From NCBI GenBank assembly GCA_963807235.1, contig CAWEBF010000033.1, positions 56,803-120,802 on the forward strand: a DNA stretch of 64,000 nt, in the 5' to 3' direction. This document shows positions 1 to 64,000 of the stretch, in pieces. The stretch is from an uncultured Acidobacteriota bacterium (lineage in GTDB: Bacteria; Acidobacteriota; Vicinamibacteria; Vicinamibacterales; UBA2999). How positions within the stretch are numbered: position 1 is the stretch's first letter; the number at the start of each line of letters is the position of its first letter. Below the pieces are notes generated by a model that did not search any database, was not told the origin of the DNA, and saw only the letters and a list, made by a program, of their open reading frames with translations. The translations under genes were made by a program, and so were the position numbers.

Positions 1-773
1 GCCAGGCCTTGCGGGCGGCCGAAGGCCGGCGGCAGGGCTTCCACGTTTCCGTGTCGATCCACCTTGTAGACGTGGTCGTACGAGCCCAGTGTGGGGGCAG
101 TGACGAACAGCTCGCTCGTCGGGCTCATGGCCAGGTGAAAGGCGGCCACACTGGGCGGCAGCGTCACAAACGGCACCACCGTGCTATCGCGCACGCGAAA
201 CACGGTGCCGCTGCGGTCGCCCACATACAGCCACCCTTCGTCATCGAACGCCAGCCCGCATGCCACACCCAGGTCGGACGCGACTTGCACCGGCGTACCG
301 GAGGCGTCGATCCGGTAGACGGCGCCGTCGAAACGGCTCGACACGTAAAGCGAGCCATCGGGGCTGTACGCCAGCGACGTCGCGTTCACGATGCCCGACA
401 CGAATGGCTGGCGCGCACCCGAGGGGGTGACGCGAAAGACAGATACGGGCGCTTCCTGTCCCCGCGGTCCGCTGTACGTCACAAGGAGATTGCCGTCCGG
501 ATCGAACACGGGACTGTCCACTTGATGGAGGCCCGTGGCCCAGATGGCGCCGACAATCAGTGGGGCGACCCAACCGGTGCTGCCTCGAACCTCCATCGCG
601 CCGCCGGTCAAACCCGACGGGACGACGAGGACAAGGCGGCGCGGTGACACGAAAACCAGATGGATGGGCGAGCCATCGATGCTGACGTCGCCGGGCGCCA
701 CGGCTTCGAGACCGGAGCCCGACAGCGTGACGCGGGCCCCTTCAACAGCCCGCCCGGGGCTCGCCGCGATCAT
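1..773 (-). CDS. IPT/TIG-like domain + beta-propeller (NHL/SMP-30-like) protein; 3' end lies outside the window
   Basis: Absent from the ORF track because it has no stop in the window. A reverse-strand ATG at 773..771 opens a stop-free frame to position 1. It reads MIAASPGRAVEGARVTLSGSGLEAVAPGDVSIDGSPIHLVFVSPRRLVLVVPSGLTGGAMEV (Ig-like), then blade-like repeats ...SPDGSLYVSSRFDGAVYRID... and ...DDEGWLYVGDRSGTVFRV.... It starts 9 nt after the HNH gene stop. Confidence 0.6.
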   Translation of the reverse strand, partial: MIAASPGRAVEGARVTLSGSGLEAVAPGDVSIDGSPIHLVFVSPRRLVLVVPSGLTGGAMEVRGSTGWVAPLIVGAIWATGLHQVDSPVFDPDGNLLVTYSGPRGQEAPVSVFRVTPSGARQPFVSGIVNATSLAYSPDGSLYVSSRFDGAVYRIDASGTPVQVASDLGVACGLAFDDEGWLYVGDRSGTVFRVRDSTVVPFVTLPPSVAAFHLAMSPTSELFVTAPTLGSYDHVYKVDRHGNVEALPPAFGRPQGL

Positions 774-782
774 CAGGCCGCC

Positions 783-1334
783 TTACTTCTCGTCCGATTC
801 GTCGTCGAGCTCGACGTTCCAGTACAGGTAGTCGCGCCAGCTCTCGGGCGCGTTGCGCATGCCGATGCCGATGGTGAGGCGAATGGCAGGGGCGGAATCC
901 GGGCGCCGGGGCGAGCGCATCAGCCGCATGCCGGCTTCCGCGGGCGTGCGTCCGCCCTTGCGCCGGTTGCAGTTGATGCAGCACGTGACGATGTTCTCCC
1001 AGTCCTTGCGACCACCGTGCGCCACGGGCACGACATGGTCGAACGTCAGGTCCATAGTCTGAAACGCCTGGCGGCAATACTGGCAAGTGTGGCTGTCGCG
1101 CGCGTAGATATTTGCGCGGGAGAAGGGGACGTAGTCGAAGCGACGGCGAATCCTCACGAACCGGAGCAGCCGAATCACCGAAGGCAGCTTGAAGCTGACG
1201 GACACCGCCCTAATCTCGCGGTCGTGGACCGCGATCACCTCCACCTTTCCCTGGCACCAGAGCGTAATCGCCTTCTGCCAGTTGACGACCTTCAGAGGCT
1301 CGTAGGACGCGTTGAGGAGGAGCGTTTGCTCCAT
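783..1334 (-). CDS. HNH endonuclease (McrA-like)
   Basis: ORF 783..1370. The likely start is the internal ATG at 1334 (MEQTLLLNASYEPL). HNH/zinc motifs are present: CQYC...DHVVPVAHGG...NIVTCCINCNRRKG. Confidence 0.85.
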   Translation of the reverse strand: MEQTLLLNASYEPLKVVNWQKAITLWCQGKVEVIAVHDREIRAVSVSFKLPSVIRLLRFVRIRRRFDYVPFSRANIYARDSHTCQYCRQAFQTMDLTFDHVVPVAHGGRKDWENIVTCCINCNRRKGGRTPAEAGMRLMRSPRRPDSAPAIRLTIGIGMRNAPESWRDYLYWNVELDDESDEK

Positions 1335-1431
1335 AGCCGGATGATGCGGTGCGCGGCTCCACCGTGTCAAGCCGACCTGTTACCATAACGTCTAACGAAC
1401 GCAGTGGGTTACGCCGATAGGTGAGACCGCG

Positions 1432-2025
1432 ATGCGCACTCTGACTCTTCTGGTGGTGTCCTGCCTGGCCATCGCGGTCGCTGGATGCGCCTCCTCCGGT
1501 GCGGTGCCGCGCCCGTTTCCGGGCGCGCAACCTGCTGCCGTGCGCCCGGCGCCAACCGAGCCGCCCGCGCCGGCTGCGGCAGCGCCGCCGGGATCACCCA
1601 CGGCCGCCGAGCCCCCCGCCGTCGCGACCGCACCGGCCCCGGCCGCGCTACTCGAGACGCCCGGAACCTTGGCTCTGGCGACGGCGCTGGATCTGCGGGG
1701 TGTGCCCTACAAGATCGGTGGCAGCGATCCGTCGGGTTTCGACTGCAGCGGGCTGGTGCAGTACGTGTTCGCGCGTCAGGGGATCGCGCTGCCCCGCGAC
1801 GTGCGGCGGCAATACCAGGTCGGCTACGAAATCGACGCCGGCAATCTGCGCCCCGGGGACCTGCTGTTCTTCAACACCGAATCGGACGGTGCCTCGCACG
1901 TGGCCATCGCGTTGGACGGAGAATCGTTCGTGCACGCCCCCAACTCCAGGGGCGTCGTGCGGGTCGAGCGACTGTCGTCGAGCTACTGGTCGCGCCGGCT
2001 GCTTGGCGCGCGCCGCATCGAATAG
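1432..2025 (+). CDS. C40 (NlpC/P60) family peptidoglycan peptidase, lipoprotein
   Basis: Signal peptide with lipobox LAIAVAGC and a Pro/Ala linker. The catalytic core reads PYKIGGSDPSGFDCSGLVQYVF...ASHVAIALDGESFVHAP. Confidence 0.9.
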   Translation: MRTLTLLVVSCLAIAVAGCASSGAVPRPFPGAQPAAVRPAPTEPPAPAAAAPPGSPTAAEPPAVATAPAPAALLETPGTLALATALDLRGVPYKIGGSDPSGFDCSGLVQYVFARQGIALPRDVRRQYQVGYEIDAGNLRPGDLLFFNTESDGASHVAIALDGESFVHAPNSRGVVRVERLSSSYWSRRLLGARRIE

Positions 2026-2035
2026 CCCGCCGAAC

Positions 2036-2260
2036 CTACTGAGCCCGCCGCCGTCTGGCGCGCCACGCCACCAGCGTCAAACCCAAGCCGGTGAGAACCA
2101 GAGCCGCTGGCTCCGGAAGGATCATCACCGGCTGTTCGGCCGCGGGCCCGAACTCCGGCGACCCAAGAATCGGTAAAGCGAAAGCGGCGGGGGGAAACGC
2201 GAGGACAAAACACACGAGCCACACTGACTTGCACATGGGTAATCCAATCGAGGGCTGCAT
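2036..2260 (-). CDS. Very small PEP-CTERM sorting-signal protein
   Basis: ORF 2036..2344. I prefer the ATG at 2260 because GGAGGGG lies 6 nt upstream. It has a signal peptide (WLVCFVLAFPPAAFA) and a C-terminal PEP-CTERM signature: ILPEPAALVLTGLGLTLVAWRARRRR. Confidence 0.6.
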   Translation of the reverse strand: MQPSIGLPMCKSVWLVCFVLAFPPAAFALPILGSPEFGPAAEQPVMILPEPAALVLTGLGLTLVAWRARRRRAQ

Positions 2261-2320
2261 CAGGATCCCCTCCGTGGGCGACTGATCGCCGACGACTGCG
2301 TTCCAAAGGTGTGACTGAAA

Positions 2321-2336
2321 TGCAATTCGTGTTCCG
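2321..2336 (-). promoter_or_regulatory. Candidate sigma-54 (-24/-12) promoter for the small PEP-CTERM gene
   Basis: The minus strand reads CGGAAC-acgaa-TTGCA, against consensus TGGCAC-N5-TTGCW. The GG and TTGCA elements are correctly spaced. It lies about 60-85 nt upstream of the candidate start codons. Confidence 0.35.
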
Positions 2337-2471
2337 AGCAGCATGTCAGCGGGACACGGGCAAACCGTCGGGTGGCGGCAGCCGCTCGCCGCAGACAGAA
2401 CTCGAGTAGGAATCCCACTACCGAGCGCCGTTCACGACGCCCCGAAGATGGGTAGACCGACGCAACCCGGT

Positions 2472-3347
2472 TCAGGGCTGAGGCGATTCAGAAGGCGTAG
2501 GACTTACACCCTGGTCCGGGACCGGGTCGGCAGCGGGCTCCTGGCCCGCGTCGGCAGGCGGAGCGTCCTCGAGTTCTGGCGGCAGCGGTTCTTCCGTAAT
2601 GGGTATGGGCGTGGGCGGCGGCACCGGTGGCTCCACGCTGCCCATGCGGGCCAGGATGATCTGCTGCCGGCGCAGCAGCCGCGTGGGGGGACGCCCTGGG
2701 CTGTAGCGAATCGGGTTGATCAAGGCGCCGGCCAGGAGCGCCGCCTGCGCGGGGGTCAGCGATGCCGCCGAGACGCCGAAGTACTGGCGCGCAGCCGCTT
2801 CGGCGCCCCAGATGCCATCGCCCCACTCCACGACGTTCAGGTAGATCTCCAGGATGCGCGCCTTGGGCAGCGCGGCTTCGAGCCGGCGCGTGATGATGAG
2901 CTCCTTCACCTTGCGGAGCGGATCGCGCGACGGCGACAGATAGAGGTTCTTCGCCAGCTGCTGTGTAATCGTGCTGGCGCCGCGGGGCACGTCGCCGCGC
3001 TCGATGGCCTTTTCGATCGAGACCTTGATCTGCTCGATGTCGATGCCTTCGTGATCCCAGAACGCGCTGTCCTCGGCCACCAGCACCGCGCGCTTCAGGT
3101 GCGGCGAAATGCGTCGGTACGGCACCCACTGATAGATGCGACGGACCTTCCGCCCTTCGGCTTCCGCCTCGGCGGCGCGCAGCTCCATGAACGCCGTCGT
3201 GGGGGGATTGGATGTGGCCAGCAGGCGCACGTCAGGCAGCATCAGGTACACCACCACCACGGCGGTGAACGCCAACGCCCCGACCACGGCGGCGCCCTTG
3301 CCCCACCACCCCTTCGCGCGCGATCGCCGTCCCCCGCTGTAGCCCAT
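2472..3347 (-). CDS. mtgA: Monofunctional biosynthetic peptidoglycan transglycosylase (GT51)
   Basis: ORF 2472..3404; the start MGYSGG at 3347 abuts the upstream stop. GT51 motifs are present: VLVAEDSAFWDHEGID, GASTITQQLAKN, RKVKELIITRRLE. It has one TM helix and a Pro-rich tail. Confidence 0.9.
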   Translation of the reverse strand: MGYSGGRRSRAKGWWGKGAAVVGALAFTAVVVVYLMLPDVRLLATSNPPTTAFMELRAAEAEAEGRKVRRIYQWVPYRRISPHLKRAVLVAEDSAFWDHEGIDIEQIKVSIEKAIERGDVPRGASTITQQLAKNLYLSPSRDPLRKVKELIITRRLEAALPKARILEIYLNVVEWGDGIWGAEAAARQYFGVSAASLTPAQAALLAGALINPIRYSPGRPPTRLLRRQQIILARMGSVEPPVPPPTPIPITEEPLPPELEDAPPADAGQEPAADPVPDQGVSPTPSESPQP

Positions 3348-3348
3348 C

Positions 3349-4824
3349 TCAGCCCGCCACCACGATCTTGAGCCGCACGCCGGCGCGAGGCGCCGCGCCG
3401 ACATCGGTGTGGTTCATCGCGGCCAGCGTCAGAGGCGTAATGGCGCCACCTGATCGCTCGGCCAGCGCCGCCCAGGTATCCCCGTCCCGCGCGGTGTAGA
3501 GCTCGATGCGGGCCGGCTTGATCGCCGCCGCCTCGGCCGCCGACAGCGAGCGGAAGCTGCGAAACGTCGTGTCGAAGATGCCGCTGTACTGGTCGAAGGC
3601 CTCTGGGGGCGTCAGCCCGGCAATCACGAACACATTGTCGGCGTAGCGGATGTGCGCGGCGCGGCTGGCCACCTGACCCAGCCCTTCGATGGCGCCCTGG
3701 TAGGTCCCCACGTAGGCCTCGAAACCGCCGATCGACGTCCGCTCTCCTCGCACGTGAGGCAGTCCGGCCTGTTGCATGCTGGCTACGGCCACGTCCTGAA
3801 TCGAACTCCCTTGCGGCTTTTGGACCAATTGCAGCAGCAGGAACGCGTCGCCCTTCGGCGCCTGCGCCATGACCTGCCGGGCGCTGTTGGCCCCTACCCA
3901 CTGGTTCGGAAAGTCGAGACGGAATCGCAGCGGTGGATGGAGAAACGTCGAGCCTCTAAAGATCCCCTGCTCCGGGTTGTCGCCGTAAATGACGCCCGCC
4001 ATCCGTCCGGTCAGCGCCTCGCGAGCCGTGACGAACGACCCGCCGCCGGCCTTCAACTTGGCGACCGTCGAGGCAATCTCCATCACCCGCGCCAGCGGTT
4101 CAGGATGTGTGGACAAGAAGTTGGGAACACCCTTGCGCTCACCCGACGCCTCGGCCAACCGGCCGAGCGTCGTCAGCATGCCGGGCACGCCGGCCGGGTC
4201 CCACCCGCCCGCGGCTGCATAGCCGGCGCCAAGTTCGTCGGACTGCAGCTCGTCGTCGCGGCCGAACTTGAGAAACAACAAGCCCATGGCCTGCTGCGAG
4301 GCCTCCCCGAACGGTCGCGCGGCCGGCACGAACACGCCGAGCGCCGCGAGGCCGAGTTGTCCGCCCACGGCGCGCGTGTATTGCTGCGCGGAATGCCGCG
4401 CTGTCACGTGTCCGATCTCGTGCCCGAGCACCCCGGCAAGCTCCGCCTCGTCTTCGAGGAACGGCAGGATGCCCCGGGTCAGGTAGATGAAGCCTCCGGG
4501 CAACGCGAACGCATTGATGGCGGGTTGATCCACCACGGTGAACTGCCAGGGGAGGCCGGGCCGCTGCGAGAGCTTGGCCATCCGAAGACCGATGTCGCTC
4601 ACGTAACGCTGGAGCGGCGGGTCGTCGTAGACGCCCATCTCCTGGCGAATCTGCGCGTCGCTGTCCTTGCCGAGGGCAATCTCCTGCGCCTCGCTCATCA
4701 GCGACAGCTGACTGCGCCCGGTGACCGGGTTGGTGGCACAGGCAGGCACGAGCGTCGCAAGAAGCACGACGCCGACAATCGCCACGCGCACCCTGACCGC
4801 GATCATCTTCATTAGCGCGATCAT
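3349..4824 (-). CDS. M48 family metallopeptidase (BepA-like) with C-terminal LysM domain, lipoprotein
   Basis: Lipobox LVPAC and zinc motif VLGHEIGHVTARH. The C-terminal LysM-like segment reads YTARDGDTWAALAERSGGAITPLTLAAMN. Confidence 0.9.
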   Translation of the reverse strand: MIALMKMIAVRVRVAIVGVVLLATLVPACATNPVTGRSQLSLMSEAQEIALGKDSDAQIRQEMGVYDDPPLQRYVSDIGLRMAKLSQRPGLPWQFTVVDQPAINAFALPGGFIYLTRGILPFLEDEAELAGVLGHEIGHVTARHSAQQYTRAVGGQLGLAALGVFVPAARPFGEASQQAMGLLFLKFGRDDELQSDELGAGYAAAGGWDPAGVPGMLTTLGRLAEASGERKGVPNFLSTHPEPLARVMEIASTVAKLKAGGGSFVTAREALTGRMAGVIYGDNPEQGIFRGSTFLHPPLRFRLDFPNQWVGANSARQVMAQAPKGDAFLLLQLVQKPQGSSIQDVAVASMQQAGLPHVRGERTSIGGFEAYVGTYQGAIEGLGQVASRAAHIRYADNVFVIAGLTPPEAFDQYSGIFDTTFRSFRSLSAAEAAAIKPARIELYTARDGDTWAALAERSGGAITPLTLAAMNHTDVGAAPRAGVRLKIVVAG

Positions 4825-4842
4825 CTTCCTTAGATCGTAGCG

Positions 4843-6001
4843 CTATCCTCGGAGCGCCATTTGTGCCGCGGCGACTCCCGCGCCCGGCGGCGCATGGTGC
4901 CCGTTGGCGGCGAGCGCCGACTCCAGCGCGGCCAGAAACTGCAGCAGGGTTTGCGGTGTCGAGCTGGCGCCCATCAGCCCCACGCGCCAGATCTTGCCCG
5001 CCAACGGCCCCAGGCCCGCGCCCACTTCGGTGTTGAACACGGTGAGGAGCGTCTTCCGCACGGCCGCTTCGTCCACGCCCGGCGGTACGCGGACGGTATT
5101 CAGCGTCCACAACCGCTCCCCGGGCGGCGGCAAGAGCGAGAGGTTCATCGCCTCGATGCCAGCTGCGAACGCGCGGTGGTGCCTGCAGTGCCGCTTGTGG
5201 CGGGCCGGCAGGCCTTCTTCCTCGATCATCAGCAACGCCTCGCGCAGCGCGTAGATCATCGTGGATGAGAGCGTGTGGTGGTATTTGCGGCTGCCCCAGT
5301 AGTCATCCAGCAGCTTGAGGTCCAGGTAGAAGCTGCGGCACTTGACCATGCGCGCACGTGCCGGGCCCGATATGGCGATTGGCGACATGCCGGACGGCGC
5401 ACCGATGCACTTCTGGCTGCAGGAGTAGGCGACGTCGATGCCCCACCCGGCGAGGTCCAGCTCGTGACCGCCGAGCGAGGTCACGGCGTCCACTATGGTC
5501 AGTGCGCCGTGGTCGCGCGCGACCGCCGCCAACTCCCTGACCGGGTTCAGCACGCCGGTGGACGTTTCCGCCTGCACCAGGCCAACGACGTCCGCGCCCT
5601 CGCGCTTCAACTCGCTGGCGAGCTGCGCCGGATCGACGGCCCTGCCCCACTCCACGTCGATGCGGCGGACGTCGGCGCCGTAGCGCTCCATGATCTGCGC
5701 CAGCCGATCGCCGAAATAGCCGGTGACGACCACCACGCGCCTTCGTGCCCTCGCCGACGATGTTGGCGACCGCGGCCTCCATGGCCGACGTGCCCGTGCC
5801 GGACGTGGCGATGGTCAGCGCCTGGTCGTCCGCGCGCATGACACGCCGCAGCAGCTCTCGCGTCTCGTCGAGGAGCGGCACGAAATCCGGATCGAGATGG
5901 CCGAGCACGGGCGCGGCCATGGCGCGCATCACGCGCGGGGAGATGAGGCTCGGGCCGGGGCCCAGCAGGATTCGTTCAGTGGATGGGAGCGGCAACGGCA
6001 T
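4843..6001 (-). CDS. Class-V aminotransferase (alanine-glyoxylate/serine-pyruvate type), frame-interrupted in this assembly
   Basis: The N-terminal piece MPLPLPSTERILLGPGPS...ATSGTGTSAMEAAVANIVGEGTKA lies inside ORF 5303..6382. The C-terminal piece VVVTGYFGDRL...YSCSQKCIGAPSGMSPI is ORF 4843..5736. Joining them needs a 1-nt correction near 5737-5745. Confidence 0.8.
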
Positions 6002-6018
6002 GGGTGCGACGGTGAACC

Positions 6019-6977
6019 TCAGTGTCTGAAGGAATCGGTGGATGCAGCGTGTGACAACGCGCCAAGCGCCTCGAGCTGCGTGCGAATGACGTCCACGACG
6101 TCGGGCGATGCCGGACGCAGCGGCGGGCGCGGCGAACCGCCGTGAAAGCCGATGAGATCGAGGGCGGCCTTCAAACCGGCCACGCCGTAGGTGCCGCCGA
6201 TCGAACGCGCGATCGGCGTCAGCCGGCGCTGCAGGTCTCGGGCCTCGTCCAGATTCCCCGGCAAGGACGCTGTCCCGCATGCGGACCAGATCGTCCGGGA
6301 AAAGAGACGCCAGGGCCAGCACGCCGCCGTCGCAGCCAGCGCAGAGCGCATGGAAGAACGTGGTGGCCGAGCCGGCCAGCATCGTGAAGTCCGCCGGGCG
6401 TGCGCGTCACACAATCCGCGATGTAGCCGATGTCGCTGCCCGACTCCTTCATCCCCACGATGTTCGGATGTTCGGAGAGGCGCGCCACACTGTCGACGGG
6501 CAGCGTGACGCCCGTGAACATCGCCACGTTGTAGAGCAGCACCGGCACGGGGGAGGCGTCGGCGACGTCCCGATAGTGACGCTCCAGCACCTCGGCGGTC
6601 ATCTGTGCCTTGAAGAACGACGGGGTGCGCACGAGCACCGCATCGGCGCCACCCTCGGCGGCGCGCTTGCCGGCCTGGATCGTGGCGCGCGTGGACTCTC
6701 GGCCAGTGCCGACGATGAACGTTCGATCGCGCGGCACACCTTCGCGGGCGATCGTCACGACATCGTCGGCCTCGAAGTCGTCCAGCTGGGGGGCCTCCCC
6801 GTTTGACCCCAGCACCACCAGGCCCGTCAGCGGTGTCTGCATCCACCGCGCGATGTTGCGCCGCAACGCCATCTCGTCAACCGTTCCGTCTTCCTGAAAC
6901 GGCGTGGCAATCGGGGTGTGGATGCCCGCGAACGGACGTCGCGGGTTCTGAAGCGGCGAAGACACGTGACTACTCAT
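6019..6977 (-). CDS. DapA (dihydrodipicolinate synthase/N-acetylneuraminate lyase) family aldolase, two frame breaks
   Basis: Three pieces make one protein. MSSHVSS...LYNVAMFTGVTL...IVGMKESGSDIGYIADCV is in ORF 6219..7388. MLAGSATTFFHALCAGCDGGVLALASLFPDDL is the start of ORF 5303..6382. NLDEARDLQRRLTPIARSIGGTYGVAGLKAAL is the end of ORF 6019..6846. The breaks are near 6395 and in the CCCC run at 6256-6259. Its ATGA start overlaps the DppC-like stop. Confidence 0.8.
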
Positions 6978-7941
6978 TGTACAGGGACGCGGCCGCGGCC
7001 CTGGAGCAGCAGGTTCACCCCTACGACGACGATGAAAATCGCGGCGGCTGGCGCGAGCGTCCAGGGTGCGTCGCCGAGCAGCGCGACGTTTGCGGCATCC
7101 TGCAGCAACGTGCCCCAGGTGGGCGTGGTGTCGGGAAAGCCGAGACCCAGGTACGACAGCGTGGCTTCCGCCAGGATGAAGGACGGCATCAGCAGCGTGG
7201 CCTGCGAGGCCACATGGCCGAGGGCAGCCGGCAGAACGTGCACGGTGAGGATGCGCGCCGGGCCGGCCCCCATCGCGCGCGCGGCCTGCACGTAGCTCCC
7301 TGCTGGCCCTCGGACAGCACAATGGCGCGCACGCCGCGCGCCACGATCGGCCACCCGAACAGCGTGAAAATGCCGGCCAGCGCGACAAACGTGGTGGCCG
7401 GCGGCACGATCAAGGGCAGGGCCGCACGCAGCGCCAGCACCACGTAGATCGCGGGGAGCACCAGGATCAGCTCCGAGCTCCGCATGAGCAGCGCGTCCAT
7501 GCGTCCGCCGGCGTAGCCGGCCAGCCCGCCGAGCAGCGTGCCCAGGAGCGTGGCGCCGAGCGTGGACACGATAGCCAGCGCCAGCGTGATGCGCGCCGCG
7601 TGCAGCAGGCGCGAGAACAGATCCCGGCCGAAGCCGTCTGCTCCCAGCACCAGCAAGGGTGCGCCGCCATCGGGATCGGCCGTCACGAGGGTCCGCGATG
7701 TCAGCCATCGCAGCGGCACCACGGCGCCAGGCGTCTCGTCGAACCGCCGCTCGAGCCGGCTGACCACCCGCAAGGGGCGCACGAAGGGCGCGCGCAATCC
7801 GTCGTCGAAGAGGTGAACGACGGTGGGGGGTGCATACAGCAGCGCATCGAACCGCCGGTCCGGCGGGTTGGGCGCCAGCCACGGCGCGCCCAGCGTGACC
7901 AGGGTGACACCGGTGAGGAGGACGGCCCCCAGGCGCCTCAC
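6974..7941 (-). CDS. ABC transporter permease (DppC/OppC-like), one frame break
   Basis: ORF 7189..8037 supplies ...GADGFGRDLFSRLLHAARITLALAIV...WPIVARGVRAIVLSEGQQ. The tail of ORF 6974..8059 supplies SYVQAARAMGAGPARILTVHVLP...AAIFIVVVGVNLL. The break is at the CCC run 7298-7300. The GTG start at 7941 overlaps the upstream stop (GTGA). Confidence 0.8.
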
Positions 7942-8915
7942 ACGCCCGCCTCGGCCACGCGCGGGTCCACGCCGGCGAGCAGCAGATCGCCGACCAGCGA
8001 GCCGACCGCGAGGAAGAGCGACCCCGTGGCCGCGCACCCCGCCACCAGGTAGATATCACGCGCTTTCAGCGCCTCGTACATCAGCTGACCCAGCCCGGGC
8101 CACGACGTCACGTGCTCCACGATGAAGGAGCCCGACAGCAATGCACCCACGGCCACGCCGAACACCGCGCACATCGGCCGCAGGGACACGGGCCAGGCGT
8201 GCCGCCATAACACGTCGGACTCGGAGACGCCCCGCGCCGACGCCGCCGTGAGGAAGGGCTGCCCTGCCACTTCACCCAGGGCCTGCGACTGCAGCCGCTC
8301 GAACACCGCGGCCACCGGCAGCGCCAGGGCCAGCGTCGGCAGCAGCATGTGCCACGCGAGATCGATCAGCCACCCGCCCCAGGTCATGCTGGCCGCGGCC
8401 GTGGACGACATGCCGCCCACGGGAAACCATCCCGTGCGGGCGGCGATCATCACGAGCAGGAGCGATGTGACGAGCGGCGGCACGGACACGAACAGGAGGG
8501 ACATCGCGCGAATCGCCTCGCGCCAGCGCGCGCTGAGGCCGGCGGTTCCCACGCGCCCCGTCGCCACTCCAAAGCCGACGCCCAACAGTGTGGCCACCAG
8601 GAGAGCCGAAACGGCCAGCACCGCCGTGTTCAGCGCGGCGCGCGCCACCAGCCCACGCACCGGCTGGTTGTAGAGGTACGACCGCCCGAAGTCGGCCCGC
8701 ACCGCGCGCGACACCCAAAGCGCCCACTGGGCGCCGATGGAGCGATCCAGATCGAGCTGCGCGCGTACGGCACGCAGGTCGGCGGCGCTGGCCCGAGGAC
8801 CCAGTTCCGCGGTGACGTCCCCCGGTGCAAGGCGGGTCAGCACGAGCGCCGAGGAGGACGAGACGACGACGAGTAGGACGGCGAAGGCTGCGCGGCGAAG
8901 AAAGAACCGCAGCAT
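7938..8915 (-). CDS. ABC transporter permease (DppB/OppB-like)
   Basis: Intact 325-aa ORF with multiple TM helices. It shows the typical N-terminus MLRFFLRRAAFAVLLVVV...LAPGD and an EAA-type loop ...FLTAASARGVSESDVLWRHAW. Confidence 0.9.
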   Translation of the reverse strand: MLRFFLRRAAFAVLLVVVSSSSALVLTRLAPGDVTAELGPRASAADLRAVRAQLDLDRSIGAQWALWVSRAVRADFGRSYLYNQPVRGLVARAALNTAVLAVSALLVATLLGVGFGVATGRVGTAGLSARWREAIRAMSLLFVSVPPLVTSLLLVMIAARTGWFPVGGMSSTAAASMTWGGWLIDLAWHMLLPTLALALPVAAVFERLQSQALGEVAGQPFLTAASARGVSESDVLWRHAWPVSLRPMCAVFGVAVGALLSGSFIVEHVTSWPGLGQLMYEALKARDIYLVAGCAATGSLFLAVGSLVGDLLLAGVDPRVAEAGV

Positions 8916-8919
8916 TCGC

Positions 8920-10683
8920 CTAGCGTTGCGCGGGGACCAGCGACACCGACGTGCCGCCGTCGGCCACGCTCAGCGAATCGGCGTTCCACAAGACGGGTGG
9001 GCGCATCACCGACGGCACCACGCCGCGCACGCGCGCCGTGTGCGCCGAGTACATGCGCGGCGCCGCGAACGTGAGCACCGGCAGCTGCTCCGCCATGATC
9101 AGCTGCACGCTGTTGAACAGCGCGCGTCTCTGCTCCTGGTCCATCGGGGAGGCCTGCTGCGCCATCAGCTCGTCGATCTGCGCCTCCCACGGCGTGGCCG
9201 GCGTTTTCTGCTCGCGGTTCCAGACGTGCGCCGAGCCGGAGCTGAGCCAGAAGTCGAGATTCGCCCCCGGCTCAGGGTCCGTCAGCAAGCGCATGTAGAT
9301 GGCATCGAAGTCGCACGCCAGCATCCGCTGGATCATCGCACCGTTCTCGAGCGGCGCCACGTCGAACACCACGCCGATCTGCTTCGTGGCTTCGCCGATC
9401 ACGGCGAGCCCGCGCTCGTACCAGCCCAGGCCGCGCTGTGTGATCACGGTGAAGCGCGCCTCGGTGCCGCGTTCGTCCTCCACGACACCGTTTTTGTTGC
9501 GGTCCATCAGGCCGATGCTGGCCAGGAGCGCCTTGGCCTTGGCCGGGTCGTGGGGATAGCGAGTCAGGTTCGGATTGAACCAGGTGGCGTTGCCCGGCGT
9601 GGTCGTGCCCCACACCGGCACGGCTTCGCCAAGGAACACGGTTTGCGCAAAGGCCTCGCGGTCCACGGCGTGCGACAGCGCCTGACGGAATTCCTTGCGG
9701 CTCACGAAGGCGAATCGCGGGTCCTTCTGCTTTGCCGCCGGCTTCAGGCAGAACCACAAGGCATCCGCGTCCAGGGAGACGCCCAGCTCCACCATCTTCA
9801 GCGCGCCTTGTTCCTCCGAACGGCGCACCGGCAGGTAGTCTTCCGAGCGGATCGCGTCCTGGGGCAGGTCGCTTTGCCCCGACTGCAGCCGCAGCAGCTC
9901 GGCGTTCTGATCCGGCACCACTTCCAGCACGATGCGGTCCAGATACGGCAGCGGCTTGCCGTCGGCCGCCATGCGCCAGTAGTGGGGATTGCGGTCCAGC
10001 ACCACCCGCTGTCCCGGCTGGTACGCGCTGAACACGAACGGCCCCGCGCCGACCACGTCGGCCGGCGGCGTCTGCATCGACCAGGCCTCGGCGAAGGTGC
10101 CGGACGTATAGGCGGATTCCAGCTTGTGGCGCGGCAGGATGGGCAATACGTCCAGCATTCGCAGCCCCTGACCGGACGGCCCGGCAAAGGTCACGCGCAC
10201 GGTGCGCGGGTCCACCGCCGTGGCCGTGATGGGTTTGCCCCCGGCCATCAGCGATGGGGCCAGCGCGCTGATCTTCTCGTCGGTGCCTGCCCGGAACGAG
10301 AAGACCACATCCTCCGCCGTCAGCGGTGTGCCGTCGGACCACTTGAGGCCGTCGCGCAAGTAGAGCGTGTGGGTCAGGCCATCGGGGCTCGAGTCCCAGC
10401 GCTCGGCCAACCACGGCTCCAGTTCGAACGTGGACCGGTTCACCCGCGCCAGGCGTGCCTGCGTCAGCACGCTCAACAGCTCCGCCGACTGCGTGCGAAC
10501 CGTGATGCGGTTGAAGGAGCGCGGCTCGGCCCGGACGGTCGTGACGAGCTGTCCACCGCGGCGCGGAGCCTCGACTACCGTCCCTGACGGCGCGTCTGGG
10601 GCGACGGGGCGGAAGTACCAGATGCCGCCCAGCACCAGCGCTCCAGTGATAAAGGCGCCCACGAAGCGCTTAAACCGGCCCAT
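8920..10683 (-). CDS. ABC transporter substrate-binding protein, family 5 (peptide/nickel type)
   Basis: Intact 587-aa ORF with an N-terminal anchor. Family-5 pattern: LARVNRSTFELEPWLAERWDSSPDGLTHTLYLRDGLKWSDGTPLTAEDVVFSF. Confidence 0.9.
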   Translation of the reverse strand: MGRFKRFVGAFITGALVLGGIWYFRPVAPDAPSGTVVEAPRRGGQLVTTVRAEPRSFNRITVRTQSAELLSVLTQARLARVNRSTFELEPWLAERWDSSPDGLTHTLYLRDGLKWSDGTPLTAEDVVFSFRAGTDEKISALAPSLMAGGKPITATAVDPRTVRVTFAGPSGQGLRMLDVLPILPRHKLESAYTSGTFAEAWSMQTPPADVVGAGPFVFSAYQPGQRVVLDRNPHYWRMAADGKPLPYLDRIVLEVVPDQNAELLRLQSGQSDLPQDAIRSEDYLPVRRSEEQGALKMVELGVSLDADALWFCLKPAAKQKDPRFAFVSRKEFRQALSHAVDREAFAQTVFLGEAVPVWGTTTPGNATWFNPNLTRYPHDPAKAKALLASIGLMDRNKNGVVEDERGTEARFTVITQRGLGWYERGLAVIGEATKQIGVVFDVAPLENGAMIQRMLACDFDAIYMRLLTDPEPGANLDFWLSSGSAHVWNREQKTPATPWEAQIDELMAQQASPMDQEQRRALFNSVQLIMAEQLPVLTFAAPRMYSAHTARVRGVVPSVMRPPVLWNADSLSVADGGTSVSLVPAQR

Positions 10684-10948
10684 TTGACGCTACCCCGGCT
10701 CATTTCTTGGCCGGTCCTGGACCGGTCAAAAAAAATGTGAAAGACGTCATTCTCCGTGCATTTTGCGACCAGTCCACCATCGGGTCCTGTCGTGCTAACG
10801 CGCGGGGCCAGAACCCTGGCTTGAAGCCTTATCGGCGTCTCGCCGAGGCCGGCGCACGAATCATCCGCAACAGACTGATGCCAAACAACTTATCAACCTA
10901 ACACATCCGGCTAACTGGGCCGGTACGGACCCTGCCATTACGGGAAGC

Positions 10949-11179
10949 ATGGAGCAAACGGAAACCCCCCAACTCAATGACCCGAAGAGACCCTCCATTG
11001 CGCTGCCGGAAACGCTTGGCCGCAGCGTGTCCCTGGAGCAAGCGGCCCGACTGCTGCGTGTGTCGCGCCGGACCATCTACAACCACATTCGCGATGGGCA
11101 CCTGATCACCATCCGGACTTACGGGTCCCAGCGCGTTCTCGTGGAATCGCTGCAGTCCTATACCAGCCAATTCTCGTAG
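10949..11179 (+). CDS. Small helix-turn-helix DNA-binding protein (excisionase/MerR-type HTH)
   Basis: 76 aa. The HTH segment SLEQAARLLRVSRRTIYNHIRDGHLITIR is typical of excisionase-family domains. Confidence 0.7.
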   Translation: MEQTETPQLNDPKRPSIALPETLGRSVSLEQAARLLRVSRRTIYNHIRDGHLITIRTYGSQRVLVESLQSYTSQFS

Positions 11180-11201
11180 ACGTTAGAACGGAGCAAGCCT
11201 T

Positions 11202-12627
11202 ATGTCGCTTCTTTCGCGCCGGGGACTCCTAGCCACTGCAAGCCGCCTTCTGGCGGTCGCGTCGTGCATGGCCATTGTGGCCGCCAACGACGCCGCCGCT
11301 CAGGGCCGGCGCGCGCGGCTGTCGGAAGACCTGGAGCAGAAGATTCAGGCGGGCGATGCGCGGCCGACGTCGGTGATTCTGACGGGCAGCCAGGCCAAGG
11401 TCGACGAGCTGGCAGCGCGGCACGGGCTGCGCGTGGCGCGCCGGTTGGACGGCGGAGCGGTGACTGGACGTCCCGGCAGGCGCCCTGGCGGCCTTGTCGC
11501 AGGATGGCGAGGTTGATCAGCTGTCCGGCAATTCGATCGTGCGGTCCATGATGGCCGTGACGAACGAGGCGATCGGCGCGGCGCTGTTGCAGGGCTCGGG
11601 CCTTGGCCCGCGCGCCCTGGTCGGTCGCGGCATCGGCGTTGCCGTGATCGATTCCGGCGTGGCCAACCTACCCGAACTGCGCCCCCGAGTGGTGGCCAGC
11701 GTGGACTTCACAGGTACCAACACGCTCGACGAGTTCGGCCACGGGACGCACGTGGCGGGCATCATCGCCGCGCGTGACAACGACTCGCACGGCGTCGCAC
11801 CTGGTGCGCACATCGTCAGCCTGAAGGTGATCGACGGCAGCGGCTCGGGCCTTGTCGGCAACGTGATTGCGGCACTGGATTGGGTTGTCGCCAACAAGGA
11901 CCGCTTCAACATTCGCGTCGTGAACATGTCGCTGGGCGCGCCGGTGCTGCAGTCGTGGCGCGACGACCCCCTGTGCCAGGCCGTGGAGCGCGCGTATCGC
12001 GCCGGCGTCACGGTGGTGGCTTCCTCCGGCAACCGGGGCAAGATGCCGGAGCCGGACGGCCGCACCATCTATGGCGGCGTCACCACCCCCGGCAACTCCC
12101 CCTATGCGATCACGGTGGGCGCGCTGAACACCAAGGGCACGGCCGCGCGGTCCGACGACGTGATGGCGACCTACAGCAGCAAGGGCCCCACGCGGTTCGA
12201 TCACCTGATCAAGCCGGACCTGTCGGCGCCCGGCAACAAGATCGTGAGCCTGGCCGCGCCTGGCTCCCGCCTGGTCACGGAGCACCCTGAGCTGGTGACG
12301 CGTGATGGCGGCCGGCTGCGGCTGCAGCTCTCAGGGACCAGCATGGCCGCCGCCGTGGTGTCGGGCGCCGCCGCGCAGGTGCTGCAGGCGTTGCCGACCG
12401 CCACGCCGCTGAACCTCCGCGCCCGCCTGCAGTTCGGCTCTGAACCGATGCCCGGCGTGGGACTGGTAGTGGGCGGCGCGGGAAGCTTGAACGTGATCGG
12501 GGCGTTGGCCGCGCCGCGAACGGGCACCGTGAACATCGCCGGTGAGCCTGTGAGATTTGGTGCGACCGTTATCGCACACACGTTGGTCTACGGCGATACA
12601 TTGGTCTACGGCGACACGCTGGTCTAG
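11202..12627 (+). CDS. S8 (subtilisin-like) serine peptidase with I9-like propeptide; one frame break, C-terminus runs into a tandem repeat
   Basis: ORF 11202..11516 carries a Tat-like SRRGLL signal and the propeptide. ORF 11494..12627 carries the triad contexts VAVIDSGV, HGTHVAGII and SGTSMAAAVVSG. The frame switches near 11460-11466. The ORF ends at a TAG inside repeat unit 3. Confidence 0.85.
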
Positions 12628-13002
12628 GGGACACCATGGTCTGGGCGGACACCATCGTCTAGGGCGACACGATGGTCTGGGCGGACACGATCGTCTGGGC
12701 GGACACATCTGGTCTCGGCGGACACCCTCGTCTAGGGCGGACACGATCGTCTAGGGCGACACCCTGGTCTACGGGCGACACCCTGGTCTACGGCGGACAC
12801 CATGGTCTACGGGCCGACACCATGGTCTACGGGCGACACCATGGTCTACGGGGACACGATCGTCTACGGGCGACACGCTGGTCTGGGCCGACACCCTGGT
12901 CTACGGGGACACCCTGGTTTACGGCGGACACCCTGGTCTACGGGCGACACCCTGGTCTACGGCGACACGCTCGTCTACGGGGACACGCTGGTCTATGGCG
13001 AC
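12578..13002. repeat. Tandem array of about 23 units of 17-20 nt (GTCTACGGSGACACSCTG, coding VYGDTL when 18 nt)
   Basis: Read directly from the sequence. Units start at every GTCTAC/GTCTGG/GTCTAG. Four units carry TAG. The last frame ends ...YGDTLVYGDTLVYGD-TAG at 13003-13005. Confidence 0.9.
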
Positions 13003-13654
13003 TAGAGGCCTCTTCGAGCCACGAAGGTGAAATGAGCTACAGCGAAAACCGAGACGTAAGTGCCAGTTGCGCTAACGCTTACGCTTGGAGCAGTCGATAG
13101 ACCGTCTCTGAGACGGCCTTGACTGCCTTTCGCAATATCGCACGCCAGGCTTATCCGATCGCCGCAATCTGCGTCGGCGGCTCAGTCCTGGACTCCGATT
13201 CGGCGCTCAGAACCGGCGAGCCCCGCCAGGAGTGGCATGGCTGGTTCTCGTTGGACTAACGATCTCTGGCGGGTTCGTTCACCGTAACCCTTCCTGCTCT
13301 GCCCGGTAAGTTGTCCGCTATCTGAAACATTCATCCTCACCGCGGCGCTCCTGTTTGGCCCCTCAGCGGCAGCAATAACAGTTTCGTTGATTCCTGGCGA
13401 TTGCCTTCTGGTCCCACGACCGCCAGAAGCACACCCGCCCGGTTCCTATTCAATGTTGTCGCTCCTGCGACAGCGATTAGGCTCGCAGCCGAGGTGTTTT
13501 TCTGGACCACGGGCCTCCGCGCTGGCGAGATTGGAAGGGTCAACACAGGTGGCTTGTCTTGGCGATTCTGGGACTCGCATTCCTGTACTTTGCCTCCAAC
13601 ACCTTTTAGTCGCTGGAGCAATGGTCGCGGATCGAGGTAGCGCGGCCCTCAAGA

Positions 13655-15068
13655 TGTGGCGACGCAATCTGCCGGTCGTAAGTGTCAACTACTCGTCGGC
13701 GCGTTCATCGCTATGTTCCTCGTTGGATACATTGACGAAGTTAACGTTGCTGTCCTCGGGATCGTCATTCCGGTGCTCATCGTTTCTTACGTGACGTTCA
13801 AGACCTCGATCGGACAGGTTAGATGATGCTAACCGTCACGTCAGCCAGATTAGTGACCTCTATCTCTCTACCATCGAGGCCTTGGCCATGGCTGTCGACG
13901 CCAAGGATCAAATTACGCATGGCCACATCCGCCGAGTCCAAGTCTTTGCGACCCAACTTGCGCAAAGGACTTGGCGTTCACGACGATGCGCAGCTAAAAG
14001 CAATCGAAACAGCCGCATTACTTCATGACATGGGAAAGCTCGCCATTCCCGAATTCATCCTCAACAAGCCGGGGAAACTAACGGTTGCCGAGTTCGAGAA
14101 GATGAAACGCCATGCAGACATCGGCGCAGACCTGCTTTCGTCCATTAGCTTTCCCTATCCCGTGATTCCGATCGTCCGCCACCACCACGAGAACTGGAAC
14201 GGCACAGGCTATCCTTCAAAACTAGCCAGCCACGATATTCCTCTAGGGGCGCGCATCTTATCTGTCGTCGATTGTTTTGACGCGCTAACATCCGATCGTC
14301 CGTACCGCCCGAGAATGTCAGATGACGAGTCGTTCCGCATTCTGCGTGAGCGCAGTGGTTCAATGTACGATCCACTCATCGTCGACACATTCATTCAGGT
14401 CTTCCCTGAAATAGCGCCGGCCGCGATCCGTGCGGGACAGCAGGCACGCAGCTTGGTTCCAACCTTCTCACCAAACAAGCGTCCTGCCGCGCTGGAACAG
14501 ATCCGGTCGAACGCCGCACAGTCGTCAGTGCTTGGCGAACTCGGGCCAGCCGTGCTCCACACGAGTTCGTTGCAGGAGGCGATGGAGGTAACTGGCCAGT
14601 ACCTCGGCATGCTGACGCCAGCCACGGTCTGCGCTCTGTTCGTTCTTGAACCAGACACGAACACGCTAATCTGTACTCATTGCGTTGGCGACAACGCAGA
14701 CCTTCTCAAGGGACTGGCAGTGCCTCACGGCGAGCGCACGACAGGCTGGGCCGCGGCCCATGAGACCGTGATGGCGAACTCTCCCGCGACTCTTGGACCT
14801 CGAAGAACGAGCTGGCCGCTTTAGTCCCCCACTCCAGTCGGCCTTCGTCGCTCCCCTTCGATCGCGAAGGCAAGGTTGTGGGGGCGCTTGAGCGTCTATT
14901 CCGCTTCGCCAAGCCCGTTCTACTGACGACCATCAGTACGTGATTGAGCGAGTCGCCTCGACGTTTGAGGAGTGCCTCGAACTTCACCGAAGTCCGGGTG
15001 GCACGAAATCAGAAGTCGGTATCGGAGTCGGCGTGTCGAAGGCATCGGTTAGATTGCAGACGGGATAG
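13655..15068 (+). pseudogene. Membrane-anchored HD-GYP (c-di-GMP phosphodiesterase-type) + C-terminal GAF-like protein, multiply frameshifted
   Basis: The protein is spread over three frames. TM helices LLVGAFIAMFLVGYID..VAVLGIVIPVLIVSYV lie at about 13680-13790. DLYLSTIEALAMAVDAKDQITHGHIRRVQVFATQLAQR lies at 13850-13965 in a second frame. ORF 13823..14824 gives LGVHDDAQLKAIETAALLHDMGKLAIP...HHHENWNGTGYP...DCFDALTSDRPYR, followed by GAF-like pieces to the TAG at 15066-15068. At least 5 frame changes are needed. More TM-like segments upstream (from about 13290) may belong to it. Confidence 0.6.
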
Positions 15069-15117
15069 GATCGGCGATCAATCTGGCCGGGCACTTTCCT
15101 GGCCAGTTCGGAGCGCC

Positions 15118-16224
15118 ATGATCCTGAGTTATGACGCCGCTTTAAAGCTATATCGCTCTGGCGAATTCGGCGCCCTGAGCAAGTCTTTCGGGGCTGCAAA
15201 CCCGAACGACAGCCGACTGGAGCCTCAGCTTCGTGTTCTCGTTGCCCATGGCTTGGTTCGCGTAGGCAACCCCGATCGGGCGCGCGAACTCCTGTCTCCT
15301 GAACTAGTCGCCAATGCGCCAATCGCCCTGCGAGCGAGGGCCCAGATTGTTCTGGGGCTCGCGAGCCGAGCGGCCGGCGAGTTCAACGATGCGCTAGCAC
15401 AACTCCAACTCGCTGTAAGGCTTAGTCAGTCACAGCCCGACCTTGAAGAGGCGGCGTGGGCGCAGCTGCATCTGCTTCGCCACATGTTGGATGCAAGCAA
15501 CATAGAAATTCCGCAGGCAATGCTTCCAACCGTGCGGGCAGCTGTTCGAAAAGCTGGGTCACCTCAGACGACAGCGTACCTGCACGTTGTGATCGCTTTT
15601 CTCGAGGGGCGAAGAGGTCGCTTGGATGAGGGCTCGAGACACTGTGCCATCGCTGATGGTGTTCTCAAACTGGCTCCGCATGCATGGTTGCAGTGTGGCG
15701 TTCTGAGGAACCAGGCATCAATCGCTCTCGCTGGCTGTCGCCTGCACGATGCGCGCTCTGCGATCTCCGCGGTGAACAAGATCGCACGAGACCACCTGCT
15801 GACTCGCGAGCTCGTCGAGAACGACGCCAACCTTGGCTATGTTCAGCTGCTTACGGGCGACTACAGACGCAGCGCGCAGACATTGACCCATGTCCTTGAG
15901 TCGCCGAATACGTCGATGCGAGCGCGACTCGCCGCCCTTGAAACGCTTGCTCGCGTTTATCTCGCATCGGGAGACTTGGACAGCTGTGAGAAGTGTCTGG
16001 ATAGGATCGCATCCGAGGCGGCACGCCAATCCACCCAACTACACTCCTACACCACACGATGGGCAGCAGTCGCGAGAGCGAGACTTCTTCTAAAGCGTGG
16101 AGACTTTGAGTCTTCACTCGAACACTTGACGAATGCGGAAGCTAGGGGAGACGGCGGAGCCGATTTCCAGTCGGTCGGCAACCCGCAGCCTGGTCAAGAG
16201 TCAGGCTCTCGCGAGATTGAGTAG
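15118..16224 (+). CDS. All-helical TPR-like protein; C-terminus uncertain (frame-abuts the downstream sigma-54 activator)
   Basis: ORF 14944..16224; the plausible start is ATG 15118 (MILSYDAALKLYRSGEF). Helical repeat pairs run throughout. After about 16135 the plausible sequence continues in ORF 16133's frame (LGETAEPISSRSATRSLVKSQALARLSRHAEAALRLLDAERDG...) up to about 16360. Confidence 0.55.
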   Translation: MILSYDAALKLYRSGEFGALSKSFGAANPNDSRLEPQLRVLVAHGLVRVGNPDRARELLSPELVANAPIALRARAQIVLGLASRAAGEFNDALAQLQLAVRLSQSQPDLEEAAWAQLHLLRHMLDASNIEIPQAMLPTVRAAVRKAGSPQTTAYLHVVIAFLEGRRGRLDEGSRHCAIADGVLKLAPHAWLQCGVLRNQASIALAGCRLHDARSAISAVNKIARDHLLTRELVENDANLGYVQLLTGDYRRSAQTLTHVLESPNTSMRARLAALETLARVYLASGDLDSCEKCLDRIASEAARQSTQLHSYTTRWAAVARARLLLKRGDFESSLEHLTNAEARGDGGADFQSVGNPQPGQESGSREIE

Positions 16225-16361
16225 ACATGCCGAGGCTGCACTGCGTTTGCTAGATGCTGAACGCGACGGCGCCACGGGTCATGGCGATCTTCAAGGACAG
16301 TATTACTGTGCGGCCGGTTGCGCCGTAGGAGCTTCGAACACGCTACTGGCACATCAGCTGC

Positions 16362-17810
16362 GTGTCGCGTGCACAAAGGCTTTGGGCCCATCAAGGCATT
16401 GCGTCGCTCGAGCGGGAGATGGAAGACATTTCGCCGCGTGTCGCCCGACGCACCAAACAACAGGGTCCGGCCACGGCGATCAATGCGCTCGGAAGCGCGA
16501 TCGATCTCGCGCACAGTCCGCGGCTCCTGGCAGAAGAGATCGTGCAGGTTCTCGACGAAGTCAACGTCAAGAGCGCCGTCGTCGCCGGCGCGTCTGCCGA
16601 GAGCTCCGGGGAGGGCATTTCCCTATCCGTGGGCTCCGATGGCGGCAAGCAGATCACGGTTACGTGCGAGATGCCTCAGACGCCAGAACAGGCGGTCCTG
16701 ATGCAGGACATCCTTCGTGTGGGCCGGGCTGCGGTGGAACTCGAACGCTATCGAGAAGACGAGCGGCGGCGGACGGCATTGTGGCCGGAAGATCCCATCG
16801 AAGAACAGCTCGGCGCGCTCTTCATCTCGGAGGAGATGCGCGAGCTCTTGGCCACCGTTCGGCGCATCGCCGCCACCACCGTCCCGATTCTGATCACGGG
16901 CGAAACGGGCACAGGCAAGGAAGTGGTCTCACGCCTGGTCCATGCCTATTCCCAGCGCGCAAGAGCGCCGTTCCTGGCCTTCAACTGCACATCGACGCCG
17001 CGAGACATGCTGGATTCGCAGCTCTTCGGACACCGCCGGGGAGCTTTCACCGGAGCCGTGGAACACTTTCCCGGCATCGTCCGCACGGCCGACCGGGGCA
17101 CGTTGCTTCTGGACGAGATCGGCGACATGCCGCTCGACGTGCAGCCCAAACTGCTCCGATTCCTCGAATCAGGCGAGGTGCACCCGATTGGCGAATCGCG
17201 CCCTGCGAAGGTGGACGTTCGAGTACTGGCCGCGACCAACACGCGCTTGGAAACGCTTGTCTCACAAGGGCAGTTCCGCGAGGACCTCTACTACCGCTTG
17301 AACATCGTGGAACTGGTGATTCCCCCACTGCGTGAACGACGCGTGGACATACCTTCTCTCGCCAATCACTATCTGAAGAAGCACGCCCACGAATACTCCA
17401 AGGGAGAATTACGGCTGGCGGAAGACACGATGGAGTACCTGCTGCTCTACAAGTGGCCGGGCAACGTTCGTCAGCTGGCTAACGAGATGCGCCGCATGGC
17501 CGCGGTGGCTGAAACCGGGGCCGTGCTCATGCCCGAGCACCTGTCACGCGATATCGCAGCTTCTCGCCGGACTGTGCCGGTCGCCGAACGCCCCGCGGAT
17601 CCTCGAGAGCTCGTGGTGCGCGTGGATCAGCCGCTCGCCGCGGCAGTCGAGCACGTGGAGCGAGCGATGATTCAGCACGCCCTCGAGAAGTGCGGCGGGC
17701 GCGTGGAGGAGACGGCTGCGCTGCTGGGACTCTCGCGCAAGGGCCTTTACCTGAAGCGGCAGCGCTATCAGCTGGACCAGCCTGGCCCGGCGGTGCGCCT
17801 TCAGGCCTGA
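16362..17810 (+). CDS. Sigma-54-dependent transcriptional activator (bEBP, Fis-type HTH), no receiver domain
   Basis: Walker A ILITGETGTGKE, GAFTGA loop (HRRGAFTGAV), Walker B LLLDEIGDM, the R-finger region, WPGNVRQL, and the C-terminal HTH AALLGLSRKGLYLKRQR. Confidence 0.9.
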   Translation: MSRAQRLWAHQGIASLEREMEDISPRVARRTKQQGPATAINALGSAIDLAHSPRLLAEEIVQVLDEVNVKSAVVAGASAESSGEGISLSVGSDGGKQITVTCEMPQTPEQAVLMQDILRVGRAAVELERYREDERRRTALWPEDPIEEQLGALFISEEMRELLATVRRIAATTVPILITGETGTGKEVVSRLVHAYSQRARAPFLAFNCTSTPRDMLDSQLFGHRRGAFTGAVEHFPGIVRTADRGTLLLDEIGDMPLDVQPKLLRFLESGEVHPIGESRPAKVDVRVLAATNTRLETLVSQGQFREDLYYRLNIVELVIPPLRERRVDIPSLANHYLKKHAHEYSKGELRLAEDTMEYLLLYKWPGNVRQLANEMRRMAAVAETGAVLMPEHLSRDIAASRRTVPVAERPADPRELVVRVDQPLAAAVEHVERAMIQHALEKCGGRVEETAALLGLSRKGLYLKRQRYQLDQPGPAVRLQA

Positions 17811-17817
17811 GGCCAGC

Positions 17818-17994
17818 TCAGGAGGCTGGATCCTTCTGGCGCGTCTTGACGATGCCGCCCATCAAACCGATGCCGATGATGACCAACGCTCCGGCGACGA
17901 TCCATACCTGACTCACGCCCAGCCGGTTCGCACCATAGGCAAGCCCTGCCACAACAAGGAGCGTACCGACCAGGTAGATGACCATGTTAGTCAT
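17818..17994 (-). CDS. Small (58 aa) two-helix membrane protein, hypothetical
   Basis: Below the ORF-track length cut-off. The reverse strand reads MTNMVIYLVGTLLVVAGLAYGANRLGVSQVWIVAGALVIIGIGLMGGIVKTRQKDPAS, then a stop at 17818-17820. Confidence 0.4.
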   Translation of the reverse strand: MTNMVIYLVGTLLVVAGLAYGANRLGVSQVWIVAGALVIIGIGLMGGIVKTRQKDPAS

Positions 17995-18229
17995 ACGTTT
18001 TCACTCCAGCTGTCAAAGAGTGCAAAACAGTCGCCAACATATCGCTGAGCTGCGGGCGGCGAGGTTAGCGGAGGCTCGAAACGTCGTGCAGTTCGCGCAA
18101 CCCTCAGAAAAGCGAGACAGTGCAGGTTTGACGATCGTCCCGATCTGATTGGGCATCGAGAACGAGACTTTGTTCGCCGCCACCGACGCGCCTTCCACGC
18201 CGTCGCGCCAAAACACTCCGAAAAACCAC

Positions 18230-18244
18230 TGGCACTGAAGCTGC
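18230..18244 (+). promoter_or_regulatory. Candidate sigma-54 (-24/-12) promoter
   Basis: TGGCAC-tgaag-CTGC matches 9 of the 10 fixed positions of TGGCAC-N5-TTGC. It lies 41 nt upstream of ATG 18286, and a GGAG RBS sits at 18276-18279. Confidence 0.5.
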
Positions 18245-18285
18245 CCTGTTAGAAGGTGGAGCGCAACAACGCGCCGGAGCACACG

Positions 18286-18943
18286 ATGCGTCAAACAGTG
18301 AAGGTAATTTCGATCGTCACGATCGCGGTCACAGTGCTAGTCGGACTCACGACGGCCGCCAGCGCGGCGCCCGTCCTGATCGTCAACGCCGGCTTCGAAG
18401 CACCGAGCCTCGTCGACAGCCAGGCCATCTTCATCGCGGCCGGGTGGGTAAGCGCCGGGGATTCGGGAACGTTCGATCCGCACGCGGCCGCCCTTTCGGC
18501 CGGCGCGCCTGAAGGGGAGAACGTGGCCTTTGCGAGCTTCGGCGGTCCCACCATCTCGCAGGTGCTGACCACCGCGGCGCAAGCCAACACCCTGTACACG
18601 CTCACGATGCTGGTCGGCGCGCGAAACTCGCATGGACGCAGAGCAGGAGACGGCTTTCGGCGGCTACCAGGCCGAGCTATGGGCCGGCGGCGCCATGCTG
18701 GCGCAAGACAACGATTCGCTGTTCCCGGACGAAGGCCAATTCCTGATGTCCACGGTCCAATACTTCGTGGCCTCTGGTGATCCGGTGGTTGGCTCACTCC
18801 TGGAGATTCGTTTCCGGTCGCTCGGCTACCAGACCCTGTTCGACGATGTGCGACTGGACGCCATCGAACGCGTGCCGGAACCGGCACTGCTCGCTCTGCT
18901 CGGCCTCGGCTGTGCGGCGGCCGCCCGCCGGAAGCGCCGCTAG
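18286..18943 (+). CDS. PEP-CTERM sorting-domain protein, one frame break
   Basis: The signal peptide MRQTVKVISIVTIAVTVLVGLTTAASA and IVNAGFEAP... lie in ORF 18256..18780. The frame switches near 18630 to ORF 18632..18943. That piece ends VPEPALLALLGLGCAAAARRKRR, a PEP motif followed by a TM helix and an Arg cluster. Confidence 0.75.
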
Positions 18944-18955
18944 ACAGCACCACAA

Positions 18956-18985
18956 ATCATCCGCGCCGGAATGTGCGCGGATGAT
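18956..18985 (+). terminator. Strong stem-loop after the PEP-CTERM gene (no U-tract)
   Basis: ATCATCCGCGC-cggaatgt-GCGCGGATGAT is a perfect 11-bp stem, 13 nt after the stop at 18943. Confidence 0.4.
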
Positions 18986-19100
18986 GCGCGCGAAGGTCGC
19001 CCATACGGGCGAAGGGTGGGTCATTGAGGGCCCACCCCGCGCGCACCTTCCGCCCGAACGATCAACGCACTGATGCGCGCGATGTAAGATCCGCACGACT

Positions 19101-21070
19101 GTGCGGACAACCGTAGCTGCGCTCGCAGCGCTTCTCACCTTGGCGACCGGCCCCAGCCTGGTGGGACAGGACCGGGCTGCCTGGTCGCCGCGCAACGCCA
19201 GCTACGACATCGACGTACGGCTGGATCACGCCGCGCGCACGCTGGCCGGCCGCGCCACTATCCGCTGGCGCAACATCTCCAACCGCCCGGCCACCGAGCT
19301 GCAGTTTCACCTGTACTGGAACGCGTGGCGGAACAACGACTCCACCTGGCTGCGCGAACGCAAGCTGACCGGCGCGCGCGATCCGCGGCCCGAGTCCTTC
19401 GGCTCGATCGACATCTCGGCGCTCCGTGTGCGCACGCCCAACGGCGCGTGGGTCGACGCGAAGTCGCGCGTGCAGTTCATCGCGCCCGACGACGGGAACA
19501 AGGACGACCGCACCGTGCTGCGCGTGCCGCTGGATCAGCCCGTGCCGCCGGGAGGCAGCGCCGAAGTGAACGTGGAGTGGGCGGCCAAGGTGCCGCAGCC
19601 CTTCGCCCGCACCGGCTACGTCGGCGACTACTACTTCATCGCCCAGTGGTTTCCCAAGCTGGGTGTGCTGGAGGACGAGGGCTGGAACACCCACCAGTTC
19701 CACTCGGCCACCGAGTTCTTCGCCGACTACGGCATATACAACGTGGCCATCACCGTGCCCACGCGGGTTCGTGGTGGGCGCCACGGGCTGCTCCACCGAT
19801 CCCGTGCCGCCGTCCACGCCGCCCTGCGCCACTCGCCGGGAAAGGACAACGGGGACGGCACGACCACGCACCGGTTTCGCGCGGAGGACGTCCACGACTT
19901 CGCCTGGACGGCCAGTCCCGACACCATCGACCTGACACGGCACGTTCCAGCATCCCACCCTGCCGTCGGTGCAGGTGCGCCTGCTGCTGCGGCCCGAGCG
20001 GCGCGATCAGGCGGAGCGCTACTTCGCCATCGTGGACGCCACGCTGCGGCTCTACGGCGAGTGGTTCGGCGCCTATCCCTACGGCTACGCCACAGTGGTC
20101 GATCCGGCGTTCCAGAGCGAGAGCGACGGGATGGATACCCACCTTCTTCACCGGCCGCGGGCGATGGCTGGCGCCCGCCACCGTGCAGACGCCGGAGATG
20201 ACCACGGCGCATGAAGCCGGGCACCAGTGGTGGTACGGCATGGTGGGCAGCAACGAGTTCGAGCACGCCTGGATGGACGAAGGGCTGAACACCTACGCCA
20301 CGGCACGCGTGCTGGACGAGGTCTTCTCGCCCAACTACGTGGAGCAGCGCTTCTTCGGCACGTTCATTCCCGTGGCCCATCAGGGGCGTGACCTTCGGGC
20401 GGCTGGACAACGACCGCCTGACCGGCTATCGCGACAACGCAGAGGCCGACGTCCAGTCCACGCCCACCTGGCGCTACTGGCCGTCCACGGCCACGTTCAT
20501 CTCCTACAACAAGACGGCGCTGTGGCTGCACACGCTGGAGCGCCATCTGGGCTGGCCCACCGTGCAGAAGATCCTCGCCACCTACTTCGAGCGATGGAGA
20601 GTTCCGGCATCCGAAGCCCGAGGACTTCTTCGCCGTCGTGAACGAGGTGAGCGGCAAGGACCTGACGTGGTTCTTCGACCAGGTGCACCGCAGCTCCAAC
20701 ACGTTCGACTACGCCGTCCAGGATCTGCGCAGCGACAGGCTGCCGTCGGGCGGGTATCGCACCAGCGTGATCGTGCGGCGGCTGGGGGAGGCGACGTTCC
20801 CCGTGGAGGTGGTCACCACCTTCGAAGGCGGCGCGCAGGCCACCGAGCGATGGGACGGGCTGGATCGCCGCGTGATCTTCCAGTACGACCGTCCGGAACG
20901 GGCCTCGTCCGCGGCCGTGGACCCGAAGCGCGTGCTGCTGCTGGACGCCCACTACACCAACAACAGCAAGACGCTGTCGCCGCGGTCCGGGGAGGCCGAG
21001 CCTGAAATGGGCGCTCACCTGGATGGTGTGGCTGCAGCAGCTGATGCTGTCCTACGGCTTCTTCGCCTGA
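19101..21070 (+). pseudogene. M1 family (gluzincin) aminopeptidase, about 7 frame changes
   Basis: Pieces lie in ORFs 19101..20201, 19663..19935, 19969..20214, 19325..20641 (HEAGHQWWYGMVGSNEFEHAWMDEGLNTY, i.e. HExxH+E), 20388..21005 and 20638..22092. An unlisted frame ends SLKWALTWMVWLQQLMLSYGFFA-TGA at 21068-21070. Confidence 0.85.
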
Positions 21071-21075
21071 GATGG

Positions 21076-22092
21076 GTGGCGTGTACCACGGCGTGGCTGG
21101 ACGGCTGGCGGCGCGTGCGGCACGCGCCGGCAATCCTGCTCGGCGTGTTCGCGCTCACGTTCGCGGCGGCCGTGCCCTTCGCCGTCGTGATGCGCAACGC
21201 GTTGGCGTCGCATCTGGGCGGCAGCCTCGAGGCCGCCACCGCGGCTGAGGGCGCGAACTGGAACTGGTGGCAGGAGTTCATCTCGCAGGCGTCGGGGCTC
21301 GGCGCCACGTTCACGCCACGCATCGTGGGGTTCGCGGCCACGCTGGATTCCGTGAGCGCCATCCTCGATGCACGCCGCGAAACCACGGCCCTGTTGGGCC
21401 TGCTGGCTGGCTATCTGGCGCTCTGGATGTGGCTGCAAGGAGGCATCATCGACCGCTACGCCCGGCAGCGCCCCACGCGGGCGCATGGCTTTGCCTCGGC
21501 CAGCGGCGTGTTCTTCTTCCGGTTTCTCCGTCTGGGCGTGATGGCGGTCGTCGTGTACTGGTGGCTCTTCGCCTACGTGCACCCGTGGCTGTTTGACGGG
21601 CGCTACACCGACCTGACGCGCGGACTCGACAGCGAACGCGTGGCCTTTGCCTGGCGCGCCGCCTTCTACGCGCTGTTCGGGCTGTTGGTCGTGGCCGTCA
21701 ACGTCTCGTTCGACTACGCGCGCATCCGCATGGTGGTGGAAGACCGCCGCAGCGCCATCGCCACGCTGGCCGCCGCCGTGCGATTCATCCTGCGGCGGCC
21801 GGGCGCCGTGGCCGGCTTGTGGGTGGCCAACGCGCTGGTGTTCGTGGTGCTGGCGGCGGTGTGGGCACTCGTCGCGCCGGGCGTCGTGTCGTCCGGTCCA
21901 ATCATGTGGCTGGCCTTCCTGGCCGCGCAGCTCTTCGTGCTGGCTCGCCTGGCATTGAAGCTCCAATTCCTGGCGTCGCAGACATCACTCTTTCAGGCCA
22001 GTCTGGCGCACGCGCGGTACGTCGCCTCGCCGGTGCCGCGCTGGCCGGAATCACCGGCGGTGGAGTCCGTGACGTATTCTGGAGTTCAGTGA
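21076..22092 (+). CDS. Polytopic integral membrane protein, hypothetical
   Basis: Distal part of ORF 20638..22092. A GTG at 21076 sits just after the M1 stop. There are at least 6 hydrophobic helices (ILLGVFALTFAAAVPFAVV, LLGLLAGYLALWMWL, VMAVVVYWWLFAYV, ...). I recognised no motif. Confidence 0.6.
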   Translation: MACTTAWLDGWRRVRHAPAILLGVFALTFAAAVPFAVVMRNALASHLGGSLEAATAAEGANWNWWQEFISQASGLGATFTPRIVGFAATLDSVSAILDARRETTALLGLLAGYLALWMWLQGGIIDRYARQRPTRAHGFASASGVFFFRFLRLGVMAVVVYWWLFAYVHPWLFDGRYTDLTRGLDSERVAFAWRAAFYALFGLLVVAVNVSFDYARIRMVVEDRRSAIATLAAAVRFILRRPGAVAGLWVANALVFVVLAAVWALVAPGVVSSGPIMWLAFLAAQLFVLARLALKLQFLASQTSLFQASLAHARYVASPVPRWPESPAVESVTYSGVQ

Positions 22093-23224
22093 CCCTCGAC
22101 AGCTATCCGGCGGCCCGCCTGGCCGCGCCCAAGGTCCACGCGTACTTCGCCCAGCACCTGGCGACCTCGCCCCCGGCAGCAACGCTGGCGGCCGTCCCCG
22201 ACGAAGGCGTGATCCGCGAAGTGATCGACGCGGCGTTCTGGGCAAGCCTCAGGCGCGAGGAGGGGTACGAGCCGAAGATCTCCCTGGCCTACCTGCCACC
22301 CGAGCAGGACGAACAACCGCTCGTCTTCGAACGTCCGTTGCCGCTGCGCGCCGCCACGCTCGCCAAGCTGGCGCCGATCGTCGAGCGCGCGGGCATTCAC
22401 CTCGGCGTCTGGCACGTGGACGGCGAGCTGCGGGTGTGGGGCACGACGCAGAACATTCCCGTGCTGTGCTTCGTGCTGGAGGTCGTGGAGCCTGGACTGC
22501 TGGTCGTGAAGCACCACCGGGGCGCGCAGGCCGCCAAATACGTGAACGTGGCGGTGCTGGAGGGAGACCACGTCAAGCTCGTGGACGAGTCCGCGACCAG
22601 GCTGCCCGATTGCCCCGAGCTGCTCACGTCGCTGCTGGGGTTTCACACCACCAAATCCTGGGTCGGCCCCGTAAACGTGCTCGTGCAGCTGGCCGTTGCG
22701 ATGCGCGCGCACGGCCGTGGCGGGTCGCTCCTCATCGTGCCCGCGGAAAGCGGCGAGTGGCGCGACTCGATCGTGCACCCCATCACCTACGCCGTGTCCC
22801 CGCCGTTCGTGGCACTCTCGAAGATCATCGCAGGAGGCGTCGGGCAGCGAACAGACGACGCATCTGGCGCGACTCGTTCAAGGAGGCCATCGACACGGTG
22901 GCGGGCCTGACGGCGGTGGATGGCGCAGCGGTGATGGCCGACAACCACGACCTGCTGGCCTTCGGCGCCAAGATCACGCGGCGCCGCGGCTCGCCGCTGG
23001 TCGAGCACGTGACGCTGACCGAGCCGATCGAGGGCGGCTCCCCGCTCATTGTCACGCCCGCGGATCTCGGTGGCACACGGCACCTGTCCGCCGCTCAGTT
23101 CATCCACGATCAGCGTGGAGCGGTGGCGCTCGTGGCTTCGCAAGACCGGCGCTTCACTGTCTTCGCCTGGTCACCCCACGAAGCGAGGGTGCACGCCCAT
23201 CGCGTCGAGTCGTTGTTGCTCTAG
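22089..23224 (+). CDS. DisA_N/DAC (diadenylate-cyclase-like) domain protein with uncharacterised N-terminal domain, one frame break
   Basis: The GTG at 22089 overlaps the upstream stop (GTGA). The N-terminal half is in ORF 21819..22910. The frame switches near 22850 to ORF 22436..23224. DAC-like motifs: GGSLLIV, LTAVDGAAVMADNHDLLAFGAKI (DGA), GGTRHLSAAQF (RHR position reads RHL), ALVASQDRRFTVFAW. Confidence 0.6.
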
Positions 23225-23230
23225 AGGGCC

Positions 23231-23701
23231 CTATCGAGGAGCGCCGGGTGACCGCTGGATGACGATCTGGCGAAGCCGCTCGGAATCGGTGCCCAGCGCG
23301 TCGAATCCAGAGGGAAACCCGTTGGACTTCAGCAGGTGGGCGGCCAGGTCCACGTACTGAGCCCGCGTGAGCGATCCCGGCGCCGAGGGCGGCATGGATC
23401 GCTGCATGTGAGCCACCAGCTCGTCCAGGCTCCTGGTGCTCCATCGCTGCATGAACGGGTCTCCCGCCAGGGCCGGTATCTCCGAGACCGCATCGCCGTC
23501 CAACCCGGAACCGTGGCACTCGACGCACTGGCGGCCATAGATTTCCTCACCGCGGCCTGCTTGGGCCTCGGTGAACACCCGGTCCCACACCGATCGCCTT
23601 GTTGGCGGATCGGCTTGCTGCGGAGCCGTGGCCACAGCCACGGCCGCCGTCGCCGCGACCACCTGCGCCAGCGCGCATAACACCAGCCCGACCGTACCCA
23701 A
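23231..23701 (-). CDS. c-type cytochrome (mono-haem), secreted
   Basis: Signal peptide, haem-binding site CVECH, and a distal Met candidate in PFMQRW. The start codon is TTG. Confidence 0.8.
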   Translation of the reverse strand: MGTVGLVLCALAQVVAATAAVAVATAPQQADPPTRRSVWDRVFTEAQAGRGEEIYGRQCVECHGSGLDGDAVSEIPALAGDPFMQRWSTRSLDELVAHMQRSMPPSAPGSLTRAQYVDLAAHLLKSNGFPSGFDALGTDSERLRQIVIQRSPGAPR

Positions 23702-23810
23702 CCCTACGTCCGTTCACGCTCCACCTCTGACTCAATCCACCGACAACGCGCGGCCGGTCACGCGACTAGCGTGCAAAGGCCGCCTGCCGACGCAGATACA
23801 ATCAACAGAC

Positions 23811-24407
23811 ATGGCGACATCTAGCCATCCCCCGATGGCGCCAGAACTGGAAGCCTTTCGCAAAGAGTTCGATGCGGTTGCCCGTGACGCCGACGCGCTG
23901 CTGGCCTCGCTGTCCGACACCCAATTCTACTGGTCTCCCAATCCCGCCACGTGGTCGGTGGCGCAATGCATCGAACATCTGAACGTCACGGCCAGAAGCT
24001 ACCTGCCGATGCTCGACGACAGCATCGCATCGGCCAAGCGCTGGGGAGTCTACGGCACGGGACCCTTCCGGTATCGGTGGTTCAGCCGGTTCTTCGTGAA
24101 GCAGATGGAGCCGCCCGTACGCCGGCGTTTCAAGGCGGCGGCCGTCTTCGCGCCGGCGCCGCAGTCGGCGCCGCAGCGCAAGCGCACAGAAATCGAAGCC
24201 GGCTTTCGCGGCTACCAGGTCCAGTTCGTGGACCGGCTACGGCAAGCCAACGGCGTGGACCTGGCGAAGGCTCGCGTGCAGTCGCCGGCCAACCGCTGGG
24301 TGCGGCTGGATCTCGGCGCCGGTTTCGCGCTGATGGTCGCGCACGAGCGGCGGCATTTGTGGCAGGCCCAACAGTTGACCGTGCGGCCCGACTTCCCGAA
24401 GGCGTGA
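23811..24407 (+). CDS. DinB-family (DinB_2) protein
   Basis: Within ORF 23571..24407, from ATG 23811 (MATSSHPP). Metal-binding His pattern of a helical bundle: WSVAQCIEHLNVT...MVAHERRHLWQA. Confidence 0.75.
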   Translation: MATSSHPPMAPELEAFRKEFDAVARDADALLASLSDTQFYWSPNPATWSVAQCIEHLNVTARSYLPMLDDSIASAKRWGVYGTGPFRYRWFSRFFVKQMEPPVRRRFKAAAVFAPAPQSAPQRKRTEIEAGFRGYQVQFVDRLRQANGVDLAKARVQSPANRWVRLDLGAGFALMVAHERRHLWQAQQLTVRPDFPKA

Positions 24408-24414
24408 CCCACCC

Positions 24415-24903
24415 GTGACCACTCTCCGCTACGTCTACGTGCTGGCCCTCGTGGTGTGGTTGGGCGGGATGGTGGCGATCGGTGCCGTGGTCGCCCCCAC
24501 AATCTTCCAGACGCTCCAGGTCGTGGCGCCACAAGAAGGCCGTGCGTTTGCCGGCGAAGCGTTCAAGGCCATCCTGATCAGGTTTCACTACGTCGCGTAC
24601 GCATGCGGCGCCCTGCTGCTGTTGTCGCTCGTCGGCATGGGTCTGCTTGGCCCGCGCCCCAAGGGATATGCCATCCGGGCCGCGCTCGTCGCGCTGATGC
24701 TGGCCATCGCGCTCTACTCCGGTCTCGTGGTCCTGGCCGAGATCGACGGGATCCAGGCGGCCGTGGGCACGCTGCCGTCGCGGCTAGCCGTCGGGGATCC
24801 GAGGCGCGTGCGCTTCGACGAGTTGCACGTTCTTGCCACGCGGCTGATGCAGGCAAACATCGTCGCGGCGCTGGCGCTGCTGTGGTGGGAAGCCCGAGAC
24901 TAG
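24415..24903 (+). CDS. DUF4149/TMEM205-like four-helix membrane protein
   Basis: GTG start with four hydrophobic helices. The N-terminus LRYVYVLALVVWLGGMVAIGAVVAPTIF is typical of the family (from memory). Confidence 0.65.
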   Translation: MTTLRYVYVLALVVWLGGMVAIGAVVAPTIFQTLQVVAPQEGRAFAGEAFKAILIRFHYVAYACGALLLLSLVGMGLLGPRPKGYAIRAALVALMLAIALYSGLVVLAEIDGIQAAVGTLPSRLAVGDPRRVRFDELHVLATRLMQANIVAALALLWWEARD

Positions 24904-24960
24904 GGGCAACTGAGCCTGCAAGTTGGCCAGAGGCCCGGTGGTATAGTCGGTGAGTTCTTG

Positions 24961-26085
24961 ATGCTGCTCGATGAGATCACGAAGGCGGTGCTCTCCAGGG
25001 AAGAAGTCTCCAAATACCTGGAAGACAGCCGGCACGAAAGTGGGGGCGCCGCACGCGCGCGCATCGAGTCCTATCTCGAGGAGCTGCGCACCACCCAGCG
25101 CTACTCGATCTACAAGGCACTGAAGCACCCGCTCTATCCCATTCTTCGCAAGATCGACCGCATCGGAGAGCACGTCGAGCACGTGAAGACCGCGGCGCGC
25201 GGCGGCCGCATCGTGTACGCGTCCAACCACCGCAGCCATATCGACTATCTGGTCGGGCCGCTGGTGCTCGACGACAACGGCATCCGGCCGCCGATCATCG
25301 CCGCCGGCATCAACCTGTTCGGCGGCCCGTTGGGCCTGCTGCACCGCCATGTGACCGGTGCGCTGCCGATCCGGCGCAACACCAAGGATCCCGTCTACCT
25401 CATCACGCTCAAGGCCTACGTGGCCGAGATGATGCGGTCGCACGACTTCTTCTTCTACCCGGAGGGTGGCCGCAGCTACAGCGGGGAGATGAAGCCGCCC
25501 AAGACCGGCCTGATGCACGCGGCACTCCACGCTGAGCATGCGCACGTGTCGATCATCCCGACGGCAGTGGCCTACGACCTCGTGTTGGAGGATCACGTGC
25601 TGGCCCGACAACGTGTCAAGCGCGTGCAGCGAGCCTTCAGCCGCGAGCTGGCCGAGATGGTGCGCTATGCGGTGGGCTACAAGTCGCGCGCCTACGTGAC
25701 ATTCGGGAAGCCGATGTCGGTCAAAGGCATCGACCCCGAGTCGCGCCGCGCGGTGTTGGACCTGACCCATGAGGTAATGGAGCAGGTGGGGCGCCAGTAC
25801 AAGGTGCTGCCCACGGCAGTCGTGTCGGCGTCCATGCGCCCGTCCATCACCTTGCAGGATCTGACCGACCGGTCGGAGCGGCTGATCGAGTCCTTGCGTG
25901 CCGCGGGCGCCAACATGGGTGTAGCCACCGGCGCCGAAGCTGTCGCCTCGGCCGTGGAAACACTGGAAGCGCGCGGTGTGCTGGTCGTGGTCGAAGGACG
26001 AGTCCGCGTCCGCGACCGCAACGTGCTGCGCTACTACGGCCGCGGCGTGGATCATCTGCTCGCGCGTTCCCGTCGCACCCACTGA
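24961..26085 (+). CDS. Glycerol-3-phosphate/lysophospholipid acyltransferase family protein (PlsB-like)
   Basis: HX4D motif in YASNHRSHIDYLV, plus FFFYPEGGRSYSG and IIPTAVAYD blocks. The ATG at 24961 is preferred over the TTG at 24958. Confidence 0.8.
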   Translation: MLLDEITKAVLSREEVSKYLEDSRHESGGAARARIESYLEELRTTQRYSIYKALKHPLYPILRKIDRIGEHVEHVKTAARGGRIVYASNHRSHIDYLVGPLVLDDNGIRPPIIAAGINLFGGPLGLLHRHVTGALPIRRNTKDPVYLITLKAYVAEMMRSHDFFFYPEGGRSYSGEMKPPKTGLMHAALHAEHAHVSIIPTAVAYDLVLEDHVLARQRVKRVQRAFSRELAEMVRYAVGYKSRAYVTFGKPMSVKGIDPESRRAVLDLTHEVMEQVGRQYKVLPTAVVSASMRPSITLQDLTDRSERLIESLRAAGANMGVATGAEAVASAVETLEARGVLVVVEGRVRVRDRNVLRYYGRGVDHLLARSRRTH

Positions 26086-26089
26086 AGCG

Positions 26090-27010
26090 GTGTTTCACTG
26101 GCTGTCACGTAGTGCCCGTCTCAAGCGGCTCGCGTCGCGCTACGGCCTGGCGCGTCCCAACAGCTTCGCGCGCCGATTCATCGCAGGCGAGACCCTGGAC
26201 GAGGCCCTGGTCGCCGCCCGCGCCTTGCAGGCGGCCGGCTTTCACCTGACCCTCGACTACCTGGGCGAGAGCGTCGGGTCGTTCGACGCCGCCACTGCCG
26301 CCGCCCGGGAATACGTGAAGCTGGTAGACGCCATCGTGGTCTCGGGGGTCGAGCGCAACATCTCCTTGAAGCTCACCCAGCTCGGCGCCGGCATCGACCT
26401 CGCCACCTGCGTGGACAACCTTCGCCGAATCGTGGACGCGGCGCAGCAAGTGGATTGCTTCGTCCGCATCGACATGGAGAATTCGCCCTATACCGAACGC
26501 ACGCTGGAGGCGTTCGAAATCCTGTGGCAACGGCATTACCGCAACCTGGGTGTGGCGCTGCAGGCGTGCCTGCATCGCACGGGTGGCGACATCGAACGGA
26601 TGAACCAGCTGGGCGCCCGCGTGCGGCTGGTGAAGGGGGCCTACAAGGAGCCGGCGTCGGTGGCCTATCAAAAGAAGGCCGAAGTGGACGACGCCTTCGT
26701 GCGGCACACGAAGACGCTGCTCGATCACGGCACTTACCCCGCCATTGCCACCCACGACCCGGTGATGTTGAACGCAGCGTGCGACTACGCGGTGAAGCAA
26801 GGGGTCGCATTCGACCGCTTCGAATTCCAGATGCTGTACGGCGTGCGGCGCGACCTGCAGCGGAAGTTGGTGGCACAGGGACACCAGATGCGCGTCTACG
26901 TGCCGTTTGGGAAGGAATGGTTCCCCTATTTCATGCGGCGGCTGGGCGAGCGGCCGGCCAACGTGTGGTTCGTGGTCCGCGCGATCGTGAGCGAAAAGCC
27001 AGGCGATTAA
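26090..27010 (+). CDS. Proline dehydrogenase (monofunctional)
   Basis: Distal part of ORF 25976..27010, with GTG at 26090 just after the upstream stop. Family blocks: FIAGETLDEAL, ISLKLTQLG, VRIDMENS, VRLVKGAY, IATHD, FEFQMLYGVR. Confidence 0.9.
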   Translation: MFHWLSRSARLKRLASRYGLARPNSFARRFIAGETLDEALVAARALQAAGFHLTLDYLGESVGSFDAATAAAREYVKLVDAIVVSGVERNISLKLTQLGAGIDLATCVDNLRRIVDAAQQVDCFVRIDMENSPYTERTLEAFEILWQRHYRNLGVALQACLHRTGGDIERMNQLGARVRLVKGAYKEPASVAYQKKAEVDDAFVRHTKTLLDHGTYPAIATHDPVMLNAACDYAVKQGVAFDRFEFQMLYGVRRDLQRKLVAQGHQMRVYVPFGKEWFPYFMRRLGERPANVWFVVRAIVSEKPGD

Positions 27011-27018
27011 CGCCTGTG

Positions 27019-27053
27019 GTCGCCCCGGGCGGCGACTAATTGTTCTCTTTTCT
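27019..27053 (+). terminator. Possible intrinsic terminator of the proline dehydrogenase gene
   Basis: GTCGCC-ccgggc-GGCGAC stem-loop followed by the T-rich tail TAATTGTTCTCTTTTCTC. Confidence 0.4.
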
Positions 27054-27266
27054 CGCCTCCAAGACGATTCGTCTCAAATCGGCACAGTTTCGCGAAACGC
27101 CTCAGGTCGACCTCTAACTCCCTGTGGGAGGCGCACTTGGCGGGGTGGCACGAAAACGCCGCGGAAGAGCTGTTCGCCTCACCAGAGTTGGGCGTTTAGG
27201 GTGACAGCGGGCGAGCGTGCCCTAACTCATTGCGGCAGCAAACCTTGCTGCAGCGTGTATGCGGAT

Positions 27267-27282
27267 TGGCACTGCTCTTGAA
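27267..27282 (+). promoter_or_regulatory. Weak sigma-54-like -24/-12 motif
   Basis: TGGCAC-tgctc-TTGA lies 30 nt upstream of ATG 27312. The mismatch falls on the normally conserved C of the -12 GC. Confidence 0.25.
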
Positions 27283-27311
27283 CTAGATCGAGCCAAGAGG
27301 ACCAGACTCCC

Positions 27312-27563
27312 ATGACGACCGAAGATGGATTGCTTACCCGCTTGGCCGTGAAGATCCGGCAGGGTGTGTGTGCGCTCCACGGCCACGATTCACTGTTGCA
27401 CTTCGACAACGGGCGCATCTCGCTGATGTGCTTTTCGTGCGGGCACGAGTCCCCCGGGTGGGAAGTCGGCGGCCGCGCGGCACGCAAGCAGACCGCGCCG
27501 GCACCAAGCCGCATGCCGAGCGTCGTGCACGTCGCCTACGCGGACCAGCGTCGCGTCGCGTAG
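27312..27563 (+). CDS. Small hypothetical protein with zinc-ribbon-like Cys/His pattern
   Basis: 83 aa with G/C-rich third positions. Pattern: CALHGH...CFSCGH. An AAGAGGA RBS sits at 27295-27301. Confidence 0.45.
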   Translation: MTTEDGLLTRLAVKIRQGVCALHGHDSLLHFDNGRISLMCFSCGHESPGWEVGGRAARKQTAPAPSRMPSVVHVAYADQRRVA

Positions 27564-27644
27564 GCGCGGCCTGCAGCCGACCAAAGGCGAGTGGCGTAGG
27601 CGCGGCCTACAGCGAACGCGCGTCGCGTAGCCGCGGCTTCGTCC

Positions 27645-28799
27645 TCAACGTGCCTTCGTCGCCTGTAGCGCCAGCGCGGTGAGCGCGGCGCAGCACCTGG
27701 TGACGTCCGCGAGGATCACGTATTCCTCCGTGCTGTGCAGGCCGGCTCCGCCGGGTCCGAAGATGGCCGCCGGAATGCCGGCCGCGCCCAGGATGGCCGC
27801 GTCGGTCCAGAAGGTCATGCCGGCGGTGTTCGCGGGACAGCCGGCGGCTTGCGCCGCGTGCGTGAGTTCCAGGGGCAGCGACGACGCCGCATCGATCTCA
27901 TAGGCGTCGCGGCTGAGCATCGCCTTTCGCTCGGCTTCGAATTCCGCGTCGGCGTCCTTGAGCCGCATCACGATGCGATCGATCTCGTCCACGGCGACCG
28001 AACTCGCTTCACCCGGAAGCGTGCGCCGCTCGAACTCGAGCCACGCCCGATCGGGGTAGCTGCTCAACTCCTGCCCGCCGTGAATCAACGACGCATGCAG
28101 GGATGCCGTCCCGAGCAGCGGATGCGTTCGGCCCGCGTGCAGCTCGCCGTCCAGCGCCTCCAGCGCCGCCAGCACGCGTCCCATCCGCAGAATGGCATCG
28201 CGGCCCTCAAGGGGGCGGCTGCCGTGGGCGGCGCGTCCGCGGGTTTCCACGGCCACCCACTGAAACCCTTTGTGCGCCACCGCGACGTCGAGCGCCGTGG
28301 GCTCGGTGACCACGGCTGCGTCGGCGCTCCACGTGCGGACCAGAGCTTCGGCTCCCAGGCTCGAGTGCTCCTCGTCCACTACGGCGGCCACGATGAGCTG
28401 GCCGGCGTCCAGGCCCCCAGCCTCGACGATATGTCGCGCCGCCCCGATCATGGCGGCCACGCCGCCCTTCATGTCCTGGGAGCCGCGGCCGTACAGGCGG
28501 CCGTTTCGCACATCGGGCTCGAACGGGCGGGCCATGCCCGCCACGCCCACTGTGTCGGTGTGTCCGCAGAACATCAACGATCGGCCCGGACGGCGGCCGT
28601 CCAGCACGCCCACGACGTTCGGCCTGCCCGGCGCAACTTCGGTCACATGGACGTCGAGCCCGAGCGAACGCATCTCTTCCGCGATGCGCCGAGCGATCGC
28701 CGACTCCCCTGCCGCGCCTGGCACGAGCGACGGGTTCACCGAGTCGATGGCCACGAGATCGGCGAGCAGGCGACGGAGGGCGTCTGGCGTGCCGCTCAT
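27645..28799 (-). CDS. M20 family metallopeptidase (ArgE/DapE/acetylornithine deacetylase-like)
   Basis: ORF 27645..28868; the start is MSGTPDAL at 28799. Motifs: FCGHTDTV, GRGSQDMKGG, VVDEEHSS, AAHGSRP. Confidence 0.9.
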   Translation of the reverse strand: MSGTPDALRRLLADLVAIDSVNPSLVPGAAGESAIARRIAEEMRSLGLDVHVTEVAPGRPNVVGVLDGRRPGRSLMFCGHTDTVGVAGMARPFEPDVRNGRLYGRGSQDMKGGVAAMIGAARHIVEAGGLDAGQLIVAAVVDEEHSSLGAEALVRTWSADAAVVTEPTALDVAVAHKGFQWVAVETRGRAAHGSRPLEGRDAILRMGRVLAALEALDGELHAGRTHPLLGTASLHASLIHGGQELSSYPDRAWLEFERRTLPGEASSVAVDEIDRIVMRLKDADAEFEAERKAMLSRDAYEIDAASSLPLELTHAAQAAGCPANTAGMTFWTDAAILGAAGIPAAIFGPGGAGLHSTEEYVILADVTRCCAALTALALQATKAR

Positions 28800-28868
28800 G
28801 AGGCTGTAGTACAACACAGTCGGACACCGGCGGGTTCGATCACGCCGCCGGCCACGTCGCGCCCACAC

Positions 28869-30251
28869 ATGGACTCGCCATCAGATTCGCTCGGACCAGT
28901 CACGGCCATCGCACAGACCGTGCAGGCGGCCGGGGGACGCGCACTGGTGGTTGGCGGCTGGGTGCGCGATCGGCTCCTGCAGCGCCCCTCGAAGGACGTG
29001 GATATCGAGGTGTTCGGCGTGCCGGCAGACGCGCTGCACGCGCTGCTGCGCGGCCTGGGGCGCGTCGAGCCGGTGGGCAACAGCTTTCCCGTGTTCAAGG
29101 TCGTGGGACTCGGCGGCGAAGCGCTCGACGTCGCGCTGCCGCGCCGTGAATCGAAGGCCGGCCGCGGGCACCGCGGCTTCGTGGTGGAAGGCGACCCCAC
29201 CATGTCCATTGCGGACGCAGCGCGCCGCCGCGACTTCACGGTCAACGCGATCGCCTGGGATCCGCTGACTGGAGCCTACGAGGATCCGTTCCACGGGCGC
29301 GCGGACCTGTCGCGGAAGGTGCTGCGCGCCGTGGATCCGGACACGTTCGGTGACGACAGCCTGCGCGTGCTGCGCGCCGTGCAATTCGCCGCGCGCTTCG
29401 AGTTCTCGCTGGACCCCGACACGGCCTCGCTGTGCCGCCGGATTCCCCTCGACGATCTGGGCCCGGAGCGCATCTGGGGGGAACTGGAAAAGCTGCTCCT
29501 GCAGGCGGCCCGACCGTCAATCGGGTTCGCGCTGGCGCTGGACCTCGGAATCGTGGACCGCGTGCTGCCGCAGCTGCGGCCGATCGTAGGCTGTCCCCAG
29601 GACTCCGAGTGGCACCCGGAAGGCGACGTGTGGGTGCACACGCTTCTCGTGATGGACGAGGCGCGAGCCGCCAACGCCGACTTGGATCGACCGCGATTGA
29701 CGGCCGTGATGCTGGGCGCGCTGTGTCACGACCTGGGCAAGCCCGCCACCACCGCGTTCATCGACGGACGCCTGCGATCGCCGAACCACGAGCAGGCGGG
29801 CGTGGCGCCCACCGAGGCGCTGCTGGACCGGCTGAACGTGCACTCGATGGAAGGCTATGACGTGCGCGCGCAGGTGCTGGGACTGGTGGCGCACCACCTG
29901 AAGCCGGGGATGTTCCACAAGGCGCCGCAGGTCGGCGACGGCGCGTTCAGGCGGCTCGCGCAGAAAGTGGACCTGGAGCTGCTGGTGCGCGTGGCACGCG
30001 CGGACTGCCGCGGCCGAACGGGCACGTTCGACTGCTCGGCGATGGAATGGTTTCTGGAACGGGCGACGAGGCTTGGGGTGAAACACCGCCCACCCGATCC
30101 GCTGCTGATGGGCCGACATCTGCTCGACCTGGGCGTCGCGCCTGGCCCGCGCGTCGGTGAGGTACTGAAGGCGGTATACGAGCTGCAGCTCGACGGCGAC
30201 GTACAGACGCTCGAGGCCGCGCTCGACGCGGCCCGGCGCCTCTTGCGCTAG
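28869..30251 (+). CDS. cca: CCA-adding tRNA nucleotidyltransferase / poly(A) polymerase family protein with HD domain
   Basis: Distal part of ORF 27735..30251, from ATG 28869. Motifs: VVGGWVRDRLL...KDVDIEV, RRDFTVNAIA, and the HD region LCHDLGKP. Confidence 0.85.
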   Translation: MDSPSDSLGPVTAIAQTVQAAGGRALVVGGWVRDRLLQRPSKDVDIEVFGVPADALHALLRGLGRVEPVGNSFPVFKVVGLGGEALDVALPRRESKAGRGHRGFVVEGDPTMSIADAARRRDFTVNAIAWDPLTGAYEDPFHGRADLSRKVLRAVDPDTFGDDSLRVLRAVQFAARFEFSLDPDTASLCRRIPLDDLGPERIWGELEKLLLQAARPSIGFALALDLGIVDRVLPQLRPIVGCPQDSEWHPEGDVWVHTLLVMDEARAANADLDRPRLTAVMLGALCHDLGKPATTAFIDGRLRSPNHEQAGVAPTEALLDRLNVHSMEGYDVRAQVLGLVAHHLKPGMFHKAPQVGDGAFRRLAQKVDLELLVRVARADCRGRTGTFDCSAMEWFLERATRLGVKHRPPDPLLMGRHLLDLGVAPGPRVGEVLKAVYELQLDGDVQTLEAALDAARRLLR

Positions 30252-30285
30252 CCCCGCACGAAGTGCGGGCAAAAAGATACTGCGA
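30251..30285 (+). repeat. Hairpin + A-tract element, copy 1 (GCCCCGCACGAAGTGCGGGC-AAAAAGATACTGCGA)
   Basis: Begins at the G of the cca stop codon. It is related to the elements at 41200 and 42258 (shared GCCCCGC..GCGGGGC stem and AAAAGRYACTG tail). Confidence 0.6.
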
Positions 30286-30291
30286 CGGCCC

Positions 30292-30522
30292 TTACCAGCG
30301 GCGGCGCGACGCGAGCGCCGCCAGGCCCGCCAGGCCGCCCACGACCAGGAGGGCGCGCATGACCTTGAAGAGATTGATGAACCAGGCGATGCCCAGCCCC
30401 AGCGCCGGCCACTGCACCCACCACTCGCCGGGCGACGTCATCAGGTTGATGACGAACAGGAACGCCAGGATTATCGGGGCGATGAACAGGAACTTCACGG
30501 AGCCGAGTGTGCTGCAAGACAT
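30292..30522 (-). CDS. 2TM-domain small membrane protein
   Basis: 76 aa with two helices (FLFIAPIILAFLFVINL; ALGLGIAWFINLF) and a third hydrophobic C-terminal stretch. Confidence 0.6.
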   Translation of the reverse strand: MSCSTLGSVKFLFIAPIILAFLFVINLMTSPGEWWVQWPALGLGIAWFINLFKVMRALLVVGGLAGLAALASRRRW

Positions 30523-30557
30523 TGTTGGTTCTCGCTTCTCGCTAGCCTGAGACGTGG

Positions 30558-31585
30558 TCAGGCCCTGAAAGGTTCCACCTGGACGGTCGCCGTGGCCGCA
30601 TCGAAGTCGGCCGGCTCGATGTTTCCCCCTGAAATCACCGCCACAACGCCGGATTCGGCTGGTCCAGCCGCCAGCGCCGCCGCCACGCTTACAGCGCCGC
30701 TGGGCTCGACCCGCATGCCCGTCGAATCGTAGATCCAGCGCATGGCTTTGACAATAGAGGCGTCGGTGACGGTCCGAACCTCGTCCACCAGGTTCGAGAC
30801 GTGCAGAAATGTGAGGTCACCGGGCCGCACCGGCAGCAGCCCATCGGCGATGCTGGCCGTGCTGTCCAGCGTGGTCGGCCGGCCCGCCGCCAGCGACGCC
30901 GCCATGCAGGCGGCCCCTTCCGGCTCGACACCGATCACGGCCACGCCGGGCAGCAGCGCCTTCACGACCACCGCGATGCCCGATACCAGCCCGCCACCGC
31001 CCACCGGCACGAACACGGAGCGAAGGGACGGCGCCTGCGCCACGATCTCCAGCCCCACCGTGCCCGCGCCGGCAATGGTGCGCGGGTCGTCGAAGGGCGG
31101 CACCATCACCAGCCCGCGCTCATGCGCTTCCGCGTTCGCTCGCGCTTGCCGCTCCAGCGAGGTCGTGCCCTCGAGGATCACCTCGGCCCCGTAGCCCCGC
31201 GTCTTCTCGATCTTGATGGCCGGCGCATGCGTGGGCATCACCACCACGGCGCGGATGCCGAGCAGCTGCGCGGTACGCGCCACGGCCTGCCCATGGTTCC
31301 CCGACGAGTACGTGATCACGCCGGAGGCCCGCTGTTCCGGCGTCAGCTGCGAGATCAGGTTGTAGGCGCCGCGCAGCTTGAATGCGCCGATGGGCAACAG
31401 CTGCTCGCACTTCAGCGCGAAGGCCTGTGCCCCTGGTGTCGCGGGTCCCACAGGCACGAGCGGCGTTTCGGACACGACGCCGGCCAGCCGGACCGCCGCG
31501 GCGCGCACGTCGTCGATCGTGACCAGCCCCCGGCGCGCGAAGCGCGCCGAAAAAGACGCTGTCGCGGAGGCCAAGGGCGTTGCCA

Positions 31586-31586
<1 letters not shown>
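30558..31586 (-). CDS. PLP-dependent threonine/serine dehydratase (threonine ammonia-lyase, short form without ACT domain)
   Basis: Distal part of ORF 30558..32795. The ATG at 31586 shares one base with the upstream stop (TGATG). Motifs: PLP lysine in PIGAFKLRGAY, YSSGNHGQAVA, VPVGGGGLVSG. Confidence 0.9.
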
Positions 31587-33230
<1,644 letters not shown>

Positions 33231-33247
33231 GAGGCAAGTATAAGGGG

Positions 33248-33283
33248 GGCTCCAGGCTCCAGGCTCCAGGCCCCGGGCTCCAG
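33248..33283. repeat. GGCTCCA heptanucleotide tract, copy 1 (5 units)
   Basis: ggctcca ggctcca ggctcca ggccccg ggctcca, lying between ATG 33230 (minus strand) and ATG 33298 (plus strand). Confidence 0.9.
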
Positions 33284-33297
33284 ATCTATAGTGAGCT

Positions 33298-33522
33298 ATG
33301 GCTCGGTACACGCTGGTCTACGGCATTCGTCTCGTCCCTGAAGGCACGTTGAAGAACACGCAGGATGCGCGGCTCGACCTCGCCGGTGGCGAGACGGCCC
33401 AGGTGACGCTGCACACGATCGACGGCACCATCCCGCAGCTTCGCCGCGCGCTGGACCGCAGCCTCGACGCGTTCTTCGACTTTCTACCGGGTGCCGCCGA
33501 CGAGGACCGTGACGACGACTAG
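33298..33522 (+). CDS. Hypothetical 74-aa acidic protein
   Basis: Third positions are strongly G/C-biased. I recognised no motif. It lies in the part of the minus-strand ORF 33296..34471 that is out of frame for the epimerase. Confidence 0.4.
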   Translation: MARYTLVYGIRLVPEGTLKNTQDARLDLAGGETAQVTLHTIDGTIPQLRRALDRSLDAFFDFLPGAADEDRDDD

Positions 33523-33552
33523 ACGTCAACCAGCCAGGCGCAGCCTCGCCAG

Positions 33553-34471
33553 CTAGGCGGCCTCGCGGGAGGCCCGGAACTCTTCCAGCAGGCGCGCCAC
33601 GCTGCCCGCGATCGAGTGCAGGCTCGGCGTCCATCCGAGCGCGCGCGCACGTGGACTCCGCACCACCTGATCGAGCGCCAGCGCGTCGGCATACGGGCCC
33701 AGCTTGGCGCGGGCCTCGTGCAGCGGCACATGGCGCACGTCGGGGGTCATACGCGTGTGGTGCGAGATGGCGTCCACGATGTCCAGCACCCGCTCGTCGC
33801 CGTGGTCCGTGGCGTGGAACACGCCCTCGGCATCGGGATGGACCGCCAGCCTGCAGGTACAGGTCGGCGAGGTCGCGGTCGTAGACGCACGGCCAATGAT
33901 TGGTGCCGTCCCCAACCACGCGAATCAGGCCGTTTGCGGCGTTTTTCAGCAGGTCCCCGACCAGGCCCTCGGCGCCGCCATAGACGATGCCCGGGCGCAC
34001 GATCACCGCCCGTACACCGGCGGCGCGTGCCTCGCTGACGAGGGTCTGTTCCGGTGTGAGCCGCCACGCGACGTATGGCGTCGGCCGCAGGGCCGTATCT
34101 TCGGTGGCGCCGCTCGGCTGGTGCCCCAGCACCCACGTGCTCGAGGTGTAGATGATGGTGGCCGCCAGGCCTTGCCGTCGCCGGTCGCGCGCCACATCCA
34201 GCATCGTCGCCACGGCCGCGCAGTCCAGTTGAGGTCCGCGCGTGGATCGATCGAAGGCCGTGTGGACCATCACGTCGCAGGTCCGCGCGACAGCCGCGAA
34301 GGAGTCGGGCTTGCTCACGTCGCCCACGATCGTCGACACACCTGCGTTTGCGAGACGCTCGGCCTTGACGGGATGGCGCACCAGCGCCGCCACGTCGTGC
34401 CCGTGCCGTACGAATGCACCGAGCGCCGCGGCACCCACGTATCCCGTGGCGCCGGTCAGGAAGATCCGCAT
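33553..34471 (-). CDS. NAD(P)-dependent epimerase/dehydratase (extended SDR) family protein, one frame break
   Basis: MRIFLTGATGYVGAAALGAFVRHGHDV... is in ORF 33296..34471. The frame switches near 33850 (extra G in CAGG) to ORF 33553..33915 (LAVHPDAEGVFHATDHG...ARALGWTPSLHSI). Confidence 0.8.
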
Positions 34472-34520
34472 GGGGGGATGGGAATTGTATCCCTATCTCT
34501 TCGATTGACAAGGGGGAAGA

Positions 34521-37025
34521 GTGGCGCTGAAAGATAATGCCCTCGTGCGCCGCGAGACACTCCTCGATTTCTTCAATGATCTCGTCGCGCTGCCTGGAGA
34601 GTTCCTCGTGTACGACGACGGTTATCGCCGTCGCGCACATTCCTACAGCGATGTCGGTCGCGCGTCGCGCGGCTTCGCCGCGCGGCTGACGCGACACGGG
34701 CTGCGCAAGGGCGACAAGGTTCTGCTCTGGGGTGAGAACCGTCCGGAGTGGATCGTGTGCTACTGGGGGTGCCTGCTCCTGGGCGTGGTGGTCGTGCCGA
34801 TCGACTATCGCTCCTCACCCACGTTCGCGGCACGCGTGCGCGGCGTGGTGGACGCGCGCGTGGTGATCGTCGGTGACGAGGTGCCGCCCTTCGATCGCGC
34901 ATTCGAGGACGCAGAGGTCTGGCGCCTCTCGGATCTGGACTGGAGGGCAGACGGGCCGATGCCCGAAGTCGTGGTCTCACGCGACGACGTCACGCAAGTC
35001 ATCTTCACGTCTGGCGCGACGGCGGAACCCAAGGGCGTCGTCATCCGGCATCGCAACGTGATGGCCAACGTGGTGCCCGTGGAGCGGGAGGTGCGCAAGT
35101 ACCTCCGCTTCGCACGACCCTTCCTGCCGCTGCGCTTCGTGAACCTGCTGCCCCTCAGCCACATGTTCGGCCAGTCGATGGCCACCAACATCCCGCCGAT
35201 GGTGCGCGGCACGGTCATCTTCACGCGCAGCCTCAATCCGCACGACGTCATCGACCTGATCAGGGCTCGCCGGGTGTCGGTACTGGTCTGCGTCCCGAAG
35301 ATCCTCGACGTCCTGCGTGAGCATGTGGTCCGGCACCTGCCGGAGGCCGCGGAGGCCCCCCCGGCCGGGACTTCCATTCCCGGCCGCTGGTGGCGCTACC
35401 GTCGGGTCCACCGGGCTTTCGGGCTCAAATTCTGGGCTTTTGTGGTGGGGGCGGCCCCCCTGCCCCCCGACCTGGAGGAGTTCTGGCGCCGGATGGGCTT
35501 CGCCGTCGTCCAGGGCTATGGGCTGACCGAAACGGCGCCGATCGTGACCCTGAATCACCCCTTCAAGACCAGCAAGGGGTCGGTGGGCACGCCCATCGAG
35601 GGCGTGGAGCTGCGCATCGCGGACGACGGGGAGATCCTGGTTCGCGGCGAGAACGTGACAAGCGGCTACTACGGCGGCGCTGAAGGCGCGCTGGCCGCCG
35701 ACGGCTGGCTGCACACCGGCGACATCGGGGCGCGCGACGAGCAGGGTCGCGTGTTCATCAAGGGCCGCAAGAAGGAAATGATCGTGACGCCCGATGGTCT
35801 GAACGTGTTCCCCGAGGATGTGGAGCGCGTGGTGGATGCACAGCCGGGCGTGCGCGAGTCGGCGGTCGTCGGCGTGACCCAAGGCGCGCAGGAGCGCGTG
35901 CACGCCGTGGTGGTGCTCGAAGAAGGCGCGGATCTCGACGCCGTGATCCGCGGCGCGAACGCGACGCTACAGGAGCATCAGCGCATTCGCACCGCGTCTC
36001 CATGGACCAGCGAGAGCCTGCCGCGCACCGAGGGCACGCGCAAGCTGCGCCGCGCGGCGATACGGGAGTGGGTGGCGACGGGCGCGCGGCCCATGTCGTC
36101 CGCCGCGGGGAACTCCGTGGAGTCGCTGCTCGAACGCTTCACGCACGGACGTCAGGTGGCCGAGGGCACCACCATCGAAGAGCTGGGGCTCAGCTCACTC
36201 GAGCGCGTGGAGCTGATGGTGGCGCTCGAGGACACGTTCCAGGTTCGCTTCGACGAGTCGCGATTCGCGCAAGCCGCCAGCGTCGCGCAGTTGAAGGAGC
36301 TGGTGGCGGCGAAGCCGGAGAGCGACACGGTCGAGCAGCCGGTGGATTTTCCAGCGTGGAACCGCAGCCGCCCGGTGTGGCTGGTACGCCGCCTTTCGCA
36401 GGCGATCTGGATCCTGCCGCTGGCCCGCGTGTTCGCGCACGCGCGCGTCGAGGGCCTGGAGCACGTGAAGCAGTTGACGGGCCCGGTGGTATTCGCCTCG
36501 AACCACCAGAGCCACTTCGATGTGCCCGTCATCCTGGCCGCGCTGCCGGGCCGCGTGCGGGCCCGTGTGGCGCCGGCCATGGCCAAAGAGTTTTTCAAGG
36601 CGCACTTCTTTCCGGAGGGCCAGCCCTGGCGCGCCCGGCTGTCGAACTCGCTCAACTACTACCTTGCAGCACTCTTCTTCAACGCCTTCCCGCTGCCGCA
36701 GCGCGAGGCGGGCGCCCGCCAGACCTTGAAGTACATCGGAGAACTGACGGGGGGCGGGTGGTCGGTGCTGATCTTCCCGGAGGGTCTGCGGTCCACGACT
36801 GGCAACATCAAGCCCTTCCGCGGCGGCATCGGCATGATCGGATCGCGGCTGGACGTTCCCGTGGTCCCGGTGCGGATCGACAACGTGGACCGCGTCCTGC
36901 CGACGGGCTCGTCGTACGTAAGGCTCGCATCGGTGCGGGTGGCCTTCGGTGCGCCGCTGGCTCTGCGAGGCGACGACTACGCCGCGTTGGCTCAACAGGT
37001 CGAGTCCGCTGTGCGGTCTCTCTAA
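34521..37025 (+). CDS. Tri-domain fusion: AMP-dependent acyl ligase + acyl-carrier (PP-binding) domain + lysophospholipid acyltransferase (AGPAT/LPLAT) domain
   Basis: Intact 834-aa ORF. Adenylation motifs: IFTSGATAEPKGV, GYGLTETAP, WLHTGDIG, KGRKKEMI. Carrier-domain serine: LGLSSLERVEL. Acyltransferase motifs: FASNHQSHFDV (HX4D), IFPEGLRS. Confidence 0.9.
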   Translation: MALKDNALVRRETLLDFFNDLVALPGEFLVYDDGYRRRAHSYSDVGRASRGFAARLTRHGLRKGDKVLLWGENRPEWIVCYWGCLLLGVVVVPIDYRSSPTFAARVRGVVDARVVIVGDEVPPFDRAFEDAEVWRLSDLDWRADGPMPEVVVSRDDVTQVIFTSGATAEPKGVVIRHRNVMANVVPVEREVRKYLRFARPFLPLRFVNLLPLSHMFGQSMATNIPPMVRGTVIFTRSLNPHDVIDLIRARRVSVLVCVPKILDVLREHVVRHLPEAAEAPPAGTSIPGRWWRYRRVHRAFGLKFWAFVVGAAPLPPDLEEFWRRMGFAVVQGYGLTETAPIVTLNHPFKTSKGSVGTPIEGVELRIADDGEILVRGENVTSGYYGGAEGALAADGWLHTGDIGARDEQGRVFIKGRKKEMIVTPDGLNVFPEDVERVVDAQPGVRESAVVGVTQGAQERVHAVVVLEEGADLDAVIRGANATLQEHQRIRTASPWTSESLPRTEGTRKLRRAAIREWVATGARPMSSAAGNSVESLLERFTHGRQVAEGTTIEELGLSSLERVELMVALEDTFQVRFDESRFAQAASVAQLKELVAAKPESDTVEQPVDFPAWNRSRPVWLVRRLSQAIWILPLARVFAHARVEGLEHVKQLTGPVVFASNHQSHFDVPVILAALPGRVRARVAPAMAKEFFKAHFFPEGQPWRARLSNSLNYYLAALFFNAFPLPQREAGARQTLKYIGELTGGGWSVLIFPEGLRSTTGNIKPFRGGIGMIGSRLDVPVVPVRIDNVDRVLPTGSSYVRLASVRVAFGAPLALRGDDYAALAQQVESAVRSL

Positions 37026-37090
37026 TTTTCCTCAATGATTTCTCTTCGTTTGCAAAAGTGCACCTGAAGCTTGCCCACCCGCTGCCACTG

Positions 37091-37106
37091 TGGCACACTC
37101 ATTGCT
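37091..37106 (+). promoter_or_regulatory. Consensus-perfect sigma-54 -24/-12 motif upstream of infA
   Basis: TGGCAC-actca-TTGCT matches 10 of 10 fixed positions and lies in the 108-nt intergenic region. The predicted start is near 37117, with an AAGGA RBS at 37120-37124 and the TTG start at 37134. Confidence 0.45.
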
Positions 37107-37133
37107 TATGCGCGTGAAAAAAGGACCATCAAT

Positions 37134-37352
37134 TTGAGCAAGGACGACCTGATCGACATGCAAGGAACGGTAGTGGCCGTTCACTCCGGCGGTCTCTACA
37201 GGGTGCAGTGCGACGCCGGCCACGAAGTGCTGGCGCAACTCAGCGGCCGCATGCGTCGGTTCCGGATCAAGGTGGTGCCGGGGGACCGCGTCACCGTCGG
37301 CGTATCGCCCTACGATCCCGTCCGCGGCATCATCACGTTTCGCGCGCGGTAG
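37134..37352 (+). CDS. infA: Translation initiation factor IF-1
   Basis: Within ORF 37071..37352. TTG 37134 gives MSKDDLIDMQGTVVAVHSGGLYRVQCDAGHEVLAQLSGRMRRFRIKVVPGDRVTVGVSPYDPVRGIITFRAR. This is collinear with E. coli IF-1 (72 aa, S1-like fold). Confidence 0.9.
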   Translation: MSKDDLIDMQGTVVAVHSGGLYRVQCDAGHEVLAQLSGRMRRFRIKVVPGDRVTVGVSPYDPVRGIITFRAR

Positions 37353-37480
37353 CGCACCATCCCTTGAGTACTCCTACTTCATCCTCGCCCCAACGGCGGC
37401 GTGGCCGCGGCGGGTCGCCACGCGGCCGCCGTCCCGGGCCAGCGCCGAGGCCCGCCGAGCCCGCAACGCTCCCGTACGAG

Positions 37481-38608
37481 ATGGCGCTGTTCGATCCCGC
37501 GCCACTGGGCTTCGATTCAATGAGCCTGGATCCGCGGCTGTTGAGCGGCATCAAGGACCTTGGGTGGTCCCACACCCGGCCGGTGCAAAGCGGTGTGATC
37601 CCGCTGGCGCTGACCGGTGGCGACGTGATCGCCTGCGCCGAAACCGGCACCGGCAAGACGGCGGCGTTCCTGGTGCCGATCCTCCAGCGCTTTCTCACCG
37701 AGGCCGCCCCGGTGCCGCTGCGTACGCGCGCGCTGGTGCTGGCGCCAACCCGCGAGCTGGTGGTGCAGATCGAGGATCAGGTGCAGGGCCTCACTTATCA
37801 CACCACCGTTTCGAGCATCGCCGTCTACGGCGGCGTGCCGATGGATCCGCAGGAGCGCGCGCTCAAGGCTGACGTGGACATGGTGGTGGCCACGCCGGGC
37901 CGTCTGATGGATCACATGCGGCACGACACCACGAACTTCTCGGGCCTCGAAGTGCTGGTCCTCGATGAAGCGGACCGCATGCTGGACATGGGGTTCTGGC
38001 CCGACGTGCAGCGGATCCTTGCAGCGTTGCCGGGCAAACGCCAGACGCTGCTGTTCTCCGCCACGATGCCCTCTGAGGTGTTGAAGCTGACGCAGGAGTT
38101 TCTGCTGGACCCGAAGTACGTGCAGGTGGGCCGCCGCGGCGGCCCTGCGCAGACCATTACGCACAACGTGCGGGAAGTACCGTCGGCCGAAAAGACCAAG
38201 TGGCTCGCGCAGTGGCTGCGTGAGGAGTCCGAGGGCCCCGTCCTGATTTTCTGCCGGACCAAGATCGGCGCCGACCGCCTGGCGACGCGTCTGTCGGGGA
38301 TGGGCATTCGCGCGGCCGCCCTGCACGCCGACCGCACGCAGCAGCAGCGCATGGCTGCGGTCGAAGGATTTCGCACGGGGACGTACCCCGTGCTCGTGGC
38401 CACCGACGTGGCCGCGCGCGGGTTGGACATCGAAGGCATCGCCCACGTGGTCAACTTCGAAGTGCCCGACACACCGGAAGCCTACGTGCACCGCGTGGGC
38501 CGCACCGGCCGCGCCGAAGCCACGGGGAACGCCCTGACCCTGGTGGCGCCGGAGGAAACGCGCGCACTGCGCGCGCTGGAGAAGGCTGTTGGCATCCGAC
38601 TTCAATAA
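37481..38608 (+). CDS. DEAD-box ATP-dependent RNA helicase
   Basis: Q motif (GWSHTRPVQ), AETGTGKT, PTRELV, DEAD (VLDEADRM), SAT, ARGLDI and HRVGRTGRA. An in-frame TTG at 37364 would add an Arg-rich N-terminal tail, so the start is uncertain. Confidence 0.9.
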   Translation: MALFDPAPLGFDSMSLDPRLLSGIKDLGWSHTRPVQSGVIPLALTGGDVIACAETGTGKTAAFLVPILQRFLTEAAPVPLRTRALVLAPTRELVVQIEDQVQGLTYHTTVSSIAVYGGVPMDPQERALKADVDMVVATPGRLMDHMRHDTTNFSGLEVLVLDEADRMLDMGFWPDVQRILAALPGKRQTLLFSATMPSEVLKLTQEFLLDPKYVQVGRRGGPAQTITHNVREVPSAEKTKWLAQWLREESEGPVLIFCRTKIGADRLATRLSGMGIRAAALHADRTQQQRMAAVEGFRTGTYPVLVATDVAARGLDIEGIAHVVNFEVPDTPEAYVHRVGRTGRAEATGNALTLVAPEETRALRALEKAVGIRLQ

Positions 38609-38891
38609 GGACTTCGAGATCGCGCCGCCCCCGGCTGAGCTGCCGGCGGACACGCCCGCGGTGCCCGAGCCCACGACGCCCGATGTGTCGCCCGCCGCCC
38701 AGCGGTTCAAGACCTGCCGCTGGCAACAGCCCTCTGAAGCGGGCAGCGCCGAGTTCTGCACCCATCGTGAGGTGAAGCCCTACGCTGGCACGACGAGCTT
38801 CGATCCCGAGGCGTGGTGCGGCGACTGCCAGTATTACAAGCTGCGCCGCGTGCCGAAGAAGCGGGAACGAACGGACGACTGGGGATATTAG
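38589..38891 (+). CDS. Cys4-containing 100-aa ORF; either independent or the frame-shifted C-terminal extension of the helicase
   Basis: TTG start overlapping the helicase stop, with strongly coding-like third positions. SDFNKDFEIAPP resembles the PDFDY segment that follows the core in many DEAD-box helicases. C-terminal pattern: CRW...C...CGDCQYYK. Confidence 0.4.
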   Translation: MASDFNKDFEIAPPPAELPADTPAVPEPTTPDVSPAAQRFKTCRWQQPSEAGSAEFCTHREVKPYAGTTSFDPEAWCGDCQYYKLRRVPKKRERTDDWGY

Positions 38892-38894
38892 CGG

Positions 38895-38929
38895 GGCTCC
38901 AGGCTCCGGGCCCCAGGCTCCAGGCCCTC
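38895..38929. repeat. GGCTCCA heptanucleotide tract, copy 2
   Basis: ggctcca ggctccg ggcccca ggctcca ggccctc fills the whole gap between the convergent stops at 38891 and 38929. Confidence 0.9.
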
Positions 38930-39735
38930 TAGTCCGAAAACTCTTTCGCGAGGTGCACCCACTCCCCGTCGGGTGCCAGCTGCTGGTAGGCGCGCCAGTG
39001 CGCGCGGGCGTCCTGTGATCGGCCGCCCTTTTCCAACGTCACCGCCAGATAGAAGTGCGCTTCGGCGTACGCGGGATTGAGCCGGATGGCCTCGCGGTAG
39101 CAGCCTTGTGCCTCGGTGTAGCGGCCGAGGTCGTGAAAGATGTTGCCCAGGTTGAAGTGCGCCTCGAAGACGTGGGGTTCGAGCGCGATCGCCCGTTCGT
39201 ACAGCGCCTGCGCCTCAACGGCGTCGTCGCGCGAATAGTGCAGGTTCGCCAGGTTGATGAGCGCCGGCACGAGATACGGATCCACCTCGAGCGCCCGGCG
39301 GTAGGCGTTCATCGCATCGGTCACGTGCTCGAGCGTGCCGTCGTCCAGCACCGACGCGGCGTGGAAGTATTGCTCCGCGGAGATGTCCCGCGCCTGCTCG
39401 ACGGCTCCCATCAGCGCCATGAGCGGCGGCGGATCGGGCCGCGTCAGGCGGAGCACCTTGGCCGGCGGCGCGTCGAGACGGAAATCGAACGCCAGCTGGC
39501 CGTCCCGCGTCGCCATCAGTGCGCGGAGCACGCGGCGGAACGGCACGCCGGTGGCCATCTCGGCATCGGTCTGCCTCAGCAGCCCGAGATCGGCAAAGGT
39601 GTACTCGGTGTGTCCGGTGCTGTCGCGCATCGGACGGACCAGCCCGCATTTCTCCATATAGCGCAGGTGGTCGTCGCGGAGATGCCGATACCGATCCAGC
39701 ACATGACGCTTGGAAGCGGCGGCGTTGGTCCTCAC
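38929..39735 (-). CDS. MerR-like HTH + TPR repeat protein
   Basis: The N-terminus (LRYMEKCGLVRPMRDSTGHTEYTFADL) resembles a MerR-type wing. The C-terminal half has four canonical TPR units (AMNAYRRALEVDP, AQALYERAIALEP, AQGCYREAIRLNP...). Confidence 0.7.
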   Translation of the reverse strand: MRTNAAASKRHVLDRYRHLRDDHLRYMEKCGLVRPMRDSTGHTEYTFADLGLLRQTDAEMATGVPFRRVLRALMATRDGQLAFDFRLDAPPAKVLRLTRPDPPPLMALMGAVEQARDISAEQYFHAASVLDDGTLEHVTDAMNAYRRALEVDPYLVPALINLANLHYSRDDAVEAQALYERAIALEPHVFEAHFNLGNIFHDLGRYTEAQGCYREAIRLNPAYAEAHFYLAVTLEKGGRSQDARAHWRAYQQLAPDGEWVHLAKEFSD

Positions 39736-39758
39736 GAGCCTTCACTATAATCCAGGCT

Positions 39759-40751
39759 TTGGCCACGCACACGACCACTTCTGCAAGAGTTTTGGCCGGC
39801 GACGTCGGCGGCACGAAGACGCTGCTGGGTCTCTTCGAGCCGGCTCCACGGCGTCCCCTGCTCATCGCCGAGCGTCGCTACGAGACCGACCCCGCCTCGT
39901 CCCTCGACGCGATCGTGGACGACTTCCTGCGTACGGATGGCGGCGGCCGGCCAGTGTCGGCGGCGGTGTTCGGCGTGGCCGGTCCGGTCGTGGCACAGGT
40001 GGCGCAGATGACCAATCACCCGTGGGTGATCGATGCCAATCGATCCAGCCGGATCCTCAGCGCACCAGTCCAGCTGCTGAACGACGTGGAGGCGCTGGCC
40101 TATGCGCTGGATGCGCTAGCCGACGATGACCTGCTGACGCTGCAAGCGGGACGACCGCGGCCCGACGGCGCAATGGCGGTGATCGCCGCAGGCACCGGCC
40201 TTGGCCAGGCGCAGCTGGTGCGGGTCGGAGGCCGGCCGCTGGCCTGCCCGTCCGAAGGCGGGCACGCCGAGTTCGCACCGCGTCTTCCGCGCGAAGACGA
40301 ACTCGTGCGGCTGCTGCGGCTGCGCTACGGCCGCGCCACGGTCGAGCACGTCCTCAGCGGCCCCGGCCTGGTGCACTTGCACGAGTTCACGCATCAAGAC
40401 GAACCGTGCCTGGCAGCGCAGGAGGGCGTGGCCCTGGCGGCGACCGTCACCGCCGGGGGCATGGAGCGGCGCTGCGAGCGCTGCCGCGAGGCGCTGATGC
40501 TCTTCGTCTCCGCGTATGGCAGCGAGGCTGGGAACCTGGCGCTGCGCACACTGGCGACAGGTGGCGTATTCGTCGGCGGCGGCATCGCCCCTCGCATCCT
40601 GCCGGCGCTGCAATGGCCCGGGTTTCTTGACGCGTTCCGCGACAAGCCGCCGATGAGTTCGCTGCTGGCGGACGTGCCGGTGCACGTCATCGTGACACCC
40701 GCGGCGGCCTTGCTGGGCGCGGCCGTTGTGGCCCAAAGACATCTTCGCTGA
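39759..40751 (+). CDS. glk: Glucokinase
   Basis: Distal part of ORF 39519..40751. The start is TTG 39759, or TTG 39792 just before LAGDVGGTKT. Family blocks: NHPWVI, LLNDVEALAY, AGTGLG, EGGHAEFAP, GGVFVGGGIAP. Confidence 0.85.
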   Translation: MATHTTTSARVLAGDVGGTKTLLGLFEPAPRRPLLIAERRYETDPASSLDAIVDDFLRTDGGGRPVSAAVFGVAGPVVAQVAQMTNHPWVIDANRSSRILSAPVQLLNDVEALAYALDALADDDLLTLQAGRPRPDGAMAVIAAGTGLGQAQLVRVGGRPLACPSEGGHAEFAPRLPREDELVRLLRLRYGRATVEHVLSGPGLVHLHEFTHQDEPCLAAQEGVALAATVTAGGMERRCERCREALMLFVSAYGSEAGNLALRTLATGGVFVGGGIAPRILPALQWPGFLDAFRDKPPMSSLLADVPVHVIVTPAAALLGAAVVAQRHLR

Positions 40752-40883
40752 GGGAGACTTTTGGAGCCGTACAGAGGACCAGAAGGTGGCGACCGGCGCG
40801 AGGCGCATGGTCAGAATCGGCCTGTTTCCGAGGCGTTTCGCACTCCTGCCGTACACGGTCCGGCTGGCATCGCGCGTGCGGGA

Positions 40884-41198
40884 GTGAGCGACGTGAACTC
40901 GGCGAAACAGGCTCCCCTCGTCCTGGCGATCTTCGTCGCCACGCAGGTGCTGGACGGGGCACTGACCTACTGGGGCGTTTCACGCTTTGGCGTAGGCGTC
41001 GAGTTCAACTCGTGGCTTGCCACGCTGATGACGGCAATCGGACCCGCGCCGGCGCTCCTGGCCGCGAAGTCGCTCGCCTGCTTTTGCGGCGTGGTGCTCT
41101 TCGCCACCACCTCGTTCCGCGTGCTCGCGGTGGCCACCGGGTGGTGCCTCGGCTTCGCCGTGGTGCCGTGGGTGGTGCTGGTCCTGGCGTTCGCCTAG
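40884..41198 (+). CDS. DUF5658-like small membrane protein
   Basis: Within ORF 40761..41198; I chose GTG 40884 as the start. Four helices with an LDGALTYWGV...E.N motif. The family assignment is from memory. Confidence 0.5.
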   Translation: MSDVNSAKQAPLVLAIFVATQVLDGALTYWGVSRFGVGVEFNSWLATLMTAIGPAPALLAAKSLACFCGVVLFATTSFRVLAVATGWCLGFAVVPWVVLVLAFA

Positions 41199-41199
41199 C

Positions 41200-41274
41200 G
41201 CCCCGCGAAGCGGGGCCAAAAGACACTGCATTAGCGAGGCGGAGCCTGGAAGGTCGGAGGCGGAGTCTCGCTAA
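41200..41274 (+). repeat. Bipartite hairpin element, copy 2 (hairpin + A-tract + second hairpin)
   Basis: GCCCCGC-gaa-GCGGGGC, then CAAAAGACACTGCAT, then TTAGCGAG...(27 nt)...CTCGCTAA. It overlaps the stop codon (41271-41273) of the lactonase-like gene. Confidence 0.7.
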
Positions 41275-42177
41275 TCGTAAAATTCGGGCGACAGCCGCAA
41301 CTGGCGATGGGCGGTCAGGTCGTGCTGGATCCACAGTCGCGCGCCCGTGCGTTTCAGGAAGGTCTCCACGGATTTCCGGGAAGCCGCCGTCTGCTGCGCG
41401 TCGAGCTCGCTGACGGGCAGCCGGTCCAGCGAGCGCTCCTCGGGATAGTGATACAGGTCTCCCGAGAGCAGGCACCGGTCCTGTCTTCGCCAGCCTGACG
41501 AAGAGCACCTGATGACCGGGAGTATGTCCAGGCGCGGCCTTGATGATCACGCGGCCGTCGCCGAACACGTCGTGCTCGTCTTCCCGCAGCAGCGCCGTTC
41601 TGGCCTGCTTCAGATCGGCGAACAGCTGTGGCCGCACGGCGCCGAGTGGGCGTTCCGCAAACATCGCGTCCCGCTCCGCCGGCCGCACCAGCCACTGCGC
41701 CGCCGCGAATGCATTCGCGTTCGCCGTGTGATCCCAGTGATAGTGCGAGAGCGCCAGGTGCGTGACGTCGCGCGGCGCGAAACCCGCAGCCTTGAGTTGC
41801 GCGCCCAGCGAGGCGCGGAGCGTCACCTGACGTGGCTGACCGTCCGGGAGAGTCAGCCGATGGACGACCGGCAAGCCGGGGGTCCACTCGCCGTCCGGTA
41901 CGGCGCCGGTGTCCCACAGCAGCACACCGCGGGAATGCACCACGAGGAAGGACGCGATCGACAGCTGCGTCGTGGACACGTCCTCTTTGGTCAGGCGGTA
42001 CCGCGCGGGGTCCGACTCCAGCACGCCGCCGTCGAACACGTAGAGCCGCGGCGTGGGTGGGGCTTGCGCCGCCGGTCCCGGTGCGCTCGCCAGGGCGCAC
42101 AGGGCAACGACGGCTACCGCCGCAAGCCGCGACGCCAGCGAGGCTTGCGGGAGACGATAAGTCCGGAAGGCGGCCAT
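41271..42177 (-). CDS. Secreted metallo-beta-lactamase-fold hydrolase (N-acyl-homoserine-lactonase-like), one frame break
   Basis: ORF 41005..42207 from ATG 42177 carries the signal peptide, LALSHYHWDHTANA (HxHxDH) and APGHTPGH. The frame switches near 41473. An unlisted frame then continues LLSGDLYHYPEERS...LWIQHDLTAHRQLRLSPEFYD to the stop. Confidence 0.8.
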
Positions 42178-42191
42178 AGGGCCGCAGCATA

Positions 42192-42258
42192 CTAGCGAAG
42201 CCCCCAAACCGTCCGAGCTTCGCTAGCGCCAGTGCCTTTTTGCCCCGCTTCGCGGGGC
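42192..42258 (-). repeat. Bipartite hairpin element, copy 3 (inverted relative to copy 2)
   Basis: The reverse complement reads GCCCCGC-gaa-GCGGGGC, AAAAAGGCACTGGCG, CTAGCGAAGC...(15 nt)...GCTTCGCTAG. It lies 15 nt upstream of the lactonase ATG. Confidence 0.7.
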
Positions 42259-42324
42259 GGACGTCTCCCATGGCCTGACGACGAAACTTGCTTCAATCGT
42301 CGCGACAGTGGCCATGGGAGATGT

Positions 42325-42996
42325 CTAGCGGCGGACGCGGCGAAGCCGGCGAGCAGTGACCGCCAGGCTGATGCCGAAGAGCGCCAGCAGCCCCGGCTCG
42401 GCCACCGCTTCGGTGGTGAACTGCCCGTAGAGCGCCGCCGTGTTCGACCCGCCCTCGGGCGACTGGAACACGCTGCCGAACGTGATGCCCCCGTCGATCG
42501 AAAACCCCAGCAGGTTGAAGAAGTAGATGTCCAGGCCAACCGTGATCGGGATGTTCACCAGCGGCGTCGTGATGGTCACGATGTCGTCGTCGGCTGGCGA
42601 CGTGCCGGTGAGATTCGGAGTCTCGTCGTGCGCGAACGGAAACACCGCCGCCACCAGCACCGGTGCGCCGTTGGTGTCGAACCCGAACGCCAGATCCACG
42701 CCGGTGAGGTTCGGCACCGGGATGACCTCGTTGAAATGGGTGAACACGCCGAGCAGGATCGGCACGCCGGTGGTGGCACCGAGGATGTCCGCGGCGGCGG
42801 CGAAGCTGTAGCCGCTGTCGGGCGCCAGCCCGTCGCCCCAGGTAATGGTCGAGGTGCCCGTTCCCGCCACGGCAAGCCCGCCCACAGGGTTTTGCCAGAC
42901 GCCGCTGATATTGGTGATGTCGAGAGGCGCCGCCGAAGCGGCGCCGGCCGTGAGCCACACGGCCAGGAATGCGCCAAGAGCTTTCGTTTGAGCCAT
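42325..42996 (-). CDS. PEP-CTERM sorting-domain protein (THxN-type)
   Basis: ORF 42325..43044; the start is MAQTKALGAFLAVWL at 42996. It has a signal peptide, the internal motif FTHFNEVI, and the C-terminus VAEPGLLALFGISLAVTARRLRRVRR. Confidence 0.8.
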   Translation of the reverse strand: MAQTKALGAFLAVWLTAGAASAAPLDITNISGVWQNPVGGLAVAGTGTSTITWGDGLAPDSGYSFAAAADILGATTGVPILLGVFTHFNEVIPVPNLTGVDLAFGFDTNGAPVLVAAVFPFAHDETPNLTGTSPADDDIVTITTPLVNIPITVGLDIYFFNLLGFSIDGGITFGSVFQSPEGGSNTAALYGQFTTEAVAEPGLLALFGISLAVTARRLRRVRR

Positions 42997-43081
42997 GTCC
43001 GTCGTCCTCGCGTGACCGCGCACGCGGGAAGCGTGGGGGTACACCGCTATAAACGACGTCTTGCCAGGAAACGAACGGGCC

Positions 43082-46000
43082 CTACACGTGCGGCGCGTCC
43101 ACCGTCTCGAGCAGGTGGTCGAGCCACAGGTTCGACAGCTTCTCCTGCACGGTGTTCTGCCGCAGACGCGCGTTGAGGTTCGGGAAATCCACCCGGTCCA
43201 TGTGCTGATCCTGGTTGAAGCACGAGAAGACGAACTCTTCCCTGCCCGTCACCGGATCCACGTGCTTCTGCAGGCACTGCGCGCACACCTCTTTCATCAT
43301 GCACTGCATGGGCGAGTTGATGCTGGCGATACCGACATGCGCCGGGTTCAGATATGGCGCCAGCACGCCGTGGCGCGCGGCCTTCACGGCGGCCATCATG
43401 CGATCCGAACCGATGGCAATGATGCGCGACACGTTCAGCAGCGGCACTTTGGTTTCGCCCAACTCGCCCTTCGCGTACGCCACCATCGCCTGCACGATGT
43501 TGCCGCGGAAGTGCGTGTCCTGCGGCCGCCCCGGCGTGATGGGCGTCCCCAAGTCGGTGCTCCACACCACCTGATCGGGGGAGGACTCGATCTCCTCGCG
43601 CTTGTAGAGGTCCTCGCCCTTCCTGTAGCCGGCGAAGTAGACCACGCGGTTGCCATGCTGCTTGAGCGCCTTGGCGATCGAGAACAGCACGGCATTGCCC
43701 AGGCCGCCGCCGGCCAGCAACACGTCCTCGCCGTGCGGGATCTCCGTCGGCGTGCCGGTGGGGCCCATGACGACCACCGGCTCTCCCGGCTTGAGGTACG
43801 AGATCAATCGGCTCGAGACGCCCATCTCCAGGGCGATCATCGACAGCAGGCCCTTCTCTTTGTCCACCCACGCGCCGGTGAGCGCCAGACCCTCCATCAA
43901 GAGCGGCGGCTCACCCGGCACCCTCGCGTGCGTCGCCAGCGCCTCGAAGTTCTGCAGCCTGTAGAACTGCCCAGGGCTGAAATGCCGCGCGGCGGCCGGC
44001 GCTTTCACCACCACCTCGACGATGGTCGGTGTGAGCCGCGCCACCCATTCCACGGTCGCCAGCAGCTCGCCGTCGAGGCGCTCGACCAGGCGAGACCACG
44101 CCGCGTCGCGGCCCGCCTGCGCGTCAGCGCCGGCGGCCACGGCGGCATCGTCGAACAGAGCCACGACGTGCGGGTAGCCGTGCTTGGCAGATGCCATGGC
44201 CTTCACGACGTTGCCCGCATACGCCGGATGGTTGTCGCCGTAGTAGGAGATCAGCCGGCCGTTCTCGTTGTAGGAGGTGAAGAAGCCGCCGGGATCCGGC
44301 ACGAGCGACAGCGCACCGTTGGCGCGCTCGGCGCGGAAGCCCTGGAAAAAACGCTTCTTCGAGTCGAGCTGGAACGTGTGCGGCCGCTCCTTCTCATAGA
44401 TGATGTTCGGCGACGTGCCCGCCGCCACCAGGACCGTGCGTGCCGGCAGCTCCACCGGGCCCGAGGGACCGACCATCCGAAGCGCGTGGACGTGATCGTG
44501 CTCGTCGGCCACGATCTCGCGCGGGTCCAGGTTCTCCGCGAACCAGATGCCTTCTTCGAGCGCCTTCGCCACTTCCTCGTGGTTCAGGCGATAGGCTGGC
44601 GAGTCGGTCATCTTCTTGCGATAGGCGAGCGTCACGCCACCCCATCCCCGGACCAACGGCACGAAGTCGGGCGCTTCGCCCGCCGCCTCGGCGCGTTGCC
44701 GCTCGGCGCGGACCGCCCGGCCGTGCGCGAGGAACTCATCCAGGATGATCAGCTCCTCGGCATCACAGAGGGCACGCACGGCTTCGGCGCCCTTCTCGGC
44801 CACGAGCACCTCGTACCGGTCCAGCGTCTTCTCCACCTGAATCGGGTAGTAGGCGAAGAGTTCGGTGGCCGTGTCGATGCCCGTCAGTCCGCCGCCGATG
44901 ACCACCGCGGGCAGCCTTGCCTGCAGGTTCGGCAGCGCGTTGCGCTTGAAAGCCCCCGTCAGCTGCAGCGCCATCAGGAAGTCGCTCGCCTTGCGGACGC
45001 CGCGGACCAGGTTGTTCTTCATCTCGATCACGGTCGGCTTGCCCGCGCCAGATGCGATGGCGATGTGATCGAACCCGTGCGCCCAGGCATCCTCGATCGG
45101 CATCGTGCCCCCGAAGCGCACGCCGCCGTAGATGCGCAGGCGGTCGCGGCGCGCGAGCGTGAGGTGCAGCAGCGTCAGGAAGTTCTTGTCCCAGCGCACC
45201 GTGATGCCGTATTCGGAGACGCCGCCGAAGCCTTCCAGTACCCGCTCGTCGAGCCTCGAGTAAATGTCGTCCCAGCGCTCGATCGGCTGCGGCACCGCTC
45301 TATCAGGCACCGCTCTATCAGACAGCGTGCCTCTCTCGCCGGTCAGGTGCGGCGGCAGAGGCTCGATCTTCAGCCCGTCGATCGCCACCACACCGAAGCC
45401 TTCGTTCAGGAGGTAGTGCGCCAGCGTGTAGCCCGCGGGTCCCAACCCCACCACCAGCACGTTGCGCCCGTTGTAGGGCAGCGCGAACGGCCGCTTCACG
45501 TTCAGGGGATTCCATCGCGTCATCAGGCCGTACATCTCGACGCCCCACGGCATCCGCAGCACGTCGGTCAGCACGCCGGTCTCGATCTGCGGGATGTTGA
45601 CCGGCTCCTGCTTCTGGTAGATGCAGGCCTTCATGCAGTCGTTGCAGATGCGGTGACCGGTGCCGGGCACCATGGGGTTGTCCACCATCACGATGGCCAG
45701 GGCGCCGATCACGTCGCCCGCCTTCCGCACCATGTGCATCTCGGAGATCTTCTCGTCGAGCGGGCAGCCGGACAGCGGAATGCCGAGCGGGTTGGAAACG
45801 ACGGTGCCGGTTTTGTCCCGGAGGCCCTTCGAGCACGAGTCCTTGTCGCGCTCGTGGCACAGCACGCAGTAGTGCACGTGGTCCAGCACCTCGCGTGTGC
45901 CCCACCGCGCGTCGGTCAGGCCGAACCCGTCCCGGCGGCGAAGCAGCTGGTCCGGCCCGATCATCGCTTCGCGCAGGTCGGCTCGTGGCCGCTGGACCTG

Positions 46001-46747
46001 CACCAGGTTCTGGTAGTCCACCGTCTCGGGAAAGCGGAGGGTGACCCAACTCCGGAACATCGGATCGTGCAGGCGCGACGCGCACCAGCGCTTCAGCGCG
46101 TCGATCTCGGCCGCCACGGCGGCCTTTTCGGCGTCCGACCCGGACTCCCGCAGGGCCGCTTCGCGGTCCAGCAACGCGCACCCGGCGGCTGCCAGGGCCC
46201 GCTCGCCGTCGAGGTTGCTGAACGGGGCGACCAACCTGTTCACCACGGCCAGGTCGGCCGGGTCGCGCGGCACGTGGGCGCCGCCCTTGACGAGCGGCAG
46301 CGCGCGCTTCCGCACGAAGTCCATCTTGAAACGGAATAGCGGATCCAGTTCGTGGGTCTGCGCTCGAAAGTCGCCCGCGGGCGTTTCGACCTGGAAGAGG
46401 CGCGCCACGAACCGGCTCACGTGCGGGGCCATCCGCACGAGCAGGTCCGACACCACGGTGGCGGGACGCGGCTCGTCGGGCGCGGTTCGATAGGCGTCCC
46501 ATTCCGCCCACAGCGCCGGATCGAACTCGGCGGTCTGGCGGCAGAACTCGTCGAAGAGGTGCCCGAGCCGGGATGGGACGTGGAGGTCCGCGTAGGTGAA
46601 CCCCTCGATGCCGAGCGGCATCGGCCGTGTCGATACGTTCATGGAGTCTGTCGGTCCCGCTTCACGAAGGCCAATCAAAGCAACGTACGTCAAGGCGCCC
46701 GGTGAGTCAAACCACCGCCGCTCGACTGACGTCACCTGACCAGCCAC
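43082..46747 (-). CDS. Large FAD/NAD(P)-dependent oxidoreductase: GltD-like (Fe-S + two Rossmann folds) fused to PyrK/FNR-like electron-transfer module
   Basis: Intact 1221-aa ORF; the alternative start ATG 46642 gives MNVSTRPM. Cys clusters: CVLCHERDKDSC, CNDCMKAC. Dinucleotide-binding motifs: VLVVGLGPAGYT, AVVIGGGLTGID. FNR-like segments: PGQFYRLQN, LLAGGGLGNAV. C-terminal cluster: CMMKEVCAQC. Confidence 0.9.
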   Translation of the reverse strand: MAGQVTSVERRWFDSPGALTYVALIGLREAGPTDSMNVSTRPMPLGIEGFTYADLHVPSRLGHLFDEFCRQTAEFDPALWAEWDAYRTAPDEPRPATVVSDLLVRMAPHVSRFVARLFQVETPAGDFRAQTHELDPLFRFKMDFVRKRALPLVKGGAHVPRDPADLAVVNRLVAPFSNLDGERALAAAGCALLDREAALRESGSDAEKAAVAAEIDALKRWCASRLHDPMFRSWVTLRFPETVDYQNLVQVQRPRADLREAMIGPDQLLRRRDGFGLTDARWGTREVLDHVHYCVLCHERDKDSCSKGLRDKTGTVVSNPLGIPLSGCPLDEKISEMHMVRKAGDVIGALAIVMVDNPMVPGTGHRICNDCMKACIYQKQEPVNIPQIETGVLTDVLRMPWGVEMYGLMTRWNPLNVKRPFALPYNGRNVLVVGLGPAGYTLAHYLLNEGFGVVAIDGLKIEPLPPHLTGERGTLSDRAVPDRAVPQPIERWDDIYSRLDERVLEGFGGVSEYGITVRWDKNFLTLLHLTLARRDRLRIYGGVRFGGTMPIEDAWAHGFDHIAIASGAGKPTVIEMKNNLVRGVRKASDFLMALQLTGAFKRNALPNLQARLPAVVIGGGLTGIDTATELFAYYPIQVEKTLDRYEVLVAEKGAEAVRALCDAEELIILDEFLAHGRAVRAERQRAEAAGEAPDFVPLVRGWGGVTLAYRKKMTDSPAYRLNHEEVAKALEEGIWFAENLDPREIVADEHDHVHALRMVGPSGPVELPARTVLVAAGTSPNIIYEKERPHTFQLDSKKRFFQGFRAERANGALSLVPDPGGFFTSYNENGRLISYYGDNHPAYAGNVVKAMASAKHGYPHVVALFDDAAVAAGADAQAGRDAAWSRLVERLDGELLATVEWVARLTPTIVEVVVKAPAAARHFSPGQFYRLQNFEALATHARVPGEPPLLMEGLALTGAWVDKEKGLLSMIALEMGVSSRLISYLKPGEPVVVMGPTGTPTEIPHGEDVLLAGGGLGNAVLFSIAKALKQHGNRVVYFAGYRKGEDLYKREEIESSPDQVVWSTDLGTPITPGRPQDTHFRGNIVQAMVAYAKGELGETKVPLLNVSRIIAIGSDRMMAAVKAARHGVLAPYLNPAHVGIASINSPMQCMMKEVCAQCLQKHVDPVTGREEFVFSCFNQDQHMDRVDFPNLNARLRQNTVQEKLSNLWLDHLLETVDAPHV

Positions 46748-46796
46748 CGCGCGCCAGACTCCACGCGCGGCCCGCTAGTTCCCGGCCAGCGGCGCC

Positions 46797-47789
46797 TCAG
46801 TGCTGGACCAGGTTTGCCGCCACGATTCGCTGATCGAACACGAACACGTTCGGATTCCCCGGGTCGACCGAGACCCGCAGCCAATGGTTGTCATTTTCGC
46901 CGAACGTTTCCACACGGGTGAAGTTCTCCACCCGCCGCCGGCTTGTGGTCCCCAGCATCGGCTTGTCGATGCGGAAGTAGTGCGAGTCGCCGTGCACCAG
47001 CACGACCGGCTTCCCGTAGGCGATCGTCTCGGCCTCGAGCGCGGCAATAAAATTGTTGAACCCCGTGCGCTGCGCCGGCGGCAGATCGAAGTTCGGGTTC
47101 GCCTGGATCACCAGCATCACCGCCTTGTTGCCCTGGGCGACGGCCGTGTCGAACGTGTCGTGCAGCCACGCCACCGTGGCGGCGTTGCGGGCGGCGTACT
47201 CCGCGTCGGCACTCGGCGTGCGCCCCAGGTTGTTGTTGCTGCCCACGACGTGCAGGCCAGCGAACATCACGTTCTTGACCACCCAGCGGACGTTCTCGCG
47301 ATAGAGCGCGTACTGCGGATCGGCGCTTTGGCGTTCGAGGCTCAGCGTCCGCTGGCCCAGGCTCTCATCGGTCGGGAAGAACAGGTCGCGTAGGTAGGCC
47401 AGACGTTCCAGCGGATCGTAGGCGCCGTTGTTGGCGCGGTGGCAGTCCGTCCACTCGTTGTCGCCTGGCACGTAGATGAGCGGCTGCACGAAAGAGTTGA
47501 ACAGTTCCAGCCGGTTGTCGAACATCTCGTTCGAGCACAACGAGCTGCCGTTCTTGATGTCGCCGTCGTGGGCCACGAAGGCCAGAGTGCGGTCGCGGTT
47601 GATGTCGGCGATCACGTTCGGGAACTTCAGTTCGCCCTCGGGGCCATACGGCATGTCGCCGATCAGCGCGAAGGTGAAGGCGCCGTTGCCGGACGCGTTG
47701 GCGTGAGGAGACGAGCCTTGCGCCATCATGGCGGCACTGGACCCGAGCCCCAACGCGAGGACGACAACAGCAGCGCGCGTACGAATCAT
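46797..47789 (-). CDS. Secreted calcineurin-like metallophosphoesterase
   Basis: Distal part of ORF 46797..48299, from ATG 47789 with GGAGG 6 nt upstream. It has a signal peptide and the motifs ALIGDMPY, HDGDIKNG, PGDNEW and LVHGDSHYF. Confidence 0.85.
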   Translation of the reverse strand: MIRTRAAVVVLALGLGSSAAMMAQGSSPHANASGNGAFTFALIGDMPYGPEGELKFPNVIADINRDRTLAFVAHDGDIKNGSSLCSNEMFDNRLELFNSFVQPLIYVPGDNEWTDCHRANNGAYDPLERLAYLRDLFFPTDESLGQRTLSLERQSADPQYALYRENVRWVVKNVMFAGLHVVGSNNNLGRTPSADAEYAARNAATVAWLHDTFDTAVAQGNKAVMLVIQANPNFDLPPAQRTGFNNFIAALEAETIAYGKPVVLVHGDSHYFRIDKPMLGTTSRRRVENFTRVETFGENDNHWLRVSVDPGNPNVFVFDQRIVAANLVQH

Positions 47790-47890
47790 GGAAGCCTCCG
47801 AGCTGAATGGTGTGAACGGCAGCGGCCAGCGTAGCGGCCGGGTGTGATCCCGGTGTGGCGTGCTTGTAACGTTGGCGTAACTCGAGCGTG

Positions 47891-47919
47891 TTGACTGCCG
47901 TGGCGCGGCACGGTACGCT
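47891..47919 (+). promoter_or_regulatory. Possible sigma-70-type promoter for thiS-thiG
   Basis: TTGACT (47891-47896), a 17-nt spacer, then TACGCT (47914-47919). It lies 24 nt upstream of the thiS GTG. Confidence 0.3.
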
Positions 47920-47942
47920 GCCGTACCTGAGGCGTCTTCGCA

Positions 47943-48143
47943 GTGCTCATCACCCTCAACGGCGAGCGGTTCGAACTGGAGCGGCCCGTGACCGTGCTGG
48001 ATCTGCTGGCCCAGCTCGACATAGACCCTCGCCGCGTGGCCATCGAGCACAACCTCGAGATCATCAAGCGACGCACGTTCGAATCGGCGGTGGTGCGGGA
48101 AGGCGACCGCGTGGAGATCGTGAACGCCGTCGGTGGCGGCTAG
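47943..48143 (+). CDS. thiS: Sulfur-carrier protein ThiS
   Basis: 66 aa with a ubiquitin-like pattern. It ends ...[13 protein letters not shown] with the diagnostic C-terminal Gly-Gly. Confidence 0.85.
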
Positions 48144-48150
48144 CGCCAGA

Positions 48151-48927
48151 ATGGACACACCCTTCGTCATCGCGGGCCGGACGTTTCGCTCGCGACTCAT
48201 CGTGGGCACCGGCAAGTACCCCTCGCACGCCGTGATGCGGCAGGTGCACGAGGCGTCGGGCACCGACATGGCCACGGTGGCCGTCCGGCGCGTGAACATT
48301 TCGGATCGCTCGCGCGAGTCGCTGCTGGACTACATCGACGAGAAGCGCATCTTCCTGCTGCCGAACACGGCCGGCTGCTACACGGCCGACGAGGCCATCC
48401 GCACGGCGCGGCTCGGCCGCGAGGCGGGCCTCGGCCACTGGGTCAAGCTGGAAGTGATCGGCGACGAGCGGACGCTCTTCCCCGACAACGAAGCGCTGAT
48501 CGAAGCCACCAGGGCCCTCGTGAAGGACGGCTTCGTGGTGCTGCCCTACACCAACGACGACCCCGTCGCGTGCCGCAAGCTGGAAGAAGCTGGCTCGTCC
48601 GCCGTGATGCCGCTGGGCGCGCCCATCGGCTCGGGCCTGGGCATCCAGAACAGCAACAACATCCGGATCATCCGCGAGTTCTCGAAGGTGCCGGTGATCG
48701 TGGACGCGGGCGTGGGCACGGCGTCGGACGCCGCGCTGGCCATGGAGCTCGGCGCCGATGGCGTGCTGATGAACACGGCGATTGCGGGCGCCGAGCAGCC
48801 GGTGCAGATGGCCGAGGCCATGCGCCACGCGGTGATCGCGGGCCGTCTCGCGTACCTCTCGGGCCGCATCCCACGGAAGATGTACGCCACAGCCAGCAGT
48901 CCTGTCGAAGGCATGGTGGGGCGCTAA
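48151..48927 (+). CDS. thiG: Thiazole synthase
   Basis: Blocks: [67 protein letters not shown] 48151 is preferred over the track start at 48133. Confidence 0.95.
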
Positions 48928-48931
48928 ACAC

Positions 48932-50083
48932 TTGGGCGACGAGGCCGGCCGCACGAGCCCCATCGAAACGAACACCGCGTACAAGGAACTGGTCGATCGG
49001 CTGAACCGCGACTGGCTGTTCGGCGGAGCCGCGCCGGCCAGCGGGTCGCTGAAGCATCGCGCGCTCTACCGCATGCGCCGGTTCCTGGCGCGTCTGGTCG
49101 GCACACAGGAACACTTCAACGCCTCCGTGGTGCAGTTCGTCAACACATTGAACGAGGCGGCTGGGCCGGCGATGGGCGCGCTGGACGACGTGGAGCGGCA
49201 CCGCGAGGCGCTGGCGGCACGAGAGCGGCGGATGGACGTCGAGATGGCGCGGATGCGCGCCGAGCACGAGGAGCTGCGCACCGCTCTCGGCGTGCTGCGC
49301 CAGGCGAATCACGACCTGGCACGCGAGATCGAACGCGTGCGCGGCGGGTCGGCGCCGGCGGCAGGGGGATCACCGGCCCCCACGGCCCAGCCACCGGTAG
49401 TGGCCCTGAGCCACAAGTACGTGGGCTTCGAGGATCAGTTCCGCGGCACGCCCGAAGAGATCCGCGAGCGGCTCGTGCCCTACGCGGACCTGTTCGTGGG
49501 CGCCTCGGACGTACTGGACGTGGGCTGCGGCCGCGGCGAGTTCCTGGCGCTGCTGGCCGAGCGCGGCATACGCGCCAGGGGCATCGACGTCAACGAGTCG
49601 ATGGTGGAAGTGTGCCGGCAGAAGGGGCTGTCGGCCACTCGCGAAGACGCGCTGGCTTACCTGCGCGCGCAGCCGGCCGGTTCGCTCGGTGGACTCCTGG
49701 CCGCGCAAGTCGTCGAGCATGTGGACCCGGGCTACCTGACGAACCTACTGGACGCCGCATGGGCAGCCCTGCGCCCCGGCTCGCTGGCCGTCATCGAAAC
49801 CATCAACCCGGCGTGCTGGTTCGCGTTCTTCGAAAGCTACATCCGCGACATCACGCACGTGCGGCCGCTGCATCCCGAGACGCTGAAGTACCTGCTCGTG
49901 GCCAGCGGCTTCGAGCACGTGGAGATCCGGTTCCGGTCGCCCTACCCCGAGCACGAGAAGCTGCAACGCGTGGCCGGCGCGGCGCTGGGCGATGCGGCGG
50001 ACGTGCTGAACGCGAACGCCGAGAAGATCAACCGGCTGCTCTTCACGCACCTGGACTACGCCGCCGTGGCGCGGCGTGCGTAA
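48932..50083 (+). CDS. Class I SAM-dependent methyltransferase with N-terminal coiled-coil region
   Basis: Motif I is VLDVGCGRGEF, with LAAQVVEHV downstream. The N-terminal 150 aa are heptad-rich. The start codon is TTG and is uncertain. Confidence 0.75.
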   Translation: MGDEAGRTSPIETNTAYKELVDRLNRDWLFGGAAPASGSLKHRALYRMRRFLARLVGTQEHFNASVVQFVNTLNEAAGPAMGALDDVERHREALAARERRMDVEMARMRAEHEELRTALGVLRQANHDLAREIERVRGGSAPAAGGSPAPTAQPPVVALSHKYVGFEDQFRGTPEEIRERLVPYADLFVGASDVLDVGCGRGEFLALLAERGIRARGIDVNESMVEVCRQKGLSATREDALAYLRAQPAGSLGGLLAAQVVEHVDPGYLTNLLDAAWAALRPGSLAVIETINPACWFAFFESYIRDITHVRPLHPETLKYLLVASGFEHVEIRFRSPYPEHEKLQRVAGAALGDAADVLNANAEKINRLLFTHLDYAAVARRA

Positions 50084-50085
50084 GC

Positions 50086-50926
50086 TCACCGGATCGTATA
50101 CAGCGCCTTGGCCTCTCCGAGCGACGCGATTCTCTGGTCGAACAACTGCACGAGTTTGTCGCGCCTGATGAACAGGGCCTCGATCTCGTCCCTGGTCAGT
50201 ACGCCTTTGACCCCGTCGGCGAAGGCCTGACGGTCGAGCGTGCGCAGCTTATCGAGGAGCGAGCGCTCGATTCGCGAGAGGTTCTTTGGGTTCAAGAGGT
50301 CCTTCCCCAGCCGGAAGGCACGCGTGTGGTCGACCATCCACATGCTGCTGTCGCGTGCCCACATGATGTTGCCGGCGTTCCGATCGCGGTTCTGAATCAG
50401 CTCGTCGAACACGTACATGACGCCGTAATAGTCGGCCGCACGCAGCGGATTCCGATGTTCGACTTTTGCTTTTCTCCGATCGCCTTCGTCCATCACCTCC
50501 TCGAGCCACCAGGTCACCGCGGCGGGTTGTCCCTCGACGATCCGCTTGACCGACATCGGCACATTGTCGAGTCCGAGGAGTACAGGCCAGGCGATACGCC
50601 GCGACGTTGTAGCAGTAGCAGTCCCTGAAGTTGACCTCGGTGTGCTTCGGCCCCACCTCGAAGAATGCTTTCGCAATGTCCACGGTCTGGATCTGCGCGT
50701 CGTGTGTGACGACGCCGTCCGACAGCGTGACCTGTCTGGCGTCTGTGACACCTTTCAGCGTCCTGATTTTCTTGACGATTTTCCCCTCCAGCAGGAACTT
50801 CTCCATCTCCGCCGTGCTGAGCGAAGCGGGTGCGGGTGCGGCAGTGGCAGCCTGGCCGGCAGCCGGCCAAGGTCCCGCCACGAGCATGACCAGAGCCACC
50901 AACAAGACGCGACACATAGTTCTCAT
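50086..50926 (-). CDS. Secreted PI3/PI4-kinase-like (lipid/protein-kinase-fold) protein, one frame break
   Basis: ATG 50926 has a GGAGA RBS. The signal peptide and ...NFRDCYCYNVAAYRLA lie in ORF 50249..51391. The frame switches near 50585 to ORF 50086..50751 (LLGLDNVPMSV...ELIQNRDRNAGNIMW...MVDHTRAF). The fold assignment rests on the AAYRL..LLGL..VP and DRNxGN..DH motifs only. Confidence 0.5.
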
Positions 50927-50976
50927 ACGGTTTCTCCAGGTGAACTCAGGGATCAAGAACGCGTGTCCCGGCAGCA

Positions 50977-52887
50977 TCAGGGCAGCGTTTGCGCGATGGC
51001 CAGGGACGCCCAGCTCGTGCCGGCCGCCGAAATCCACTGGTGCCGGCTGAACGGAAATCCGCTCTCGAAGTAGCGCTGCACCGGAAACGCATGCGTCCTC
51101 ACGAGCCATGCACCGTCCGGATACTGCGTGGCAAGCAGGAACAAGACGCCTCTGCGATAGGCGTCGTCGGCCGGCACGCCCGCGACGTGCAGCGCATACA
51201 GAGAGAGACCGGTCGCATACGCGTCTGCGTCGGTCCGGCCCGTCTGCGACCATCCCCCGCCGGGCTCCTGCTGTGCGCGGATCTCCGCGATCGCCTCGTC
51301 GATGCGCGAGCGCGGCGCATCGGTCCAGACCAGGCCCATCAGGCGCATCCCGCGTTCCTCGGCGGAGGTCCCCCGCGCCGCCAGCAGCCACTGCTGCGCG
51401 CGTCGCAGGCTCTCACGAATCTCCTCCCTCCGGCCCGGGAGCTCGTACGCCCTCAGCCCACCCGCTGCAAGCGCCGTGTGGCTGATCGTGCTGTATTCGG
51501 AGGGCGGCCGATCGATGCCGTTGCCCAGCCACCGGCCGTCCGTCATCTGCCGCGCGAGCAGCCAGTGCGTGGTAGCGGCGGTGACCCCGTCGAGCGGATG
51601 GCCCTCGGCCGCCAGCGCCATCTGGACGTATCCGGCGGTTATGGCCTCGCCGCCGATCGCCGAGTCGCTCAGCATCATCCGGCCGCTCGCGGCCTTGAAA
51701 AAGGCCAGTATGTCGTCGATATTCTTCCGCGCCTGCGGCTCGTTGATCTCGATGCCCTTCTTCCGGGTCACAGCCGCCGCCAGGGCCGGCAGGGCATTGT
51801 GATGACAGGAGATGCAGCCCGTCTGCTCGCGGAATTTCGGGGCGACTTCCAACACCCGCGCCACGGCTCGGCTGAGGGCGACTCTTGAGTCGGCCGAAAC
51901 GACACCGATCTCCGGCGGGGGCGGAATCGCCTGGCGCCGTGGACCGTCGCCACGAGTGGCGCCATGCTTCTCGAGCAGCTGAATCTTCGCGCGGTCCCCT
52001 TTGTAGATCGCCCAATCCAGCGCCGACTCCCCTTCAGTGCTCCGCGCGTTCGGGTCGGCGCCACGCTCGAGCAGGATTCGCAGCGCGTCGGCGCCCTGGC
52101 CTTCCGAGGTGACGGCCGTCAGTAGAGCGGTTCTCGCGTACTGCGCCGGCGGCGAAATCTGGTTCACGTCGGCCCCGAGCTCGAGCCAGCGGGCGACCAT
52201 CGGCGCGGGCTGCCACATCGACGCGGCCATCAGCACATCCGGCGTGAAACCAAGCTTCATCGACATCAGATAGTTCGTCGTCGGCAGATCGTGGCGCACG
52301 AAAGCGGCCCGCCGCGCCGGCGGCGACAGCGCGTTCGGGTCGAGACCCCTCTCCACCAGCAGGCGCACGACGTCGACGTCGGAGGCTCTGACGGCAAATG
52401 CCAGCGCCGTCGTGCCGGCGCCATCCTGAGCGCGCACGTCGGCGCCGCGGTCCAGGAGAAGCCGCAGTACGTCAACGGTTCCGGGAAAGGCAGAGGCCAC
52501 GAGCAGCGCCGTGCGTCCCGTATTCGCTTTAGCCGCAACGTCGGCTCCTCGTGCCAGAAGAAGCCGGACCTTGTCGATGTCGGAAACCGCCCACATCAGC
52601 GCCGTGGCGCCGGACGCGTCGCTTTTGTTCGGGTCGGCGCCGCGCTTCAGCAGCAGGTCCACCACACGAGCGTCGCCGAAGAGCGTCGCCGCCATGAGTG
52701 CGGGGGTGCCGTCGGTATCGAGCGCGTTCGGGCTCGCGCCGCCGGCGAGCAGGCGCTCGACGTCGGCCACGTCCCCACGCCGCAGCGCCGCGAACAGCGC
52801 GTCGTTCGAGGACGCGCTTTGCGCCGAGGCCGTCGCGACGACGAACGCCGCAAGGGCTATGCGGATGAACGTGGAAAAGCCTCTCAC
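50977..52887 (-). CDS. Secreted ankyrin-repeat + CxxCH + prenyltransferase/squalene-oxidase-like (alpha/alpha toroid) repeat protein
   Basis: Distal part of ORF 50977..53355, from GTG 52887. There are at least 5 ankyrin units (GASPNALDTDGTPALMAA..., GADPNKSDASGATALMWA...). CISCHH follows, then QW-like repeats (QMTDGRWL, QEPGGGWSQ, QYPDGAWL). Confidence 0.8.
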   Translation of the reverse strand: MRGFSTFIRIALAAFVVATASAQSASSNDALFAALRRGDVADVERLLAGGASPNALDTDGTPALMAATLFGDARVVDLLLKRGADPNKSDASGATALMWAVSDIDKVRLLLARGADVAAKANTGRTALLVASAFPGTVDVLRLLLDRGADVRAQDGAGTTALAFAVRASDVDVVRLLVERGLDPNALSPPARRAAFVRHDLPTTNYLMSMKLGFTPDVLMAASMWQPAPMVARWLELGADVNQISPPAQYARTALLTAVTSEGQGADALRILLERGADPNARSTEGESALDWAIYKGDRAKIQLLEKHGATRGDGPRRQAIPPPPEIGVVSADSRVALSRAVARVLEVAPKFREQTGCISCHHNALPALAAAVTRKKGIEINEPQARKNIDDILAFFKAASGRMMLSDSAIGGEAITAGYVQMALAAEGHPLDGVTAATTHWLLARQMTDGRWLGNGIDRPPSEYSTISHTALAAGGLRAYELPGRREEIRESLRRAQQWLLAARGTSAEERGMRLMGLVWTDAPRSRIDEAIAEIRAQQEPGGGWSQTGRTDADAYATGLSLYALHVAGVPADDAYRRGVLFLLATQYPDGAWLVRTHAFPVQRYFESGFPFSRHQWISAAGTSWASLAIAQTLP

Positions 52888-52940
52888 GAGACGTCGATGT
52901 AGATGATAGCCCCAGGCAGCGACCGTTATGACCCTTCCCG

Positions 52941-52946
52941 TATAAT
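52941..52946 (+). promoter_or_regulatory. Possible -10 box (TATAAT) for the Ser/Thr kinase gene
   Basis: A perfect TATAAT lies 13 nt upstream of ATG 52960. The only -35 candidate is weak (GCGACC, 16-nt spacing). It would give a very short leader. Confidence 0.3.
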
Positions 52947-52959
52947 TCGACCGCTTCGC

Positions 52960-57499
<4,540 letters not shown>

Positions 57500-57556
57500 T
57501 CCGTGCGCTAAGGATGGCGTCAGAACGGCACCAAGGGCAAGGTCTCTGTTGGTGCA

Positions 57557-58021
57557 ATGAGCAAGCCACGACGTTCAGCGGGTAGAATCAGAACGAGCGT
57601 CGTCGTGACACCCACGTTCGAACAGGAGGATCGCCTCATCGTCGAGGAACTGCGCCGCAGTCTGAGCGACGTGGTCGCCGCATATCGCTTCGGGTCGTCG
57701 GCGCACGGCACCACGCATCCAGGAAGCGACATCGATATCGCTGTTCTCTCTGCGACGAGACTTGCGGCAGACGCTCGTTTCGATCTGCAGGAGCGAATCG
57801 CCAGCACACTGGGCCGAAACATCGATCTGGTCGACCTCCGCGCCGCATCAAGTGTCCTTGCGATGCAGGTGGTTGCCCACGGTGTCCTGCTCTTCGAAGT
57901 CGACGCCAAGGCCAGAGGAATATTCGAGGATCGAGTGTTCGGCGCGTACGCCAGGCTCAATGAAGAGCGGAGGGGCATTCTCCAACGAGTTGCGGCAGAG
58001 GGGACGGTCCATGGTCGATGA
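57557..58021 (+). CDS. MntA-type nucleotidyltransferase (type VII antitoxin family)
   Basis: Minimal NTase motif: AYRFGSSAHGTTHPGSDIDIAVL...IDLVDL. Its end overlaps the start of the HepT-like remnant. Confidence 0.8.
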   Translation: MSKPRRSAGRIRTSVVVTPTFEQEDRLIVEELRRSLSDVVAAYRFGSSAHGTTHPGSDIDIAVLSATRLAADARFDLQERIASTLGRNIDLVDLRAASSVLAMQVVAHGVLLFEVDAKARGIFEDRVFGAYARLNEERRGILQRVAAEGTVHGR

Positions 58022-58139
58022 CGTTCTCCTCAACAAGGCAGCGGCCATCGAACGCGCCGTCGGTCGCGTCCGCGAGGAGTACGCGGGCGACCACCTGGAC
58101 GACTTCCTCGCCTTCACGCGCGTGCTTCTGAGCCTCTGA
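58011..58139 (+). pseudogene. HepT (DUF86) toxin remnant with large internal in-frame deletion
   Basis: The 42-aa ORF reads MVDDVLLNKAAAIERAVGRVREEYAGD|HLDDFLAFTRVLLSL. This is the N-terminal helix joined to the extreme C-terminus of a normally about 135-aa HepT. The Rx4HxY catalytic region is absent. Confidence 0.6.
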
Positions 58140-58196
58140 AGAAGGTGGTCGCGGCTCTTCCTGACAACATCGAAGCAGGCACGACTCGACTGCGCC

Positions 58197-59294
58197 ATGG
58201 AACAGATTGACACCGTCGTTATCGGCGCGGGCGTCGTGGGCCTTGCCGCAGCCTTGGCCATCGCCTCCCGTGGCCGCAGCGTCTGCGTACTGGAGCGTGA
58301 ACCCCGTCCCGGGCTGGGTACGAGCACCCACAACAGCCAGGTGATTCATGCGGGCATGTACTACCCGGCCGGCTCACTCAAGGCGAAGCACTGCGTGCGA
58401 GGTGGGCGGCTGCTCTACGAGTTTTGCGCGACGCACGGCGTGCCCCACCACCGGTGCGGCAAGCTGATCGTGGCGCAGAACGACGACGAAATGGGCGAGC
58501 TCGATCGTCTGCGGCTGAAAGGCCAAACGAACGGGGTCGAAGGACTCCAGATGGTGGATCGCGCGTTCATCGCCGCGCGCGAACCGCACGTCCGCGCCCA
58601 CGCGGCCCTGTTCTCGCCCAATACCGGCATTCTCAGCGCGGAGGGGCTGGTCCACGCGTTGACACGCGCGTGCCGCGACGCGGGCGCATTCGTCCTGCCA
58701 GGCTCCCCGCTGCTGGGTACTGATATCGGCGCGGACGGAATCACGCTGCGCACGCCGGCTGAAAGCATCCAGGCGCGAGTCGTGGTGAACGCCGCGGGCC
58801 TATTTGCGGACGACGTGTCGGCGATGATGGGCGGGCAGGCGTTTCGCATCCATCCGTGCCGCGGCGAGTACGTGGAGCTGGCGCCGGCCAAGCGGGCGCT
58901 GGTCAACGCGCTGGTGTATCCCCTGCCGCACGTGCACGGTCACAGCCTGGGCGTGCACCTCACGAGAACCGTGTCCGGCAACGTCACGCTGGGTCCCACC
59001 GTACGGTTCCAGGACCGCAAGGACGACTACGAGGACGGCCGCTACTCGGTGGAGGACTTTCTGGCACCTGCGCAGGAGCTGCTGCCGGAGCTGACGCTCG
59101 ACGACCTGCGCCTGGGCGGCAGCGGCATCCGCGCCAAGCTGCACCCGGCCGACCAGTCGTTCGCCGACTTCATGATCGGCCGCGATGCCCACTCGCCGCG
59201 GCTCATCCAGGTGGCGGGCATCGAGTCGCCGGGGTTGACGGCGTGTTTGTCGATAGCCGTGGATGTGGCGGAGCTCGTGGACGCTGCCCTCTAA
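58197..59294 (+). CDS. FAD-dependent oxidoreductase (L-2-hydroxyglutarate oxidase-like)
   Basis: Motifs: [28 protein letters not shown], and the C-terminal [11 protein letters not shown]. Confidence 0.8.
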
Positions 59295-60394
59295 GACGAT
59301 GGGCTCCGGGCTCCAGGCTCCAGGCTCCAGGCCTCACCGAAAAGCGCACCGGTAGGAGTCGCCAAGAACGCTCCGAGTGGAATCTCTTCCTGCTTCAGGA
59401 ACCCTCGCTGAGGCAAGACACCATCGCTCACGAGTTGGATCACAGCGACGGCCGACGACGCGGTGGTCCAGGCGATCGCGCTTTCGAGCCGACCTGCCAC
59501 CTCGCGAGGACGATAGGCGCGCACGAACTCCTTGCGCTGCAGCCGGCCGTCGATCACGCCTTCGGCCGACACGTGTACGTAGACCACGTCGGCGCCAACC
59601 GGCGGCTTGGCGTGCGTCAGGATTTCGCCAGCCAGCTCGCGCCGCTCGCGCATCAGCAGCTCATGGAAGAAGAAGTTCATCACCGTCATGTGGCCAGGAT
59701 AGCGGATGGTCTTGTAGTCGATGTTCGCCACCTTGCCGTGGAACGTCTCGCAGATCGTGCCCAGGCCCCCGGATGTGGTGAACGCCTCGAGCGCAACGCC
59801 CTCCACGTAGAGCAGCTCGTGCCACTCCATGGACGACACCCACTTGCGCTCGCCGTCCTCGATCACCTCGCAGTCGTTCAGGTACTCGTTCACCACGCCT
59901 TCGGGCGACCAGTTGAACGCATAGCCCATCAGGCCGGTGGGGTTCTGGGGCAACGCGCCCACGCGCAGCCTCAAGGATCGGCAGGTGTCGAACTGCTGCA
60001 CCTGCGAGGCGCCCACGATGCCGATGAACCCGGGGGCGAGACCACACTGCGGCGCCATCACGCCGCGCGCAGTGGCGCTCAGCGCCCTGACCATCGCGGT
60101 GGTGGATACGTCCTCCGTGAGATCGAAGTAGTGGATGCCGAGACGGTGGGCGGCCGCGGCCAGGCGCCGGTTCAGGCGATACGGCAGGCACGACAGCACG
60201 GCATCGCAGGATGCCAGGGCTCGGGCGAGTTCGTCGTCCGAGTCCAGATCCACTCCGCGGCAGGGGAACGACGTGGAGCCGTCCGCCTCGCGCAGGTCCA
60301 GCCCCACAACCCCGAACCCGCTGTCGTGCAGGAGTTTGGCCGCCACAGTGCCCACCCGGCCGAGACCGCAGACGGTGATTGCGCGAAGAGCCAT
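59291..60394 (-). CDS. Saccharopine dehydrogenase family NAD(P)-binding protein
   Basis: Motifs: [34 protein letters not shown]. The C-terminal tail ...[15 protein letters not shown] is encoded by the heptamer tract, so the true stop is uncertain. Confidence 0.8.
59302..59336. repeat. GGCTCCA heptanucleotide tract, copy 3
   Basis: ggctccg ggctcca ggctcca ggctcca ggcctca begins 8 nt after the plus-strand stop at 59294. It is translated as the last 12 codons of the minus-strand ORF. Confidence 0.9.
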
Positions 60395-60406
60395 TGGGTC
60401 ACTGTA

Positions 60407-60477
60407 CCGCGAGCGGCGCTATACTCCCGCTCGCGGAAGGCGCCGCGAGCGAGCTCTACTGGCGCTCGCGGAAGGCA
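60407..60477. promoter_or_regulatory. Two tandem copies of a 36-nt palindromic module in a divergent promoter region
   Basis: CCGCGAGCG-N12-CGCTCGCGGAAGGC (60407-60441) and CCGCGAGCG-N11-CGCTCGCGGAAGGC (60443-60476). They lie between ATG 60394 (minus strand) and ATG 60506 (plus strand). Confidence 0.35.
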
Positions 60478-60505
60478 AAAGGCTAAGGGCAAAAGGGAGC
60501 GACGC

Positions 60506-62055
60506 ATGGGGACTCGTCTACGCGTGCTGGTTGGCGTGAGCTGGTTGATCTCAGCCGCGAGTGCCTCGGCAGCGACGCCATGTGAAGCCCTCGGCACGCT
60601 GACGCTTCCAATGGGAAGCGTCACGGTGTCGCAGCCCGTGACCAGGGGTGCATTCGTCCCCCCGGTGCGGCGCTTCCGGCCACCGCGCAGACGATCTACA
60701 CGCGGCTGCCGGAATTCTGCCGCGCCATGCTGACGCTGACGCCGAGCAGCGATTCGGACATCAAGGTCGAGGTGTGGCTGCCAGCCTCGGGCTGGAACGG
60801 GAAGTTCCAGGCTGTGGGCAACGGCGGCTTCGCGGGCACGCTGCCGTACGCCGCGATGGCGCGGGCGGTGCTCGACGGTTACGCCACGGCTGGCACCGAC
60901 ACCGGCCACGTGGGCAACAACGCGGAGTTCGCCCTCGGCCATCCCGAGAAGCTGGTGGACTTCGGCTATCGCGCCGTGCACGAGATGGCCGTGGCGGCCA
61001 AGCGTGTGATCGATGCGCACTACGGCCGCGCGCCGCAATTCTCCTACTTCAACGGCTGCTCTCAGGGCGGCCGCCAGGGGATCACGAGCGCGCAGCGCTA
61101 TCCCGCCGACTTCGACGGCATCGTCGCCGGCGCGGCCGCGTGGGACCAGATGCGCTCCCACGCCGCGCGGCTCGCGCTGAACCTGACGATGAACCGCTCG
61201 CCCGACGCGGTGATCCCCCCGAGCAAGTACCCGATGATCCACGACTACGTTATGAAGGCGTGCGACGGTCTGGACGGCGTGACCGACGGTGTGCTGGAGG
61301 ATCCCACCGGCTGCACCGTGGACTTCTCCGCGCTGGCGTGCAAAGGCGCCGACGCCGCGTCGTGCCTCACGGCGGCCCAGATCATCTCGGCCAAGGCGAT
61401 TACCTCGCCGCTCACACGGCCGGGGAGCACCGAACCCATCTTCCCGGGCTATCTGACGCCAGGGGCCGAGCTGGAGTGGGATGTGCTGGGCGGCCCGCAG
61501 CCGCTGCGACTGTCGCAGACCGCCGTCGCCAACATCGTCTACGGCGACAAGGCGTGGAGCCCGCGCGCCTTCAACCCGGCCGCGGAACTGGATCGCATCG
61601 ACGCCTCGGATCAGGGCGCCATGAAATCCAACGACCCGAACCTGGCGCCGTTCTTCAATCGCGGCGGGAAGCTGCTGATGTGGCACGGCTGGACCGATCC
61701 GCAGGTGCCGCCGCAGCTCAGCACGATCTACTACTCCAACGTGCTGAAAACGGTGGGCCCGGGCGCCGATCAGTCGATCGCGCTGTTCATGATGCCGGGG
61801 GTCTATCACTGCGCCGGCGGTCCCGGACCCGACAACTTCGACCGCATGGGCGCCATCGCCGCCTGGGTCGAGCGCGGCAACAAGCCCGCGCGGCTCACGG
61901 CGTCGCGCGTGAGCACCGGCGTGGTGGACCGCACGCGACCGCTGTGTCCGTACCCGCAGGTCGCGGTCTACTCCGGCATTGGCAGCACCAACGACGCCGC
62001 GAACTTCTCGTGCCAGGCGCCCGCGGCGCCGCGTCCATCTACTGCACGCCGGTGA
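60506..62055 (+). CDS. Tannase/feruloyl-esterase family alpha/beta hydrolase, secreted; one frame break
   Basis: ATG 60506 has a GGGAG RBS. The signal peptide lies in the tail of ORF 58856..60733. The frame switches in the C6 run at 60658-60663 to ORF 60727..62055's frame (PEFCRAMLTLTPSSDSDIKVEVWLP..., nucleophile block FNGCSQGGRQG, HCAGGPGP). Confidence 0.85.
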
Positions 62056-62063
62056 GGGCTGGC

Positions 62064-62093
62064 GAGCCATCGCCCTCAGGAGGGCGATGGCTC
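62064..62093. terminator. Strong stem-loop between convergent genes (possible bidirectional terminator)
   Basis: GAGCCATCGCCCTC-ag-GAGGGCGATGGCTC has 12-14 bp arms and is followed by TTGGTCAGTTCTC. It lies between the stops at 62055 and 62105. Confidence 0.5.
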
Positions 62094-62104
62094 TTGGTCA
62101 GTTC

Positions 62105-63931
62105 TCAGTGTCGAAGCTGATTCGTGACGTTGCCTTCTTCGTAGACCTCGCAATTAGCGCGCTCCGGCTGGATCTGAACTCCGGTGCCCCCGCCCCCGCC
62201 GAAGCCCCCGCCCGCGCGCAGCACGCGGGTCGGCATCACCCAGGGCTCAACGAACATCTCCGGATCTTCGATCGTCATGTCGTATCGGATTTCATTGCCG
62301 ACACGTGTGAGTTTCTCGATGATATGCATGCTTCCGGAGTGGATCAGGCCGCCTCGTCCCAACCACGTCGTATCGTCGAATGACGTGGAGTCGATGACGA
62401 GCGTATCCCCTTGCCATGTTCCTATGCTGTTGCCATAGAACGTGGCCAGGCTCTGCGAGCGCGCGCTCCGCTCGCGACCATCCGTAGGGATGTCGCGGAA
62501 TTCCGTGTTTCCGCCACCGTAATCGGCATTCGCGCCATAGAAGAAAATGACGTCTTGATCGGTCTGGATGATCCGCCGGGGCGTGCCGTGCCGTGGCAGT
62601 CCCAGCGGCTTGCACGTCATGACAGGATCGTACTTGTTCGTCCACTGATCGAGTTCCTGAATCTTGTCCCAGAACTCGGGTTTGTAAACGGGATGACCCA
62701 GGACGCCAAACCGCGAGGGCGATATCCACTCGTAATCCACAACGAAGTTGTCCCCCGGCACTTTGCATTCTTTCTGCGTTGGACCGCATCGGCGGTTGCC
62801 ACCACCCGAAATCGGATTGAAGCCGCCACCCCAGTTTCCCGTCATGTCCGGCTTCCCATCGGCCCGCCGCGGCGTGACGGCCGCTGCCTGTTCCGCGGGC
62901 GCTGCGGGGGCGGAGGGAAGAGTCCAGTTGGGAGGTTGATGCGTGGGCTTGATCGCCGCCTTGATGCTTGCCGGCACAGGGATCGTGACATACATCTGTC
63001 CCGTTTCCGTCACCGTCGTCGTGATGTCGCGGACGACGGTGCCGTTCTTCTTCTCCGTGATCCTGCCGGCGTACAACGCCTCGACCGGATTGAGTGGATT
63101 GTTCCAATCCTTATAGTCGCTGTACGTGAACTCGTAGGTATTCGCGCCGCTCTTCACCACGACGCTCTCGGCCATGAACTGCGTGTTCAGCGTGGCGGTC
63201 GCCGTGGCAGTCGGGACGCCCGGGATCGGGAACGTCAACACCGGCTTGTTGCCGACCCATGCGACGGACGTCTTCCCGATCGTCGCCACATCGGCTGCCA
63301 GCTGCTGCGGTCTGGGGGTCATTGGCGGTGGATCCGTCGTCCCGGCGAATGCGGCCTTGAACGCGCCCTGCGGCCCTGCCCACAGGCGAATCATCCGGTC
63401 CTCGACGGTCGCCGCCATCGGCGTGGCTTTGCCTTTCCCCGGGACGAGCTCGGCACCCATCACGTCTTCGTTCCAGGTATACGCGCCACTGATCACTTCG
63501 ATGGTGGAGCAACTCTGGCCATTGGGCCGGGTGCCGGTGATCCGGATCCGCTCACCCGACATCTTGTAGTTGATGTCGCTTCGGTACATCGTCACATTGC
63601 AGGGCTGTCCGGCCACTTGCATGGTGCCCTTGCCCGAATAGGCGAGAGTCATGATCAGGTCGTATTCCTGATCACTCCGCAGCATGCCGGTATACCAGGC
63701 CCAGTTGAACAGCACTGACTTCAGGTCCTTGGCGCCGGCTGCCGGCGTGTACCGCTGCGCACCGCCTCGGCCGCCGCCGCGACCACCAGGACCTTGTCCG
63801 GGAGCCTGGGCGCCGCCTGCCGGCCCCGCGCCCTGCGCTGGAGCCTGGGCGCTCGACAGGGACGGCACGCTGATCGCGAGAGTCGCCACCATGGCGACAC
63901 GTGTCCACATCATTCTCTTTCGAGAAGCCAT
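62105..63931 (-). CDS. Secreted hypothetical protein (608 aa) with Gly-rich N-terminal linker
   Basis: Intact ORF with a GGGAG RBS and a signal peptide. A low-complexity segment QGAGPAGGAQAPGQGPGGRGGGRGG follows. The C-terminal half carries a conserved-looking block: DGKPDMTGNW...CKPLGLPR...GTWQGDTLVIDSTSFDDTTWLGRGGLIHS...IEDPEMFVEPW. I cannot name the family. Confidence 0.7.
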   Translation of the reverse strand: MASRKRMMWTRVAMVATLAISVPSLSSAQAPAQGAGPAGGAQAPGQGPGGRGGGRGGAQRYTPAAGAKDLKSVLFNWAWYTGMLRSDQEYDLIMTLAYSGKGTMQVAGQPCNVTMYRSDINYKMSGERIRITGTRPNGQSCSTIEVISGAYTWNEDVMGAELVPGKGKATPMAATVEDRMIRLWAGPQGAFKAAFAGTTDPPPMTPRPQQLAADVATIGKTSVAWVGNKPVLTFPIPGVPTATATATLNTQFMAESVVVKSGANTYEFTYSDYKDWNNPLNPVEALYAGRITEKKNGTVVRDITTTVTETGQMYVTIPVPASIKAAIKPTHQPPNWTLPSAPAAPAEQAAAVTPRRADGKPDMTGNWGGGFNPISGGGNRRCGPTQKECKVPGDNFVVDYEWISPSRFGVLGHPVYKPEFWDKIQELDQWTNKYDPVMTCKPLGLPRHGTPRRIIQTDQDVIFFYGANADYGGGNTEFRDIPTDGRERSARSQSLATFYGNSIGTWQGDTLVIDSTSFDDTTWLGRGGLIHSGSMHIIEKLTRVGNEIRYDMTIEDPEMFVEPWVMPTRVLRAGGGFGGGGGTGVQIQPERANCEVYEEGNVTNQLRH

Positions 63932-64000
63932 AGTGATCTCCCGTTATCGGTTAGTCGTTCGGGGTACCCGCGGACATACTCATGACCTTGCCGTCCGCCC

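What the first reader, a model, noticed from the sequence alone, without database searches (positions are those of the whole stretch)
15118..18943. Receiver-less TPR/sigma-54 activator module directly upstream of a sigma-54-promoted PEP-CTERM gene
The activator:
- 16362-17810 encodes a bacterial enhancer-binding protein (GETGTGKE, GAFTGA, C-terminal Fis-type HTH).
- It has no receiver domain.
- Instead it has about 150 aa of unassigned, possibly GAF-like, sequence.

The TPR-like ORF:
- Immediately upstream is an all-helical TPR-like ORF of about 400 aa.
- Its plausible reading continues, after a frame switch near 16135, right up to the activator's first codon (about 16360) without a stop.
- The sensor may therefore be a TPR domain fused to, or coupled with, the activator.

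The promoter and its target:
- 420 nt downstream of the activator, TGGCAC-tgaag-CTGC (18230-18244) matches the -24/-12 consensus at 9 of 10 positions.
- It lies 41 nt before the ATG of a PEP-CTERM protein.
- A second PEP-CTERM gene (2036-2260) has a similar motif.
- The third (42325-42996) does not.

Described PEP-CTERM/exosortase loci use a PrsK/PrsR two-component pair plus the TPR protein PrsT. Here the same ingredients (sigma-54 and TPR) appear in a different, kinase-free architecture, next to an HD-GYP/GAF gene. This may be an undescribed one-component regulator of exosortase cargo.
Basis: partly seen in the sequence, partly recalled or inferred. Interest (0 to 1): 0.6.

Follow-up and report, generated by a model that had tools for sequence, protein, structure and literature searches.

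The report
TPR-fused sigma-54 activator beside PEP-CTERM gene
The "TPR ORF" and the "activator" are one ~896-residue receiver-less sigma-54 activator with a TPR sensor arm, split here by two single-base frame errors; it sits in a conserved protease / c-di-GMP-phosphodiesterase / activator cassette next to a PEP-CTERM surface-protein gene with a strictly conserved sigma-54 promoter, and no member of this family has been studied.

Summary
Window 15118-17810 encodes one TPR / small alpha-beta domain / AAA+ (GAFTGA) / Fis-HTH enhancer-binding protein. Two +1 frameshifts (~16177, ~16364) break it. The repaired 896-aa protein aligns end to end with 12 intact 891-909-aa metagenomic homologues. The frameshifts are probably assembly errors: neighbouring genes carry many more, nearly all +1, whereas the short-read-style relatives are intact.

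The -24/-12 site CTGGCACTGAAgCTGCC (18229-18245) is invariant in four diverged lineages, always upstream of the HpiC1-like PEP-CTERM gene. A second conserved sigma-54-type promoter (18036-18020, minus strand) faces a 58-aa membrane ORF. A third candidate precedes the upstream operon.

The family-wide partners of this activator are a secreted S8 subtilase and a MASE9-HD-GYP-GAF protein. The PEP-CTERM gene accompanies it only in the closest clade. The protein is not PrsR, and its TPR arm is not PrsT. No exosortase, rpoN or prsK/R/T gene lies in the window.

Best reading: a one-component TPR-gated activator that drives the adjacent sigma-54 promoters. It is a new variant of a known kind, of moderate interest.

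The parts
10921..10936 (+). Candidate sigma-54-type promoter (CGGTACGGACCCTGCC) in front of the HTH_17/S8 - HD-GYP/GAF - activator operon
   Evidence: It aligns with TGGCATGGACCCTGCG in L086 and TGGCACCAAGTCTGCC in L094 at the same place (A4). It is weak in the window (2 mismatches). In the window and L086 the -12 element is only 14 nt from the ATG.
10950..13002 (+). HTH_17 (excisionase-type) plus secreted S8 subtilase, frameshifted here. Its 3' end is an 18-nt tandem array (12584-13000) encoding hexapeptide repeats.
   Evidence: tblastn with the L086 and L094 S8 proteins; Pfam on the intact relatives; Tandem Repeats Finder; signal peptide and repeats seen.
13110..15047 (+). MASE9 - HD-GYP - GAF protein (about 640 aa in relatives), heavily frameshifted here
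   Evidence: Pfam HD_5 at E 4e-37 on the intact piece. tblastn shows frames 3, 1, 2, 3. The frameshift-aware alignment places ~14 shifts. Relatives are 640-645 aa with MASE9, HD_5 and GAF.
15118..17810 (+). One gene for an 896-aa TPR-sensor sigma-54 activator, broken by +1 frameshifts at ~16177 and ~16364
   Evidence: Identity to full-length homologues is 47-74% (A2).
15118..16424 (+). N-terminal TPR-like superhelix (repaired residues 1-435, about 22 helices)
   Evidence: The AlphaFold2 model has pLDDT mostly 80-97 here. Best solved folds are MalT domain III (1hz4, TM 0.63) and Rap (4gyo, TM 0.67). Pfam finds TPR families.
16467..16778 (+). Small alpha/beta domain plus a long linker helix (repaired residues ~450-553), possibly a reduced GAF
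   Evidence: Models. Foldseek top hits are GAF domains (KdpD 4qpr, E 0.19, prob 0.93; Nlh1 GAF), not significant. There is no Pfam hit.
16827..17573 (+). Sigma-54 interaction AAA+ domain (GETGTGKE, GAFTGA) and lid
   Evidence: Pfam Sigma54_activat at E 3e-63 and AAA_lid_14 at E 3e-21. The motifs are invariant in A2.
17646..17768 (+). Fis-type HTH (HTH_8) DNA-binding domain
   Evidence: Pfam, E 4.5e-13.
17818..17994 (-). 58-aa two-helix membrane ORF, divergent from the PEP-CTERM gene
   Evidence: It is 95% identical in protein to L002 and L004, and the DNA differences are mostly at third codon positions. It is also called on the P0001 contig and in L100.
18020..18036 (-). Sigma-54-type promoter TGGCGACTGTTTTGCAC, whose last base lies 25 nt upstream of the small ORF's ATG
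   Evidence: It is unique in the window, with 0 expected. The same pattern sits at the same place in L002-L005 and in L100.
18120..18175 (.). Conserved upstream blocks: GTGCAGGTTTGACGATCG (18120-18137; candidate activator site) and AGACTTTGTTC (18165-18175; candidate bending-protein site)
   Evidence: These are the only blocks conserved in all four lineages apart from the promoter (A1 and A10). AGAYTTTGTTC is unique in the window. Function is not shown.
18229..18245 (+). Sigma-54 promoter CTGGCACTGAAGCTGCC of the PEP-CTERM gene
   Evidence: It is invariant except for one spacer base in the window, L001, L002-5 and L100. No sigma-70-like site occurs in 17700-19150.
18286..18943 (+). HpiC1-like beta-sandwich protein with signal peptide and PEP-CTERM anchor; one +1 frameshift at ~18628
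   Evidence: Pfam HpiC1-like positions 2-99 and 100-174 are split over two frames, and PEP-CTERM is present. TIGR02595 scores 24.5 bits.
18956..18985 (+). Stem-loop directly after the PEP-CTERM gene stop (11-bp stem)
   Evidence: The fold is -22.7 kcal/mol, z -1.6. Sequence and position are conserved in L001 and L002.

Best explanation
Window 15118-17810 is a single gene for a cytoplasmic, receiver-less bacterial enhancer-binding protein.

Domains. A ~435-residue N-terminal TPR superhelix resembles the sensor domains of MalT and Rap. It is followed by a small, possibly reduced-GAF domain and a long helix. Together they replace the usual receiver domain as the regulatory module. The rest is a standard GAFTGA AAA+ motor and a Fis-type HTH.

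Proposed mechanism. The HTH binds upstream sites in the ~190-bp region between two divergent sigma-54 promoters (18036-18020 on the minus strand and 18229-18245 on the plus strand). When the TPR module receives its signal it allows, or stops blocking, hexamer assembly. ATP hydrolysis then opens the sigma-54 closed complexes. This turns on the HpiC1-like PEP-CTERM surface protein and the divergent 58-aa membrane protein. It probably also turns on its own operon (S8 subtilase, HD-GYP/GAF, activator) from a third sigma-54-type promoter.

Signal. It is unknown. It is probably linked to the two invariably co-located proteins, an exported subtilase and a membrane MASE9-HD-GYP-GAF c-di-GMP phosphodiesterase.

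Status of each step.
- Shown: the fusion, the domain content, conservation of the promoters and the gene neighbourhood.
- Inferred: that this activator serves these promoters, that the TPR arm gates the ATPase, and what the signal is.

Frameshifts. The two in the gene are most likely assembly errors.
For: Fusion. Twelve intact 891-909-aa homologues cover the TPR part, the frame-2 linker and the activator. The repaired window protein aligns with no gap at either junction.

Activator features. Sigma54_activat at E 3e-63; GAFTGA and Walker motifs invariant; HTH_8 present; no receiver.

N-terminal fold. The model is confident and matches MalT-III and Rap.

Promoters.
- The -24/-12 17-mer is invariant in four lineages whose activators are 55-75% identical, within intergenic DNA that is ~60% identical.
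- A second conserved sigma-54-type site faces the small ORF.
- A third candidate lies upstream of the S8 operon in the window, L086 and L094.
- No sigma-70-like promoter lies nearby.

Neighbourhood. HD-GYP/GAF is adjacent to the activator in every locus with flank. S8 is adjacent wherever enough flank exists.

Precedent. PEP-CTERM genes as single-gene sigma-54 units with an upstream activator site were described by Haft et al. 2006 (PMC1569441). RpoN dependence of a PEP-CTERM gene has been shown experimentally (PMC9850573).

Frameshifts as artefact.
- At least 14 shifts lie in 10.9-21.1 kb by tblastn, all +1.
- The frameshift-aware alignment finds mostly +1.
- The short-read-style relatives fetched (k141_, JGI Ga) are intact, apart from one lineage cut by an IS3 element, whereas the related long-read-style contig L100 is also riddled with +1 shifts at different positions.
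Against: - No experiment and no binding site links this activator to these promoters. No conserved dyad was found, and shared k-mers upstream were no better than expected from so small a set.
- More distant family members keep the activator but not the PEP-CTERM gene, so that gene is not the ancestral target.
- rpoN and exosortase were not seen in the window.
- In the window and L086 the candidate S8-operon promoter is only 14 nt from the ATG, which would mean an almost leaderless transcript.
- The frameshifts are clustered: long intact ORFs exist elsewhere, for example 43082-46774. Genuine decay of this locus in this organism is therefore not excluded.
- The AAA+ part of the model has low confidence.
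Confidence: 0.55

Rival explanations
1. Partner-controlled activator. The TPR arm is a docking surface for the neighbouring HD-GYP/GAF protein, or for a product of the S8 protease, rather than a ligand sensor. The phosphodiesterase's state (membrane signal, c-di-GMP load) would be passed to the AAA+ motor by protein-protein contact, as NifL controls NifA or FleN controls FleQ.
For: HD-GYP/GAF is adjacent in all loci with flank, usually 28-57 nt upstream on the same strand. TPR domains are typical protein- or peptide-binding modules, and Rap-type receptors are among the best fold matches. The two genes share an unusually low GC in every lineage.
Against: Adjacency alone also fits simple co-expression. 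In L091 and on the P0016 contig the HD-GYP gene is on the opposite strand. No interface was tested.
Confidence: 0.25
2. The adjacency to the PEP-CTERM gene is incidental. The conserved sigma-54 promoter at 18229-18245 would be served by another activator elsewhere in the genome, for example a PrsR-like response regulator. The TPR activator would control only its own S8 / HD-GYP operon or unlinked genes.
For: Family members at 38-50% identity keep S8 and HD-GYP but have no PEP-CTERM gene nearby. A sigma-54-type site precedes the S8 operon. Only 64 kb of the genome is visible.
Against: In every lineage that has the HpiC1-like gene, it lies directly downstream of this activator, with the promoter and upstream blocks conserved. 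In L001 only 172 nt separate the two genes, and all conserved upstream blocks fit inside that space.
Confidence: 0.15
3. The locus is a genuine decaying relic in this organism. The frameshifts in S8, HD-GYP, the activator, the PEP-CTERM gene and the M1 peptidase are real, and none of these genes works here.
For: Frameshifts are concentrated in 10.9-21.1 kb, while several long ORFs elsewhere are intact. The gene is also found disrupted naturally by an IS3 element in another lineage (L097-L099).
Against: - Nearly all shifts are single-base insertions, the opposite of the deletion bias expected for bacterial pseudogenes (established knowledge, not tested here).
- No premature stop was seen in the repaired activator.
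- Identity to intact relatives stays at 74% overall and is far higher in the C-terminal half.
- An unrelated long-read-style contig shows the same +1 pattern at other positions.
- Truncated Pfam domains elsewhere in the window suggest patchy errors along the whole window.
Confidence: 0.2

Closest known systems
PrsK/PrsR/PrsT PEP-CTERM regulatory system of Proteobacteria (Haft et al. 2006, PMC1569441); RpoN-dependent pepA in Aquincola (PMC9850573)
   Same: A single PEP-CTERM gene sits behind a long intergenic region with an upstream conserved block and a -24/-12 promoter, driven by a Fis-HTH sigma-54 activator.
   Different: - There is no receiver domain and no adjacent histidine kinase.
- The activator scores 285 bits against the PrsR model (cut-off 502.6).
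- The TPR part is an N-terminal cytoplasmic domain of the activator, not a separate lipoprotein like PrsT.
- The conserved partners are an S8 protease and an HD-GYP/GAF protein.
Receiver-less enhancer-binding proteins with sensory N-termini: NorR and NifA (GAF), XylR and DmpR (V4R), FleQ (c-di-GMP), RtcR (CARF)
   Same: One-component logic: an N-terminal sensor domain gates a GAFTGA AAA+ motor that is followed by an HTH. There is a possible reduced GAF next to the motor, and a link to c-di-GMP enzymes.
   Different: The sensor is a ~435-residue TPR superhelix, which I did not find described for any studied activator in the paper library searched. By inspection, the FleQ c-di-GMP contacts as I recall them (the Arg of LFRS and the Asn after Walker A) are replaced here (GALF[I/V/L]S; SRL).
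MalT / STAND regulators and RRNPP (Rap, NprR, PlcR) receptors
   Same: A TPR/SUPR sensor superhelix, the best structural match (1hz4, 4gyo), is coupled to an oligomerising or DNA-binding output.
   Different: - The domain order is reversed relative to MalT.
- The ATPase is a sigma-54-type AAA+ domain, not a STAND NTPase.
- The output goes through sigma-54, not sigma-70.
- No signalling-peptide gene was identified.
Large uncharacterised sigma-54 regulators in NCBIfam, such as the GPMC system transcriptional regulator (NF038230, 935 aa)
   Same: A similar overall size, with a long non-receiver N-terminus ahead of the AAA+ domain.
   Different: The score is only 143 bits against a cut-off of 1200, and only over the AAA+ domain. 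This protein is not a member.

Membership tests
Bacterial enhancer-binding protein (sigma-54 activator) | AAA+ sigma-54 interaction domain with Walker A/B and the GAFTGA loop | tested here: met
   Pfam PF00158 at E 3e-63. GETGTGKE, DEIG and GAFTGA are invariant in A2.
Bacterial enhancer-binding protein (sigma-54 activator) | C-terminal DNA-binding HTH | tested here: met
   HTH_8 at E 4.5e-13.
Bacterial enhancer-binding protein (sigma-54 activator) | A cognate -24/-12 promoter and sigma-54 (rpoN) in the genome | tested here: inconclusive
   Conserved -24/-12 sites lie next to the gene. rpoN was not found in the 64-kb window, and the rest of the genome is not available.
PrsR (PEP-CTERM-box response regulator, TIGR02915) | N-terminal receiver domain and a score above the family cut-off | tested here: not met
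   There is no receiver domain. The score is 285 bits against a cut-off of 502.6, and the match covers only the AAA+ and HTH part.
PrsT (PEP-CTERM system TPR lipoprotein, TIGR02917) | [quoted passage not shown] | tested here: not met
   The TPR region has no TIGR02917 hit among NCBIfam results. It begins MILSYDAALK with no signal peptide and is fused to the activator.
PEP-CTERM / exosortase cargo | C-terminal PEP-CTERM sorting domain after a signal peptide | tested here: met
   TIGR02595 scores 24.5 bits (cut-off 16) and Pfam PF07589 24.3 bits (cut-off 20.7). The C-terminus reads VPEPALLALLGLGCAAAARRKRR.
PEP-CTERM / exosortase cargo | An exosortase (EpsH/XrtA family) in the same genome | not testable with these tools
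   None was found among the window ORFs scanned. Three PEP-CTERM genes in 64 kb make one likely elsewhere in the genome.
MalT-like TPR sensor (PF17874) / STAND | TPR_MalT domain above cut-off, joined to a STAND NTPase | tested here: not met
   TPR_MalT scores 34.8 bits against a cut-off of 45 in the window. The fold is similar (1hz4, TM 0.63), but the ATPase is of the sigma-54 AAA+ type.
GAF domain (the ~150 'unassigned' residues) | GAF fold or profile match | tested here: inconclusive
   There is no Pfam hit. The model has three strands rather than the five or six of a GAF domain. The top Foldseek hits are GAF domains, but at E 0.19-0.8.
FleQ-type c-di-GMP-binding activators | The Arg of the LFRS motif and the Arg-Asn pair after Walker A | tested here: inconclusive
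   By inspection of A2 the equivalent residues are GALF[I/V/L]S and (S/A)R(L/I/T). The FleQ residues are recalled from the literature, not aligned here.

The most novel reading that the evidence does not exclude
The exported S8 subtilase, the membrane MASE9-HD-GYP-GAF phosphodiesterase and the TPR-gated sigma-54 activator together form a previously undescribed three-part signalling pathway. An extracytoplasmic proteolytic or envelope cue would be converted, through c-di-GMP turnover or direct contact with the TPR arm, into sigma-54-dependent expression of exosortase-sorted surface proteins. This would be a kinase-free functional counterpart of PrsK/PrsR outside the Proteobacteria.
Probability: 0.2. 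Interest if true: 0.7.

Novelty: new variant of a known kind. Interest (0 to 1): 0.45.

Why it matters
Haft et al. 2006 worked out how PEP-CTERM/exosortase cargo is regulated only for Proteobacteria (PrsK/PrsR), and stated that other regulators remained to be found. Here there is a concrete candidate with a testable promoter pair. It belongs to a modest family: 465 cluster representatives among 1.84 billion proteins, 55 of them at E <= 1e-30.

A TPR superhelix as the gate of a sigma-54 AAA+ motor would add a new class of input domain to enhancer-binding proteins. The invariant pairing with an HD-GYP/GAF enzyme also suggests a new route from c-di-GMP signalling to sigma-54.

There is a practical lesson too. 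The apparent 'two ORFs' are an error-induced split, and gene callers have produced similar fragments of this family in public catalogues.

Tried and rejected
- **Species-genome scan with the full-length alignment.** No taxonomy or genome-wide context was obtained.
- **Activator binding site.** An inverted-repeat scan of the intergenic regions found nothing conserved. Enumerating 9-mers shared across six upstream regions gave only GC-rich or 4-of-6 matches, which I do not regard as significant. GTGCAG-type boxes at about -110 and -145 remain candidates only.
- **Motif counts as evidence.** TGGCAC-N5-TTGC with 1 or 2 mismatches is at or below chance in the window. This rules out motif count as evidence for PEP-CTERM gene 2.
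- **The in-gene match TGGCACATCAGCTGC (16347-16361).** It encodes the conserved peptide LAHQL and recurs in L086 for that reason. It is not a promoter.
- **Anti-phage defence reading (PADLOC).** The S8 protein gives generic subtilase/IetS hits and the activator matches RtcR-type models only through its AAA+ domain. There is no IetA or CARF partner, so this reading was rejected.
- **Rfam and tRNA scans of the window.** Nothing was found.
- **GC3 frame plot for locating frameshifts.** It was too crude and was replaced by tblastn and a frameshift-aware alignment.
- **Literature searches for a TPR-containing enhancer-binding protein.** Nothing relevant turned up.

Full report
**1. What is in the sequence**

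Three same-strand reading frames follow one another between 15118 and 17810.
- Frame 1 (15118-16224) is all-helical and TPR-like.
- Frame 2 stays open across 16133-16361.
- Frame 3 (16362-17810) carries Sigma54_activat (E 3e-63), AAA_lid_14 and HTH_8. It has GETGTGKE and GAFTGA and no receiver domain.

I joined the three frames into one conceptual protein. The N-terminal 573 residues of it were used to search the protein collection. The search returned eight proteins of 891-898 aa that cover 100% of the query at 48-62% identity, and further ones of 894-909 aa at 37-39%. All carry the sigma-54 domains downstream.

In the 13-sequence alignment the repaired 896-aa window protein runs end to end with no gap at either junction. 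It is 47-74% identical to the others (A2). A frameshift-aware protein-to-DNA alignment places the two shifts at ~16177 and ~16364. Both are +1. The 'TPR ORF' and the 'activator' are therefore one gene.

**2. Are the frameshifts biological?**

I ran tblastn with the proteins of intact relatives. Every gene from 10.9 to 21.1 kb is collinear with them but changes frame in +1 steps:

| Gene | Frames |
|---|---|
| S8 subtilase | 2, 3, 1 |
| HD-GYP/GAF | 3, 1, 2, 3 |
| Activator | 1, 2, 3 |
| PEP-CTERM gene | 1, 2 |
| M1 peptidase | 3, 1, 2, 3, 1, 2 |

. The finer alignment finds even more shifts, again mostly +1.

- Long ORFs elsewhere are intact, for example 43082-46774. Truncated Pfam domains (DHDPS, BPD_transp_1, Pkinase) nevertheless show that errors occur patchily along the whole window.
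- The short-read-style relatives fetched (k141_, JGI Ga) have intact genes, apart from one lineage cut by an IS3 element (section 7).
- L100 is a contig with long-read-style naming, ~75% identical in DNA to the window. It has the same genes broken by +1 shifts at different positions.
- The insertion bias, the absence of a premature stop in the repaired activator and the high residual identity all point the same way.

I judge assembly error about 3-4 times more likely than real decay.

**3. Anatomy of the protein**

The AlphaFold2 model on A2 is confident for residues 1-435, with pLDDT mostly 80-97. This part is a superhelix of about 22 helices. Its best solved matches are MalT domain III (1hz4, TM 0.63) and Rap receptors (4gyo, TM 0.67), both of which are ligand- or peptide-sensing TPR domains.

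Residues ~450-553 form a small alpha-alpha-beta-beta-beta domain followed by a 30-residue helix that leads into the AAA+ core. Foldseek puts GAF domains first (KdpD, Nlh1), but at E 0.19-0.8.

A phmmer search with the N-terminal 563 residues of P0001 against 1.84 billion representatives found 465 proteins at E <= 1e-3, 207 at E <= 1e-10 and 55 at E <= 1e-30. Full-length members are ~880-930 aa. This is a real but modest family known only from metagenomes.

**4. Promoters**

*PEP-CTERM gene promoter.* TGGCACTGAAGCTGC (18230-18244) is no more than chance by count. However, CTGGCACTGAANCTGCC is invariant upstream of the HpiC1-like PEP-CTERM gene in L001, L002-L005 and L100, inside intergenic DNA with a mean column identity of ~61%. 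The conserved ATG follows 41 nt later. A conserved stem-loop follows the stop codon. No sigma-70-like site lies nearby. This is the layout Haft et al. described for proteobacterial PEP-CTERM genes (PMC1569441).

*Small-ORF promoter.* TGGCGACTGTTTTGCAC on the minus strand (18036-18020) ends 25 nt upstream of a 58-aa two-helix membrane ORF (17994-17818). It is unique in the window, with 0 expected. It is present at the same place in L002-L005 and in L100. That ORF is 95% identical in protein across lineages, and the DNA changes are largely at third codon positions. The two promoters are divergent and enclose ~190 bp. Within it, the only blocks conserved in all four lineages are GTGCAGGTTTGACGATCG (18120-18137) and AGACTTTGTTC (18165-18175) (A10).

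*Operon promoter candidate.* CGGTACGGACCCTGCC (10921-10936) aligns with TGGCATGGACCCTGCG in L086 and TGGCACCAAGTCTGCC in L094, upstream of the HTH_17/S8 gene that heads the operon ending in the activator. This would mean autoregulation. The 14-nt distance to the ATG in two of the three loci is awkward.

**5. Gene neighbourhood across the family**

- The HD-GYP/GAF gene (about 640 aa, with a MASE9 membrane domain) lies next to the activator in every locus with flank: the P0001, P0003 and P0016 contigs, L001, L002-5, L086, L087, L089-L091 and L094-L096. It is usually 28-57 nt upstream on the same strand.
- The S8 subtilase lies just beyond it wherever the contig reaches far enough.
- The subtilase has a signal peptide and a C-terminal run of perfect hexapeptide repeats. 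An HTH_17 protein precedes it or is fused to it.
- The small ORF and the HpiC1-like PEP-CTERM gene occur only in the closest clade (window, P0001 contig, L002-5, L100). L001 has the PEP-CTERM gene without the small ORF.
- L086, L090, L091, L094 and L095 have unrelated genes downstream.

The core module is therefore S8, HD-GYP/GAF and the TPR activator. The PEP-CTERM gene is a lineage-specific output.

**6. Comparison with known systems**

- The protein meets the defining features of an enhancer-binding protein.
- It is not PrsR. It has no receiver, and it scores 285 bits against a cut-off of 502.6, no better than against NtrC, NorR or AtoC.
- The TPR arm is not PrsT. It has no family hit and no lipoprotein signal, and it is fused to the activator.
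- No exosortase, rpoN, PrsK or other HisKA gene was found among the roughly 40 window ORFs scanned. This says nothing about the rest of the genome.
That makes an exosortase elsewhere in the genome likely.
- Full-text searches found no studied activator with a TPR input domain.
- c-di-GMP-binding activators such as FleQ and BerB are known. By inspection, however, the FleQ contact residues as I recall them are not conserved here.

**7. Verdict**

This is a receiver-less, TPR-gated sigma-54 activator next to a sigma-54-driven PEP-CTERM gene. It is better described as the output end of a conserved protease / HD-GYP / activator cassette than as a rearranged PrsK/R/T system.

It is a new variant of a known kind. 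Interest is moderate (0.45). The architecture and the cassette are uncharacterised and directly testable. Against that, automatic annotation already labels such proteins, the link to the promoters is inferred, and the 'split' that drew attention is probably a sequencing artefact.

One natural disruption of the gene does exist: an IS3 insertion at about residue 375 in L097-L099.

Noticed in passing
window 10900-21100; also L100 500-5300: There is a pile-up of frameshifts in five consecutive genes: at least 14 by tblastn, all +1, and about 30 by frameshift-aware alignment, mostly +1. Several long ORFs elsewhere in the window are intact. A related long-read-style contig shows the same pattern at other positions.
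   Followed up: partly
window 12584-13000; L094 5700-5944; L086 1680-1956: An 18-nt tandem array (22.6 copies, 81% matches) lies at the 3' end of the S8 subtilase gene. In relatives it encodes perfect hexapeptide repeats: GIIWSD x13 in L094 and GDTFVW x15 in L086.
   Followed up: partly
window 17818-17994 (minus strand) and 18020-18036 (minus strand): A 58-aa two-helix membrane ORF is 95% identical in protein to L002 and L004, although the flanking activator is only 69% identical to that of L002 (P0002). It has its own conserved sigma-54-type promoter and no family match.
   Followed up: partly
window 37091-37105 (plus strand): This is the only perfect TGGCAC-N5-TTGC match in the window. It lies ~30 nt upstream of a TTG-initiated ORF whose N-terminus (LSKDDLIDMQGTVVAVHSGGLYRVQCDAGHEVLAQLSGRMRR) I recognise as IF-1-like. 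That ORF runs on into a DEAD-box helicase frame. The match could be chance.
   Followed up: no
window 13110-17810; L001, L002, L086, L094: The HD-GYP/GAF gene (GC 0.56-0.58) and the activator gene (0.59-0.62) are consistently lower in GC than their neighbours (0.66-0.69) in every lineage examined. The low GC belongs to the gene pair and is not a sign of recent transfer.
   Followed up: partly
L097 3383-4602, L098 3419-4638, L099 2720-3855: An IS3-family element (rve plus HTH_Tnp_1) is inserted in the activator gene at about residue 375, in three samples. It leaves a 389-aa TPR-only product (P0011).
   Followed up: partly
window 16347-16361 (plus strand); L086 5280-5295: A one-mismatch sigma-54 motif, TGGCACATCAGCTGC, lies inside the activator gene just before the second frameshift. 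It encodes the conserved peptide LAHQL and recurs in L086, so it reflects coding constraint rather than a promoter.
   Followed up: yes
window 18956-19060; L001 5885-5975; L002 6022-6110: About 90 nt of strongly conserved non-coding sequence with two stem-loops follows the PEP-CTERM gene. It stays attached to that gene in L001, where the downstream gene differs. It is probably a terminator or 3'-UTR element.
   Followed up: partly
window 42325-43044 (minus strand) and 43082-46774 (minus strand): A THxN/choice-of-anchor-K PEP-CTERM protein lies 37 nt downstream of a 1231-aa ORF whose only Pfam hit is Pyr_redox_2. The two are probably co-transcribed.
   Followed up: no
L086 7885-7900 and 7993-10704: In a relative without the PEP-CTERM gene, a GG-N10-GC site (GGGCACGGCGCGTGCT) lies ~100 nt upstream of a GAF / DUF3417 / glycogen-phosphorylase-like gene, two genes downstream of the activator. 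This could be an alternative target.
   Followed up: no
L086 4056-6746 versus P0021: The public gene call for this locus is only the C-terminal 464 aa, although the DNA holds an intact 896-aa ORF. Catalogue entries for this family are therefore sometimes truncated by gene calling, not by the sequence.
   Followed up: partly
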